The translations under genes were made by a program, and so were the position numbers. The notes under the pieces were generated by a model. The model worked only from the letters and a program-made list of their open reading frames with translations, had not been told where the DNA came from and ran no database searches. A stretch of DNA of 27,433 nucleotides. It comes from a virus (Duplodnaviria > Heunggongvirae > Uroviricota > Caudoviricetes). This document shows positions 1 to 27,433 of this stretch, in pieces (within the stretch, counting starts at the first letter, position 1; each line of letters opens with the position of its first letter). Location of the stretch: the IMG/VR virus record IMGVR_UViG_3300029042_000255, one strand, 5' to 3'.

Positions 1-1092
1 AATCAGACCAAAGGCTTCGTTGAAAATCCTCAGCGCATTAACACCACGGATTTTCAGTTCCCCGGTCATGGTGTCGCCGTCACGCTCAACAGCGCCTTTT
101 GCCTTATCCATTGCGGCTTTTACTGCCTTTGATGTGGCGGCGCGGTCTTCTGCATTGCTGTCTGTGTCATTACTGTACTGAGCAAACCCCTTTTCGTTCA
201 GTGTGGCATCCGGATGTCTGCGGGATTTTTCATGATCTGCCAGCGCATTGCTTTGTTCTTCATCGGGCGTCTGTGGACGTAAATCCTGTAAGCCTTCTGA
301 TGTCAGTTTCGCAAGTGGCGCGACAAAGTGTCGGAAGCCGTTACCGTCTGTATAAGACGCATGTTCCTGGCGGGCGCAGAACGTAAAAACGGTATTCCAT
401 TCGCCGGTAACAAATCCCTGCCAGCTTGCATCAATCCAGAGGGTATCCCCGACCGCAGCCGGCAGGCTGTAAGGTTCGCGCAGACTGACGCGCAGACCTC
501 CCACATAACCCACGCCGGCGGCAACAGTAGCGGTACCATCCTGATAGCTGACCTGAAAACCATCCCCCAGAAAAGCGGCTTCACCGTAGTGATCAAACGC
601 CAGCAGCCGGCGGGCCTCATCCATTCCTGCAAGGCGTGCAGTGAAATCAATCTGCCAGACATCAGCACTGACATCGATATGCATTGCTGCGGCTGCGCCG
701 TCAAACTCCATGGAAAATGTGCGGATCAGGTTGTTTCCCTGTACGCCGTTCGCTGTTTTAATTTTTTGCTGACGAGGTGTGTGTGCAATCATGCAGAGCA
801 CGCCGCTTTCTTCGTTCAGCAGACCGATCCAGTTGTATTCGAAGTCGCCGACTGTCGTGTCCAGAATGATGGAAAACGCGGTCGCGTTCGGCGACAGGAG
901 GCCGTACTGGGTGACCGGCGCACGATACTGAATCATGGATTCATCAGGGAGTATCTCATCGCGGGGGATCTCTGCGGATTCATCCTGTCCCGGAATATAT
1001 GCAAAAACAAATGTATCCGGGCGCGCAGGTTTTCCACTGATGAGCTGATTCGCACACCAGTGTTCGTACTGTTCAGTAATAATCGTGCTCAT
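1..1092 (-). CDS. tail fibre protein (P2 gpH / Mu S-like), N-terminal part; gene runs off the left edge of the window
   Basis: ATG at 1092..1090 overlaps the stop of the upstream gene (ATGA). I hand-translated the start (MSTIITEQYEHWCANQ...) and positions 1-330, which are open in this frame and give ...HEKSRRHPDATLNEKGFAQYSNDTDSNAEDRAATSKAVKAAMDKAKGAVERDGDTMTGELKIRG..., matching the conserved P2 H / Mu S tail-fibre motif. Absent from the ORF track because no stop lies inside the window; the middle of the frame was not translated codon by codon. Confidence 0.7.
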   Translation of the reverse strand, partial: MSTIITEQYEHWCANQLISGKPARPDTFVFAYIPGQDESAEIPRDEILPDESMIQYRAPVTQYGLLSPNATAFSIILDTTVGDFEYNWIGLLNEESGVLCMIAHTPRQQKIKTANGVQGNNLIRTFSMEFDGAAAAMHIDVSADVWQIDFTARLAGMDEARRLLAFDHYGEAAFLGDGFQVSYQDGTATVAAGVGYVGGLRVSLREPYSLPAAVGDTLWIDASWQGFVTGEWNTVFTFCARQEHASYTDGNGFRHFVAPLAKLTSEGLQDLRPQTPDEEQSNALADHEKSRRHPDATLNEKGFAQYSNDTDSNAEDRAATSKAVKAAMDKAKGAVERDGDTMTGELKIRGVNALRIFNEAFGLI

Positions 1093-1724
1093 GCTTCGTC
1101 TGCCTGTAATGTGTAATGCTCCACGGACAGGCCGTAATGTCCTGCCTGTAGCGAAGCGGTTAACCAGATGGTGTCCTTTCTCACCGTTGCTTCTGCTGTG
1201 TGATACCTGTAATGGCCATCAAATGTGCCGGCTGTCAGCCGGGCAGTGGTTGTATTGATTACCTGAAAGAAATAACGCCTGCAGGTACGACCATACTGGC
1301 GCACGAGCTGCATCATCAGCGCGTTGTTTTCACTTAACTGGGTGTCATTAATGCGCAGTAAAATAACGTCCCAGTCATGCTGCAGTTGCCGTTCCAGTGT
1401 TTTAACGTCTCCCACGCCAAGACGCTTAAAGATGCGTTCGAAGCCGGCGCGTTCGCCAGAGTCCTGAGCGTTAATAAACGCGTGTTTCACTCTTAAGCGA
1501 AATAACGAAACCGGCTCACCTTTAAATCGGGTGATATTGCGCTGATAAGCCAGCAGGTTAAGTAAAGGCTCTGCACAGGTGTCGACATCAATCTGCTGTA
1601 GTGGCCACGTCAGCCAGCTGTATACCTTTTCCCAGTAGCGATGCGATGAATGTGCCAGCGTTAACGGCTCGCCTTTATTCATCCAGGTGGGGAGCGGGAA
1701 TTCAGGGATCTCCGGAAGTTTCAC
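1089..1724 (-). CDS. baseplate assembly protein, P2 gpI-like
   Basis: 211-aa ORF. GTG start at 1724 overlaps the J-like stop (GTGA) and has a GGAGGTG SD 5 nt upstream; an ATG 14 codons in is the alternative. DTC..LL and WL.W motifs recall P2 gpI. Position between J-like and fibre genes fits. Confidence 0.6.
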   Translation of the reverse strand: MKLPEIPEFPLPTWMNKGEPLTLAHSSHRYWEKVYSWLTWPLQQIDVDTCAEPLLNLLAYQRNITRFKGEPVSLFRLRVKHAFINAQDSGERAGFERIFKRLGVGDVKTLERQLQHDWDVILLRINDTQLSENNALMMQLVRQYGRTCRRYFFQVINTTTARLTAGTFDGHYRYHTAEATVRKDTIWLTASLQAGHYGLSVEHYTLQADEA

Positions 1725-2905
1725 GCGCTCACCTCCACAGCAAGGGATTCCAGACGAGGAACGGCTAGATCACTGAGAATATCCGGAAGAGAAAATGTAA
1801 CCGACTCCACCTGTGGAAATACCTGGTGGATCTCTTCGCCCAGTCTGGACATGCTGAAACGGCTATACGGCCATGTTTTCTGAACGTCATAATCGCTGTT
1901 TTCTCGAAATGCACAGCGAACCAGATTTTCCACATTGCGCAATAACGTCTGAATTTCCTCATCGCTGAGGTTCAGCGTTGCATACAACCAGAGTGTCACG
2001 GTCAGGGGGTGGCGTGTTTCGGGTATGGAAAAACAGCGCAGATCATCACCGTGTCCGTGATGACCTTCATCGTTAATGAATGCGTTTACGGCATCAACGA
2101 ACGGTTCGGATGCGATACCGGTATCCAGCAGAATGTAAGCATTTGCTGTGCCGGGGCCGCGTGGTGCGTCATGCAGAAAATAGATGCGGTCGGCACTGAT
2201 ACCTGCAACGCCGGCAATTAATCCCCGGTAAACAGCATCTGTGTGATAAGCGCCGGCAAGGTTAAACTGATTGCGAACACGATCACGCAGCTCGTCATCG
2301 CTTTCTTCGTTGGCACCCGGTGTGGTCAGCCAGTTTTCATCGTTCTCAACACCGGCAATACCATCAATCGCCACCGGAAGGATGCGGTAATATCCCGGCG
2401 CAAGGTTAAAGCCGGCTCCGGCCTGTTCCGCAGAAACATCGATGTTCATGCTGAGTGTTCCTGCCGGAATAACGGTATCCCTGACAACGGTCAGCGTATA
2501 AATTACGCCGTTAATGCGTTCTGTCTGAATCTGCGTACCGGCCGACACGGTAACTGCGCGATCAATGTCGTTTTTGGTGAAACGAATCACGCCGGCTGCG
2601 TGCGTGGCGGCCTTGCGTTGCAGGTTTACCGCCCAGGCAAAAACATCAACGAATACACCGCTGGCATCAGCCAGAAACAGGTTTTTCATCACCACATTAA
2701 CCAGCGCATCTTTCAGCCACATCACGGGTTTTGTGGTGATAGCTGTAATCAGTCGCCAGAACGGCGACATGCGGGATGTGTTGGTGATAAGCCCTTCGTC
2801 TTTGACAATGGCTTCAAATTCAGCACGTGCCTGTTCTTCGGTTACCGGCATGCCATTATCAGCCAGAATGCGCTCGTAATCTGCGGTAGGTTTGCCGTTA
2901 ATCAT
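1721..2905 (-). CDS. baseplate J-like protein (P2 gpJ / Mu gp47 family)
   Basis: About 394 aa with the baseplate-J hallmark acidic motif (TTPGANEESDDELRDRVRNQF). ATG at 2905 (track start 2908 is TTG). Overlaps upstream gene by 8 nt. Confidence 0.7.
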   Translation of the reverse strand: MINGKPTADYERILADNGMPVTEEQARAEFEAIVKDEGLITNTSRMSPFWRLITAITTKPVMWLKDALVNVVMKNLFLADASGVFVDVFAWAVNLQRKAATHAAGVIRFTKNDIDRAVTVSAGTQIQTERINGVIYTLTVVRDTVIPAGTLSMNIDVSAEQAGAGFNLAPGYYRILPVAIDGIAGVENDENWLTTPGANEESDDELRDRVRNQFNLAGAYHTDAVYRGLIAGVAGISADRIYFLHDAPRGPGTANAYILLDTGIASEPFVDAVNAFINDEGHHGHGDDLRCFSIPETRHPLTVTLWLYATLNLSDEEIQTLLRNVENLVRCAFRENSDYDVQKTWPYSRFSMSRLGEEIHQVFPQVESVTFSLPDILSDLAVPRLESLAVEVSA

Positions 2906-3248
2906 CAAGAGATACCGTAAAAGTCAGGGGTTCAAAAAAATCTTCGGTGTGGGCGCTAATCAGCAGGCGACCAGAAAGCGGGGTTTCTTCTGTCACACTG
3001 ACCGTGCCAGGTGTGATGCGCTCATCATCTTCAATCAGCAGTGTCATCTGCATCATGATGTCGGCACGAAGCGTCGGGCTTTTTTCAGCCAGCAGGCGCG
3101 TTGCCAGTCCGCTCTCAATGATGGCGTGCTGGCAGTCCTGGGCAATACTTTCCCTGTTGTTGCATAACACCGGCTCACTGGCGCTGTTCAGCGTGAGATT
3201 GCGGCCGGTGATGAGCAAATCAATGTAAAGCGGTTTATCAGTATGCAT
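2898..3248 (-). CDS. small tail/baseplate protein of uncertain family (position of gp25/gpW-like wedge protein)
   Basis: 116 aa from ATG at 3248 (GGAG 4 nt upstream), overlapping the tape-measure stop by 11 nt. Assignment is by position only; I do not recognise a gp25 signature. Confidence 0.4.
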   Translation of the reverse strand: MHTDKPLYIDLLITGRNLTLNSASEPVLCNNRESIAQDCQHAIIESGLATRLLAEKSPTLRADIMMQMTLLIEDDERITPGTVSVTEETPLSGRLLISAHTEDFFEPLTFTVSLDD

Positions 3249-5334
3249 GCAGCTCCATCCACTCGTTAAGACGGGCAGGGGATGGATCCTGCACATTGAC
3301 GTTGACCACACGACGGGAGTTGTCGATGGTGGTCTGGTTTTCGCTGTTGTTCTGCATTTCTGCCGCAATGCCACCCGGCCCCGCGCTGATGGCTTTACCG
3401 CCGGTTAATACGGAGCCTTCGCCACTTCCTGTGCTTTCTGATGTGCCGATGTTAACGCCGGGGATCATGTTGAGTTTGTCCACAATCCAGCCCCATGAAT
3501 CACTGAAGGACTGTTTCACCAGTTCCCAGAGGTTGCTGAAAATATTCAGTATGCCACCCGCGAGATCCTTCAGGGCATCCAGTGGTGAATGGGTGGAAAA
3601 ATAGTTAACCAGTGCATTCCAGCCATCCCTGATTGCACTCCATGCATTGCCGAACCACGCCCCCATGCTGTTAATGATGCCGGCAACCCACTGAAATGCA
3701 GCGGTATCCATCAGTGCAGCTTTGATTTCATCCCAGCGGGTGATCAGGAAATAAATGCCCACGCCCAGCGCAGCCAGTGCCAGGATGATTAATGTGATGG
3801 GGCTGAAAAGTAACTGTGTTGCAATTGCGGCTCCGCTGGTGACTGCGGTGTAGATTTTCATTGCTATGCCGGCGGCACCCAGCGCAACAGAATAAAGCCA
3901 GAGTCCGGCGCGCTGTAATTTCAGCAGCGCCAGCTGAATTTTTGCTTTGACGTTGTATGTTCCCATAGCAATGGACATGGCCAGATACAGCGCCCTGACC
4001 GTTCGGGCAACTACAGTGAATGCCCACATGGTAGCCGTCAGTGTGCGTTTCAGCAGAATGAGAATCTTCAGCGGCGCAACGGCTGCCAGCCAGACCAGCC
4101 GCAGTCCTGTCCAGACAAACTTCGCCACACCCACCATAATGTTGACAACAGCACCCACTGCGGCAATGCCCAGCAGGGCGGCAGACAGTAAACCAATGGC
4201 CCGTGTGATATTGGGATACAGACGTAGCCAGGCAACAAAGGATTTACCGCCTTCGTTGCTTTTCTGGATAAACGGGTACAGAACAGGCAGCAACTGCGTG
4301 CCAATTTCGATGCGAATGCCGTTAATAATTGCAGCGGCCTGTTCCCATGGATCAGCCATGGCCTGCGCCATTTCGACAGCCTTATCCATACCTTTGATAT
4401 TGCCCAGCGTGGCGATATTCTTTTCAAGTCCGCCAATGTCCGCATTGAGTAATTTAATCATGGCCACAGCTTCATCGGAGCCAAAGGCGCTTTTCAGCAA
4501 ATCGGAATCAGCCACTTTTGACAGATCACCAAATTTACCCCTGATAAGTTTCATGATCTCGACAACACTTTTCATCGTGCCGTCTTTATTCACGAAATTA
4601 AGCCCCAGCTTTTTCTGGGCGCTGCCTACTGCGGCAAGAAATGCCTTGTACTTTGTCCCGGCCTCGCTGCCACTCATGGTGGCCTGAAGTTGTCCCAGCA
4701 CGGCGAACTGTTCAGCCGCATCAATACCGGCCGCTTTTGCACTGGCACCCAGCGTGGTGAACGCCGCTGACATGTTATCGCCGGTTGTTTTAAACATTTG
4801 CACGGCGGTGGCGGTTTGCCCGGCGACCTGCTCCACCCATTTGCTTTTTCCCATGGCATCAGCCTGGTCTTTAAAGATGCCGTACATGGTGCCCATGTAG
4901 GCGGTAATGGTCTGGCTGCTGGATTTGGTTGCTGCTGCTACCGTTGCTGATGCGGTGGTGAAGCGGGACAGCTCATCATCAGTTAACCCGGCAATGGCTG
5001 ACTGGATGTCGTAAGAAGCACGCACAAAATCCTGCGCAGCCCCGCCGTATTCCATAGTGAAATCAACGGCGGCGCGGCTGAGTTTACGCAATCCGGACTC
5101 TGCGACGCCCAGTGATTTCACCTCACCGAGCGCCCTGTCCATTTCAATGGCTGGCATCAGTGCCCCCTGAATGGCTGCACCCACTCCCCAGAGCGCAGCG
5201 CCTCCGGTAGCAATGTCCCGAAAGGCTCCCCGACTTGTTGCAGCAAATCCCTGAACCTGTCGCCCGGCTGCACGCAACGGCCTTGTCAGGCGGTCTGTCA
5301 GTTCAAGAAGTAATTCAAGGCGCTGTTGTGACAT
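3238..5334 (-). CDS. tail tape measure protein
   Basis: 698 aa, Ala/Gly-rich helical N-terminal half, a central block of several hydrophobic transmembrane-like segments, C-terminal G/S-rich region. AAGGGA SD 5 nt upstream of ATG. Immediately downstream of a chaperone gene with a frameshift site. Confidence 0.85.
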   Translation of the reverse strand: MSQQRLELLLELTDRLTRPLRAAGRQVQGFAATSRGAFRDIATGGAALWGVGAAIQGALMPAIEMDRALGEVKSLGVAESGLRKLSRAAVDFTMEYGGAAQDFVRASYDIQSAIAGLTDDELSRFTTASATVAAATKSSSQTITAYMGTMYGIFKDQADAMGKSKWVEQVAGQTATAVQMFKTTGDNMSAAFTTLGASAKAAGIDAAEQFAVLGQLQATMSGSEAGTKYKAFLAAVGSAQKKLGLNFVNKDGTMKSVVEIMKLIRGKFGDLSKVADSDLLKSAFGSDEAVAMIKLLNADIGGLEKNIATLGNIKGMDKAVEMAQAMADPWEQAAAIINGIRIEIGTQLLPVLYPFIQKSNEGGKSFVAWLRLYPNITRAIGLLSAALLGIAAVGAVVNIMVGVAKFVWTGLRLVWLAAVAPLKILILLKRTLTATMWAFTVVARTVRALYLAMSIAMGTYNVKAKIQLALLKLQRAGLWLYSVALGAAGIAMKIYTAVTSGAAIATQLLFSPITLIILALAALGVGIYFLITRWDEIKAALMDTAAFQWVAGIINSMGAWFGNAWSAIRDGWNALVNYFSTHSPLDALKDLAGGILNIFSNLWELVKQSFSDSWGWIVDKLNMIPGVNIGTSESTGSGEGSVLTGGKAISAGPGGIAAEMQNNSENQTTIDNSRRVVNVNVQDPSPARLNEWMELHAY

Positions 5335-5380
5335 TACGATCCCTTAAAAGCACGGATAATGCCGTTATTGACGGCGATGC

Positions 5381-5781
5381 TCATATTTTCCCAGTAGTGG
5401 TTATCCAGCCAGACGGGGCCAGCCAGTGGCGGCGCAGAATCAGCATCCGGGTAAGGTCATTGCGATCAATGGCCCCCAGATGGCTTTTTATTTTTTTACG
5501 GTGATTTCCACTTCCGGCACAAACTCGTTATTCACGGCTGTTGCCAGGCTGGCCGGCATTCCTGGTTTTTCCAGCAACTGGTTCAGCAGATCGCGGTGCT
5601 CTTTAATCACGATACGGCGCAGGTAGTTTTTCAGCGGCGCGATTTTGTTATCCGGCATGAAGTCGTTCTGCAGGTCGTTGTAGGCTTTTACGGTCGGGAT
5701 AAACGTCAGTTCATGTTCGCCGACCTGTAAAGTGATGGTGTTCTCTGCGGTAGTCTGGGTGTTTTTATCGTTCATCATCAT
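5381..5781 (-). CDS. predicted -1 frameshift product of the tail assembly chaperone (E+E' / G-T analogue)
   Basis: Slippery A AAA AAA heptamer (plus-strand T7 run 5491-5497) sits immediately before the frame-0 TAA. Hand translation of the -1 frame continues for 36 codons (IKSHLGAIDRNDLTRMLILRRHWLAPSGWITTTGKI) to a TGA at 5381-5383, about 45 nt before the tape-measure ATG. Confidence 0.5.
5488..5781 (-). CDS. tail assembly chaperone (P2 gpE / lambda gpG analogue)
   Basis: 97-aa acidic ORF directly upstream of the tape measure. Three consecutive ATGs at 5781/5778/5775 with an AAGGA SD, so true start may be the 2nd or 3rd ATG. Ends ...GTA AAA AAA TAA. Confidence 0.65.
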   Translation of the reverse strand: MMMNDKNTQTTAENTITLQVGEHELTFIPTVKAYNDLQNDFMPDNKIAPLKNYLRRIVIKEHRDLLNQLLEKPGMPASLATAVNNEFVPEVEITVKK

Positions 5782-5807
5782 TTCCTTTTAAAGTCAAGAA
5801 TAAGAGG

Positions 5808-5839
5808 GCTTAATAAGCCTGCAGGAAGGCTTATTAAGC
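5808..5839 (-). promoter_or_regulatory. perfect 12-bp inverted repeat (GCTTAATAAGCC-N8-GGCTTATTAAGC) between endolysin stop and chaperone start
   Basis: Read directly; revcomp of the right arm equals the left arm. On the mRNA it lies just before the chaperone RBS; the downstream tract is only partly U-rich. Confidence 0.45.
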
Positions 5840-5845
5840 GTAAAA

Positions 5846-6187
5846 TCAGCGCACGCCGTCGTGCTCAAGGCTGAAATGATTGCCATCCGGGCGGTTTTTA
5901 AAACGACCGCCCCATGCGCCACCAAGGGATTCCCAGTACTCGCCCAGCTCGCGGTAGGCCTCTGTGCGGGTCTGATATTCACCGTTAATAAACAGATTAA
6001 AATCCACGGCCAGCCGCTGGCAGTGCAGGCTGTTGGCAATGCCGGATCCCTTTTGTGCGTTGAGTTTTGCCTGTTCTGGCGTGCGGTACGCCTCACCGAA
6101 CGTCAGGCCATAACCGCGCTGATGGGCAAACTGGATGAGTTTTCCGATCATGACGGTAAATTGTTGTTGCTTATCGGAGAGTTTCAT
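5846..6187 (-). CDS. endolysin, peptidase M15-like (LAS-type metallopeptidase)
   Basis: 113 aa. His...Asp (SLHCQRLAVD) and C-terminal His (DGNHFSLEH) arrangement resembles zinc ligands of small M15 phage endolysins. AAGGAG SD. Adjacent to a holin-like gene. Confidence 0.6.
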   Translation of the reverse strand: MKLSDKQQQFTVMIGKLIQFAHQRGYGLTFGEAYRTPEQAKLNAQKGSGIANSLHCQRLAVDFNLFINGEYQTRTEAYRELGEYWESLGGAWGGRFKNRPDGNHFSLEHDGVR

Positions 6188-6291
6188 TTTTGCTCCTTAT
6201 GAGGTTGCTGAGGTTTGCGCAGCCAGTACCACAGTGCCCGGATAATTTTCCAGGCAATGGCGGCAGCTTTTTGTTCCCTGCGGGACAGCAT
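6184..6291 (-). CDS. hypothetical 35-aa protein between holin-like and endolysin-like genes
   Basis: MLSRREQKAAAIAWKIIRALWYWLRKPQQPHKEQK. Strong AGAGGAG SD (inside the holin 3' end) 8 nt upstream of ATG. Its TGA overlaps the endolysin ATG (ATGA). Below the ORF-track size cutoff. Confidence 0.3.
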   Translation of the reverse strand: MLSRREQKAAAIAWKIIRALWYWLRKPQQPHKEQK

Positions 6292-6296
6292 TGCTG

Positions 6297-6593
6297 TTAC
6301 TCCTCTTTGTTCTCTTTCTCGCCCAGCTTCCGGCGCATATGACGCAGGAAGATTTCAACAATCTGGTAACCGGCAACGCCCATTGCGGTGCCTGCGCCGG
6401 CAATGGCCAGTGGGTCAAGGTTCGGGTAGCGAACCAGCAGGGCAGCGGCAGAAACACCCAGCGCGCTCCCCAGCAGGGTTCGGCCCACAAACAACCGCAA
6501 CGTAATCGGCTCTGCGCCAGCCAGCACCCGACTTGCGGCAGCGATTCCGCCCAGAATGCCCAGAGTGATAATGGTGCGCTCATGCTCCTGCAT
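6297..6593 (-). CDS. holin-like small membrane protein
   Basis: 98 aa with two to three hydrophobic helices (TIITLGILGGIAAAS, LLGSALGVSAAALLV, LAIAGAGTAMGVAGYQIV) and a charged C-terminal tail (RHMRRKLGEKENKEE). Immediately upstream of the endolysin-like gene. Confidence 0.55.
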   Translation of the reverse strand: MQEHERTIITLGILGGIAAASRVLAGAEPITLRLFVGRTLLGSALGVSAAALLVRYPNLDPLAIAGAGTAMGVAGYQIVEIFLRHMRRKLGEKENKEE

Positions 6594-6596
6594 GGT

Positions 6597-7052
6597 TCAC
6601 CCCATCAGTCCGCGCACGTCGTTCTCTGAGAGAACGGGCACGCCGTTGATACGCACAAAGTCAGGGCTTGCCACCACGTACTTGATTTTGTGCGTGGTCA
6701 GATCTGCGCTCTCGGTGTCAATGCTTAACAGGCCGGAAAGCATCAGCTCACAACCGAAGGCTTCAACGCGGATTTCTTCGGTTCCCGTATTGGCGTAAAA
6801 CACAAAATCCATTGGCGGCAGGTCACGCCACGATCCCGCCTGAGCAGCCACTTCCCCGAGCTGGTTAAAGCTGCGGGTACTCATTTCGATTTCACCTTCG
6901 GCACTGACAGGGCCGCGCAGTTTGCCGTCAGGGATGCCACGGGTTTTGGCAACGGCGCTTTCATCGCTGATGTCCAGTGAGATGCTTTTCACATGGATAT
7001 CCGTTCCACCGATAAAAGTGTCAAACGCCATGCCGTTAATGCGGGTCGTCAT
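6597..7052 (-). CDS. putative tail tube protein
   Basis: 151 aa. ATG overlaps the stop of the upstream putative sheath gene (ATGA). Assigned by size and position; no family signature recognised. Confidence 0.45.
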   Translation of the reverse strand: MTTRINGMAFDTFIGGTDIHVKSISLDISDESAVAKTRGIPDGKLRGPVSAEGEIEMSTRSFNQLGEVAAQAGSWRDLPPMDFVFYANTGTEEIRVEAFGCELMLSGLLSIDTESADLTTHKIKYVVASPDFVRINGVPVLSENDVRGLMG

Positions 7053-8197
7053 GCGTTTTCCTCCAGAGATTTATCCAGCTGAATGCCCACTTTGATGGTT
7101 TTAGGGCAGGCGTAAGGGCGGACGACAATGCTGATGCTGACCGTCTTTTCGTCCTGCCAGGTGATAACCACGTCGCCTTTTTTTGGGGATTTCACTTCAC
7201 CCGGAAACGTGATGCCGTTAATTTGCATGGATTTCGCCATAGCACGCAGTGGGCGGGCAAACAGCGTTTCATGTGCGGCAATGCTGCCCGGCGTGCTGTT
7301 CAGCGAGCGGTCGGCAATCTTGGGGATGGCCATCAGCCGCACGCGGCGCGCCACCTTATCAGCAATGCGGACATGCTCAATGACGTTGTAGTCCCCGCCT
7401 TCCACCTCAAGTGTTACACCGTCAGCCCAGTAAAGGCCGTCATAGTCGGCATACCACATGGGCACGCTGTAGCGGGCGGTTGCCAGTGCCTGCAGAGTGT
7501 CGAGATCAATTGCCTGCCCTGCGCTGTCTTTCGGGCGTTCCGTGGTCTTCAGTGCGGACAGCGCCCCGGTTGCCACACGCGCCGGACTGTCAGCAATGGT
7601 GACGGCGCTGTTACACAGACGGCCGGCAAGAACGCCCGGTTCAAATCCAAAAATTTCCGGAACCAGCATGATTTGCGGGGCGGCGATGCCTTCCTGTAGC
7701 GTGGTCAGTTCAGCAACGTAATCTGCCCAGGTTTTGCTGCCGTTATTGGCGGCAATGGTCAGAATGAACCAGATGCGGCGCTGATATTTATTGATGATGG
7801 TCTGACGTAACGCCTGTATGGCGTTGATGTCATCCTTCGTGCTGACCGGTTCGGTGATCACCACGCCTTCAACTGAAACAGTTTCCTGAGCCGCCAGTAT
7901 GGCGTTCTGCCATACCTGGCAGGCTGGCGTCGCTTCTTTGCCTTTGCCGGCTTCCGGCAGAACGGCAACATAGAAAAAGGCATTCTGTCCGGCATTGGTC
8001 AGCGCAGACCGAAGGAAGTTCTTCAGCGGGCTGGCGTTCGTTCCCAGTAGCTCATCCAGATCACTGTTGGCATTAACCGGCAGAACCTTACCTTTGTTGT
8101 TTTGTGCATTGCCCACAAACAGCAGCGTATTTTCCACGCCGTCCGGCGAGCTACTGAACGTGTTGTACTGTTCAATTGTGACAGATGGCCAGGTCAT
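7049..8197 (-). CDS. putative tail sheath protein (not obviously P2 FI-like)
   Basis: 383 aa from ATG at 8197 with AGGAGA SD (track ORF extends to 8329). Size and position upstream of the tube gene fit a sheath; I could not recognise P2 FI motifs. Confidence 0.4.
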   Translation of the reverse strand: MTWPSVTIEQYNTFSSSPDGVENTLLFVGNAQNNKGKVLPVNANSDLDELLGTNASPLKNFLRSALTNAGQNAFFYVAVLPEAGKGKEATPACQVWQNAILAAQETVSVEGVVITEPVSTKDDINAIQALRQTIINKYQRRIWFILTIAANNGSKTWADYVAELTTLQEGIAAPQIMLVPEIFGFEPGVLAGRLCNSAVTIADSPARVATGALSALKTTERPKDSAGQAIDLDTLQALATARYSVPMWYADYDGLYWADGVTLEVEGGDYNVIEHVRIADKVARRVRLMAIPKIADRSLNSTPGSIAAHETLFARPLRAMAKSMQINGITFPGEVKSPKKGDVVITWQDEKTVSISIVVRPYACPKTIKVGIQLDKSLEENA

Positions 8198-8216
8198 AAT
8201 TTGTCTCCTGATTTTG

Positions 8217-8930
8217 TTATCTCGTGCCGCCGTAATGCAGGCTGCGCAGCTGCGCCTCCAGAATGCGGGCAAATTCAGCATCGCTGGCTCCCAGAAATGC
8301 GCGGGAGGGGATTTTGATTTCCCATACACGTTTTTTCTGCTCGCCTTTCAGAATGCTGATCACCAATCCGGCCTGCGCCATACTCATGTTTTCCATAATC
8401 CATTTCAGAGAAGGCTTTCTGCGTCCCCTGCGTCCGGTTTTTTTGCTGACTGCGCCGACGGGGGCGCGAAAGCCCAGAGAAAGAAGGCGTTCTGCCTGCC
8501 GTCGTGTGGCGGGACGGGTGCGCATGGCTTCGCTGTCCCGGCGTTTTGTGGCGCGGCCTTTGATGGTTGCGCCGTGCTGTTGCACCCACGCGACCGCCCC
8601 ACCATGAGAGCCGGTGTTGTAATCCCCTTTTTTGAAGAAAAGGCGGACACTTTTCCCGCTGCCGTCAACCCTGATGGCCAGCAGTTTCGGCAGTCCCAGC
8701 AGCATTTTGTTTTTATACCTGCCGCTGGCTTTATCCGGTCTTTTTCGTGGTGCCCAGGCTGCCCCCTCCGGTGTTCGCTGTGCTTTCACATTGCGTCGAG
8801 CAGCCGGTATCAGGCCGTATTTCGCAATGCGAACCAGCAGCTTTCTGGCCTTTGCCGGCGGAAGTTCTGCCTCTCTGATGGCGCGACGAACCTGCCGGAG
8901 TTGTGACTCGTTAATCACGGGGCGCGTCAT
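8217..8930 (-). CDS. virion morphogenesis / tail completion protein (P2 gpS / Mu gpG family-like)
   Basis: 237 aa, basic. ATG overlaps the stop of the R-like gene (ATGA). Contains a ...PEGAAWAPRKRP... segment recalling the virion-morphogenesis family. Confidence 0.45.
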   Translation of the reverse strand: MTRPVINESQLRQVRRAIREAELPPAKARKLLVRIAKYGLIPAARRNVKAQRTPEGAAWAPRKRPDKASGRYKNKMLLGLPKLLAIRVDGSGKSVRLFFKKGDYNTGSHGGAVAWVQQHGATIKGRATKRRDSEAMRTRPATRRQAERLLSLGFRAPVGAVSKKTGRRGRRKPSLKWIMENMSMAQAGLVISILKGEQKKRVWEIKIPSRAFLGASDAEFARILEAQLRSLHYGGTR

Positions 8931-9407
8931 GGCATCACCTGGCAGTGAAGCTGATGCGCCTGAGCCACCCAGATTTCAGGCTTTTCCAGCTGGTAACGTT
9001 TCCCGCCTCTGGGGATGGGGCCGTTTTCGTCCTCAACCAGGGTGATGGGATCAACCAGCGGCAGACTGATTTCCAGCCATGCCACTTCATTTTCATCATC
9101 CACTTCGACGTCAACGGCTGGNNNNNNNNNNNNNNNNNNNNNNNCGCTGGCGCAGGTCGCCGCCGTTGTCTGCCAGCCAGGCTTCAACCAGAGAAAACAC
9201 CAAATCTGGATTGAGCTGACGATAGGGCCATGCGTCCCATCGCAGAAAAGCCGTATATTTTCGGACCTGCGTACATAACTGCCCGTGCCCCAGCGACTTC
9301 GTAAACGGAACGAGCGTGATGTCATCCATGTCACTGGTGAACGGAATGCGTGCGCGTGCCGGCAGATTGTTTTCAATGAATGCCGTCAGGCTGGCGAGTT
9401 GCGTCAT
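8927..9407 (-). CDS. tail completion protein, P2 gpR-like; reading frame broken by an assembly gap
   Basis: The two track ORFs (9111..9407 and 8927..9376) are N- and C-terminal parts of one ~160-aa protein, in different frames across the N run. N-part motif LVEAWLADN resembles P2 gpR VLAWLREN. Confidence 0.5.
9122..9144. other. run of 23 N (unresolved bases / assembly gap)
   Basis: Literal n characters in the sequence. Confidence 1.
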
Positions 9408-9416
9408 ACCATTTCC

Positions 9417-9911
9417 TTAATCAATCAGCGCGATGGATGCACGCGGTCGGCCCAGCAGCGCCCGCACCGCCATGGCTGCTTCAGCCAGCAACGTCCGGCG
9501 GCTCTCGCTGGCTTCTGTTGATGACTGCGCCTCGCGCCGCCCCACGCTGGCAGATTCCGGCAAAAGATCGGCCTTTGCGCGGGCATACACAGCCTTGGTG
9601 TACAGTGCTGTAATGTGGTTCTGCATCCGTTGAGGCTGTGCATCCGTGTTGCGCGGCTCTGGTTGCAACACGGTGTAACCCGGAATATCAGTGGCCCGGA
9701 TGTAGCCCTGTTCCTGCCAGTATTCACGGCGTGCAGCCAGTTCAGTGTTAATCTCTGTTACCGCGCAAAGCAGCGCCGTCAGCACCGTTTCGTGTGACGT
9801 GACGGCGGGGATGCTGCGGCTCTTTTCAAAATCGCCGGCATCAATATCCGGCCAGAATCCATCGCTCTGAATAATGGCCTGTTGATAGTGAATGCTTTTC
9901 CCGTCAAACAT
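9417..9911 (-). CDS. L: head completion/stabilisation protein, P2 gpL-like
   Basis: 165 aa from ATG at 9911 (GGAGTGAG SD); the track ORF extends upstream. Contains NHITALYTKAVYARAKADLL...RREAQSSTEASE, resembling the gpL family core. Confidence 0.75.
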   Translation of the reverse strand: MFDGKSIHYQQAIIQSDGFWPDIDAGDFEKSRSIPAVTSHETVLTALLCAVTEINTELAARREYWQEQGYIRATDIPGYTVLQPEPRNTDAQPQRMQNHITALYTKAVYARAKADLLPESASVGRREAQSSTEASESRRTLLAEAAMAVRALLGRPRASIALID

Positions 9912-10009
9912 GCTCACTCCGGGGAAAGGCGGGCTGACCGGTTTCCGCAGTGTGCTGATGGCTTTTGCCGGCACACCTCCACCGCGCCCGCCCGGTTGTT
10001 GGGAGTCGT

Positions 10010-10720
10010 TTACGTGCCCTGCAACGCGCGCAGTCTTGCGGCAATGCGCTGGCGCAGGGTTTTCACCTGAATTTTGGGATGCAGCCAGGCAGCCCGTTCC
10101 AGGCACTGGTCGGCCTGTTGCAGTCTCTCCGGATCGTTAATTGCACTGGCCAGCGGTTTACCGTCATCGCCGCGCAGCAGCAGGACGCCTGCAAAGCGCC
10201 AGTAGCGGGCAGCAAGGCGTTCATTCACGCGCCATTTGTCACGGATTTTTTCAAACACCTGCTGAAAATATGGCGCGATACTGTTCCCGCGTTCAGCTTC
10301 GGTTTCTGCCCATTCAAGAATGAAATGGGCCACAAACGTTGGCAGCTCGCTTTTGAAGTTCTCCGGCGTCTTTTGCCCCTGCTCAATGGCAATGTCAGCC
10401 CACCGCAGCGCCATCTCAAACTGCCCGGTATCGAACAGCCAGATGATGCAGTACACCAGAATGGGATTCTGATAGACGCGTTCCCCCTCCAGATAAGCCT
10501 GTGCGTGTGGCAGCCAGCGGGGCAGCAGCGTGTTCCGTTTGAATTCCAGCTTGTCAGACAGCAGCTCCATGTTGTGCAGTTGTCTGATGTCGTTATTCAG
10601 TGCCAGCAGCTTAATGTGCTGGCTCTCTGTACTGACGGCGCTCCCGTCCGTTCTGGTCATGAGTGCTGCACGGCGCTCATCCATCTGTCGGGCACGTTGT
10701 CGCTGCATTGGCGTTGGCAT
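10010..10720 (-). CDS. M: terminase small (endonuclease) subunit, P2 gpM-like
   Basis: 236 aa. Position between capsid N and L is P2 head-operon synteny. Confidence 0.75.
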   Translation of the reverse strand: MPTPMQRQRARQMDERRAALMTRTDGSAVSTESQHIKLLALNNDIRQLHNMELLSDKLEFKRNTLLPRWLPHAQAYLEGERVYQNPILVYCIIWLFDTGQFEMALRWADIAIEQGQKTPENFKSELPTFVAHFILEWAETEAERGNSIAPYFQQVFEKIRDKWRVNERLAARYWRFAGVLLLRGDDGKPLASAINDPERLQQADQCLERAAWLHPKIQVKTLRQRIAARLRALQGT

Positions 10721-10737
10721 ACCGCGCGCTCCGTTTA

Positions 10738-11751
10738 TCAGGCGATGGTTACCGCAGACTCATCCACGGCAGCATATAAATCCGGATCGCCCAGGGCGTA
10801 ACCCTCATAACGCCAGTATGAGTTTTCGAACTGTTTGCGATCGCCCACATCTTCTGCCTTACGACGGCGGGACCCTTTCAGCGTCAGGATCTGCAGATTT
10901 GGCAGCATGGTCACTACCATACGCTTGCCCGGCATAAACGGCGGAATGATGGCCTTGCGGCCTGCGATGTTCTTCGTCAGCAGCTGTGCGGCCACTTTTT
11001 CGGTAGGCTTGTCCTCTTTGTTGTAGAGGCGCAGTTCTTCAGCAGCCACAAGGTCTGCGCCAACCAGCACGGTAAGGCGAGGATCGTTGTGATACTGCGC
11101 CGGGATGTAAGTGCGGATCAGGTCTGAGGCCATAGCGTCAAGACCGACATAATCACCGCCTTCGCCCAGGGTAACGGCGTCCGTCAGAATACGGGAGGTA
11201 TTGCCGGGCTGTTCTCCCCATTTTCTGGCGATTTCATGCCATCCGATGTTGACGTCTTCACCGTTCGGATTACTTTCAGGATCGGAGTTTTCTGCGGCTG
11301 TTTTACCGTTAAAGCCAATGCGCAGCATATCCAGCGCAAAGTTGGTGACGGCGGCGGAGTTCATCAGATTGAAAAATTCCTGCGGGCTGCCGGCATTCGC
11401 CCAGATGGCGAGTTGTTCCCAGGTGATCACACAGCAGGAATCAGTTTCAACGAGTTTGAATTCGTTGCCTTTGATGCCCGAACCTTTGGCGAAACGACCA
11501 CTTTTCACGCGACCAGTGCGCAGCGTGGATTCGCCCACGGTGACGACCTGCCCCTGCGGGTGCGGAACATCCATGCAGGTGGTGAAATTCAGAAACTCCG
11601 TGCTTTCCAGCAGGGCTTTACGCAGAGCAATACTGCGTGGCTCGGTCAGCGAAAAGAAACGATCGCTTGATTTCCCGCAGTCACTGAATGTTTTTTGCAG
11701 TTCGCTGATGTACTGATTAACCAGCTTTTGTGCTTCTGGTGTCATGTTCAT
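10738..11751 (-). CDS. N: major capsid protein, P2 gpN-like
   Basis: 337 aa. Follows the scaffold gene as in the P2 O-N-M-L operon. Confidence 0.8.
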   Translation of the reverse strand: MNMTPEAQKLVNQYISELQKTFSDCGKSSDRFFSLTEPRSIALRKALLESTEFLNFTTCMDVPHPQGQVVTVGESTLRTGRVKSGRFAKGSGIKGNEFKLVETDSCCVITWEQLAIWANAGSPQEFFNLMNSAAVTNFALDMLRIGFNGKTAAENSDPESNPNGEDVNIGWHEIARKWGEQPGNTSRILTDAVTLGEGGDYVGLDAMASDLIRTYIPAQYHNDPRLTVLVGADLVAAEELRLYNKEDKPTEKVAAQLLTKNIAGRKAIIPPFMPGKRMVVTMLPNLQILTLKGSRRRKAEDVGDRKQFENSYWRYEGYALGDPDLYAAVDESAVTIA

Positions 11752-11765
11752 TGCGTTCTCTCCGG

Positions 11766-12656
11766 TTACACCAGGTTAAAAGTTTCGCCACCGGCCGGAT
11801 TGTTGCCCGGCAGCTTCGTGGCGTCCTTGCTGAGTTCAGCAAATGCGGTTTCCATACTGGTGACTTTCTCCGCGATGGCGTTCACCGTGGAGAACAGCTT
11901 TTCGCCCTGCTCGGTGGTCAGCGTGAAGGTTTTGTCGTCCTTGTTGTTCTGTTCTGCGTTGTCCTGCCCCTGATCGCCGGTGCTGCCTTCCGGCTTGTTA
12001 TCACCGGTATCTTTCGGGGCATCCTTCGCGCTGAACTGCGCGACGTTTTCTTCCAGTTTGCCCAAGCGTTCGCCGGTTTTGTTGATGGCGTCCATCAACT
12101 GACCGAACTGTTTTTCGTTCATATCGTTTTCCTGTTTGTTGCGTCCCACGGAGAAAAGGCCGGAAAAGAAACTGCGTTTGGCCTGCTCGTCGTCAGACTG
12201 CAGCGTGAAATTCAGTTCTTCTGCATTCCCCATGTGAATGGAGTCTCCCTGCGAAAATTGCAGGCGGGTGGTGTTGATGCTGGCCGGAGTGTCAGTTACA
12301 GCGATGCCGGATACAAAGAATTTGCCTGTTCCCAGGTAGTTTTCCTTTACCTCTATGGAGGTGAAAAGTTTTTGCCCGGCCTCGTTGGCTTCGGTCAGAA
12401 AGCGGTTGGGTATCAGGCGGGCTTTCAGTTGCACTTTATCACCGGCTTTTTCTGCCTTCAGTGCATCAACAAGACCATAGTTATTGGTGAAAGCACGCCA
12501 GCCGGCGCTGGCATGAAACGGCCAGAGCATGGCAGTGTGTTCGTCCGGGTTATAAACCTCGGCGGCATCCGTCAGCCACTTTGGATCAATTTCCCGACCG
12601 TCGATGGTGGGGCCTGAAGTGGCTACGACCACCCAGTCTGTTTTCAGTTTCGACAT
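11766..12656 (-). CDS. O: capsid scaffolding protein, P2 gpO-like
   Basis: 296 aa. Motifs GREIDPKWLTDAAEVYNP, LVDALKAEKAGDK and GKFFVSGIAVTDTPAS parallel P2 gpO; acidic coiled C-terminal half. Confidence 0.8.
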   Translation of the reverse strand: MSKLKTDWVVVATSGPTIDGREIDPKWLTDAAEVYNPDEHTAMLWPFHASAGWRAFTNNYGLVDALKAEKAGDKVQLKARLIPNRFLTEANEAGQKLFTSIEVKENYLGTGKFFVSGIAVTDTPASINTTRLQFSQGDSIHMGNAEELNFTLQSDDEQAKRSFFSGLFSVGRNKQENDMNEKQFGQLMDAINKTGERLGKLEENVAQFSAKDAPKDTGDNKPEGSTGDQGQDNAEQNNKDDKTFTLTTEQGEKLFSTVNAIAEKVTSMETAFAELSKDATKLPGNNPAGGETFNLV

Positions 12657-12738
12657 CTGAATTAACCCGCTGATAAAAATTAACTGAGCGTTATTTAAGT
12701 GGGAAATAAAAAAACCGTCACCTGATTAATTTCCGGTG

Positions 12739-12766
12739 TTTTCGGATATACGCATATATCCGAAAA
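12739..12766. promoter_or_regulatory. perfect 12-bp palindrome (TTTTCGGATATA-cgca-TATATCCGAAAA) in the divergent O/P late-promoter region
   Basis: Read directly from the 194-bp AT-rich intergenic region between O (minus) and P (plus); followed by a short CCGAAA direct repeat. Confidence 0.5.
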
Positions 12767-12850
12767 ATACCGAAACGCGATATTCGTTTTTAAAAAGGCC
12801 TTTACTGAAAATGCATAAATTAAAATGGCATCAGCAGAGATTGATTATTT

Positions 12851-14635
12851 ATGGCGTACTCTGATGAAGTGATTGCTGCAGCAAAATCACTCTATCTGAA
12901 AAGGCACACCCCAAAAGAAATACAAAAGAAGCTCGGACTGAACAGCCCGCGAATTGTTTATTACTGGGCGACAAAGTTTGAGTGGTACACACAGCTTAAT
13001 ACTGAGGGCGTGGAGGATGTCATCGCCCGGCGTCTCGCTGTACTGGCGGAGCGTGACCATAAAACCCAGGAAGAGCACGATGAACTCGATCGCCTGATTG
13101 GCCACCACGTCAAACTGATGTCGGTCAGGAACAAGCACACAGAACGAATGGCCGAGATAGAACGAATGGGGGCTGATATTCCCCGGTCTGGCCGTTATGG
13201 AAAAGAAGAGCGCGGAGAAAAAGACGCGGATAAGAAAGAGCGTCGTCGTAAAGCTAATGATGTGTCAGGGCTGACAGCAGAGAGTTTTGAGCCGTTTACC
13301 AAAAAACTGTTCGCTTATCAGTTGCATCTGCGTGAAAACAAATTCCGTCGTGTACGCAACCTGCTTAAATCGCGCCAGATTGGGGCGACGTATTACTTCG
13401 CGTTTGAGGCGTTCGAAGATGCGGTATTAACCGGCGACACACAGATATTTTTATCGGCATCAAAACGTCAGGCCGAAGTGTTCCGCACCTATATCGTTAA
13501 GATTGCACAGACGGAATTTGGCATTCCCATTAAAGGCAACCCGGTTAAGTTAAGTAATCTGGCTGAACTGTATTTTCTGGCGACCAACAGTAACACGGCG
13601 CAGTCAAACAGCGGCCACCTGTACATTGACGAATATCTGTGGATCCCCGGCTTTCGTCGCCTCAATGAAGTGGCGTCCGGTATGGCCACCCACTCGCACT
13701 GGCGCATTACCTACTTCTCCACGCCGTCAACCAAAACCCATCAGGGCTATCCGTTCTGGTCTGGCGATGAATGGCGCAAAGGCGATCCGAAACGAAAAGG
13801 GGTTGAGTTTCCGTCCTTTGATGAGCTGCGCGATGGCGGGCGCGAATGCCCGGATGGCCAGTGGCGCTATGTGGTGACAATGGAAGATGCCATTGCCGGC
13901 GGCTTTAACCTTGCTGACATCAACGAACTGCGCGAGCGGTACAACGAAACAGCCTTCAATATGCTGTTTATGTGCGTGTTTGTGGATGACAAAGAGAGCG
14001 TCTTTAAATTCGATGACCTCGTGCGCTGTGGCGTTGATATCAGTACGTGGGAGGATTTTCACCCGGAAGATGCCATGCCATTTGGAAACCGTGAAGTGTG
14101 GGGCGGCTTTGACCCTGCGCGCTCCGGCGATAACGCCACGTTTGTGGTGCTGGCACCACCGCTGGTTGCGGCAGAACGATTCCGCGTGCTGGAAAAACAC
14201 CACTGGCGGAGTATGTCATTCCAGTTTATGGCAGAGCGTATCCGCAGCATTAAGGCGCGCTATAACATGACGTTTATCGGCATTGATGTTACCGGGCTTG
14301 GCTATGGTGTCTTTGAGCTGGTTCAGGGATTTGCCCGCCGTGAAACAGTGGCCATTCATTACAGTGTTGAATCCAAAAACCGCCTGGTGATGAAGATGCT
14401 GGATCTGATTTACGCCAACCGTATTGAGTGGGATGAGGAAGCCACAGATATTCCGGCATCATTTCTGGCCATCCGTCAGGAATCCACCAACAGTGGCAAT
14501 AAAGTTACTTTTACCGCTGAACGTAGCGAAGAAACCGGGCACGCTGACATCTTCTTTGCCATCGCCCATGCAGCAAGTAACGAACCCCTGAACTATAAGC
14601 ACAAGCGCAAATCAACATGGATCTTTCCTGCATGA
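12851..14635 (+). CDS. P: terminase large (ATPase) subunit, P2 gpP-like
   Basis: 594 aa. Strong resemblance to P2 gpP around LKSRQIGATYYFAFEAFEDAVLTGDTQIFLSASKRQAEVF. Confidence 0.9.
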   Translation: MAYSDEVIAAAKSLYLKRHTPKEIQKKLGLNSPRIVYYWATKFEWYTQLNTEGVEDVIARRLAVLAERDHKTQEEHDELDRLIGHHVKLMSVRNKHTERMAEIERMGADIPRSGRYGKEERGEKDADKKERRRKANDVSGLTAESFEPFTKKLFAYQLHLRENKFRRVRNLLKSRQIGATYYFAFEAFEDAVLTGDTQIFLSASKRQAEVFRTYIVKIAQTEFGIPIKGNPVKLSNLAELYFLATNSNTAQSNSGHLYIDEYLWIPGFRRLNEVASGMATHSHWRITYFSTPSTKTHQGYPFWSGDEWRKGDPKRKGVEFPSFDELRDGGRECPDGQWRYVVTMEDAIAGGFNLADINELRERYNETAFNMLFMCVFVDDKESVFKFDDLVRCGVDISTWEDFHPEDAMPFGNREVWGGFDPARSGDNATFVVLAPPLVAAERFRVLEKHHWRSMSFQFMAERIRSIKARYNMTFIGIDVTGLGYGVFELVQGFARRETVAIHYSVESKNRLVMKMLDLIYANRIEWDEEATDIPASFLAIRQESTNSGNKVTFTAERSEETGHADIFFAIAHAASNEPLNYKHKRKSTWIFPA

Positions 14636-15666
14636 GTAAAAAGAAAAAACACCCGGTCAGAGATAAGGTTGTCATGAAAGAGGGAGTCGGCAAAATGACG
14701 TTTATTGAATTTGGTGACCCGGAACCGGTCGCTGCATGGGGCTGTTATTACGGCTCGCTCTGGGATGGCTATAACGGCTGGTACACGCCGCCCATTGAGC
14801 GCATGGATCTCGCCATGTTGTCCAATATCGCGCCGTATCACGGCGCGGTATTGCGTGCGCGCGTGAATATGATCATGCAGGGTTTTCGGGGTGGTGGTGG
14901 TATGACACACGCCGCCATGGCGGCAGCGGTGACCAATCTGCTGATATTCGGGGATATGGGGCTGCTTAAAGTGCGCAATGGCTTCGGTCGGGTGGTGCGC
15001 CTGCATACACTGCCGTCGCTGTACCTGCGGCGTAACAACGAGGGGGGCACGGTGATTGTGCAGGCGGCACTGGAAGATCTCGTTTACCCGCCAGGCGAAG
15101 TGGTGTTCTTGGCCATTTATGACCCGCAACAGCAGGTTTACGGTGTCCCGGATTATATCCACGGGATGGAGTCGGCGATGCTGAATGTGGATGCCACACG
15201 CTTTCGCCGCAAATATTACAAAAACGGCGCGCATCTGGGTTATATCCTGTATTCCACTGATCCCAATATGACGCCTGAGCTTGAGGCGGAATTTCGTAAA
15301 GAGATTGAAAACTCGAAAGGTGCTGGCAATTTTAAGTCCATGTTTATCAACATAGCTGGCGGAGACAAGGAAGGGGTTAAGGTTATCCCTATCGGGGATT
15401 CAGGCACAAAAGATGAGTTCCTGAATATAAAAACCATCAGTGCCCAGGATCAGCTCGTTGCGCACCGTTTTCCACCCGGACTTGCCGGCATCATTCCCGC
15501 AAATACGGCCGGGCTTGGTGACCCACTGAAATCCCGCGAGGCATATTACAGGGATGAGGTTATCCCGATGCGCCGCCTGATTATGGAGGGGATCAACAGC
15601 GACCCGGATATCAGACGACTGGGGGAGGTGAAATTTATTCTTGATTTTGATGAACCCATGGAGTGA
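14632..15666 (+). CDS. Q: portal (capsid) protein, P2 gpQ-like
   Basis: 344 aa from the ATG overlapping the terminase stop (ATGA); an upstream ATG at 14617 is the alternative. Co-oriented with P as in P2. Confidence 0.8.
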   Translation: MSKKKKHPVRDKVVMKEGVGKMTFIEFGDPEPVAAWGCYYGSLWDGYNGWYTPPIERMDLAMLSNIAPYHGAVLRARVNMIMQGFRGGGGMTHAAMAAAVTNLLIFGDMGLLKVRNGFGRVVRLHTLPSLYLRRNNEGGTVIVQAALEDLVYPPGEVVFLAIYDPQQQVYGVPDYIHGMESAMLNVDATRFRRKYYKNGAHLGYILYSTDPNMTPELEAEFRKEIENSKGAGNFKSMFINIAGGDKEGVKVIPIGDSGTKDEFLNIKTISAQDQLVAHRFPPGLAGIIPANTAGLGDPLKSREAYYRDEVIPMRRLIMEGINSDPDIRRLGEVKFILDFDEPME

Positions 15667-15731
15667 TGTGCGGTATGGGGAAAGAGCGGGTAAAATCGGT
15701 GGCAGTAAAACGCTGTTCCGGGAGGTGGAAA

Positions 15732-15989
15732 ATGCGCAGACAGAAAGCGCGATGTCATTGCTGCGGTGCACATGCAGTGATTGAGAAAACAGCCTGGAAA
15801 ACCGATCTGTTTGCTGATGTGTATTACCGTTGCACCCGTCTCGAGTGCGGACATACCTGGGTGATGAATCTGACCTACTCGCACACACTGGTGCCCAGCG
15901 GGCTGGAGAATGGTGTGTTAAAGCTGTTGATTGAGCGGATGCGTCCGGAAGAAAAACAAATGGCTCTGGAGTTGTTGCAGGCCGGATAG
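15732..15989 (+). CDS. ogr: late-gene transcriptional activator, Ogr/Delta zinc-finger family
   Basis: 85 aa from ATG with GGAGGTGG SD. Exact C-x2-C-x22-C-x4-C spacing (CHCCGAHAVIEKTAWKTDLFADVYYRCTRLEC) diagnostic of Ogr/Delta/B activators. Confidence 0.8.
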   Translation: MRRQKARCHCCGAHAVIEKTAWKTDLFADVYYRCTRLECGHTWVMNLTYSHTLVPSGLENGVLKLLIERMRPEEKQMALELLQAG

Positions 15990-16009
15990 CTGACGCGCTT
16001 CGCTTGTCC

Positions 16010-16062
16010 AACCCGGAACGGGCGCACAAAGAATTTGCGCACCCGTTCCGGGTTTTCTTATT
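16010..16062 (+). terminator. intrinsic terminator: 13-bp perfect stem (AACCCGGAACGGG / CCCGTTCCGGGTT) followed by TTCTTATT
   Basis: Read directly. Lies between the ogr stop (15989) and the stop of the convergent Rrf2-like gene (16058). Confidence 0.75.
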
Positions 16063-16417
16063 CAATGGCAGACAACTGATAATTTGTGTCTTCCTGCAGG
16101 CTGGTTAAAGAAATATTATCCAGTGCAGCCAGAATAACGTGCTGTGTATATAATCCGGAACATTTCATTGCCCGGACAATATCACCAACACTGTAATTTT
16201 CTTTTGTTGGGATATATCCACCACCCGGGCCGCGTGTGGCTTTTACCAGGCTACTTTCCCGTAAATATCTGAATATTTGCTCCAGATATGACAGTGAAAC
16301 GGTTTCTTTGCTTAATTGCCGGAGCGAGATTGGCTTTCCGGTGTACTGTTTCACAAATTTAATCATTACCATAACTGCAACTGATGCACGCTGGCTTCCG
16401 GAATTATCTTTCATCAT
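16058..16417 (-). CDS. Rrf2-family winged-helix transcriptional regulator (short form, no Cys cluster)
   Basis: About 120 aa. Rrf2 signature ...SLSYLEQIFRYLRESSLVKATRGPGGGY...; start at the MMKD ATG pair. Confidence 0.6.
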   Translation of the reverse strand: MMKDNSGSQRASVAVMVMIKFVKQYTGKPISLRQLSKETVSLSYLEQIFRYLRESSLVKATRGPGGGYIPTKENYSVGDIVRAMKCSGLYTQHVILAALDNISLTSLQEDTNYQLSAIE

Positions 16418-16428
16418 GATTACTTCCA

Positions 16429-16716
16429 TTAATGGCATAAATTGATGGAGCGGGTCAGTGAATAAAGAGGCAATACATTCCATCCCTTAGAGCGCCAGCT
16501 GTCTGCAACATCTTTACTTCTTGTTATCGCCGGTATTCCAATAGGATTATTTGCGTGCATCCATGCCACTGGCTCTGCTTCCAGTGATGCAAGTGCGATT
16601 TCCAGTGCGATTAACATATTGTGATCGTCTTCATCAAGACCGAACGGGATGTCTTCGCGCCACGATTTAAACTCTGTGATTTTACGTTGTAACCATTCTT
16701 TGGTAATGGTGGACAT
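16429..16716 (-). CDS. hypothetical protein, 95 aa
   Basis: ATG at 16716 with AGGAG SD 5 nt upstream. Starts 14 nt after the ParR-like stop; its stop is 11 nt before the Rrf2-like start. Confidence 0.5.
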   Translation of the reverse strand: MSTITKEWLQRKITEFKSWREDIPFGLDEDDHNMLIALEIALASLEAEPVAWMHANNPIGIPAITRSKDVADSWRSKGWNVLPLYSLTRSINLCH

Positions 16717-16730
16717 AGTTACTCCTGTTT

Positions 16731-17045
16731 TCACTTCGGGAAAAACGCCTGAATATTCTTTTTCACCTGCTGCATATGGGGGGCGCTGTCTGCTGCTGGT
16801 TGCGCCGGTTTTTCAGGCTGTACTGGTAGCGGTGGCATCCTTATTTCGTCTTCTGACCATTCTGCCAGCGAATACGCCAACGCGGGGGTGCGTTTTATAA
16901 GAGCCAGTCCAGCCAGAAAAGCCGCGCGTTGTGCGCGGCTGCGTTCGGAGGCTGGCAGGCTGTCGAGGTAACTGCACGCCTCCCGTTCGCTCTTGACGAC
17001 GGCGGGCTTCAGATAGAAACTTATCCGTCTGGTTGGTGTCGTCAT
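16731..17045 (-). CDS. parR: ParR-like centromere-binding protein (type II partition adaptor)
   Basis: 104 aa from ATG at 17045 (AGGAG SD inside the last ParM codons). DSLPASERSRAQRAAFLAGLAL closely parallels R1 ParR DSIPQGERSRLNRAALTAGLAL. Confidence 0.65.
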   Translation of the reverse strand: MTTPTRRISFYLKPAVVKSEREACSYLDSLPASERSRAQRAAFLAGLALIKRTPALAYSLAEWSEDEIRMPPLPVQPEKPAQPAADSAPHMQQVKKNIQAFFPK

Positions 17046-17049
17046 TGAT

Positions 17050-18009
17050 TTACTCCTTGTCCATTGCGTACAGCCCATTAACCAGAGCAAATTGTGGCAC
17101 CCCGTCCGCGATGAAAGTCGCATTAACTCCGCAGGCTTCGCGGATAGCGGGTGCCACAATCTCCGCTCCTCCACCTACAACCATCACCCGCCCGTAACCC
17201 GAAAAACCCGCCAGCGCGCGGATCACGCGTTGTTTCAGTGTTTCCTCCTTTTCACGAATAACTGCCATCAGGCTGGCGTAATGCGTGTCATTGTGGATGT
17301 GCTGGCGCAGCCAGGCTTCATCGTGGCGATGTTCGATAATGGTATTGGCGATGTGGTGACTGGTGCGCATACCGTTGGTGGCCATCACCGACAGCACGGC
17401 ATCGGCCATCAGAGAAACGCCTACGTGTGGATCGCAAAACACCTGGCTGATACCTGCCAGTTGCCCCTGAACCTTTGCCACATCCAGCGTGGTTCCGCCC
17501 AAATCCACAATCAGCAGGGATTCAAACGGACTCATGTCAGCCAGTGCTTTAAAGCCAGCCGGAATGGATTCAGGCATAACCCGCACGTTACGGATAGTGA
17601 ATGTCTCGCCGTTCTGGTACTCCACCGGGCGCATAACGTTCGCTTTTTTGCGGTTGATGTTGGCCATGTCCGGCTGTGCGTTTGTGTCGAAATACTCGCT
17701 CAGTGGCAGGGTGACAACCACATCCACCTCCTGTGGCGTGATGCCTGATTTGACCAGCGCGTGATGAATGGCAATGACATTCACATCGCTGTACTGGTAT
17801 TGCGTGTCGGTCGTCTGGACAAAGCGATCGCTGACCGGATCAAAACCATAGCGCACACCATCAAGCATGTAGTTCGCGGGCTGCGTGCCACCGAACGGCG
17901 CAGACCATTCCGACTTGAAGCTGTTCGGGCTGATGGCGTTGCGGCGTTCGCCGTTCTCAGTCCATGCCAGCTTGATGTTGGTGGAGCCGTCATCGATACA
18001 AATTTTCAT
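17050..18009 (-). CDS. parM: ParM/StbA-like actin-type ATPase (type II plasmid partition)
   Basis: 319 aa. Multiple blocks shared with R1 ParM: MKICIDDGSTNIKLAW, SPNSFK.EW, YSDVNV.AIHHAL, ERKKAN, TFTI.NV.VMPESIPAG, LIVDLGGTTLD, VMVVGGGAE, LVNGLY. Confidence 0.8.
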   Translation of the reverse strand: MKICIDDGSTNIKLAWTENGERRNAISPNSFKSEWSAPFGGTQPANYMLDGVRYGFDPVSDRFVQTTDTQYQYSDVNVIAIHHALVKSGITPQEVDVVVTLPLSEYFDTNAQPDMANINRKKANVMRPVEYQNGETFTIRNVRVMPESIPAGFKALADMSPFESLLIVDLGGTTLDVAKVQGQLAGISQVFCDPHVGVSLMADAVLSVMATNGMRTSHHIANTIIEHRHDEAWLRQHIHNDTHYASLMAVIREKEETLKQRVIRALAGFSGYGRVMVVGGGAEIVAPAIREACGVNATFIADGVPQFALVNGLYAMDKE

Positions 18010-18040
18010 GTCGCTTTTCCTTATGTTGATTAATTAATCG

Positions 18041-18152
18041 TTTACGGGATTCTGAAATCCCGTTTTTGCCTGTTTTATGCGCGCTTCATATATAGCGGCG
18101 CGTTTTTTGCTCATTTACGGGATTTGTGAATCCCGTTTTTGTCTGTTTTTTG
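18041..18152. repeat. two ~39-bp direct repeats, each with an 8-bp-stem hairpin (ACGGGATT-N4-AATCCCGT) plus T-tract, flanking a third imperfect hairpin; candidate parC centromere/promoter or ori element
   Basis: Unit 1 at 18041-18079 and unit 2 at 18114-18152 are about 34/39 identical. Unit 2 and part of the middle hairpin lie inside the last ~22 codons of the gpA-like ORF. Confidence 0.5.
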
Positions 18153-20926
18153 TTTCCACTGGTCAGGCCACCCCGCAGCAGGTCTGCTTTGCGGCGGGCG
18201 CGTTCAGTTGTTTCACTGATTCTCTGTTCGTGCTCTGCGTCGCGGATGGCGCGCAGCATGTCAGAAAGTACGGTAACGGGTGTTTTCATGGTGTTCTGGT
18301 CCTGCTGAAGTGTGGATGCCAGGCGTGCGGCGGCTTCGGGGTCTGATTCCCCCAGCTGTGCCAGATAGCTGGCGACCGGGTTATGGCGGATCTCCGTGCT
18401 GCTTACGCCGTGATTACGGCTCAGGCGCTGCCAGAGCTGCGTGATTCGGCTGTCCGGGCGGGTATCCGGTTTGCGTACAATTTCAAATCCCTGCGGTGCA
18501 ATGATGCTGCCGTCAACGCACAGACTGCCGCCCCGTAACAGGTGCTGCATCTGTTGTTCACCGATATGCAGGCCGAGAGATTCAGCAGACTCCCGCCATT
18601 CTTTAGCGAGTAATTCGTGGTTATCAGGCAAAGGCCGCTGCTGTTTGCGGCTCTGTGTCCAGCTCTGCATTTCATCACTGCTGTTTTTTGCCTGTTTGTC
18701 ACGAAGCGAACGCATCAGCGCCCGGCGTTCGTGCCGTTTCAGTGAGCGCATCCATTCGTTCACTTCAACGCCGTCAGGGAGCTGCGGCCACGGTGCTGGC
18801 CGTTCTTCCGGCTGTTCTGTCCCGTTGTTGTCCGTTTCCTGTACACGGGGACAGTTATTGCCACGAGTCCAAGGGGCGGCAGGGCCGCCCTGAAGGTCAA
18901 AACCATTTTCGCGGGCGCTGTCTTCCGCTTCCGGTTTGCGTCTTACCAGCTTCCAGTTATCCGGATGCGTGCATACGCGGGAAGACTCCCCAATGAGCGG
19001 CGACCAGATCCCGTAAATCTGTACGCTCTGTTCACCGTAATCGTTCAGCTCATCTGCGAGGTCGTAGGCGGTGCGAATCAGGTAGTCTTTGCGTGGAACA
19101 AGTACGCCACCCTGTTTCTCAATGTAGGTGGCAAAACATCCGGCATCAGCGGCAGCGAGTACCGCGTCCATTGCGTCATCCTTCAGCCGTTGCGGGCCTT
19201 CCGGGTTGCGTGCCATCTGGCTGGCAAGGCGGCGCAGTTCACGCCACACCTGACGGGAGGGGATACCAAAGAACTGGAACTGGCGGACCCGGTGAAGGCG
19301 CGCCCAGCCGATGGCGCGTTCCACGCTCTCGGCCATTGATTTTCCGGTTTCGTGGTCAACGCGTGGCTTGCCCGTTTTCGGGTCGATGCCATCCACGGCG
19401 CGGCTGTCCAGGTTCTTTCCGATGTAGGTGGCGATGTAGCTGGTTGGTGTGCCTTTTGAGCCGTCTACGTACTCCGCCTTAAAACGCGGAGTTATGTCAT
19501 CGCCCAGCTCGTGGCGGTCTTCCTGAATGGCAATATCGCAGACGTGGGACACGATGGTTTCAATCTCGTCCGGATGTGCAAAGACCATCATATGCCAGTG
19601 CACAGTGCCGTCATGGTGAGGCTCCACCGTGCGGATGCCATACCAGCGCAGACCGTCGCGGTTCAGTTTTTTGCGGACCGCCGCAAAAAACGTGTTAACC
19701 AGGTAATCGCTGGAGTCGCGCATGGTGGCCCCGTTCCATTTGGGGTTCGGATGACCGTTCTCCGTTGTTGCGTGGTATTTTGACGGGCAGGTGACAGTCA
19801 GAAACACCGCTCTGTCGCCACGGGCTTCGGCCAGAAGTTCCAGTCCCTTCATGGTGGCCATCATTTCTGCCTTACGGTGAACCGGGTTACTTACTCCCGC
19901 GTAATACACCGTCTCGAGATCAATCGTGAACCCGTCTTCATTTTCCAGCATGAAACTTTTCAGAAAATCGCGTGTTTTCTCGCGCTGTGCGCGAAACTCG
20001 CTTAACGCGTCCTGGCTCAGATAGGGTGATGTTTTTCTGGAAACCAGACAGGCGGCACGGAGTTGTTCTTCCCGCCACTCGCAACGTAAAAGCCACAGTT
20101 TGTGTTTCCACCATTCCGCACAGGTCAGGCGAAGGATGGCACCCGGCAGCAGCTCCGTATTCGGTGCGTTCTTCCGGTCTTTGTCCGTTCTCAGTGCTTC
20201 GTAATGCGGCGGCATGGTGTGCAGATGTAACGCCATGCGGGCCAGCATCTGATACGCCTTCAGCGCAATTTTCATGGTCAGCTCGCCATCGGTCGCGCCA
20301 AAGTTATCGCAGAGTGTTTCAAAAGTGCTGCTGAACATCGCCGCCGTCATGGTGGCCAGCGTCTGTATCTGGTGTTTGTTGAGCTGCGGCAGGTAAAGCA
20401 AATCGTCCAGGCGTTCGCGTCCGGCAAGGGAGCAATAACACGGTGTCAGCCAGCGTCCGTCAGTGCGTTTCAGACGTTTGAATATTTTGAGCAGGGTTCC
20501 TTGTGCATAGCGTTCTGCCAGCCTGGCGTTTTTTCCTTTCTGGCGGTCAGATTCCTGCTTCTTACGTAAAAAAGAGAGGCGGCGGCTCAGGGGGTCTCGC
20601 AGATAAACGGGAAGTGCCTTCAGTTCGGCAAAGGCGCAGGCCACCGGGTCTTGCTTTATTTCCTGGCGCTTACTGATGATGTTTTTTATCAGTTTTTCGC
20701 GTTGCCCGGCTTCCTCAAGGGATGCCATGAGTTTTTTACCCATGGCGGATTGTGCGAAAAAGGCTTCTTCCTTCGCATCCTGTTCTTCCTGAGCCTTTTT
20801 GTCCGCCTCATAGTAGTAACGAATGGCGCGTTGCAGTCCGGTTTTTGGCAACTGGCTGAAGTTCGCGAAGTCGTCCGGATCAATAGCTGGCTGCGGTTCA
20901 TTCCAGCTCCATGCAAACTCACTCAT
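18086..20926 (-). CDS. A: replication initiation protein, P2 gpA-like HUH rolling-circle endonuclease
   Basis: 946 aa from ATG at 20926, which overlaps the stop of the upstream gene (ATGA). HUH motif (VHWHMMVFAHPDE) and paired-tyrosine motif (SYIATYIGKNLD). Confidence 0.75.
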   Translation of the reverse strand: MSEFAWSWNEPQPAIDPDDFANFSQLPKTGLQRAIRYYYEADKKAQEEQDAKEEAFFAQSAMGKKLMASLEEAGQREKLIKNIISKRQEIKQDPVACAFAELKALPVYLRDPLSRRLSFLRKKQESDRQKGKNARLAERYAQGTLLKIFKRLKRTDGRWLTPCYCSLAGRERLDDLLYLPQLNKHQIQTLATMTAAMFSSTFETLCDNFGATDGELTMKIALKAYQMLARMALHLHTMPPHYEALRTDKDRKNAPNTELLPGAILRLTCAEWWKHKLWLLRCEWREEQLRAACLVSRKTSPYLSQDALSEFRAQREKTRDFLKSFMLENEDGFTIDLETVYYAGVSNPVHRKAEMMATMKGLELLAEARGDRAVFLTVTCPSKYHATTENGHPNPKWNGATMRDSSDYLVNTFFAAVRKKLNRDGLRWYGIRTVEPHHDGTVHWHMMVFAHPDEIETIVSHVCDIAIQEDRHELGDDITPRFKAEYVDGSKGTPTSYIATYIGKNLDSRAVDGIDPKTGKPRVDHETGKSMAESVERAIGWARLHRVRQFQFFGIPSRQVWRELRRLASQMARNPEGPQRLKDDAMDAVLAAADAGCFATYIEKQGGVLVPRKDYLIRTAYDLADELNDYGEQSVQIYGIWSPLIGESSRVCTHPDNWKLVRRKPEAEDSARENGFDLQGGPAAPWTRGNNCPRVQETDNNGTEQPEERPAPWPQLPDGVEVNEWMRSLKRHERRALMRSLRDKQAKNSSDEMQSWTQSRKQQRPLPDNHELLAKEWRESAESLGLHIGEQQMQHLLRGGSLCVDGSIIAPQGFEIVRKPDTRPDSRITQLWQRLSRNHGVSSTEIRHNPVASYLAQLGESDPEAAARLASTLQQDQNTMKTPVTVLSDMLRAIRDAEHEQRISETTERARRKADLLRGGLTSGNKKQTKTGFTNPVNEQKTRRYI

Positions 20927-21312
20927 GGCTGGTATCCCGTCACGCGCTGCCACTCCTGCGAGAAGATGACGGAAAGGCGGTTAAATTCAGTGGTGTATTC
21001 ACTCAGCGAGGCACACCCGCCAGCGGTACGATGCGCCAGCATTGCCGCAAATACGGAGGCCGGGGAGTTGTAATACGCCAGCAGGGAGTCGCCGTGTGGT
21101 GTCAGGGTGTACAGGGCCAGACCTTGTGGCGTGAAAGCTACGCGGTAACAGTCGTCCACGGTGAAATAAAGGGTGTCTGCGTTCTCCGGTTTTGTGGTGC
21201 GTGCCCGGCTGGCGCGGGCACGGAGATAAAAATCAAACATTGCCTGAAGTTTTGGGGCCAGACGGGTGTCCTGTGTGCGCACCCATTTTACGAAGTCGTG
21301 ACGGTCAATCAT
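20923..21312 (-). CDS. hypothetical protein, 129 aa
   Basis: ATG with AAGAGA SD; stop overlaps the gpA-like start. Confidence 0.5.
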   Translation of the reverse strand: MIDRHDFVKWVRTQDTRLAPKLQAMFDFYLRARASRARTTKPENADTLYFTVDDCYRVAFTPQGLALYTLTPHGDSLLAYYNSPASVFAAMLAHRTAGGCASLSEYTTEFNRLSVIFSQEWQRVTGYQP

Positions 21313-21384
21313 GCTGCAATTCTCTTTACTACAGATGTGCGAAGGCCTCCCGCCGCAAGGTGCAGGAAAGGCCCGGAACAGGAA

Positions 21385-21615
21385 TTAATGGAGTTTGTTT
21401 TGCTGCTGGATGAGATCCTGAAGAGACAGGAGGTCTTCCGCCAGATAGCTGAATACAGCGGCGCAGTAGTCGGCTGAAATAGTGCTGTTGAGTCTGTGCA
21501 ATGTGTTGGATTGCATGATAAAGGCGATGTGTGCAGCGCGGGTGAGTCTGCGATCGATTTCAGTCTGGATGTGACGACGCTCCGCGATAGCGCGGTGCTG
21601 TTTGCGGTTTGCCAT
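21385..21615 (-). CDS. hypothetical small basic protein, 76 aa (possible DNA-binding)
   Basis: ATG at 21615 with AAGAGG SD 7 nt upstream. Basic N-terminus (RKQHRAIAERRHIQTEIDRR). First ORF after a long non-coding region. Confidence 0.45.
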   Translation of the reverse strand: MANRKQHRAIAERRHIQTEIDRRLTRAAHIAFIMQSNTLHRLNSTISADYCAAVFSYLAEDLLSLQDLIQQQNKLH

Positions 21616-21794
21616 GGTGTGGCCTCTTTGCTAGTAAGTTTTGAAAACTCACCATCCAGAGCTGCGAAACTGTGGGTGGCGAGACGTACGAGGTTCGCAG
21701 TACCGGCTAGCAAAGAACCCGGCCCGACCGAAGTCGGCCCCGTACGCCCCGCCATAATTCGTGTGCGAAAAAGACGTGGCAATACAGTACGCAC

Positions 21795-21815
21795 AAAAAA
21801 ACCGCTGGCGCGGTT
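21795..21815 (-). terminator. intrinsic terminator for minus-strand transcription (stem AACCGC-GCCA-GCGGTT followed by T8)
   Basis: Plus strand reads AAAAAAAACCGCTGGCGCGGTT; on the minus strand the stem is followed by the U-tract. Confidence 0.6.
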
Positions 21816-21952
21816 GTGCGCTTTGCTAGTCAGCAGGCTGCGAAACCCGGCACCCGTTTTATGAGGTGCAGCGGAAATGTAACCTGACTGATTGCGGCAT
21901 GGCAAGCGGTTTTTTTGTGAGAACGGCATGCTAAAAAAATCCTGATACTGCT

Positions 21953-21977
21953 CCGGCCAGCGATTTTCACTGGCCGG
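21953..21977 (-). promoter_or_regulatory. GC-rich 8-bp hairpin (CCGGCCAG-N9-CTGGCCGG) 7 nt downstream of the SPFH gene stop
   Basis: Perfect inverted repeat read directly. A T7 run follows about 14 nt further on the minus strand, so not a canonical terminator. Confidence 0.4.
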
Positions 21978-21983
21978 GTTTAA

Positions 21984-22814
21984 TTACTTCACCGGAACAA
22001 ACGGAACAGCGGTATTGCTGGTCATGTATTGCGGTAGCGTGCCGTTCCATTTGTTGATTGCTTCCAGCTCCATAACGCCGGGATTCTGGCGCAGAGCTTC
22101 ACCGCGTAAACGAATGGCGTCGGCTTCAGCCTGGGCTTTTGTGCGAATGGCATCAGCCTGTCCGGCAGCTTCTGCGCGCAGCATGTTGGCTTCTGCTTCG
22201 CGTTGCTTGACTTCCTGTTCGCGTTGCAGGGTTTTCTGGTTTGCCGTGACTTTGGCGTTAATGCTGTCGATAACGGTTGGCGGATATTCCGGTTTACCGA
22301 CATAAGAGAGGCTCATGACCTGAATGCCGATGGGGGTCATCTCTTCTTGAATATCTTTAAGTGCTGAATCCAGCAGTTCAGACTTACCACCGTCGATAAA
22401 CTTATCGGTGGTCATTTTGCTGGCCAGTCGGTTGAGTGCATCGGCGATCTTCTGGCGCAGGTCAGTGTCGGTAATGTCATCCACGCCTTTGCGGTAGGTC
22501 TGAAACACTGTGGTAACTTTGGATGGATCAACCTTGTAGGCCACACCGATGTGATAGCCGATGGTTGTGCCGTCACTCATCTGAAAGCTGAACGGCTCAT
22601 CGTAGGTCTTCATTTGTTTGAAGGTCGGGAAGATGTAAACCTCGGTATTCCAGCCTGTCCAGTAGCGGCCAACGCCAACCACTTCACCGACGCCTTTATC
22701 GTCGCCCAGTTTGTTGACTTTGATGCCCACATTACCTGGTTCAACGCGATCGCAACCAACCAGCAGGATGGCGGCAAAAAGCGGGATAATCTGAAAGAGT
22801 TTGAATTTCTTCAT
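21984..22814 (-). CDS. SPFH/band-7 (HflC/stomatin-like) lipoprotein
   Basis: 276 aa. N-terminal signal peptide with lipobox (FAAILLVGC). C-terminal coiled-coil rich in RAEAAGQADAIRTKAQAEADAIR, typical of HflK/C-type SPFH proteins. ATG overlaps the upstream stop (ATGA). Confidence 0.6.
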   Translation of the reverse strand: MKKFKLFQIIPLFAAILLVGCDRVEPGNVGIKVNKLGDDKGVGEVVGVGRYWTGWNTEVYIFPTFKQMKTYDEPFSFQMSDGTTIGYHIGVAYKVDPSKVTTVFQTYRKGVDDITDTDLRQKIADALNRLASKMTTDKFIDGGKSELLDSALKDIQEEMTPIGIQVMSLSYVGKPEYPPTVIDSINAKVTANQKTLQREQEVKQREAEANMLRAEAAGQADAIRTKAQAEADAIRLRGEALRQNPGVMELEAINKWNGTLPQYMTSNTAVPFVPVK

Positions 22815-23014
22815 TGTTTGATTTCCTTGATGTACTTACTGAAAAGGCGAACAACGCCTGCCGGGTACAGCATGGCAATGAAAATGCCCAGCAATACCAG
22901 GAAGGAGCTGTCTGATGAAATCATTCGGGGGAGTAGTCCTGCATACAGAATGAGAGAAAAGAGGGCGCATACCAGCGCCCACATGTATGCGCGAAACCAG
23001 GTCCTTTCGTTCAT
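22811..23014 (-). CDS. small two-helix inner-membrane protein, coupled to the SPFH lipoprotein (NfeD/YqiJ-like partner by position)
   Basis: 67 aa with two hydrophobic helices (WALVCALFSLILYAGLL; FLVLLGIFIAMLYPAGVV). ATGA overlaps at both ends. Confidence 0.5.
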   Translation of the reverse strand: MNERTWFRAYMWALVCALFSLILYAGLLPRMISSDSSFLVLLGIFIAMLYPAGVVRLFSKYIKEIKQ

Positions 23015-23229
23015 GTCGGTTGCTCTCTTTTGTTATTCAGGAAAAAGTCAAAAACGTTATCGATGCGCATCATGAGTTCGCGCTGCATCGCTTCTGGTGT
23101 TTCTGGTTCGCCAGGTGATCCAAACCCAGCGAAGAAATCACCGATCTCGCTTTGAATGAGTTCCTTTAGTGTTGGCGGGGAGCTCAGGCGTGTGCGGCGA
23201 TGTCTGCGTGTAATTCTCCTTCTGTTCAT
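23011..23229 (-). CDS. hypothetical protein, 72 aa, Arg-rich N-terminus
   Basis: MNRRRITRRHRRTR...; AGGAG SD 9 nt upstream of ATG. Confidence 0.45.
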   Translation of the reverse strand: MNRRRITRRHRRTRLSSPPTLKELIQSEIGDFFAGFGSPGEPETPEAMQRELMMRIDNVFDFFLNNKREQPT

Positions 23230-23344
23230 CCGTGTGACTCCTGTACCTGTCGGACAGGGCTCACACGGAATGGCAGTGATTTTTGGGTAGACATTCTTTG
23301 TACGGCAGTCGTCAGTTCGCGTGGTTCCTGGTGGTTGATGGTGC

Positions 23345-23611
23345 TCATGCTCTGGCTTCCTTCAGTAGCTGGTTAAACATGTGGGTTAGTGGGTTGCCAC
23401 ACCCGAACGGCATCGGGTTTACGTGGTAAGAAGCCCGGCCTCCAGTTTTGCGAGCGCGACCACCTGTGCTGCGGTTTGTTTTGATGACTAAGCCGCCGCG
23501 CCAAAGTTGGCGTAACTCAGCATTAATGGCTGTGGTTGGAGTATTCAGTGCTGCGGCGATCTCTCCGCCGCTACAACCCGGATGAGTAGCGATGTAGTCC
23601 AGAATGGTCAT
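23345..23611 (-). CDS. small winged-helix DNA-binding protein
   Basis: 88 aa; ILDYIATHPGCSGGEIAAAL...LRQLWRGGLV reads as a winged-helix HTH. ATG immediately follows the upstream stop. Confidence 0.5.
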   Translation of the reverse strand: MTILDYIATHPGCSGGEIAAALNTPTTAINAELRQLWRGGLVIKTNRSTGGRARKTGGRASYHVNPMPFGCGNPLTHMFNQLLKEARA

Positions 23612-23811
23612 CTGCGTGGCTCCTGTACCTGTCGGATAAGATTCACCCGCGCCACGTTGGTGGCGCAGAAGTAAGTGCCGTCAGTGAGGTAGATGTGGTG
23701 TGCATCCTTTTCCGAACGATGTTTGTCGATAGTGGTAATCAGGCGTTCGTCGACCTCGTATTCGCGCCCTCTGGAGGTAAAGCGAACGACGGGAAAATGC
23801 TTAATTGCCAT
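23608..23811 (-). CDS. hypothetical protein, 67 aa
   Basis: ATG with AGGGGG SD; its last ~9 codons are duplicated in the intergenic region at 23233-23260. Confidence 0.45.
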   Translation of the reverse strand: MAIKHFPVVRFTSRGREYEVDERLITTIDKHRSEKDAHHIYLTDGTYFCATNVARVNLIRQVQEPRR

Positions 23812-23834
23812 TGCACCCCCTTTGTCCAGTAACC

Positions 23835-24245
23835 CTATGCGTTAAATACGGTGTGTCGGGCGTCATCAATGAATGCAACTTGAGAGCGCTCTATCAGGCG
23901 GAGATTTGTCAGAAGCGCTGATTCCCTTATGGGGTGAGGAGTGATCAGGTATTTGTTCTGTAATCCGGCGATAATGGTGTATCGCTGTGGCTCCGAGCCA
24001 ATAGTGTAAATAAGGCGTCCGGTGTCAGATAAATCCAGTCCGGTGACTGGTTTAGTTTTGAGAAGCGCAAGTTCCACACCCTGTTCTTCGATGATTTTGG
24101 CAGCTTCTGCCGTGACTTTTGCGACTATCATTGTGTGGGTTGCGACGTCCATGTGAGCATTGGCCACGGCTTTTTTCGCTACTTCGCTTTCCATCTTTGA
24201 AATTTCTTTCAGTGCTCTGATGATACCTTCTTCTTTTGCGTGCAT
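23835..24245 (-). CDS. hypothetical protein, 136 aa
   Basis: ORF with GGAG SD about 9 nt upstream; preceded by a 96-bp AT-rich gap. Confidence 0.45.
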   Translation of the reverse strand: MHAKEEGIIRALKEISKMESEVAKKAVANAHMDVATHTMIVAKVTAEAAKIIEEQGVELALLKTKPVTGLDLSDTGRLIYTIGSEPQRYTIIAGLQNKYLITPHPIRESALLTNLRLIERSQVAFIDDARHTVFNA

Positions 24246-24341
24246 TTTTGTATCTCCGTTATTTTCGTGTGCGAATACCTCCGTTAATACGGATGGTTTT
24301 CACGTTTTCTTATTTAATTTGATGTTTTATTTGTATCGTTA

Positions 24342-24452
24342 TTCACCAGTGAAAAAGCGTTCAATCTTTTTTACTGAATGAATAATTCGCATAATCCCAA
24401 TAGCGCAGGCCACCGAAATAATCAGAACAAGCCATGAGATAAATATACTCAT
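24342..24452 (-). CDS. 37-aa hydrophobic single-pass membrane peptide
   Basis: Hand-translated MSIFISWLVLIISVACAIGIMRIIHSVKKIERFFTGE. ATG overlaps the TGA of the upstream 80-aa gene (ATGA). Not in the ORF track (below cutoff). Confidence 0.4.
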
Positions 24453-24691
24453 GCAATATTCCCCAGTTTATATGGCTCAATATGGTCCCCGTTTTCTGCG
24501 GCGCAGACGAGTATGGAAAGCTCGTCGAGCGCGTCCGGGTCGTCAATGTAAAAAGCTGTGTCGTATATACTCTTGATGGCCCTGGTCAATGACTCTCGGG
24601 CTGCGAGCTCAGCATGAGTGCCTGATGCGCTTATGCGAAAATGAAAGCGCTCAAGTGCTTTATTGACGAGAGTTTTGTATTCCTGGTCCAT
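24449..24691 (-). CDS. hypothetical protein, 80 aa
   Basis: ATG with AAGGA SD 7 nt upstream. Confidence 0.45.
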   Translation of the reverse strand: MDQEYKTLVNKALERFHFRISASGTHAELAARESLTRAIKSIYDTAFYIDDPDALDELSILVCAAENGDHIEPYKLGNIA

Positions 24692-24702
24692 TGCAACGTC
24701 CT

Positions 24703-24981
24703 TTAATCTGCCTTCTGGATTTCTGCTTTTGAATCCATGCAGATAATTTCGATGTATGGTTCATCGCTATTAATCTGACGTGCCTTTTCAGCTTCGCTAA
24801 TGGCTTCACGTACAGTCTGGTACGGAAGCTCCACGATCAGTTGCGCGTTGTTCGCATAAACGTGAGTAACTGCTTTTTTTTCTGCCTGGGCTACAGCATC
24901 AATAGCTGATGCACGTAATAACAGTTCACCGCGAAAATCAATAAAACGGATAAATACACCTTGTGCATACTCTTTGGTCAT
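24703..24981 (-). CDS. hypothetical protein, 92 aa
   Basis: ATG with AGGTG SD. Confidence 0.45.
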   Translation of the reverse strand: MTKEYAQGVFIRFIDFRGELLLRASAIDAVAQAEKKAVTHVYANNAQLIVELPYQTVREAISEAEKARQINSDEPYIEIICMDSKAEIQKAD

Positions 24982-24991
24982 AAATCACCTG

Positions 24992-25333
24992 TTATAAATC
25001 AACCTGTTTAATAAAACTTTGTCCGCGAAGCAGACGATCAACCGTGCGAAGTGCTTCGTATAATGTGAAATCCTGCCCGAACTGATTGTCGCCGCTGCTC
25101 AGTGCAAAAATGCGGTTTCCGGTAAGCGGATTGCGTGGGCATTTGTGGACCACGATTCCAGCTTTCTCAATCAGCCAGGCATGCTCGCCGATTTGTTTTA
25201 CTGGGTAGCCATCCGGCGTTGCGTGTGTATCACTCAGGCTGTAGCGAGAGCTGCTGCGTGATGCACTGGTAGCGAAACGGTTAGCATGGCGTTCTGCGCC
25301 ATTGCGAAAGCGTGAATTACGTTGTTGTCTCAT
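24992..25333 (-). CDS. hypothetical basic protein, 113 aa (second gene of the early operon)
   Basis: Start at the internal ATG at 25333 with GAGGA SD; the track ORF extends into cox. Confidence 0.45.
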   Translation of the reverse strand: MRQQRNSRFRNGAERHANRFATSASRSSSRYSLSDTHATPDGYPVKQIGEHAWLIEKAGIVVHKCPRNPLTGNRIFALSSGDNQFGQDFTLYEALRTVDRLLRGQSFIKQVDL

Positions 25334-25344
25334 AAAAATCCTCG

Positions 25345-25632
25345 TCAAAGACCCAGCCAGAGCAACCATGCGTCGCGGCGTTCTTTCGGCTGATCAAAAA
25401 ACGCTTTGCGCATACCTGCGTTAAATGCTGGCAGATATACCCAGTTTTCTGATGCTCGCGTCTTCACTGAACCTGGTTTCACGAAGTCAATCGTTGGTAA
25501 CTTTGCAGCGTCAATCATGGTTCTGACGGTTGATTCTTTGCGACCAATCATCTTGGCAAATAGTTGATATGGCACCGCTTCAAGTGGATATGGTGCTACC
25601 TGAATGAACCCCTCAAGCTCTGATTTGCTCAT
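25345..25632 (-). CDS. cox: Cox-type excisionase / lytic-switch regulator (P2 Cox family)
   Basis: 95 aa. VPYQLFAKMIGRKESTVRTMIDAAKLPTIDF and ENWVYLPAFNAGMRKAF...RDAWLLWLGL closely parallel P2 Cox. AAGGAG SD. First gene of the leftward early operon. Confidence 0.8.
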   Translation of the reverse strand: MSKSELEGFIQVAPYPLEAVPYQLFAKMIGRKESTVRTMIDAAKLPTIDFVKPGSVKTRASENWVYLPAFNAGMRKAFFDQPKERRDAWLLWLGL

Positions 25633-25660
25633 TGTGGTAATCTCCTTAATTCGTCCAAAT

Positions 25661-25700
25661 GGCCCAAAATGGCTTATATAGGCTTATTTTGGCTATTTGA
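25661..25700. promoter_or_regulatory. four tandem 10-bp-phased direct repeats (ggcccaaaat / ggcttatata / ggcttatttt / ggctatttga) in the cox-C intergenic switch region; candidate operator half-sites
   Basis: Read directly; two inner repeats share GGCTTAT, spacing is exactly 10 bp. Lies within the 112-bp gap between the divergent cox and repressor starts. Confidence 0.55.
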
Positions 25701-25744
25701 GTTGTTCTTGCATTTCTCAATTTAGAAAGGAGTATATTTCTCAC

Positions 25745-26332
25745 ATGAGAAACGTGTCAATAGACTATTCGCAAAGACTCATGAGAATGAGGGAGGCGGA
25801 AGAGTTAAGCAGACGTCAATTCTCTGATATTACAGGGATTCCACTTAATACTATTCAGAAATATGAAACAGGTCATCAGCCTGCTAGAGCAGAGTTGGTT
25901 GAGCGAGTTTTACAGGTTGATAGGTTCAAAAAATACGCGCTTTGGCTTATGACGGGGCAAGTGTCTCCAGATAATGGGCAAATTGAACCCACGCCATTGG
26001 CTGGTAGTGGATCTGAAGTGGTATCTGAGCTTGGAGAAAAACTCCGCCTGATTCGAGAGGCAGAGGGATTGTCGCGTAGAGCGATGGAAGAGGTGACAGG
26101 GGTATCTCAAAACAATCTCAAAAATTATGAAATATTGGGAAGAATGATACCTGGAGAAACGCTACTCCTGATTTTGAATCATCCCCGTTTTCGGAAGTAT
26201 TCGGATTGGGTAATGTTTAATCAAACTAATGCTGCGACGGGGCAGATTGCTCCGCCTCTCTCTCTTGATGGCTTCTCCAGTTTGGAGGGCGATCAGAGTT
26301 CAACCGAAACAAAACAAAAATTACCCCGCTGA
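25745..26332 (+). CDS. immunity repressor, P2 C-type, internally duplicated (two HTH units in one polypeptide)
   Basis: About 196 aa from ATG at 25745 (track start 25697 is TTG; SD AAAGGAG is 12 nt upstream, so the start is uncertain). Two homologous halves, each ending in a P2 C-like motif: (i) DRFKKYALWLMTGQVSPDNGQIEPTPLAG, (ii) PRFRKYSDWVMFNQTNAATGQIAPPLSLDG. Located upstream of int and divergent from cox. Confidence 0.7.
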   Translation: MRNVSIDYSQRLMRMREAEELSRRQFSDITGIPLNTIQKYETGHQPARAELVERVLQVDRFKKYALWLMTGQVSPDNGQIEPTPLAGSGSEVVSELGEKLRLIREAEGLSRRAMEEVTGVSQNNLKNYEILGRMIPGETLLLILNHPRFRKYSDWVMFNQTNAATGQIAPPLSLDGFSSLEGDQSSTETKQKLPR

Positions 26333-26428
26333 GGCCAGAAAACTGGTTAGACCTGCTTTTTGTCTGGTCTGATTATTGCTGGAAAGAGGCTGGAGAAATT
26401 GTAGAGCGGTTCATTGGAGGGCTTCGCA

Positions 26429-27433
26429 ATGTCGATTAAGAAGCTCGAAGATGGTCGTTATTTGCTGGACATCAGGCCGAACGGACGCAAGGGAAAGCGC
26501 GTGCGTAAGGTATTTGACAAAAAATCGGTAGCGGTGGCCACTGAACGCTACATCATGGCGAACGCTGAAAAGCGGGAATATATACAGGGCTACCGTGATC
26601 GTCGAACGCTAAATGATTTGCTTGAGTTGTGGTGGATGTATCACGGCCAGCACAGGCGTAAGGCGGAAGAAGACCGAAAACAACTGCGCAACATAATCAA
26701 TGAGCTTGGCGCTGATATGCAGGCTGTGGATCTTGATAAGCTGAAAATTATCGCGTGGCGTTCTCAAAAGATAGCTGATGGATTGAAACCGTCATCTGCT
26801 AACAGATACATGAATCGGTTATCCGGAATGTTTACCGTACTGAAGAAAATAGGCCTCTGGGATGCAGAGCATCCGGTAAGGGGGATTTCTATTCTTTATG
26901 TATCCCCACGAGAGATGGCTTTCCTGTCCCAGAAGGAAGTAGCGCTATTGCTCGATACACTGGAGGGCGACTACTGGCGTGTTGCGCTTTTGTGTTTAAG
27001 CACAGGGGCGCGCTGGAGTGAAGCTTGTAAGCTTCGTGGTGAACAGATAGTTCATAACCGTGTAACGTTTCTTGAAACCAAAAATGGCCGGAAGAGAACG
27101 GTGCCAATTTCGCAGGCGGTTTGTGAGGCGATCAGAACCAGAGAAACAGGGAGCTTGTTTGAGGTGAAGTACCGGGAATTCTGTCTGGCGCTGAAAAGAG
27201 TTAAGCCCGATTTGCCAAAAGGCCAGGCTGCACACGTGCTTCGGCATACGTTCGCCAGCCATTTTGTGATGAACGGAGGAAACATTATTGCGCTTCAGAA
27301 GATTCTTGGCCACGCAACCATTCAGCAAACAATGGCATATGCACATTTTGCACCGGATTACCTGCAGGATGCGGTGGCCCTTAATCCGCTGAAAGGAGGC
27401 GTAAGTGTCCACGCAGTGTCCACGGGGGATTAA
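26429..27433 (+). CDS. int: tyrosine integrase (P2/186 integrase family)
   Basis: 334 aa from ATG with GGAGGG SD. Strong similarity to phage 186/P2 Int throughout (MSIKKLEDGRYLLDIRP...; GARWSEA; HNRVTFLETKN...RTVPIS; HVLRHTFASHFVMNGGNIIALQKILGH; YAHFAPDYLQDA). Stop codon is the last three bases of the window. Confidence 0.9.
   Translation: MSIKKLEDGRYLLDIRPNGRKGKRVRKVFDKKSVAVATERYIMANAEKREYIQGYRDRRTLNDLLELWWMYHGQHRRKAEEDRKQLRNIINELGADMQAVDLDKLKIIAWRSQKIADGLKPSSANRYMNRLSGMFTVLKKIGLWDAEHPVRGISILYVSPREMAFLSQKEVALLLDTLEGDYWRVALLCLSTGARWSEACKLRGEQIVHNRVTFLETKNGRKRTVPISQAVCEAIRTRETGSLFEVKYREFCLALKRVKPDLPKGQAAHVLRHTFASHFVMNGGNIIALQKILGHATIQQTMAYAHFAPDYLQDAVALNPLKGGVSVHAVSTGD

Follow-up and report, generated by a model that had tools for sequence, protein, structure and literature searches.

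Organization of the locus

The window analysed is the whole stretch of 27,433 nucleotides of IMG/VR record IMGVR_UViG_3300029042_000255, a virus of the Caudoviricetes. Four closely packed genes lie consecutively on its minus strand, each preceded by a Shine-Dalgarno sequence and separated by gaps of 4, 14 and 11 nt. These are parM (17050–18009), specifying an actin-like segregation ATPase of 319 amino acids; parR (16731–17045), a putative ribbon-helix-helix-type adaptor of 104 amino acids; orf95 (16429–16716; 44% GC), a small phage protein of 95 amino acids in an Eaa / DUF551-N-terminal-like family; and an Rrf2-like gene (16058–16417; 42% GC), the product of which (119 amino acids) has an Rrf2-type winged-helix fold and resembles IscR without its Fe-S ligand loop. 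RefSeq annotation of a 99.2%-identical Escherichia coli locus contains the identical four genes with identical boundaries.

Directly upstream of, and co-oriented with, parM is gene A (18086–20953, minus strand), coding for the rolling-circle replication initiator (Pfam Phage_GPA, 6.4e-128). A candidate parC centromere (18038–18152, minus strand) overlaps its 3' end. From the other side an ogr/Delta-like late activator gene (15663–15989, plus strand; Pfam Ogr_Delta, 1.8e-12; annotated in RefSeq as a shorter version of 85 amino acids), the portal gene (14617–15666) and the terminase gene (12851–14635) converge on the four genes. Where the Rrf2-like gene and ogr converge, a 21-nt inverted repeat lying between them (16010–16054) is likely to be a bidirectional terminator closing the leftward operon. 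A tyrosine integrase (26414–27433), a Cox homologue and a C-like repressor are also specified by the window. The original prediction, made from the nucleotide sequence and its open reading frames, had described good ribosome-binding sites and tight spacing, an integrase, and a position between the replication gene and the convergent ogr/terminase end; all of these were borne out.

Every gene between cox (25632) and the Rrf2-like gene (16058), these two included, points the same way. There is a strong promoter-like site upstream of cox, and no sense-strand terminator was found between gene A and position 16054. On this layout parMR would be tied to the early/replication gene block, and a possible sense-strand terminator at 21815–21800 might cut off gene A and parMR from transcription started near cox.

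ParM and ParR

ParM matches the Pfam StbA_N (1.5e-82) and ParM C-terminal (2.6e-68) domains far above their cutoffs. Its homology to ParM of plasmid R1 (PDB accession number 1mwk; E-value=1.1e-93) covers residues 2–316, with 55% identity over the full length. The phosphate-binding, catalytic and adenosine motifs are represented by DDGST, MPESIP (E147), VDLGG (D169) and GGGAE, so that the equivalents of D6/D7, E148, D170 and GGGAE of R1 ParM are all retained, here as D6/D7, E147, D169 and GGGAE. The HMM search and the alignment with R1 ParM thus confirm the protein as a genuine ParM of R1 type, as first proposed, and dispose of the concern raised with that proposal that the nucleotide-binding residues might be missing.

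ParM is under strong purifying selection, with a parM dN/dS of about 0.05 among 67 alleles. Across 80 loci it is 98–99% identical, compared with 85–93% for gpA and 52–100% for ParR. The GC content of parM and parR (55–56%) equals that of the phage backbone, that of orf95 and the Rrf2-like gene being 42–44%. The low dN/dS, the near-invariance of ParM and the backbone-like composition indicate a function that is maintained by selection.

The start of ParR is the ATG at 17045; a 147 amino acid open reading frame beginning with GTG was considered and rejected. The protein possesses a Plasmid_stab_B domain (PF10784; 4.4e-24, 84.5 bits against a cutoff of 25), which upholds its assignment to the R1 ParMRC type, and is related to ParR of pB171 (2jd3; E-value=0.009) and to the StbB protein of IncF plasmids (about 43% identity over residues 1–63). 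When aligned with R1 ParR the N-terminal strand and the helices are conserved. The strand itself, TRRISFYLKP, is unchanged in 45 ParR alleles, and the C-terminal motif KKNxxxFFP aligns with the C-terminus of R1 ParR in the pattern KKNxxxL(F/I). By these features the product of the gene directly downstream of parM is predicted to be a ribbon-helix-helix adaptor with a C-terminal ParM-binding peptide.

Candidate centromere

Upstream of parM are two 42-nt direct repeats, 73 bp apart, each of which contains an 18-bp dyad, CGGG-N10-CCCG. Dyad 2 (18045–18062) is situated 53 nt, and dyad 1 (18118–18135) 126 nt, upstream of the parM ATG, the latter within the final codons of gene A. The full 20-bp palindrome occurs twice in the window, both times here, where 0.11 occurrences are expected. 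The region 18038–18152 is 39% GC and contains A-tracts phased at about 10 bp. A simple sigma-70 scan revealed no convincing promoter in it.

Dyads 72–73 bp apart, at a near-constant distance from the parM ATG, are present in E. coli, E. albertii, Salmonella, Plesiomonas and Hafnia. In the last two, where ParM is 62–63% identical, the pairs stand at –132/–60 (Plesiomonas) and –129/–56 (Hafnia). Equivalent dyads are missing from the Serratia relatives, and the ParR beta-strand of these differs. The two dyads are proposed as a candidate parC centromere to which ParR would bind, a feature added here to those of the original prediction. With ten iterons in R1 parC and no more than a pair of dyads here, the assignment could be wrong or incomplete. 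An alternative, in which the dyads act at the boundary of gpA and parM as antisense intrinsic terminators or as RNA hairpins, is quite improbable and was rejected: read on the plus strand, the two dyads of E. coli do fold as hairpins of 8 bp with TTTTT behind them and have terminator scores, but the Plesiomonas and Hafnia dyads keep just the CGGG and CCC(G/A) half-sites and the N10 spacing, with stems of 3–4 bp, loops of 10 nt and no T-run on either strand. Hairpin strength and T-run are therefore not retained outside the E. coli type, and what is conserved, the half-site geometry and the position relative to parM, is as expected of a protein-binding site.

Conservation of parMR and the variable slot

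An unbroken gpA-parM junction was recovered from 1287 of the 1373 E. coli genomes that gave a match (94% of P88-type gpA 3' ends). Roughly 24% of the complete E. coli genomes have ParMR, with up to three copies of the cassette in each; O157, O111 and ST131 strains are among the carriers. Scanning the genome collection with ParM returned three species-level genomes only: E. albertii, Salmonella and one labelled Vagococcus, which is probably a contaminant or mislabelled. More distant relatives were reached through a protein search, and prophages of Plesiomonas, Hafnia and Serratia, with ParM identities of 58–63%, share the order gpA-ParM-ParR-cargo-(ogr)-portal. Because the junction is intact in 94% of cases and the order is kept across genera, ParMR belongs to the fixed core of the P88-like lineage, being passed on vertically, and is not mobile cargo. 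Conservation as a core feature of the lineage, together with a demonstrated non-partition role, was to have counted against the original prediction; the former is what was found, the latter was not.

Variable content begins within parR, at about codon 15, and is bordered on the right by ogr and the portal gene. The slot between gene A and the portal gene measures 1.0–4.2 kb among relatives and has many differing contents. In sister loci the cargo matches IetA/IetS and AbiLi/AbiLii (PADLOC). The gene A-portal gene Q interval is that of the P2 old/tin, or gpA-gpQ, hotspot, the highly variable content of which includes defence systems (PMC9122126). The proposal that the module occupies the P2 old/tin locus is correct as to the interval; ParMR is, with its intact junction, no variable occupant of it. 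orf95 and the Rrf2-like gene, of foreign base composition, are hotspot cargo, whereas ParM and ParR, being fixed and of backbone GC content, are not.

The layout is already known from the literature. Rousset et al. (2022; PMC9122126) noted that about one P2-like phage in four has a partition system, suggested that it serves plasmid maintenance, and list this exact arrangement, with identical protein accessions, in their Table S5A. The locus is to that extent less new than was originally assumed. The partition system is counted there as hotspot content; here, in contrast, it is fixed throughout the lineage. Literature searches on ParM of P2-like phages, of Peduoviridae and of Xuanwuvirus yielded no experimental study.

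Integrated or plasmid state

A partition cassette closely homologous to a bona fide plasmid stabiliser raises the possibility of a facultative plasmid prophage, in which ParMRC enables a phage that has not integrated to persist as a circular plasmid of low copy number. This is the reading of Rousset et al. (PMC9122126), and the original prediction likewise offered a dual lifestyle, integrated or as a segregating plasmid. Within the collection this type of ParM recurs in a single further phage, the phage-plasmid D6, and one complete P88-like genome of 34,461 bp, with an intact integrase, has been deposited as a circular plasmid (NZ_CP148288.1). The existence of this 34.5-kb circular record is compatible with some episomal carriage.

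The distribution of the cassette argues the other way. A survey of 5,426 complete E. coli genomes placed 1533 of 1535 copies on the chromosome; those whose integrase is of the NZ_CP148288.1 type, 311 in number, are without exception chromosomal. Among 72,556 plasmid records that genome is the one stand-alone circle, the remaining plasmid matches being records of 227 kb to 1.4 Mb. The relative phiSM has been shown experimentally to integrate at pdxB (PMC6456863). With nearly every copy chromosomal and an integrase in the window, the virus does not class as a phage-plasmid, that is, an autonomous circular replicon. The sole replication gene recognised is that for the rolling-circle initiator gpA, and the window showed no replicon of plasmid type. 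In P2-type lysogens gpA belongs to a block of genes that is repressed. The dual lifestyle thus finds little support, and a facultative plasmid prophage appears rather unlikely.

orf95 and the Rrf2-like gene

No Pfam or NCBIfam match was obtained for orf95. It matches PHROGs 660, 60 and 5117, all of unknown function, and its homologues in enterobacterial prophages carry the names Eaa or DUF551. The AlphaFold model (pLDDT 83) consists of a helical hairpin and a small beta-beta-alpha-beta unit. It had no match in a fold search of the PDB at E ≤ 0.001, and in BFVD it resembled uncharacterised phage proteins only.

The Rrf2-like protein, which starts at 16417, scores above the Pfam Rrf2 cutoff (3.9e-13; 50.1 bits, cutoff 30) and below those of NCBIfam rrf2_super (52.8 against 73.3) and of the NCBIfam IscR equivalog (58.6 bits against 207.55). 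Among solved structures it is closest to E. coli IscR (4hf0; 8e-11), with which it shares the winged-helix fold (PDB 4HF0/4HF1; TM 0.72 between the model and apo-IscR), the recognition helix SLSYLEQ and the wing RGPGGGY. Unlike IscR it is phage-borne and has 119 rather than 162 residues: about 21 residues are deleted, with them the loop that supplies three Cys and one His as cluster ligands in IscR, and a single Cys is left. Judged by these residues the protein is IscR-like in its DNA-reading parts without being an IscR orthologue, and is most likely a signal-insensitive DNA-binding regulator. Since the recognition helix is shared, it may bind IscR-type sites. A scan of the window with an IscR type-2 site motif gave one match with three mismatches within ogr (15798–15823); it was rejected as coincidence because the same sequence occurs in ogr alleles of loci without the Rrf2-like gene. 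The protein is a near-orphan, represented by two 99% clusters and one relative with 51% identity, the latter encoded in a lambdoid-type early region.

The suggestion that orf95 and the Rrf2-like gene form a cargo pair holds in that they are co-oriented, close together and AT-rich; the pair is not obligate, as proteins of the orf95 family occur in other loci without an Rrf2-like partner. A stronger version, in which the two act as one system against phages or in exclusion instead of being accessory genes independent of each other, would suit a slot that holds known defence systems in sister phages, and orf95 is present in all seven IMG/VR loci that have the Rrf2-like gene. Against it, orf95-family proteins are common in lambdoid and P2-like prophages that have no Rrf2 partner, the 51%-identical relative has different neighbours, and neither protein revealed an enzymatic or effector domain. 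PADLOC returned no match for any of the four proteins at E-values up to 1, so that none of them is called as a defence protein, and a two-gene defence system seems improbable.

Possible role of the partition cassette

The order of cis site, parM and parR, the A-rich upstream region, the level of ParM identity with its catalytic residues, and the C-terminal ParM-binding motif of ParR are those of ParMRC (StbA/StbB) of plasmids R1 and NR1, ParR being about 43% identical in its DNA-binding half. The cassette differs in being carried not by a plasmid but by an integrating phage of the P2 family, directly after gene A. In the place of the two sets of five 11-bp direct iterons that flank the promoter in R1 parC it has two 18-bp dyads 73 bp apart, and no clear promoter was found inside the candidate centromere. 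We consider the chances about even that the locus is an R1-type (type II) ParMRC cassette which, with this candidate centromere, acts on the transient free phage circle; such action is favoured over a plasmid lifestyle.

While the phage genome is a free circle, either newly arrived by infection or excised and being replicated under gene A, dimers of ParR would bind the two dyads upstream of parM. The conserved C-terminal helix of ParR would then catch the ends of ATP-ParM filaments, and the growing filaments would push sister phage circles apart. The outcome would be the positioning or distribution of the transient episome and of replication products, and not the upkeep of a stable plasmid prophage.

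A precedent characterised by experiment is found in CGP3, an integrated prophage of Corynebacterium glutamicum, where an actin-like filament protein (AlpC), a DNA-binding adaptor (AlpA) and an upstream binding site (alpS) form a comparable system (PMC4446434). It is induced early after excision and ties circular phage DNA to filaments, and AlpAC is required for efficient replication of the excised prophage DNA (PMC4446434). The analogy is functional only. AlpC is distant from R1 ParM whereas the present ParM is a close member of the R1 family; the host phylum and the phage type are different, and the P88-like system is known from sequence.

ParMR might alternatively serve the lysogen, benefiting host or prophage through, for example, partition-type incompatibility with, or exclusion of, plasmids, satellites or related phages. 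It borders the gpA-gpQ hotspot, which in relatives contains IetAS and AbiL-like genes; deep allelic diversity of ParR stands beside a near-invariant ParM; and some genomes have multiple ParMR copies. However, the alleles agree in the DNA-reading strand of ParR, in the dyads and in the tail that binds ParM, from which it follows that they are not diverging in binding specificity. The cassette is, furthermore, fixed beside gene A and not swapped as true cargo is, and PADLOC recognised neither ParM nor ParR. A benefit to the lysogen is in our opinion even less probable than a plasmid prophage.

A more inclusive reading can be put forward only tentatively. A plasmid-derived ParMRC with a minimal two-dyad centromere may have become a core device of the P88-like phage cycle, acting on the free circle either in rolling-circle replication and the packaging of monomer circles or in the interval between infection and integration. 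One sub-lineage may, in addition, inject a cluster-less mimic of IscR that would occupy host IscR sites regardless of Fe-S status.

For annotation the consequence is that pipelines should count ParMR neither as cargo nor as a sign of a plasmid lifestyle, and the published hotspot map is refined in that in these phages variability starts inside parR and not at gene A. The cluster-less IscR-like protein offers a small, specific lead to phage manipulation of host Fe-S regulation. A strongly selected plasmid segregation machine in an integrating phage lineage, present in about one in four E. coli genomes, is a concrete and testable puzzle, and the cultivable phages P88 and phiSM are at hand for genetics. 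If this machine organises the transient circular phage genome, the AlpAC precedent would extend to the best-studied host and to the best-understood actin-like system.

Organization of the prophage

The window is a P2-family prophage with a tyrosine integrase (26414–27433), a C-like HTH repressor and Cox. A leftward block of co-oriented genes runs from cox (25632) to replication gene A (18086–20953), and P2-type capsid, scaffold, terminase and portal genes occupy the other side. Directly 3' of gene A are four minus-strand genes: parM (17050–18009), parR (16731–17045), orf95 (16429–16716; 95 amino acids) and an Rrf2-like gene (16058–16417). They are separated by gaps of 4, 14 and 11 nt, each is preceded by a Shine-Dalgarno sequence, and a 21-nt inverted repeat (16010–16054) lies between the Rrf2-like gene and the convergent ogr. 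RefSeq annotates these four genes with identical limits in a chromosomal locus of 99.2% identity beside pheA. Since the genes are present and the RefSeq limits agree, the original prediction of a ParM/ParR module accompanied by a 95-residue protein and an Rrf2-like regulator is confirmed, with two sizes corrected (ParR, 104 amino acids; Rrf2-like protein, 119).

For the structural half of the prophage (tail, head, terminase and portal; 1–15600), no near match at the DNA level exists among 50,697 phage records; the portal shares only 29% protein identity with that of P88. Here a P88-like early/replication/ParM block is coupled to a virion module which is unrepresented among sequenced isolated phages. 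Within the early block, an SPFH/Band_7 family gene (21984–22814, minus strand) is flanked on the same strand by terminator-like hairpins upstream (22980–22963) and downstream (21815–21800), and may be a further accessory insertion.

ParM and ParR

ParM matched both Pfam ParM domains (1.5e-82 and 2.6e-68) and aligned end to end with R1 ParM (E-value 1.1e-93). The protein keeps equivalents of R1 D6/D7, E148 and D170, together with the GGGAE adenosine motif, so the loss of nucleotide-binding residues, named in the original prediction as evidence against it, is not observed. ParR is assigned to PF10784; it matches the solved pB171 ParR weakly and shares about 43% identity with IncF StbB across the N-terminal 63 residues. 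When it was aligned with R1 ParR and three distant phage ParRs, the N-terminal strand and helices proved to be conserved, as did a C-terminal KKNxxxLFP motif, with a linker that varies. This motif aligns with the R1 ParR tail, the ParM-binding element in the published ParM-ParR peptide structure (PDB 4A62). Judged by their sequences, ParM and ParR are a real and intact pair.

A core block bordering a variable slot

The ParMR-gpA segment shows 93–98% DNA identity to P88, phiSM, P884B11 and other Xuanwuvirus records, and is present in about 24% of complete E. coli genomes (1304–1373/5426); the junction between the 3' end of gpA and the 5' end of parM is unbroken in 1287 of 1373 matching genomes. 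Across 80 IMG/VR loci ParM is 98–99% identical at the protein level, versus 85–93% for gpA and 52–100% for ParR, with a pairwise dN/dS for parM of about 0.05 (67 alleles). The GC content of ParM and ParR (55–56%) equals that of the backbone. ParM proteins of 58–63% identity occur in Plesiomonas, Hafnia and Serratia in unchanged order (gpA, ParM, ParR, small variable genes, (ogr), portal, terminase), and these relatives carry an integrase wherever the contig extends far enough. Among the 50,697 phage records, this ParM type is confined to Xuanwuvirus and the phage-plasmid D6. These comparisons show that ParMR belongs to the vertically inherited core of the lineage, is under strong purifying selection, and is not hotspot cargo. 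A 97%-identical ParM in a 226-kb contig assigned to Vagococcus sp. (Firmicutes; NZ_JBQPOM010000071.1) most likely reflects contamination or a mislabelled enterobacterial contig.

The first 14 ParR residues are common to all 45 alleles, beyond which deep allelic classes appear (52–54%, 64–67%, 79–86% and 95–100% identity; parR 16731–17045 and loci L002–L082). The switch at about codon 15, with the N-terminal strand and C-terminal motif conserved, places a mosaic recombination boundary inside parR itself. Between the parR stop and the portal gene lie 1.0 to 4.2 kb of highly varied content, with representatives matching IetA/IetS (E-values 4e-89 and 6e-41) and AbiLi/AbiLii, along with pairs resembling Doc/Phd and small uncharacterised proteins. 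Rousset et al. 2022 (PMC9122126) described this slot as the gpA-gpQ hotspot. Cargo sampled from sister phages comprised IetA/IetS (L073, L076, L081), an AbiLi/AbiLii-like ATPase with a small TOPRIM-like protein (L004, L067), and a Doc-like toxin with a small protein beside it (L012, L063); many loci also encode a small protein bearing a ClpX-type zinc-finger motif.

Orf95 and the Rrf2-like protein

The two cargo genes have a GC content of 42–44%. They occur together in all seven IMG/VR loci having the Rrf2-like gene, orf95 relatives also being found elsewhere without it; the full arrangement is found in just 37 of the 5426 E. coli genomes. Orf95 is one of a large family of enterobacterial prophage proteins named Eaa, DUF551-containing or, erroneously, valyl-tRNA synthetase, with an invariant LASLEAEPVAW core and variable C-terminal parts. 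Its model (pLDDT 83), which combines a helical hairpin with a small beta-beta-alpha-beta unit, has no counterpart in the PDB and matches uncharacterised phage proteins only.

The Rrf2-like protein is nearest to E. coli IscR (4HF0, 8e-11; TM 0.72 to apo-IscR), and scores below the NCBIfam cutoffs for IscR and rrf2_super. It shares with IscR an identical SLSYLEQ recognition helix and RGPGGGY wing. Approximately 21 residues bearing the cluster ligands in IscR homologues are missing, leaving a single Cys. It is a near-orphan, represented by two 99% clusters plus a single relative at 51%, which sits within an early region of lambdoid type. Most economically, it is read as a winged-helix regulator that does not respond to a signal and has IscR-like DNA-reading surfaces; it may target host IscR sites or phage sites. 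With an IscR type-2 site motif, a single 3-mismatch match was found in ogr (15798–15823, plus strand), none being expected in 100 shuffles; it is probably coincidental, since loci that have no Rrf2-like gene show the same sequence in their ogr alleles.

A candidate centromere

Two 42-nt direct repeats, 73 bp apart, lie 5' of parM. Each contains the 20-bp palindrome ACGGGATTnnnnAATCCCGT (18044–18063 and 18117–18136, the second in the final codons of gene A), of which no further copy exists in the window. The Plesiomonas prophage, with a 63%-identical ParM, has two 26-nt repeats 72 bp apart. Relative to the parM ATG, the core pattern (C/T)GGG-N10-CCC(G/A) is found at -126/-53 in E. coli, E. albertii and Salmonella, -132/-60 in Plesiomonas and -129/-56 in Hafnia; in the same comparison it is absent from the Serratia relative, whose ParR N-terminal strand reads NRKISFYL in place of TRR(I/V)SFYL. 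In Hafnia an extra 167-residue ORF without a Pfam match (L089, 5453–5956) parts gene A from parM and holds the first dyad in its 3' end, so the dyads stay linked to parM rather than to gene A.

A consensus scan suggested that the dyads are terminators, but in relatives of other types the stems measure just 3–4 bp and lack a following T-run. The conserved property is half-site geometry and not the stability of a hairpin, which disfavours termination, and a function other than centromere is improbable. The centromere of R1 has another appearance, with ten A-rich 11-bp direct iterons around a promoter. On comparative evidence, region 18038–18152 is likely the parC.

Lifestyle and proposed role

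The original prediction had suggested a dual integrated and plasmid lifestyle, or co-option of the filament. In complete E. coli genomes, 1533 of 1535 places are chromosomal. The sole stand-alone phage circle in the plasmid collection is NZ_CP148288.1 (34,461 bp; 1–34461), a complete P88-like genome with integrase, Cox, ParMR and a full virion gene set, deposited as a circular plasmid from a cat E. coli isolate; it may be an episome that replicates or an excised form captured during assembly. The remaining matches lie within larger records, 227 kb to 1.4 Mb in size. The integrase type of the circle has 311 copies in complete genomes, a set that lacks the circle's own strain; all are chromosomal, mostly beside pdxB, where integrated phiSM lysogens have been demonstrated experimentally (PMC6456863). 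Stable maintenance as a plasmid is thus at best a rare event, and a facultative plasmid state is unlikely.

ParMR is placed at the end of the co-oriented early/replication block, and no sense-strand terminator was found from gene A to 16054. An exclusion or incompatibility role, expressed in the lysogen, is quite improbable. P2-family phages replicate by a gene-A-dependent rolling-circle mechanism and package monomeric circles, so many free circles would be present during the replication phase. The nearest precedent in function is the AlpC/AlpA/alpS system of CGP3, an integrated prophage; that system is induced early after excision, links circular phage DNA to actin-like filaments and is required for efficient phage DNA replication (PMC4446434). 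Position and precedent together favour, with middling confidence, a role in which ParMR would act on the phage genome while it is a transient circle, either following infection or once it has excised and is being replicated.

The system is not a new kind: the observation was already catalogued in print, as was the main hypothesis of the original prediction, and no experimental study of the P88-like system was found in the literature. What is added is a candidate two-dyad centromere conserved across genera, the demonstration that ParMR is inherited vertically as a core block and strongly constrained by purifying selection, the hotspot boundary falling within parR, a quantitative argument against a plasmid lifestyle, and the description of the Rrf2-like protein as a putative cluster-less IscR-like regulator. 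The role of ParMR becomes a well-posed question in tractable phages.

Follow-up and report, generated by a model that had tools for sequence, protein, structure and literature searches.

What is a pair of hairpin-containing direct repeats doing between the replication gene of a temperate phage and an actin-like partition gene? The question comes from a 27,433-nucleotide stretch of viral DNA (hereafter the window), in which an initial reading of the letters (the original prediction) had picked out two such repeats upstream of parM, overlapping the 3' end of the replication gene. It proposed that they form parC, the centromere of a type II partition locus, or alternatively that they mark a replication origin of the P2 type. 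Knowledge of how type II partition works comes from a handful of plasmids, and an integrating phage should not need partition at all.

A plasmid-type partition pair in a P2-family prophage

The window belongs to a P88-like temperate phage (Xuanwuvirus, P2 family) that resides in E. coli as a prophage. Its repeat region is 93-96% identical to that of Escherichia phages P88, PhiR44_2 and Chuche and of other Xuanwuvirus phages. Of 5426 complete E. coli genomes, 1371 contain DNA resembling positions 17960-18260, nearly always on the chromosome. The right end of the window carries the integrase, a C-type repressor and Cox. An early operon on the minus strand runs from gene A through parM to parR:

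18086-20953, minus strand: gene A homologue (Pfam Phage_GPA, 6e-128)
17050-18009, minus strand: parM, actin-like segregation ATPase (Pfam StbA_N, 1.5e-82; ParM_N, 2.6e-68)
16731-17045, minus strand: parR, ribbon-helix-helix centromere-binding adaptor of the StbB/ParR family (Pfam Plasmid_stab_B, 4.4e-24)

Beyond parR lie a 101-aa ORF and an Rrf2-like gene (16058-16483), which converge on the plus-strand ogr, portal and terminase genes. Between 16058 and 25632, all ORFs backed by a family match lie on the minus strand. The closest gene on the plus strand, ogr (15663-15989), is separated from the repeats by 2 kb; the earlier remark that no plus-strand gene reads into them is thus supported. The convergent junction next to ogr (15989-16058) has a terminator-like site of its own at 16041-16053.

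The two partition proteins look intact. ParM matches R1 ParM (PDB 1MWK) with an E value of 1.1e-93, and its ATP-binding motifs are invariant in an alignment of ParM relatives. ParR matches the pB171 ParR/StbB protein (PDB 2JD3; E 0.009) over residues 6-62, the ribbon-helix-helix part. Its N-terminal strand reads TRRISFYLKP, and its C-terminal tail, ...N....FFPK, is conserved in relatives as N....LFP. The repeats (18038-18152) stand directly upstream of the parM ATG (18009), with parR next on the same strand. This is where parC is found in all described type II loci, immediately upstream of parM (PMC5016525, PMC9426499), and the arrangement, in a parM-parR pair of the R1/pB171 family, is one basis for reading the repeats as parC.

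Two direct repeats, each around a palindrome

A repeat search returned one direct repeat in two copies of 42 nt, slightly longer than the roughly 39 bp first described, and confirmed the perfect 8-bp stem and T-tract that had been noted in each. The elements of the region are as follows:

18111-18152: unit 2, the distal direct repeat; its outer edge is the cassette boundary at 18150/18151
18038-18079: unit 1, the proximal direct repeat, 83% identical to unit 2, with a start-to-start distance of 73 bp
18117-18136: dyad box 2, ACGGGATT-N4-AATCCCGT, with a GGG-N10-CCC core at -125 from the parM ATG
18044-18063: dyad box 1, ACGGGATT-N4-AATCCCGT, with a GGG-N10-CCC core at -52 from the parM ATG
18077-18103: imperfect, GC-rich palindrome centred on TATATA and lying halfway between the two boxes (from folding, covariation and promoter scans)

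Each box is thus a perfect inverted repeat of 8-nt arms (ACGGGATT and AATCCCGT) and a 4-nt spacer. On the sense strand of parM, unit 2 reads AAAAAACAGAC-AAAAAC-GGGATT-CACA-AATCCC-GTAAATGA. The palindrome ACGGGATTNNNNAATCCCGT occurs exactly twice in the 27-kb window. Allowing up to three mismatches gave three matches against 0.11 expected, a number reached in none of 100 shuffles; the third match, with three mismatches, falls within the terminase gene (13511-13530) and was taken as chance.

RNA folding also bears out the third, imperfect GC hairpin that had been placed between the repeats: positions 18077-18085 pair with 18094-18103 around one bulge, and TTTTTT follows on the plus strand. This palindrome sits where the promoter core lies in R1 parC, and lacks a consensus promoter. 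The original prediction had expected the parC repeats to contain the promoter as well, and here it did not hold up. Across 18000-18230 no sigma-70-type site scored 9/12 or better, the best being 7/12 (ATGAGC-16-TATATG). A plus-strand core candidate, TTGCCT-17-TATATA, reaches 8/12 in this window only, since most relatives read TATATC, and it was rejected. The R1 core does hold the par promoter (PMC5016525), so the lack of a sigma-70-like promoter between the boxes counts against the parC reading; an internal promoter is, however, a feature of the R1 subtype and not of all parC sites. Transcription of the parMR genes probably comes from the early operon by way of gene A.

The A-tracts of the region show a 10.5-bp phasing (power 10.8, compared with 4.0 +/- 2.7; 105 of 5000 block shuffles attain the observed value). 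Such phasing suggests bent DNA and fits with DNA wrapping around a protein. Among 67 distinct P88-like sequences these tracts are invariant to almost invariant, as are, almost without exception, the GGG and CCC of the boxes. Both the invariance of the A-tracts within the P88 clade and their phasing lend support to the parC reading.

The repeats travel with parMR and not with gene A

The original prediction had placed unit 2 inside the last ~22 codons of the gpA-like ORF, correctly: that ORF ends at 18086, within the region. The overlap raises the question of which gene the repeats belong to. Comparison of the window by blastn with three other loci (L002, L094 and L153) bears on it. In all three, similarity to the window is confined to a stretch from 16893/16899 to 18150/18151, and the neighbouring genes differ on both sides:

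16899-18151, minus strand: mobile module of parC, parM and the N-terminal half of parR
18086-18152, minus strand: read-through tail of the gene A ORF (KKQTKTGFTNPVNEQKTRRYI*), lying over unit 2 and the central palindrome

The shared module contains both repeats, all of parM and the DNA-binding half of parR, and ends in mid-parR at 16893-16899. At its other end, the E. coli SWHEFF_58 locus (L002) carries parM and both units behind a different gene, with similarity beginning at 18151, the outer edge of unit 2; in L094 an unrelated 155-aa ORF lies between gene A and parM, and similarity begins at 18150. Because the module has the same boundary, 18150/18151, in three independent contexts, the repeats belong to parMR and not to gene A. 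They are inherited together with parM and the DNA-binding half of ParR, which again favours parC. The same association appears in IMG/VR, where the exact palindrome lies within 250 bp of a ParM start at 109 of 119 loci; of the other ten, five are truncated where a contig ends, and five hold a lone palindrome that is unrelated. This tie to ParM starts is a further argument for parC.

The gene A tail itself behaves as sequence outside the protein. Where gene A homologues are not followed by parMR, they terminate at the point at which unit 2 would start (..NRNKE*), and in L139 a stop codon stands just ahead of unit 2. Within the P88 clade, substitutions in the tail across unit 2 mostly alter the amino acid, one-base indels give unrelated tails in at least 6 of about 63 distinct sequences, and in L094 the tail is fused to the unrelated 155-aa ORF. 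Since the tails are variable, frameshifted, truncated and re-fused, and homologues without parMR are shorter, the overlap is best explained as incidental read-through. The same amino-acid changes, frameshifts, truncations and fusion led us to reject a functional C-terminal gene A peptide. A binding site for the neighbouring Rrf2-like regulator (16058-16483) was likewise dismissed, because at other loci where the repeats are kept, different genes follow parR.

The candidate P2-type origin maps 720 bp away

The P2 origin does sit in the 3' part of gene A, and in the window the gene A ORF runs at its 3' end into the repeats, so the repeats could in principle be the origin of replication, or a part of it, as a nicking or binding site for gpA. 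The P2 record NC_001895 places the gpA nick at 29892, inside GCGCCTCG/GAGTCCTGTCAATAACTGT and 427 nt short of the gene A end. By protein alignment this point corresponds to residues ~690-700 of the gene A ORF in the window, where a clear homologue of the P2 nick lies at 18849-18895 on the minus strand and reads GCCGCCCCTTGGACTCGTGGCAATAACTGT, 720 bp from the repeats. In a Plesiomonas phage, blastn still matches gene A at the nick-site stretch alone (85% identity), and a small stem 5' of the nick, GCGGC-N3-GCCGC, is retained there through a double change (GCAGC...GCTGC). The comparison with the gpA nick site that the original prediction had called for therefore points to 18849-18895 and away from 18041-18152. 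Since the repeats also lie past the conserved end of gene A and move with parMR behind other genes, we reject the earlier alternative of a P2-type origin at the repeats, to which we attach only a very small probability.

Box pairs recur in distant parMR loci that share one ParR strand

We compared 58 parMR loci from genomes and 80 from IMG/VR, together with several found through exact protein look-up; searches of viral contigs with the Hafnia and Plesiomonas ParM proteins returned none and one locus, respectively. Plasmid-type relatives have blocks of ~11-bp direct iterons (for example TTCTCAAATAG) on either side of a TTGACA/TATAAT core. One of them, L033, whose ParM is 100% identical to R1 ParM, has the R1 parC layout, with A-rich iterons and a CCC every 11 bp. 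L152 is an AT-rich locus of the iteron type. One parMR clade in P2-like phages occupies the very place it has in the window, between gene A and the ogr and portal genes.

Four distant loci, with 54-63% identity in ParM and ParR, retain two GGG-N10-CCC boxes. In the Hafnia locus L277 (ParR 54% identical) the boxes read GGGATTCATGAATCCC and GGGATTTGAAAATCCC and are 73 bp apart; in the Hafnia loci L143 and L274, also at 73 bp, they read GGGATTGAGGAAACCC and GGGTTCATTAAATCCC or GGGCTTATTGAATCCC. The Plesiomonas locus L145 has a 26-nt direct repeat containing GGGACAACAAAAACCC and GGGACAACACTAACCC, 72 bp apart. Some of these boxes have given up their potential to form hairpins: positions 4 and 13 are non-complementary in L143 and L274, and the L145 boxes have a stem of only 3-4 bp and no T-run. 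What is conserved across distant loci is the outer GGG and CCC, the presence of two boxes and the spacing between them, and not self-complementarity. This pattern fits a protein site for a symmetric dimer or tetramer better than it fits a folded strand, and retention of the box pair beyond any hairpin potential is among the grounds for the parC reading.

The box pair also goes with one version of ParR. In a survey of 69 parM upstream regions of 220 bp each, GGG-N10-CCC occurred in nine, always twice, at -51 to -59 and at -124 to -131 from the ATG, and in none of the other 60. All nine loci with the box pair encode a ParR strand reading TRR(I/V)SFYL, whereas the 19 other ParR proteins that could be read carry RRKITFYL, RRTIAFKL, NRKISFYL or similar strands. 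The pair of boxes is thus found only with the TRR(I/V)SFYL strand (9/9 against 0/60), and this link to a single sequence of the ParR strand favours the parC reading.

A clade of Serratia and Enterobacter phages, with the ParR strand NRKISFYL, has a different element: an inverted repeat of 18-20 nt, GGGAACGAAATAGAAAAA..28 nt..TTTTTCTATTTCGTTCC, flanked by short GC palindromes with AAAAAC before each. That this sister clade also has an A5C followed by a GC-rich palindrome is an observation against the parC reading.

Terminators or a folded strand

The terminator-like look that had been noticed on the plus strand is real, and it too counts against parC: all three hairpins have the full appearance of intrinsic terminators in that orientation. 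A terminator scan called both box palindromes, each with an 8-pair stem followed by TTTTTG, and a TTTTTT run comes after the central GC hairpin. Read on the minus strand, which is the sense strand for gene A and parM, AAAAAC precedes each hairpin and AAAT or AAAC follows it, so that no hairpin resembles a sense-strand terminator. The three hairpins might therefore serve as plus-strand terminators that halt antisense transcription before it reaches gene A and the origin, whether this arises as read-through of the late P-Q-ogr genes across cos or from an antisense promoter inside parMR. In this rival's favour are also the constancy of the T-tracts in the 67 distinct relatives and the existence in the Serratia/Enterobacter clade of similar units, a GC palindrome and a T-run, on the same strand. 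Yet the hairpins are not at the 3' end of a plus-strand transcription unit: for 2 kb around there is neither a gene nor a promoter-like site in plus orientation, and a terminator-like site of its own stands at the ogr junction.

Variation within the P88 clade also speaks against stems maintained for termination. In 52 distinct sequences, the 16 base pairs that make up the two box stems never changed on both sides; where pairing was disturbed, the result was a mismatch or a wobble. Among 80 distinct variants, 46 have a perfect palindrome in unit 2 and the other 34 a stem mismatch there. The common transitions give a plus-strand wobble in unit 2 (18130) and a minus-strand wobble in unit 1 (18046), and because these fall on opposite strands, neither strand is favoured. 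The Hafnia and Plesiomonas homologues, moreover, keep the boxes and lose the stem, the T-run or both, so that neither a compensated stem nor the terminator shape is preserved among orthologues. The repeats are probably not terminators, and we consider the antisense-terminator explanation unlikely, although the region may act structurally or as a plus-strand terminator, either by itself or besides serving as parC.

Another explanation is that the region works as a folded single strand, with one box base-paired to the other and the central hairpin enclosed between them. Such a fold might be an RNA element in the gene A-parM transcript, acting in processing, stability or translational coupling, or a cluster of DNA hairpins on the strand displaced during rolling-circle replication, for instance as a priming signal. 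Both strands do fold far better than shuffled sequences (z -6.6 and -6.7; in 200 shuffles none folded equally well), and the minimum-energy structure is the nested long-range form. A repeated palindrome, however, folds well by construction. In the nested model three pairs are changed on both sides (including in L139), and in the central helix two. These last are two of the seven pairs of the central palindrome, in a ATAAAACA patch with a C>T change and in L109, and L277 keeps the central stem with a different sequence. Such compensatory change in the central palindrome is not predicted by protein binding and so counts to some extent against parC. The double changes nevertheless amount to nine cells in 1300, drawn from a few related sequences, and while none of 500 shuffles reached the covariation score, trials of the tool give a shuffle outcome of this kind for 5-25% of unstructured alignments. 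Boxes of the Hafnia type pair poorly both with themselves and with each other, the element moves with parMR and not with gene A and the origin, and a search of the region against Rfam returned no match at E <= 1. Taken jointly, the RNA and DNA versions of a folded strand seem to us improbable, a shade more so than the terminators.

Comparison with known partition systems

We conclude that the region ~18030-18152 is most likely a parC, the centromere and operator of a type II ParMRC cassette and the candidate target of ParR, and put the probability of this at about two in three on the present comparison of sequences. In this reading, which the original prediction had favoured and which its R1-type parM and parR, the co-mobility, the conserved boxes and the link to the ParR strand make the best supported of those considered, the repeats would be a split parC with dyad-symmetric boxes, an unusual layout of a well-known plasmid system.

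The closest model is plasmid R1. Its parC consists of ten 11-bp iterons, in two blocks of five that flank the par promoter, and this promoter is autoregulated by ParR. The window resembles it in the position of the element directly upstream of parM, in the homologous proteins, in an A-rich sense strand with short G/C clusters, in a similar CATAAGGA ribosome-binding region and in having two repeat blocks around a central core. The last likeness, which is to the split parC of R1 as seen in L033 and many plasmid relatives, is itself an argument for parC. Unlike the ten tandem direct iterons of R1, however, the repeats here are two units of 42 nt, each around a 20-bp palindrome; the core is a GC-rich palindrome in place of a promoter; the tail of an upstream ORF overlaps the element; and the carrier is an integrating phage.

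The repeated units expected of parC are thus present in an unusual form, with an inverted repeat inside each unit in place of tandem short iterons. According to a 2022 study, all characterised ParR proteins bind direct repeats (PMC9426499), and the inverted repeats in the boxes weigh against the parC reading for that reason. The ParR of pB171, for example, binds two 10-bp repeats upstream of parM that are described as direct (PMC9426499). The pB171 system (parC1 and ParR) is nonetheless similar in its low number of sites, and 2JD3 is the only solved structure that this ParR matches by sequence; it differs in having direct repeats where the window has dyad-symmetric boxes, and in a strand that reads KKYTLYL where the window has RRISFYL.

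Partition on elements that reside in a chromosome has precedents. The AlpAC/alpS system of the CGP3 prophage of Corynebacterium and a ParMRC-like system of the SXT/R391 integrative and conjugative elements each combine an actin-like ATPase, an adaptor and cis-acting sites (PMC5539076, PMC4489591). They are precedents for partition that serves an excised or replicating form. They belong to different protein families and hosts and have unrelated binding sites. Rho-independent terminators are a further point of comparison: like them, the region has GC-containing stem-loops with a T-run, three in a row on the plus strand, and unlike them it has no unit to terminate, box stems without compensation, and a shape that is lost in Hafnia and Plesiomonas. 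In the literature searched we found no report of ParR binding at these boxes and no paper on the partition genes of P88-like phages.

A possible minimal centromere and its meaning for temperate phages

If the region is parC, the two GGGATT-N4-AATCCC boxes, 73 bp or about seven helical turns apart, would lie on the same face of the DNA. Ribbon-helix-helix dimers of ParR (16731-17045) would bind the half-sites of each box and oligomerise across the bent core, much as R1 ParR does on its split parC, to form a segrosome. The C-terminal tails of ParR (N....FFP), clustered in this way, would catch the ends of ParM filaments (17050-18009), and the filaments would push two circular copies of the phage genome apart. 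As the locus has no visible promoter of its own, bound ParR would probably also throttle transcription entering from gene A.

Tentatively, and with rather less than even confidence, we propose a more specific version: that the ParR of this clade recognises dyad GGG-N10-CCC boxes in place of tandem direct iterons, and that two such boxes, seven turns apart on bent DNA and without a promoter, amount to a minimal centromere of type II, placed within the early operon of a P2-like prophage, where it would segregate excised or replicating circles. The hairpins could double as insulators that protect gene A and the origin from antisense transcription.

For annotation, the analysis implies a correction: the last ~20 codons of the ORF labelled 'replication endonuclease' do not belong to the protein, and the origin is elsewhere. 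For the type II systems, the locus pairs a ParM resembling that of R1, and a ParR that shares the fold, with a candidate centromere of two palindromic boxes that has no internal promoter. Should ParR bind the boxes, they would offer a compact and easily mutated centromere in which to study how ribbon-helix-helix adaptors seed a segrosome. Roughly one complete E. coli genome in four carries the type of prophage that hosts the locus. Binding of ParR to the boxes would also make testable the question of why temperate phages carry actin-like segregation machines, which they may use, for example, to hold or distribute their genomes after excision or in a carrier state.

Gene A reads into the partition cassette

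The last 20 residues of gene A in the window (KQTKTGFTNPVNEQKTR.., 18086-18152) also end an unrelated 155-aa ORF (1957-2424) in L094, a locus in which the cassette has other neighbours. In L002, a cassette locus of E. coli strain SWHEFF_58, RefSeq labels the same tail a pseudogene fragment of a 'DNA replication protein'. Annotations of the 'replication endonuclease' across the window's phage group thus end in an artefactual C-terminus, produced where the reading frame runs on into the cassette.

A candidate origin lies further inside gene A:

18849-18895, minus strand: site homologous to the nick site of the P2 origin (window GCCGCCCCTTGGACTCGTGGCAATAACTGT; P2 GCGCCTCG/GAGTCCTGTCAATAACTGT)

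A 5-bp stem, GCGGC-N3-GCCGC, stands directly ahead of this homologue, and a Plesiomonas phage retains the stem by a double change (GCAGC..GCTGC). No other stretch of gene A has a blastn match in the Plesiomonas phage; this one matches at 85% identity. The stretch 18849-18895 is probably the true origin of the window phage.

A mosaic joint within parR

The other cassette boundary falls in the middle of parR (16731-17045), where we located a mosaic joint at 16893-16899. The N-terminal ribbon-helix-helix half of ParR (~49 residues) is common to the window, L002, L094, and L153 (a third cassette locus with other neighbours), whereas the C-terminal half and all downstream DNA of the window are unlike those of the three loci; 3' of parR, these carry SSB and small ORFs, and the window a 101-aa ORF and an Rrf2-like gene. 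E. coli ParR homologues fall into classes at 54-90% identity, and the joint probably lies behind these classes.

Sequences upstream of parM and elsewhere in the window

Between box 1 of the candidate parC and parM we found a further conserved element:

18024-18037, minus strand: near-invariant stretch TTAATTAATCAAC, with box 1 on one side and the ribosome-binding site of parM on the other

It shows almost no variation among 67 P88-like sequences, and its core, TTAATCAA, is also present in Hafnia and Plesiomonas phages. The stretch matches the consensus of neither sigma-70 nor IHF.

The upstream layout differs in a sister parMR, with the ParR DNA-reading strand NRKISFYL, found in P2-like phages of Serratia and Enterobacter (L008, L146, L147, L150, L151, and L275). 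There, the 200 bp upstream of parM hold an 18-20-nt inverted repeat (GGGAACGAAATAGAAAAA..28 nt..TTTTTCTATTTCGTTCC) with a GC-rich core inside; short palindromes (GCCCCTTAAAGGGC and GCCGTTTAAACGGC) lie on its flanks, each preceded by AAAAAC.

Other elements of the window are:

16041-16053, plus strand: terminator-like hairpin ACCCGTTCCGGGT, then TTTCTTATTC, directly 3' of ogr (15663-15989)
16058-16483, minus strand: Rrf2-family regulator gene (3.9e-13)
21984-22814, minus strand: SPFH/Band 7 protein gene (Pfam, 5.7e-31)
23345-23611, minus strand: MarR-like winged-helix protein gene (3.3e-06)

The hairpin sits at the junction of the late plus-strand genes with the minus-strand early operon, and it is a likelier end point for late transcription than the hairpins upstream of parM. 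The three genes, all of the early operon, are cargo-like.

Distribution of the cassette

Contigs with E. coli-type parMR also occur in Gram-positive records, namely L006 (Vagococcus sp. WN89Y), L033 (Streptomyces morookaense), and L034 and L048 (Clostridiales/Lachnospiraceae MAGs). ParM of L006 is 97% identical to window ParM, and that of L033 is 100% identical to R1 ParM. Most likely, all four are enterobacterial contigs contaminating those assemblies.

Among 5426 complete E. coli genomes, 1371 carry DNA similar to 17960-18260; it lies at 1531 chromosomal and 2 plasmid places, with at most 3 copies per genome. On E. coli chromosomes, a type II partition cassette is thus very common, as part of prophages.

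Follow-up and report, generated by a model that had tools for sequence, protein, structure and literature searches.

The window analysed here, a stretch of 27,433 nucleotides, comes from a P88-like Peduoviridae prophage and carries two adjacent genes, one for a 276-aa SPFH lipoprotein and one for a 67-aa protein with two transmembrane (TM) segments (Table 1). ORF calls and a reading of the junctions agree with the original prediction on both proteins and on the overlaps between their genes. Its attribution of the pair to a phage is upheld by P88, whose gp12 and gp11, 99.6% and 92.5% identical to the SPFH protein and its partner, occupy the same genomic position, and which is collinear with the window across the cassette. 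Both gene junctions are ATGA overlaps: the one between the two-TM gene and the SPFH gene (22811-22814, minus strand) reads ...AAACAATGAAG..., and the one between an upstream 72-aa ORF (23011-23229) and the two-TM gene reads ...CCGACATGAAC... An AAGGA Shine-Dalgarno sequence stands about 10 nt 5' of the SPFH ATG, and the overlapping arrangement of the pair is compatible with translational coupling.

Table 1. Features of the locus, with positions in the 27,433-nt window.
Feature	Position	Strand	Description or basis
Accessory two-gene cassette (partner gene, SPFH gene, 3' hairpin)	21920..23035	-	~1.1 kb, inserted in early operon of P2-like prophage
3' hairpin	21953..21977	-	11 bp, G+C-rich; 6 nt past SPFH stop codon
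SPFH/Band_7 lipoprotein gene	21984..22814	-	276 aa; ORF, Pfam PF01145, phrog_200, AlphaFold2 model, Foldseek
Two-TM partner gene	22811..23014	-	67 aa; ORF, ATGA overlaps, phrog_1130, TM segments, natural SPFH fusions
Pe-type early promoter	25731..25760	-	TTGACA-18-TATACT; 11/12 consensus matches

The SPFH fold that had been predicted was recovered by both profile and structure. Pfam Band_7 matches the 276-aa protein with an E value of 5.7e-31 and 108.4 bits against a cut-off of 23.6, over profile positions 2-176 of 176, and the phrog_200 profile does so with an E value of 3.3e-112. An AlphaFold2 model built from a 37-sequence alignment (pLDDT 79.9; a single-sequence model with pLDDT 46 was discarded) has an alpha/beta core at residues 20-176 followed by one 65-residue helix (179-243), which corresponds to the HflK/C-like coiled-coil tail of the original prediction. 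The top Foldseek matches of this model are HflC/HflK (7vhq, E 4e-13), prohibitin, erlin, stomatin, flotillin and QmcA, at a probability of 1.00, and the solved structures nearest in sequence are HflK chains (E 1.2e-4). The C terminus has a conserved motif, EKWNGxLP...PF.x.K, and the low confidence of the monomer model at the conserved tail (259-276) is compatible with this tail being an inter-subunit element. Among NCBIfam profiles the protein gives only sub-threshold matches, to HflC, HflK and FloT, and no defence profile of PADLOC-DB 2.0 matches it.

The N terminus, MKKFKLFQIIPLFAAILLVGC followed by DR, consists of a basic n-region (MKKFK), a hydrophobic h-region (LFQIIPLFAAILLV) and an L-V-G-C lipobox at residues 18-21, with Asp at +2. 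This is a lipoprotein signal, as had been proposed, under the definition that we used (basic n-region, hydrophobic h-region and [LVI][ASTVI][GAS]C within the first ~25 residues). Cys21 is invariant in 19 diverse homologues, as are W256, G258 and P261 at the C terminus; the lipobox is present in 133 of 146 enterobacterial homologues, and Asp at +2 in 106 of them. The residue at +3 is Arg, which, from lipoprotein-sorting studies in E. coli, may weaken the retention in the inner membrane conferred by Asp at +2. In many non-enteric homologues the +2 residue is Ser, Tyr or Glu, so that some members of the family may go to the outer membrane. Homologues that have no such Cys and carry an N-terminal TM anchor occur in phages of both Gram-negative and Gram-positive hosts, which points to the cytoplasmic membrane as the common location. 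The lipobox and the natural fusions described below suggest that the SPFH domain is on the periplasmic side of the inner membrane, where that of HflK/C also lies.

The 67-aa protein has hydrophobic segments at residues ~10-28 and 37-55, separated by a short polar loop, and its N and C termini are basic; an N-in/C-in topology is predicted. The loop, which would be periplasmic, contains the motif L-P-R-M-I-S-S (Pro29, Ser33), and Gly43 lies in the second TM segment. In family alignments the Pro is invariant and the Ser and Gly are conserved in at least 90% of sequences. The protein matches the phrog_1130 profile (E 3.7e-22) and no NCBIfam profile. Its matches to RseC_MucC (16 bits) and YrhC fall short of the cut-off and were put down to hydrophobicity, and in PADLOC-DB 2.0 it gives only a 14-bit match of 21 residues to PDC-M18B. 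The original prediction had likened the pair to SPFH/NfeD-type operons; the likeness stands for the arrangement of the genes and fails for the NfeD domain itself, since the 67-aa protein has no match to NfeD (PF01957), 21 family members have no Pfam match at all, and hhalign of the family against E. coli YbbJ returns a probability of 1%. A holin identity likewise found no support, there being no holin Pfam match for the protein or the 21 family members and no lysis cassette around it. From its sequence and its genomic company, we take the small protein to be a dedicated partner of the SPFH protein, and not an NfeD protein.

The two genes form a discrete cassette. In a sister prophage of E. coli O157:H7 SS17 that lacks the pair (L096), blastn homology to the window ends at 21919 and restarts at 23036, with just 25 bp in place of 21920-23035; a second sister prophage (L097) is likewise devoid of the SPFH/two-TM pair. 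Among E. coli genomes the full pair is found in 145, versus 1319 that have this replication endonuclease. The pair is thus an accessory cassette and not a core gene of P2-like phages. The place at the end of the early operon that the original prediction gave it has to be corrected: the two-TM gene sits between a wHTH gene and a replication gene, and past the pair the same strand continues with an isrK/C4 RNA module, a derepression-family ORF, a 129-aa ORF, a 955-aa replication endonuclease and ParM. A 206-aa ORF called at 21309-21929 (minus strand) was set aside as spurious on account of its overlap with two Rfam RNA genes. The hairpin that follows the SPFH gene (RNA fold -23.4 kcal/mol, z -3.1, 0 of 200 shuffles as good) falls within the inserted segment and has a U7 run 13 nt beyond it, at 21933-21939. 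It is a possible weak terminator or 3' stabiliser belonging to the cassette; as a canonical intrinsic terminator it was rejected, the consensus terminator scan having made no call owing to the distance of the T-run.

The only strong sigma-70-like site that a consensus scan detects upstream on the minus strand is the Pe-type one, flanked by a divergent two-HTH repressor gene (25697-26332, plus strand) and cox (25345-25632, minus strand), and we infer that it is the source of cassette transcription. The scan found no promoter of the cassette's own, and the ~21 bp of cassette DNA 5' of the partner ATG leave no room for one inside it. With no own promoter detected, the pair is probably silent in the lysogen. 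Consensus scanning is a crude method, so that an internal or non-sigma-70 promoter could permit expression there.

Phage-borne proteins of this SPFH subfamily are very common: we found them in 767 phage records, and 567 representatives remain at 50% identity with E values below 1e-30. The subfamily is also present in 711 of 5426 complete E. coli genomes, many of these being plasmid records of ~90-155 kb, a length matching that of the P1-like and ~110-kb phage records in which the SPFH gene is found. Some older records mislabel the protein as a 'serine protease' or 'transposase fusion protein'. The family is already known and annotated; our literature search found neither a functional study of a phage SPFH protein nor a description of the two-TM partner, and the partner and the topology appear to be undescribed.

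Partner and SPFH gene stay together over great distances. In close viral loci a partner homologue lies directly 5' of the SPFH gene in 79 of 80 cases, and adjacency is kept even where the partner is only 46% identical versus 93% for the SPFH protein. A word-indexed homologue search with the 67-aa protein returned close E. coli relatives only, and distant partners were located by reading the DNA beside SPFH homologues. Of 37 diverse viral contigs read in this way, 25 have a two-TM ORF directly 5' of the SPFH gene, and the loop motif is present in nearly all of these ORFs. A two-TM ORF with P-x-L-I-S adjoins the SPFH gene in P2-, lambda-, P1-, N4-, FelixO1- and rV5-like phages and in jumbo phages; the partner was found in P1-like and lambdoid phages, jumbo SE_PL, N4-like Paxi, phi1026b, F_MX560 and Mx1, and shifted by one gene or ~420-430 bp in Hena1, EspYZU14, PaCe and phiEa104. 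Conversely, tblastn with the partner gave 24 phage records, and those checked (P88, P1-like, Pastis, S6, MY01, SABI) either have the SPFH gene next to the partner or were also recovered with the SPFH protein. Bacterial loci behave similarly, with a two-TM partner in 38 of 43. For Dyella, Rhodanobacteraceae and Lysobacterales the count is 34 of 35, the motif is present in all 34, and the flanks of about two-thirds of these partner-bearing loci are syntenic with locus L189. The chromosomal pair of Dyella has ribonucleotide reductase, hemerythrin and a MacB-type transporter as neighbours and is syntenic across species. Such recurrence, in close viral loci and in far more distant phages and bacteria, is not due to chance. 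Moreover, among the top 150 family representatives at least 12 single-ORF fusions of partner and SPFH protein satisfy strict criteria (~20 by eye), their sequence running from a two-TM domain with the motif, through a K/R-rich linker and an anchor or lipobox, to the SPFH domain. These fusions sit in phage-like contexts, and one of them occurs on three contigs from two samples.

The two-TM partner is not universal, since the homologue of Gram-positive Staphylococcus phage K, MbpS, has a different, one-TM neighbour. It is this homologue that brings lysis into consideration: it lies between lysK and tgl, adjoining that holin-like protein, and for Kayvirus MbpS/MbpV it has been suggested that such proteins help lysis timing or secretion. 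By extension, our small protein, roughly shaped like a class II holin, would be a holin-like or antiholin-like factor, with the SPFH scaffold serving to organise rafts of holin or the Sec-dependent export of lytic enzymes. We consider this highly improbable, given that the pair is in an early operon in the window, that other Gram-negative phages place it among early or nucleotide-metabolism genes, that the partner matches no holin family, and that Dyella has a chromosomal, non-phage copy.

Taken together, our data lead us to an explanation that we regard as somewhat more probable than its negation, in which the locus forms a membrane module of two genes, self-contained and able to move horizontally. 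The 276-aa product would be exported, lipid-modified at Cys21 and held at the outer leaflet of the inner membrane, an anchoring that would put its SPFH domain and long helix in the periplasm, on the same side as HflK/C. As expected from other SPFH proteins, it may assemble into oligomers by means of its 65-residue helix and its conserved C-terminal tail, and the resulting ring or dome of protomers would fence off a patch of inner membrane. The 67-aa product would be a dedicated subunit in a 1:1 ratio, a helical hairpin with both ends in the cytoplasm, whose sole exposed and best-conserved part, the short periplasmic loop (P-x-L-I-S), would touch the SPFH protomer at its membrane-proximal face or at its anchor. 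It would thus supply the transmembrane 'palisade' that HflK/C and stomatin make from their own N-terminal helices. Read from the repressor-controlled Pe and having no own promoter, the cassette would act early in lytic growth or induction, and not in the quiescent lysogen. The presence of the pair in strictly lytic phages, and its vertical inheritance on the chromosome of Dyella, suggest that the target is more likely to be a conserved component of the host inner membrane than a protein of the phage. As to purpose, we can offer a guess: the module may enclose and modulate an inner-membrane machine or membrane-protein quality control, for which FtsH is a precedent, and such enclosure would stabilise the membrane proteome of the infected cell. 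The choice of FtsH or quality control as the client is made by analogy.

A bolder version of this explanation, to which we give a low probability, sees in the pair an unrecognised class of host-takeover device, an early, lipid-anchored periplasmic SPFH cage with a two-helix subunit, deployed by phages of many families and enclosing a specific inner-membrane machine. FtsH is one candidate for this machine, a complex for DNA entry or transport another; by enclosing it, the cage would reprogramme proteostasis at the membrane or bar competing phages, and the Dyella pair would be the cellular ancestor of the device.

Keeping competitors out, which the original prediction also considered, could be the main role of the pair. 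Early T4 proteins such as Imm and Sp, and lipoproteins such as T5 Llp, are models for superinfection exclusion, in which a complex in the envelope would keep the DNA of later phages from entering, or those phages from penetrating the envelope. An accessory cassette that is patchy in prophages and phage-plasmids, and whose products would be located in the inner membrane and periplasm, is in keeping with exclusion or anti-phage defence; early expression in virulent phages would fit shutting out competitors, and Vi01-like phages list the SPFH gene beside an annotated superinfection-exclusion gene. However, PADLOC has no matching family, the cassette is probably silent in the lysogen, the Dyella pair is found among housekeeping genes and not in a defence island, and our search of the literature returned no experimental report of such a role. 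We therefore hold exclusion to be rather unlikely.

The SPFH protein might instead act at the cell surface or in vesicles. The HflK/C-like PM0222 of a Pasteurella multocida prophage is expressed in the lysogen, occurs in outer-membrane vesicles, has an effect on virulence and activates TLR1/2 (PMC9872710), and its expression in the lysogen and its presence in vesicles are counter-points to an inner-membrane, early-lytic model. By this precedent, which is likened to our protein by description, the SPFH protein would be a surface or vesicle lipoprotein of lysogenic conversion that alters the interaction between host and bacterium. Asp at +2 and the inner-membrane partner argue against surface exposure, while a cell-autonomous role in the membrane is favoured by a distribution of the family that takes in Dyella as well as lytic and environmental phages (Myxococcus, Caulobacter, Stenotrophomonas), so that this reading has very little likelihood in our view.

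Structural biology currently pays much attention to SPFH scaffolds (HflK/C, prohibitin, stomatin, flotillin). Where the annotation had been a vague 'SPFH moron', our analysis defines a probable complex of two components, with a dedicated, sometimes fused partner, a predicted periplasmic orientation and a probable place in an early lytic cassette. Were its client FtsH or the DNA entry route, the pair would be a novel way for phages to control the inner membrane of the host; were it neither, the pair would still be a compact model of how SPFH cages are anchored and partnered.

Among known systems, E. coli HflK/HflC (PDB 7vhp/7vhq/7wi3), a periplasm-facing SPFH cage around FtsH, is the closest. 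The phage protein shares with it the succession of SPFH core, long helix and C-terminal tail and, presumably, the periplasmic side; it is its best match in sequence and among the best in fold, yet the two are only 17-19% identical, and the phage protein has a lipid anchor in place of the N-terminal TM helix and a separate two-TM subunit. It may be asked, following the original prediction, whether the cassette is a mimic of HflK/C aimed at FtsH, in which a periplasmic cage captures or displaces FtsH/HflKC, alters the turnover of phage regulators or membrane proteins, and so biases the lysis-lysogeny decision or protects phage proteins. The same idea has been put forward, as speculation, for homologues in Pseudomonas and Burkholderia phages, together with the counter-argument that strictly lytic phages carry SPFH genes (PMC8540360, PMC10269572). 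The matches to HflK and HflC, the probable periplasmic topology (that of HflK/C and not the cytoplasmic one of QmcA or flotillin) and the early operon speak for it. Against it, the NCBIfam equivalogs for HflC (TIGR01932) and HflK (TIGR01933) give 25.7 and 23.5 bits versus cut-offs of 134.4 and 159.4. The cassette has a single SPFH gene, while HflK/C is a heteromer of paired paralogues, and no second Band_7 protein was detected among the 14 neighbouring proteins scanned. Many of the phages with the family are strictly lytic, so that a lysogeny decision would be irrelevant there. We judge a mimic of this kind unlikely, even somewhat more so than exclusion.

SPFH-NfeD operons (E. coli QmcA-YbbJ, PDB 8z5g; YqiK-YqiJ; Pyrococcus PH1511-PH1510) have in common with the phage pair the co-oriented, adjacent and often overlapping genes for an SPFH protein and a small membrane protein, the latter thought to be an integral subunit. 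They differ in that the phage partner has neither the NfeD OB-fold domain nor similarity to YbbJ, and QmcA faces the cytoplasm and aligns with the phage SPFH family over the C-terminal half only (hhalign 94.5%). With phrog_200 ('lipoprotein') and phrog_1130 ('membrane protein'), as with gp12 and gp11 of P88, the relation is one of direct membership, with no sequence difference. Kayvirus MbpS/MbpV (ORF28/ORF29 of Staphylococcus phage K) again combines an SPFH membrane protein with an adjacent, overlapping gene for a small membrane protein, and MbpS is ~25% identical to the window protein. MbpS has, however, an N-terminal TM anchor and no lipobox, MbpV has one TM segment, a long charged tail and no P-x-L-I-S motif, and the genes are in the lysis region. 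Finally, two bacterial systems are precedents by description: B. subtilis YdjI/SamI with YdjG/YdjH, an SPFH-type scaffold that depends on small non-NfeD membrane partners, although YdjI is cytoplasmic and works with PspA; and the rings of flagellar FliL, periplasmic and SPFH-like, around an inner-membrane machine.

The 276-aa protein has the SPFH core attributed to it in the original prediction. It covers the complete Pfam Band_7/SPFH model (E 5.7e-31) and matches the 'lipoprotein' family phrog_200 (E 3.3e-112), and its AlphaFold model, built with a 37-sequence alignment (pLDDT 79.9), consists of an alpha/beta core (residues 20-176), a single 65-residue helix (179-243) and a low-confidence tail. 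When this model was compared with the PDB using Foldseek, the top matches, aligned over nearly their full length, were HflC/HflK (7vhq, E 4e-13), prohibitin, erlin, stomatin, flotillin and QmcA; by sequence, the only related solved structures were HflK chains (best E 1.2e-4) and a prohibitin-2 fragment. However, scores in the NCBIfam HflC/HflK equivalog test fall far under the cut-off, ruling out an HflK or HflC orthologue. Taken together, these results place the protein in a separate SPFH subfamily, as a protomer of the cage type. An HflK/C-FtsH-lysogeny link has already been voiced for phage SPFH genes (PMC8540360, PMC10269572), and control of FtsH is the role with the best precedent for our pair; yet the lack of HflK/C orthology, and the strictly lytic lifestyle of many carriers, make it quite improbable. 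Across 19 aligned, diverse homologues neither the lipobox Cys nor a C-terminal signature, EKW(N/D)GxLP...PF.x.K, varies. Genome papers have repeatedly noted phage SPFH genes, either under the label SPFH/Band 7 or misannotated as 'serine protease' or 'transposase fusion protein'. Many public database entries still carry these wrong labels or 'putative transposase'; we detected no protease or transposase domain.

The 67-aa protein encoded just upstream is a dedicated partner of the SPFH protein. It has basic termini and two hydrophobic segments (residues ~10-28 and 37-55) with a short polar loop, LPRMISSDSS, and four-base ATGA overlaps join its gene both to the preceding 72-aa ORF and to the SPFH gene, whose start follows a Shine-Dalgarno AAGGA by about 10 nt. 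The original prediction described these elements accurately but erred on strand and position. Of 80 close viral loci, 79 have a partner homologue directly upstream of the SPFH gene, and linkage is kept in lambdoid settings with 93% identity for the mature SPFH protein but just 46% for the partner. Further afield, a two-TM ORF borders directly on the SPFH start, or overlaps it, in P1-like phages, a lambdoid prophage, jumbo phage SE_PL, N4-like Paxi, Burkholderia phi1026b, Pseudomonas F_MX560 and Myxococcus Mx1. Hena1, EspYZU14, PaCe and phiEa104 also have the partner, displaced by one gene or ~420-430 bp. Of 37 diverse metagenomic viral contigs, 25 have a two-TM ORF directly upstream, and nearly all of these ORFs carry the loop motif. 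That motif, G..(L/V)P-x-(L/M)-(I/V/F)-S-(A/S)-x-(D/S)...V.xG, with an invariant Pro and with Ser and Gly conserved in at least 90%, falls exactly on the predicted periplasmic loop and the start of TM2; little else is common to the partners. Conversely, a search of phage genomes with the partner as query gave 24 records, and the checkable phages (P88, P1-like records, Pastis, S6, MY01, SABI) have an adjacent SPFH gene or are themselves among the SPFH matches. The proposed likeness to SPFH/NfeD operons holds for gene arrangement only, and the partner is not NfeD: none of 21 family members has a Pfam NfeD match, and the hhalign probability for E. coli YbbJ is 1%. DNA similarity to lambdoid/phiP27-type copies (91-93%) spans the mature SPFH protein and ends almost exactly at the lipobox Cys (window ~22754), the signal peptide and partner gene forming a separate segment that has diverged much further (46% protein identity for the partner). 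This break is either a mosaic joint or the product of very fast evolution of the membrane-embedded parts.

The two proteins also occur as one. A profile search of 1.84 billion representatives yielded 567 family members at E < 1e-30, and the best 150 of these include at least 12 single-ORF partner-SPFH fusions of 320-390 aa by strict criteria, or about 20 by eye. One was found on three contigs from two samples, and the neighbourhoods are phage-like, with RtcB, D5-type primase and PDDEXK exonuclease genes adjoining. As Rosetta stones, the fusions argue for a 1:1 physical association. Their segments run from a two-TM domain with the motif, through a K/R-rich linker and a third hydrophobic segment (often lipobox-ended), to the SPFH domain, an order that predicts an N-in/C-in partner, an anchor running from inside to outside and an SPFH domain outside. 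In most, a lipobox Cys survives inside the protein, behind the third hydrophobic segment, so that these fusions could possibly be lipidated and cleaved post-translationally into the two polypeptides.

Among enterobacterial homologues, 103 of 146 have C-D-R at the lipobox, +2 and +3 positions. The lipobox and Asp+2 suggest retention in the inner membrane, with the caveats that +3 is Arg, that other clades have non-Asp residues at +2, and that the HflK/C-like Pasteurella prophage protein PM0222 has been reported in vesicles (PMC9872710); a vesicle or virulence role is less likely for the pair studied here. In six enterobacterial proteins (P0052, P0053, P0057, P0058, P0114, P0115) Trp, Tyr or Phe takes the place of the lipobox Cys (…VGY/W/F-DRVEPG), and an uncleaved signal anchor, not a lipid, would hold these proteins. 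Some clades, including Gram-positive phage homologues, have a plain N-terminal TM anchor; both kinds of variant would also be bound to the cytoplasmic membrane. Considering lipobox and Asp+2, anchor variants, inner-membrane partner and fusions together, the most economical reading is an extracytoplasmic SPFH assembly anchored in the inner membrane, on the HflK/C side.

The window is a P88-like (Peduoviridae, Xuanwuvirus) prophage, and P88 bears the same pair, gp11/gp12, at the same place. The pair had been placed at the end of an early operon, but several genes follow it on the same strand (see table). Among them, isrK, C4 and the Derepression-family ORF resemble a P1/P7 immI-type or Gifsy IsrK-type antirepressor control module, here in a P2-like prophage, and the ParM/StbA gene is unusual equipment for an integrated one. 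A 206-aa ORF (21309-21929, minus strand) is almost certainly spurious: it overlaps both RNA genes and its Ser/Arg/Thr-rich translation looks low in complexity. The immunity repressor has 211 aa and two HTH domains, whereas the annotated C protein of P88 has 93 aa; the immunity regions thus differ while the accessory cassette is the same.

Features of the window and comparison loci
Feature	Position	Strand	Remarks
Integrase and two-HTH repressor	repressor 25697-26332	+	start of gene order
Pe-like divergent promoter	25760-25731	-	TTGACA-18-TATACT
cox, DUF4761, DUF4754, small ORFs, wHTH gene	between Pe-like promoter and 72-aa ORF	-	gene order
72-aa ORF	23011-23229	-	after wHTH gene, upstream of partner gene
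Partner gene	22811-23014	-	ORF, 67 aa
SPFH gene	21984-22814	-	ORF, 276 aa, N-terminus MKKFKLFQIIPLFAAILLVGC-DRVEPG
Strong 3' hairpin inside cassette	21953-21977		-23.4 kcal/mol, z -3.1
isrK RNA	21795-21869	-	Rfam, 65.5 bits; weak promoter-like site; terminator-like hairpin
C4 antisense RNA	21672-21759	-	Rfam, 82.8 bits; weak promoter-like site
Derepression-family ORF	21385-21615	-	follows the RNA genes
129-aa ORF	after Derepression-family ORF	-	gene order
Replication endonuclease	18086-20953	-	955 aa
ParM/StbA actin-like plasmid-segregation gene	17050-18009	-	full length; follows replication endonuclease, as in P88
Fusions	L236 (contig) 6001-7149; L237 (contig) 2643-3641		examples P0168, P0169, P0171, P0179, P0183 and others
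Dyella-type chromosomal pair	L188 7796-8870		one of loci L188-L224

Homology with a prophage of O157:H7 SS17 ends at window 21919 and restarts at 23036, with 25 bp in between, so the pair is a discrete cassette of ~1.1 kb. Sister P2-like prophages are without it, and among complete E. coli genomes the full P2-type pair is present in 145 and the window-type replication endonuclease in 1319; the pair is therefore accessory and not a core P2 gene. An SPFH gene of any version occurs in 711 of 5426 complete E. coli genomes, about half of the places being on plasmids of ~90-155 kb, sizes that fit the P1-like and ~110-kb phage records carrying the gene. Upstream of the partner start the cassette has only ~21 bp, too short for a promoter, and none of its own was detected. 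Exclusion or defence, plausible for an envelope cassette, is unlikely given that we detected no lysogen promoter, no defence-family match and no defence-island context.

The data show the fold, lipobox, gene overlaps, cassette nature, partner linkage and fusions; beyond these we propose a structural and temporal model that we hold to be rather probable as a whole. By means of its long helix and C-terminal tail the lipoprotein would form an oligomeric ring or dome in the periplasm, with partner hairpins 1:1 beneath it, as the transmembrane fence that other SPFH proteins supply themselves. Pe would drive the cassette, and the complex would consequently be made early after induction or infection. 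Its client is presumably a conserved inner-membrane component. Help in lysis or secretion, as suggested for Kayvirus, is less likely here.

Dyella and other Rhodanobacteraceae have the pair on the chromosome. A partner with a GP-x-LISA motif is present in 34 of 35 Dyella/Rhodanobacteraceae/Lysobacterales loci, and about two-thirds of the partner-bearing loci have flanks that align with the Dyella halodurans locus. The neighbours are housekeeping genes, not prophage or defence genes, from which we infer that the two-gene module works in a cell without any phage factor. The locus is syntenic across many Dyella species, and its neighbours include ribonucleotide reductase genes, a hemerythrin gene and a gene for a BlaI/Penicillinase_R-type regulator. 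The phage cassette may derive from this cellular locus, or the locus from the cassette.

In the literature searched we found no functional study of phage SPFH genes, and the dedicated non-NfeD two-helix partner with its loop motif, the natural fusions, the proposed periplasmic lipid-anchored topology and the syntenic cellular copy appear undescribed there. The window pair is itself unremarkable within its phage family, which is large and already annotated. That family is common and structurally topical, and the model is now sharp and testable. An SPFH scaffold with a small membrane partner is a kind of arrangement already known, and the pair described here fits that kind.

Follow-up and report, generated by a model that had tools for sequence, protein, structure and literature searches.

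The immunity group of a temperate phage is usually defined by one repressor matched to one operator set. The locus studied here raises the question of what a C-type repressor gene that carries two HTH domains in one chain would do in such a switch. It lies in a stretch of 27,433 nt from a Caudoviricetes virus (IMG/VR record IMGVR_UViG_3300029042_000255), the whole of which is called the window below. An earlier sequence-only reading had taken the gene to be a tandem duplication of a P2 C-type repressor whose product would act as a covalent single-chain dimer.

The repressor gene and its setting

The window translation gives a plus-strand ORF of 195 codons plus stop at 25,745–26,332. Its product carries two HTH_3/HTH_31 domains and is matched in two stretches by phrog_147 (transcriptional regulator, E 1e-50), and we annotate it as a fused two-domain C-type immunity repressor. 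The start at 25,745 agrees with an N-terminus, MRNVSIDYS, that is conserved among stand-alone relatives, with the identical start annotated by RefSeq in E. coli BCE049, and with a correctly spaced upstream RBS, AAAGGAG (25,726–25,732, plus strand), which was read from the sequence and is conserved in loci with the same type of N-terminal domain (domain 1). The sequence-only reading had allowed for a start at 25,778, 25,784 or later, from which the first HTH would not be translated. The in-frame ATGs actually lie at 25,781 and 25,787 (M13 and M15), and because HTH 1 occupies residues 21–42 it is translated even from these codons. All four of the HTH and P2 C-like peptide segments quoted in that reading were found in the translation.

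The gene faces cox (25,345–25,632, minus strand), the first gene of the early operon, which encodes a Cox-family repressor/excisionase (Pfam Phage_Cox, E 1e-22). Downstream of C in the lysogenic operon is int (26,429–27,433, plus strand), an ORF annotated by RefSeq as a tyrosine integrase, of 334 aa. The cox-C intergenic region measures 112 bp, and the order cox(-), C(+), int(+) is the P2-type layout described previously (PMC3936717). With cox divergent and int downstream, the gene holds the immunity-repressor position of a P2-like switch, as had been proposed. RefSeq annotation places the same prophage beside pdxB in E. coli BCE049. The identical 195-aa protein occurs on 193 contigs and a 97%-identical variant on 416, and 9 of the 5,426 complete E. 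coli genomes scanned contain the fusion junction; given the identical copies and the junction in complete genomes, the protein is no assembly artefact.

Two P2 C-type domains in one chain

Pfam places the two HTH_3/HTH_31 domains at residues 12–57 and 95–145, and each half alone scores above the curated cut-off. The halves align with each other at 36% identity over 86 residues (E = 1e-16), and the two domains as delimited below are 35% identical. Against P2 C (PDB 2L49/2XCJ), half 1 gives E = 2e-18 and half 2 gives 40% identity with E = 1e-19, so that the proposal of two homologous P2 C-type halves is borne out. Both contain the C-terminal segment of the family, FKKYALWLM...GQIEP in the first and FRKYSDWVM...GQIAP in the second; the F-KY-LW-M...GQI-P region has been reported as strictly conserved in P2 C proteins (PMC2995052). 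One AlphaFold domain superposes on 2XCJ chain A with a TM score of 0.81 and an rmsd of 1.4 Å (Foldseek). NCBIfam holds no specific model for the 195-aa protein, every match falling far below cut-off.

Domain 1 (residues 1–86; 25,745–26,002, plus strand) is a P2 C-like domain of the type found in Escherichia phage Chuche, assigned from its match to P2 C and its identity to stand-alone repressors given below; its recognition helix LNTIQKYET spans residues 34–42 (25,844–25,870). The linker that follows (residues 87–95; 26,003–26,029, plus strand), delimited by pLDDT and dN/dS, stands in place of the C-terminal tail carried by stand-alone repressors of the domain 1 type. Domain 2 (residues 96–172; 26,030–26,260, plus strand) is of the Shae_phiSM type, with the recognition helix QNNLKNYEI at residues 122–130 (26,108–26,134). 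The disordered C-terminal tail (residues 173–195 and stop; 26,261–26,332, plus strand; pLDDT 28–40) is of a type common to C genes of differing HTH types that adjoin this integrase.

In the AlphaFold models the domains reach a pLDDT of ~90 and residues 86–93 fall below 50, while pTM is 0.44 for the full-length protein and 0.48 for the tail-trimmed form (residues 1–172); these runs rested on shallow alignments of 7–8 sequences. The monomer prediction suggested by the sequence-only reading thus gave confident domains but no confident packing between them. A deeper MAFFT alignment of single-domain and tandem proteins, in which the single-domain sequences were split across both halves, was kept out of the structure prediction.

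Fusion of two heteroimmune repressor genes

The nearest stand-alone relatives of domain 1 are 107-aa repressors of the Chuche type, which are 74% identical and share its recognition helix exactly. Domain 2 shares 97% of its residues with the 106-aa C protein that Citrobacter phage Shae_phiSM carries as a stand-alone repressor. When the DNA is aligned, Shae_phiSM has only the domain 2 part, preceded by a 5' region of its own, and Chuche has only the domain 1 part. Since each domain is far closer to its stand-alone relative than to the other half, the idea of a tandem duplication gives way to that of a fusion of two heteroimmune C genes. Judged by these sequence comparisons, two complete P2 C-type repressors, drawn from separate immunity groups among the Xuanwuvirus-like P2-type phages, have been joined in frame in the gene for the 195-aa protein.

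Other combinations of modules were found. Seven complete E. coli genomes carry the same domain 1 fused to a different domain 2 (P0024, L032), and in P0025 a domain 2 of the present type follows another kind of domain 1 in the fusion; all of these loci keep the cox-C-int layout. A distant relative, P0085, looks like a true internal duplication, its repeat units being 67% identical to each other. Two adjacent but separate C genes were present in 3 of 42 species-level loci, pairs that could also be read as heterodimer partners, and L008 has four C-like domains in a row. The Shae-type C occurs in 68 of the 5,426 complete E. coli genomes versus 9 for the fusion junction. In a tblastn search, the subject span in the best 40 of 134 deposited phage records was at most 321 nt, which corresponds to one domain only, and among these 40 none carried the fusion. 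Within our incomplete coverage of the literature on P2-like C, tandem HTH prophage repressors and Xuanwuvirus, we met no description of a two-domain C repressor, nor does one appear in a 2011 survey of P2-like regulatory regions.

Predicted promoter and operators

The predicted early promoter Pe (25,731–25,760, minus strand) points leftward into cox and matches 11 of 12 consensus positions, with a -35 element TTGACA (25,760–25,755), an 18-nt spacer and a -10 element TATACT (25,736–25,731). It was the only promoter-like site that the promoter scan returned within 25,500–26,450, and an identical site is present in Chuche. For Pc, no plus-strand consensus promoter was found upstream of C at the scan threshold. 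At the corresponding place in Shae_phiSM the scan found nothing, and a hand-picked Pe candidate, TTGATT-18-TAAACT, was set aside as it fell below the scanner threshold.

Two predicted operators flank the Pe -10 element. O_L, the inverted repeat TTTCTCAATTTAGAAA (25,713–25,728), lies just downstream of the -10 and overlaps the C RBS; O_R, the perfect inverted repeat TTTCTCA-CA-TGAGAAA (25,737–25,752), lies in the Pe spacer and overlaps the C start codon. They share TTTCT-N6-AGAAA and fall within a 22-nt direct repeat spaced 24 bp. The window has just two copies of the motif, a count reached by none of 100 shuffles. A pair of YTTCT-N6-AGAAR sites, 24–25 bp apart around the Pe -10, was found only in loci with an N-terminal domain 1-type C, whether single or fused. 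In all such loci the motif is conserved or co-varies symmetrically; in L034 both sites read CTTCT-N6-AGAAG, with matching changes in the two arms. Their position, repetition and covariation make O_L and O_R likely operators; conservation of their arms could partly reflect the overlapping RBS and first C codons. The suggestion of a distinct immunity specificity holds in that the N-terminal domain defines an immunity type other than that of P2.

The operator pair of the Shae type (GGATTACATGTAATCC-like, 31 bp apart) was found only with stand-alone genes of the domain 2 type. Allowing up to 3 mismatches, such operators were absent from the 27.4-kb window, the 40.8-kb L031 and all tandem loci, a scan that covered all but an estimated ~8–10 kb of the prophage; elsewhere the search gave one or two matches at chance level.

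The sequence-only reading had placed the C operator in the repeats at 25,661–25,700. These form four direct repeats (25,657–25,699) with a 10-bp period and the core [T/A]GGC at 25,660, 25,670, 25,680 and 25,690. Shae_phiSM has the same repeats and Chuche nearly the same ones despite the differing C types, and they are conserved together with cox whatever the type of C. P2 Cox boxes lie 10–11 bp apart and overlap Pc (PMC3936717). The repeats are probably Cox boxes over Pc and not a C operator. Similar GGC repeats were also observed directly after int in L031.

Pairing of the domains

In the covalent single-chain dimer, domain 1 and domain 2 of one chain would together fill one site, their two helices reading asymmetric DNA. 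Such an asymmetric dimer is attractive because the symmetric P2 C dimer has to read non-palindromic DNA (PMC2995052). The P2 C dimer interface includes Ile5 and residues 73–74 (PMC2995052), and with the N-terminus and these residues both in the interface the ~10-residue linker may be long enough for an intramolecular domain 1:domain 2 contact. The apparent internal duplication in P0085 also fits such a dimer. The predicted operators do not favor it, however, as both arms are alike in both sites (TTTCT / AGAAA) and the half-sites do not differ. The sites are, moreover, shared by phages whose domain 1 stands alone and by fusions that carry either of two second domains, and symmetric sites that stay unchanged between stand-alone and fused forms argue for two copies of domain 1 per site. 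The two recognition helices, LNTIQKYET and QNNLKNYEI, differ at most positions. Nor are the interface residues co-adapted: domain 2 has exactly the residues of free Shae C at the P2-equivalent interface positions, and those of domain 1 match its stand-alone type and are the same with two different second-domain partners. Finally, the low pTM of the AlphaFold models was obtained though both domains were confident. We consider a single-chain dimer improbable, and we infer that each domain pairs with its own kind.

Selection and the role of domain 2

Both domains are under purifying selection. Between two tandem lineages, at a dS of 0.45–0.64, dN/dS is 0.13 for domain 1, compared with the tandem gene of L027, and 0.08 for domain 2; the domain 2 figure goes with a dS of 0.64 in the comparison with the Citrobacter lineage, in which the fusion is 84% identical. 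The linker (dN/dS 1.4–2.2) and the tail (0.81) appear near neutral on few substitutions, those in the linker numbering 4–6 nonsynonymous and 1 synonymous. Among 21 tandem variants, 5 of 10 linker positions and 18 of 23 tail positions vary, and the domain 2 recognition-helix segment 121–129 is invariant. In the domain 2 of P0025, which is 73% identical overall, helix 3 is nearly unchanged and is the best-conserved stretch. The low dN/dS of domain 2 could stem from stand-alone genes and have been imported by recombination.

These patterns bear on three other roles for domain 2. It might be a dimerisation or cooperativity module that ties chains together at O_L and O_R or stabilises the domain 1 dimer, its DNA binding being irrelevant; the gain would be raised avidity, likened to that from the C-terminal domains of lambda CI and 186 CI. 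Repression in P2-type phages needs two dimers that bind cooperatively (PMC2995052), which speaks for such a module, as do the intact homodimer interface of domain 2, the selection across the whole of it and its missing operator in cis. Oligomerisation alone, however, would not need the invariant 121–129 segment or the well-kept helix 3 of P0025, phages with a lone domain 1, Chuche among them, do without domain 2, and stacked C genes occur unfused too. We regard this role as unlikely.

A further reading makes the fusion a functionless by-product of unequal recombination between heteroimmune prophages that share cox and int flanks, with domain 2 an undecayed passenger. Recombination would be easy, as the flanks are 96% identical between immunity types, and domain 2 has diverged only ~3% from free Shae C. 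Yet hundreds of contigs, and the Citrobacter lineage too, carry the fusion intact, several other module combinations retain both domains, and domain 2 has kept its low dN/dS at high dS while linker and tail drift; a passenger is very unlikely. Domain 2 could also protect against antirepressors if, being possibly epsilon-insensitive, it kept the repressor dimers from coming apart once an antirepressor is made by an incoming phage or satellite. The window has isrK and C4 RNAs and a P4 epsilon-like ORF at 21,385–21,869 (minus strand), and in these phages the epsilon-like 'derepression' gene sits behind a C4-type antisense RNA. The T67I change makes P2 C insensitive to P4 epsilon (PMC2995052), and in our own numbering the equivalents of T67 are T70 in domain 1 and F158 in domain 2. 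The 76-aa epsilon-like ORF at 21,385–21,615, though, has a Pfam match below the curated cut-off, and the cassette is also present in relatives with a single-domain C, which leaves this protection scarcely probable.

A proposed bispecific repressor with one cis and one trans target

The reading that we prefer, at close to even confidence, is that of fused heteroimmune repressors in which domain 1 acts on the phage's own operators and domain 2 acts in trans on Shae-type phages. Module 1 (residues 1–86) would be the phage's own repressor, acquired as one block with Pe and the two symmetric 16-bp operators. Each operator would most probably be occupied by a dimer formed between the domains 1 of two chains, giving two dimers in total as with P2 C, so that cox and the lytic operon would be silenced. 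Module 2 (residues 96–172) would be the repressor of the Shae_phiSM immunity group in nearly unaltered form; that group uses the same integrase type and is commoner in E. coli. Since no operator for it was found in cis in the sequence scanned, module 2 most likely dimerises with its counterpart in a second chain and works in trans, where it would bind the operators of Shae-type phages that enter the cell or already reside in it. In this way a lysogen would owe its immunity to two phage groups to a single polypeptide. We infer this trans-immunity indirectly, from the 97% identity of domain 2 with a functioning stand-alone repressor, from its conserved recognition helix and from the lack of cognate sites in cis.

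The wider proposition, that P2-like prophages broaden superinfection immunity by stacking rival repressor modules as extra genes or in-frame fusions and that the 195-aa protein is a natural bispecific repressor, is put forward tentatively and is somewhat less than an even call. If true, a single polypeptide would silence both its own lytic promoter and that of a competing phage group using the same integration site, and the benefit would go one way, since the rival's repressor does not recognise the operators of the fusion phage. A recurring heteroimmune fusion would show a simple recombinational route to immunity against a competitor with the phage's own switch unchanged, and would provide a naturally occurring template for HTH repressors with two specificities. 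With Chuche and Shae_phiSM, an isolated phage is available for each parental immunity type, which makes for a clean and cheap experimental system. The symmetric predicted operators also bear on the old puzzle of symmetric C dimers reading repeated sites. Were domain 2 merely a cooperativity module or a passenger, the gene would be an unusual but modest variant of domain architecture.

Comparison with known repressor systems

P2 C (99 aa; PDB 2XCJ and 2L49; with heteroimmune kin in WPhi and P2 Hy dis) shares its fold and the KY-LW-M...GQIAP segment with both domains. Its gene has the same position, first in the Pc operon, upstream of int and facing cox, and the logic is the same, with two repeated operator sites, here predicted, flanking the Pe -10. 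P2 C, however, is a small single-domain homodimer (~99–110 aa), whereas the present protein has 195 aa and two domains with different recognition helices. The P2 operators are non-palindromic 8-bp direct repeats, whereas those predicted here are two symmetric inverted repeats with 24-bp spacing.

The stand-alone relatives are the C proteins of the Xuanwuvirus phages Shae_phiSM (106 aa) and Chuche (107 aa), each with one domain and its own cognate operator, from phages whose cox and int flanks are ~89–96% identical to those of the window phage. Chuche C has the recognition helix, Pe and operators of domain 1. In contrast to both, the window phage has the two domains fused and only the predicted operators of the first.

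Two unlike domains in one chain are known from a mycobacteriophage immunity repressor, a monomer that reads a single asymmetric site (PMC9283540); it resembles the present protein in this respect but is not built from two complete repressors of differing immunity. The 186 CI protein (~192 aa), the other P2-like repressor type, is similar in length and occupies the same switch position. It combines an N-terminal HTH with a C-terminal oligomerisation domain, where the present protein has a second C-type HTH domain, and it has been reported to be without sequence similarity to C (PMC2995052). The 186 CI-type family is not among the Pfam or NCBIfam matches of the 195-aa protein.

Engineered single-chain repressors, made from the DNA-binding domains of 434 repressor and from Cro and Arc, were designed so that one chain fills both half-sites. 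They join two HTH domains head to tail by a short linker, as is the case here. The evidence from this locus, in contrast, favors like-with-like pairing of the domains and two distinct specificities within one natural chain.

The repressor gene and its two domains

The repressor ORF (25745-26332, +) has 195 codons and is preceded by the ribosome-binding site AAAGGAG at 25726-25732. A 112-bp intergenic region separates it from a Cox-family gene (25345-25632, -; Pfam E 1e-22), and a tyrosine integrase gene lies downstream (26429-27433). This is the context of the P2 switch, with the repressor gene in its canonical position. A sequence-only reading had described the product as two homologous halves, each resembling P2 C, and this description holds. 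All peptide segments that it quoted are found within the ORF, and in a pairwise check the halves aligned end to end with 36% identity (E = 1e-16). The first half matches P2 C (PDB 2L49/2XCJ; E = 2e-18) and the second is 40% identical to it (E = 1e-19). Pfam places HTH_3/HTH_31 domains at residues 12-57 and 95-145, with either half alone scoring above the curated cut-off. The AlphaFold model contains two five-helix domains, one of which compares with 2XCJ chain A at a TM score of 0.81 and an rmsd of 1.4 Å. Both halves are bona fide P2 C-family domains, and the two-domain architecture is solid; at 195 aa the protein falls outside the single-domain form (~100 aa) of that family.

MRNVSIDYS, an N-terminus also seen in stand-alone relatives, supports the start at 25745. 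The concern that a later start would lose the first HTH proved unfounded, as in-frame ATGs at 25781 and 25787 both keep it translated. In a database search the identical 195-aa sequence was found in 193 contigs, a 97%-identical variant in 416 contigs, and an 84%-identical variant in Citrobacter; the protein is genuine and no artefact. In E. coli BCE049 the same prophage adjoins pdxB, and RefSeq annotates the identical 195-aa product; the RefSeq label is merely ‘helix-turn-helix domain-containing protein’. For a second fusion type in E. coli AR_0085 (L032, 1046-1633), RefSeq takes an internal ATG as the start, for a product of 183 aa, whereas the conserved MRNVSIDYS start, the ribosome-binding site and the operator overlap indicate a predicted product of 195 aa. 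Start annotation in the family is thus inconsistent.

Fusion of stand-alone repressors

The two halves had been interpreted as a tandem duplication, which the identities contradict. Domain 1 (residues 1-86) and domain 2 (residues 96-172) are 35% identical to each other, whereas domain 1 is 74% identical to the stand-alone repressors P0028, P0030 and Chuche C, and domain 2 is 97% identical to Shae C. That the gene is a fusion, with no duplication, is solid. The closest deposited phages, Citrobacter phage Shae_phiSM and Escherichia phage Chuche, are both Xuanwuvirus-like and 89-96% identical to the flanks in the window, with a span shorter by 264 bp and single-domain C genes of 106-107 aa. In a three-way DNA alignment, Shae_phiSM and the window are identical as far as 25699; a short 5' region peculiar to Shae_phiSM follows, and the two sequences meet again at codon ~96 (LGEKL...), so that the C protein of Shae_phiSM equals domain 2 plus the tail. 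In Chuche, the 5' region, the ribosome-binding site and domain 1 up to codon ~57 are shared with the window.

Nearly all two-domain relatives found by database searches follow the same pattern: in P0022, P0024, P0025, P0034, P0054, P0055, P0058 and P0059, either domain is nearer a stand-alone repressor than its own partner. The two exceptions are P0085 (67% identity between its repeat units), apparently a genuine internal duplication, and P0032, whose domain 1 is nearest its own partner (53%). P0024 (loci L005 and L032; seven complete E. coli genomes) joins a window-type domain 1 to a quite different domain 2 with a stand-alone relative, P0070, while P0025 (L003) joins a different domain 1 to a window-type domain 2. 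At these loci the repressor always lies between cox and int. Repressor modules are reshuffled among the fusions.

Between the window and the tandem lineage of L027 (dS 0.45-0.64), dN/dS was 0.13 for domain 1 and 0.08 for domain 2, compared with 1.4 for the linker and 0.8 for the tail, the last two from few substitutions. The recognition-helix segment of domain 2 (residues 121-129) shows zero variation in 21 full-length variants and is almost unchanged in P0025, whose domain 2 is 73% identical overall. Domain 2 appears to be maintained. The disordered tail (26261-26329; LSLDG...EGDQ-ST-T-QK-PR) shows nearly neutral evolution of its protein sequence. Because the same tail occurs in C genes of different HTH types beside this integrase type, it seems to travel with int and not with the DNA-binding domain.

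Predicted early promoter, operators and Cox boxes

The sole strong sigma-70-like site in 25500-26450 is directed at cox (-35 TTGACA 25760-25755, 18 nt, -10 TATACT 25736-25731; - strand). It matches 11 of 12 positions, is identical in Chuche and is taken as the predicted early promoter, Pe. Its -10 is flanked by two direct repeats of 22 nt (25712-33 and 25736-57; spacing 24 bp), which contain the inverted repeats TTTCTCAATTTAGAAA (25713-28) and TTTCTCACATGAGAAA (25737-52), our predicted operators. The motif has no further copy in the window, and its observed count was reached by 0 of 100 shuffles. P2 likewise has two sites spanning the Pe -10 (PMC2995052). A YTTCT-N6-AGAAR pair is present in every compared locus where C starts in a domain 1-type domain, both single-domain (Chuche, L033, L035) and fusion (window, L009, L010, L027, L032, L005), and in none besides. 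L034 encodes a repressor with a slightly different recognition helix, and there the two sites read CTTCT-N6-AGAAG, each having changed symmetrically in both arms.

Where a domain 2-type gene stands alone (L001, which is the Shae_phiSM locus, L011, L019 and the diverged locus L029), a different pair is present: two 16-bp sites, one GGATTACATGTAATCC-like and the other AGATCACATATGATCC, at a spacing of 31 bp. As in the domain 1-type pair, the second overlaps the start codon. A scan allowing up to three mismatches found no such site in the 27.4-kb window, the other tandem loci L003, L004, L005, L009, L010, L027 and L032, or the switch region of L031, the 40.8-kb BCE049 prophage.

The C operators had earlier been placed on repeats at 25661-25700. 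Four direct repeats with a 10-bp period and core [T/A]GGC occupy 25657-25699, between cox and the predicted operators, and are kept together with cox in the window, Shae_phiSM and Chuche, whatever the repressor type. The Cox boxes of P2 lie 10-11 bp apart and overlap Pc (PMC3936717). Similar GGC repeats immediately follow the int stop codon in L031 (21838-21866), where attP-arm Cox sites are expected. Given the cox-linked conservation, the P2-like spacing and these copies, the repeats are more likely Cox boxes than C operators, probably at Pc in the window and at the att arm in L031. A consensus search for a promoter gave no location for Pc.

Pairing and proposed function of the domains

P2 C is a symmetric dimer; each repeat is bound by one dimer, and the two dimers act cooperatively (PMC2995052). 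In the sequence-only reading, both domains of one chain pack together as a single-chain dimer, which we consider quite unlikely. The predicted operators are symmetric and unchanged whether domain 1 is alone or fused to either of two second domains, so each predicted site would need two domain 1 copies, i.e. two chains. When the published P2 C interface residues were mapped onto both domains, those of domain 2 were exactly those of free Shae C, and those of domain 1 were as in its own stand-alone type and constant across two different partners. AlphaFold, working from shallow alignments, gives pLDDT of about 90 for both domains without confident mutual packing (pTM 0.44 for the full protein and 0.48 without the disordered tail; linker residues 86-93 below 50).

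Shae-type repressors occur in 68 of 5,426 complete E. coli genomes and the fusion junction in nine. Since the Shae-type phages and the window phage have their integrase in common, they presumably use the same attachment site. Domain 2 is conserved, is near-identical to Shae C, the working repressor of another phage group, and lacks a site in the scanned sequence of its own phage; it would therefore most simply act on the Shae group. We propose that domain 1 dimers would hold the phage's own Pe while domain 2 dimers would repress Shae-type phages in trans. The outcome would be asymmetric, with the fusion phage itself not repressed by Shae C. We give this dual immunity slightly less than an even chance. 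A domain 2 acting purely as a cooperativity or avidity module would agree with all the evidence but the conserved recognition helix, which it does not fit; this is unlikely. It is very improbable that the fusion is a neutral by-product of recombination, or that it serves as protection against antirepressors. Dual immunity is a specific hypothesis that is cheap to test.

Two separate, adjacent C-type genes lie upstream of int in three of 42 species-level loci from species-representative genomes: L036 1507-2115 (Dryocola sp.), L042 1510-2266 (Pragia fontium) and L051 1432-1982 (Pseudomonas sp. SJZ074), the last pair overlapping by ATGA. These pairs are unfused counterparts of the fusion and could alternatively be heterodimer partners. 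A distant P2-like prophage (L008 2193-3538; Logan ERR7449210_47) has four C-like domains in a row before int, encoded by three genes of 89, 174 (P0034, two domains) and 108 aa, with the Pfam HTH confirmed for the first only; the gene on their other side resembles cox weakly (Pfam E 0.003, under the cut-off). Unfused stacks of C modules agree with the bispecific idea.

Other genes of the early region

Full-length C4 antisense RNA (21672-21759, -; 82.8 bits) and isrK (21795-21869, -; 65.5 bits) were detected with Rfam. Directly downstream, a putative 76-aa ORF (21385-21615, -) matches phrog_3688 and, weakly and below cut-off, Pfam ‘Derepression protein’, the name that RefSeq gives its BCE049 homologue. 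The layout is like that of P1 immI (c4-icd-ant) or P4 (CI RNA ... epsilon), and 21385-21869 resembles an RNA-controlled antirepressor cassette within a P2-like phage. It is common to the window, P88, Shae_phiSM and other Xuanwuviruses. A candidate 206-aa ORF in another frame (21309-21929, -) runs across the two RNA genes as well as the 76-aa ORF, with a weak Ash-family Pfam match and PHROG regulator matches (E about 1e-15, residues 13-114).

The early operon also encodes a 276-aa SPFH/Band 7 (HflK/C-like) protein (21984-22814, -; Pfam E 6e-31; phrog_200 ‘lipoprotein’). This gene looks like mosaic cargo, since the otherwise matching BCE049 prophage lacks it and carries other cargo at that spot. 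In that prophage, which has the same repressor, RefSeq annotates two gene pairs, Phd/Doc (toxin-antitoxin) and ParM-type (segregation), together with a ClpX-type zinc-finger protein (L031 10708-13300). Plasmid-style maintenance genes are unusual in integrating phages.

Comparison with known systems

The searchable literature yielded no account of a C repressor with two domains, and none is present in the 40 best-matching deposited phage genomes. The 186 CI-type repressor is similar in length. However, its second half is an oligomerisation domain, whereas that of the window repressor is another HTH domain, which rules out a 186 CI-type identity. In a representative search, P0083, P0091, P0144, P0095 and P0065 had between 3 and 11 XRE-type HTH units in tandem, with a W-L-x-x-G-E-G-like motif at the end of each unit, in proteins of up to 2,787 aa. 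Natural long arrays of CI/C-like HTH domains thus exist outside P2-like phages.
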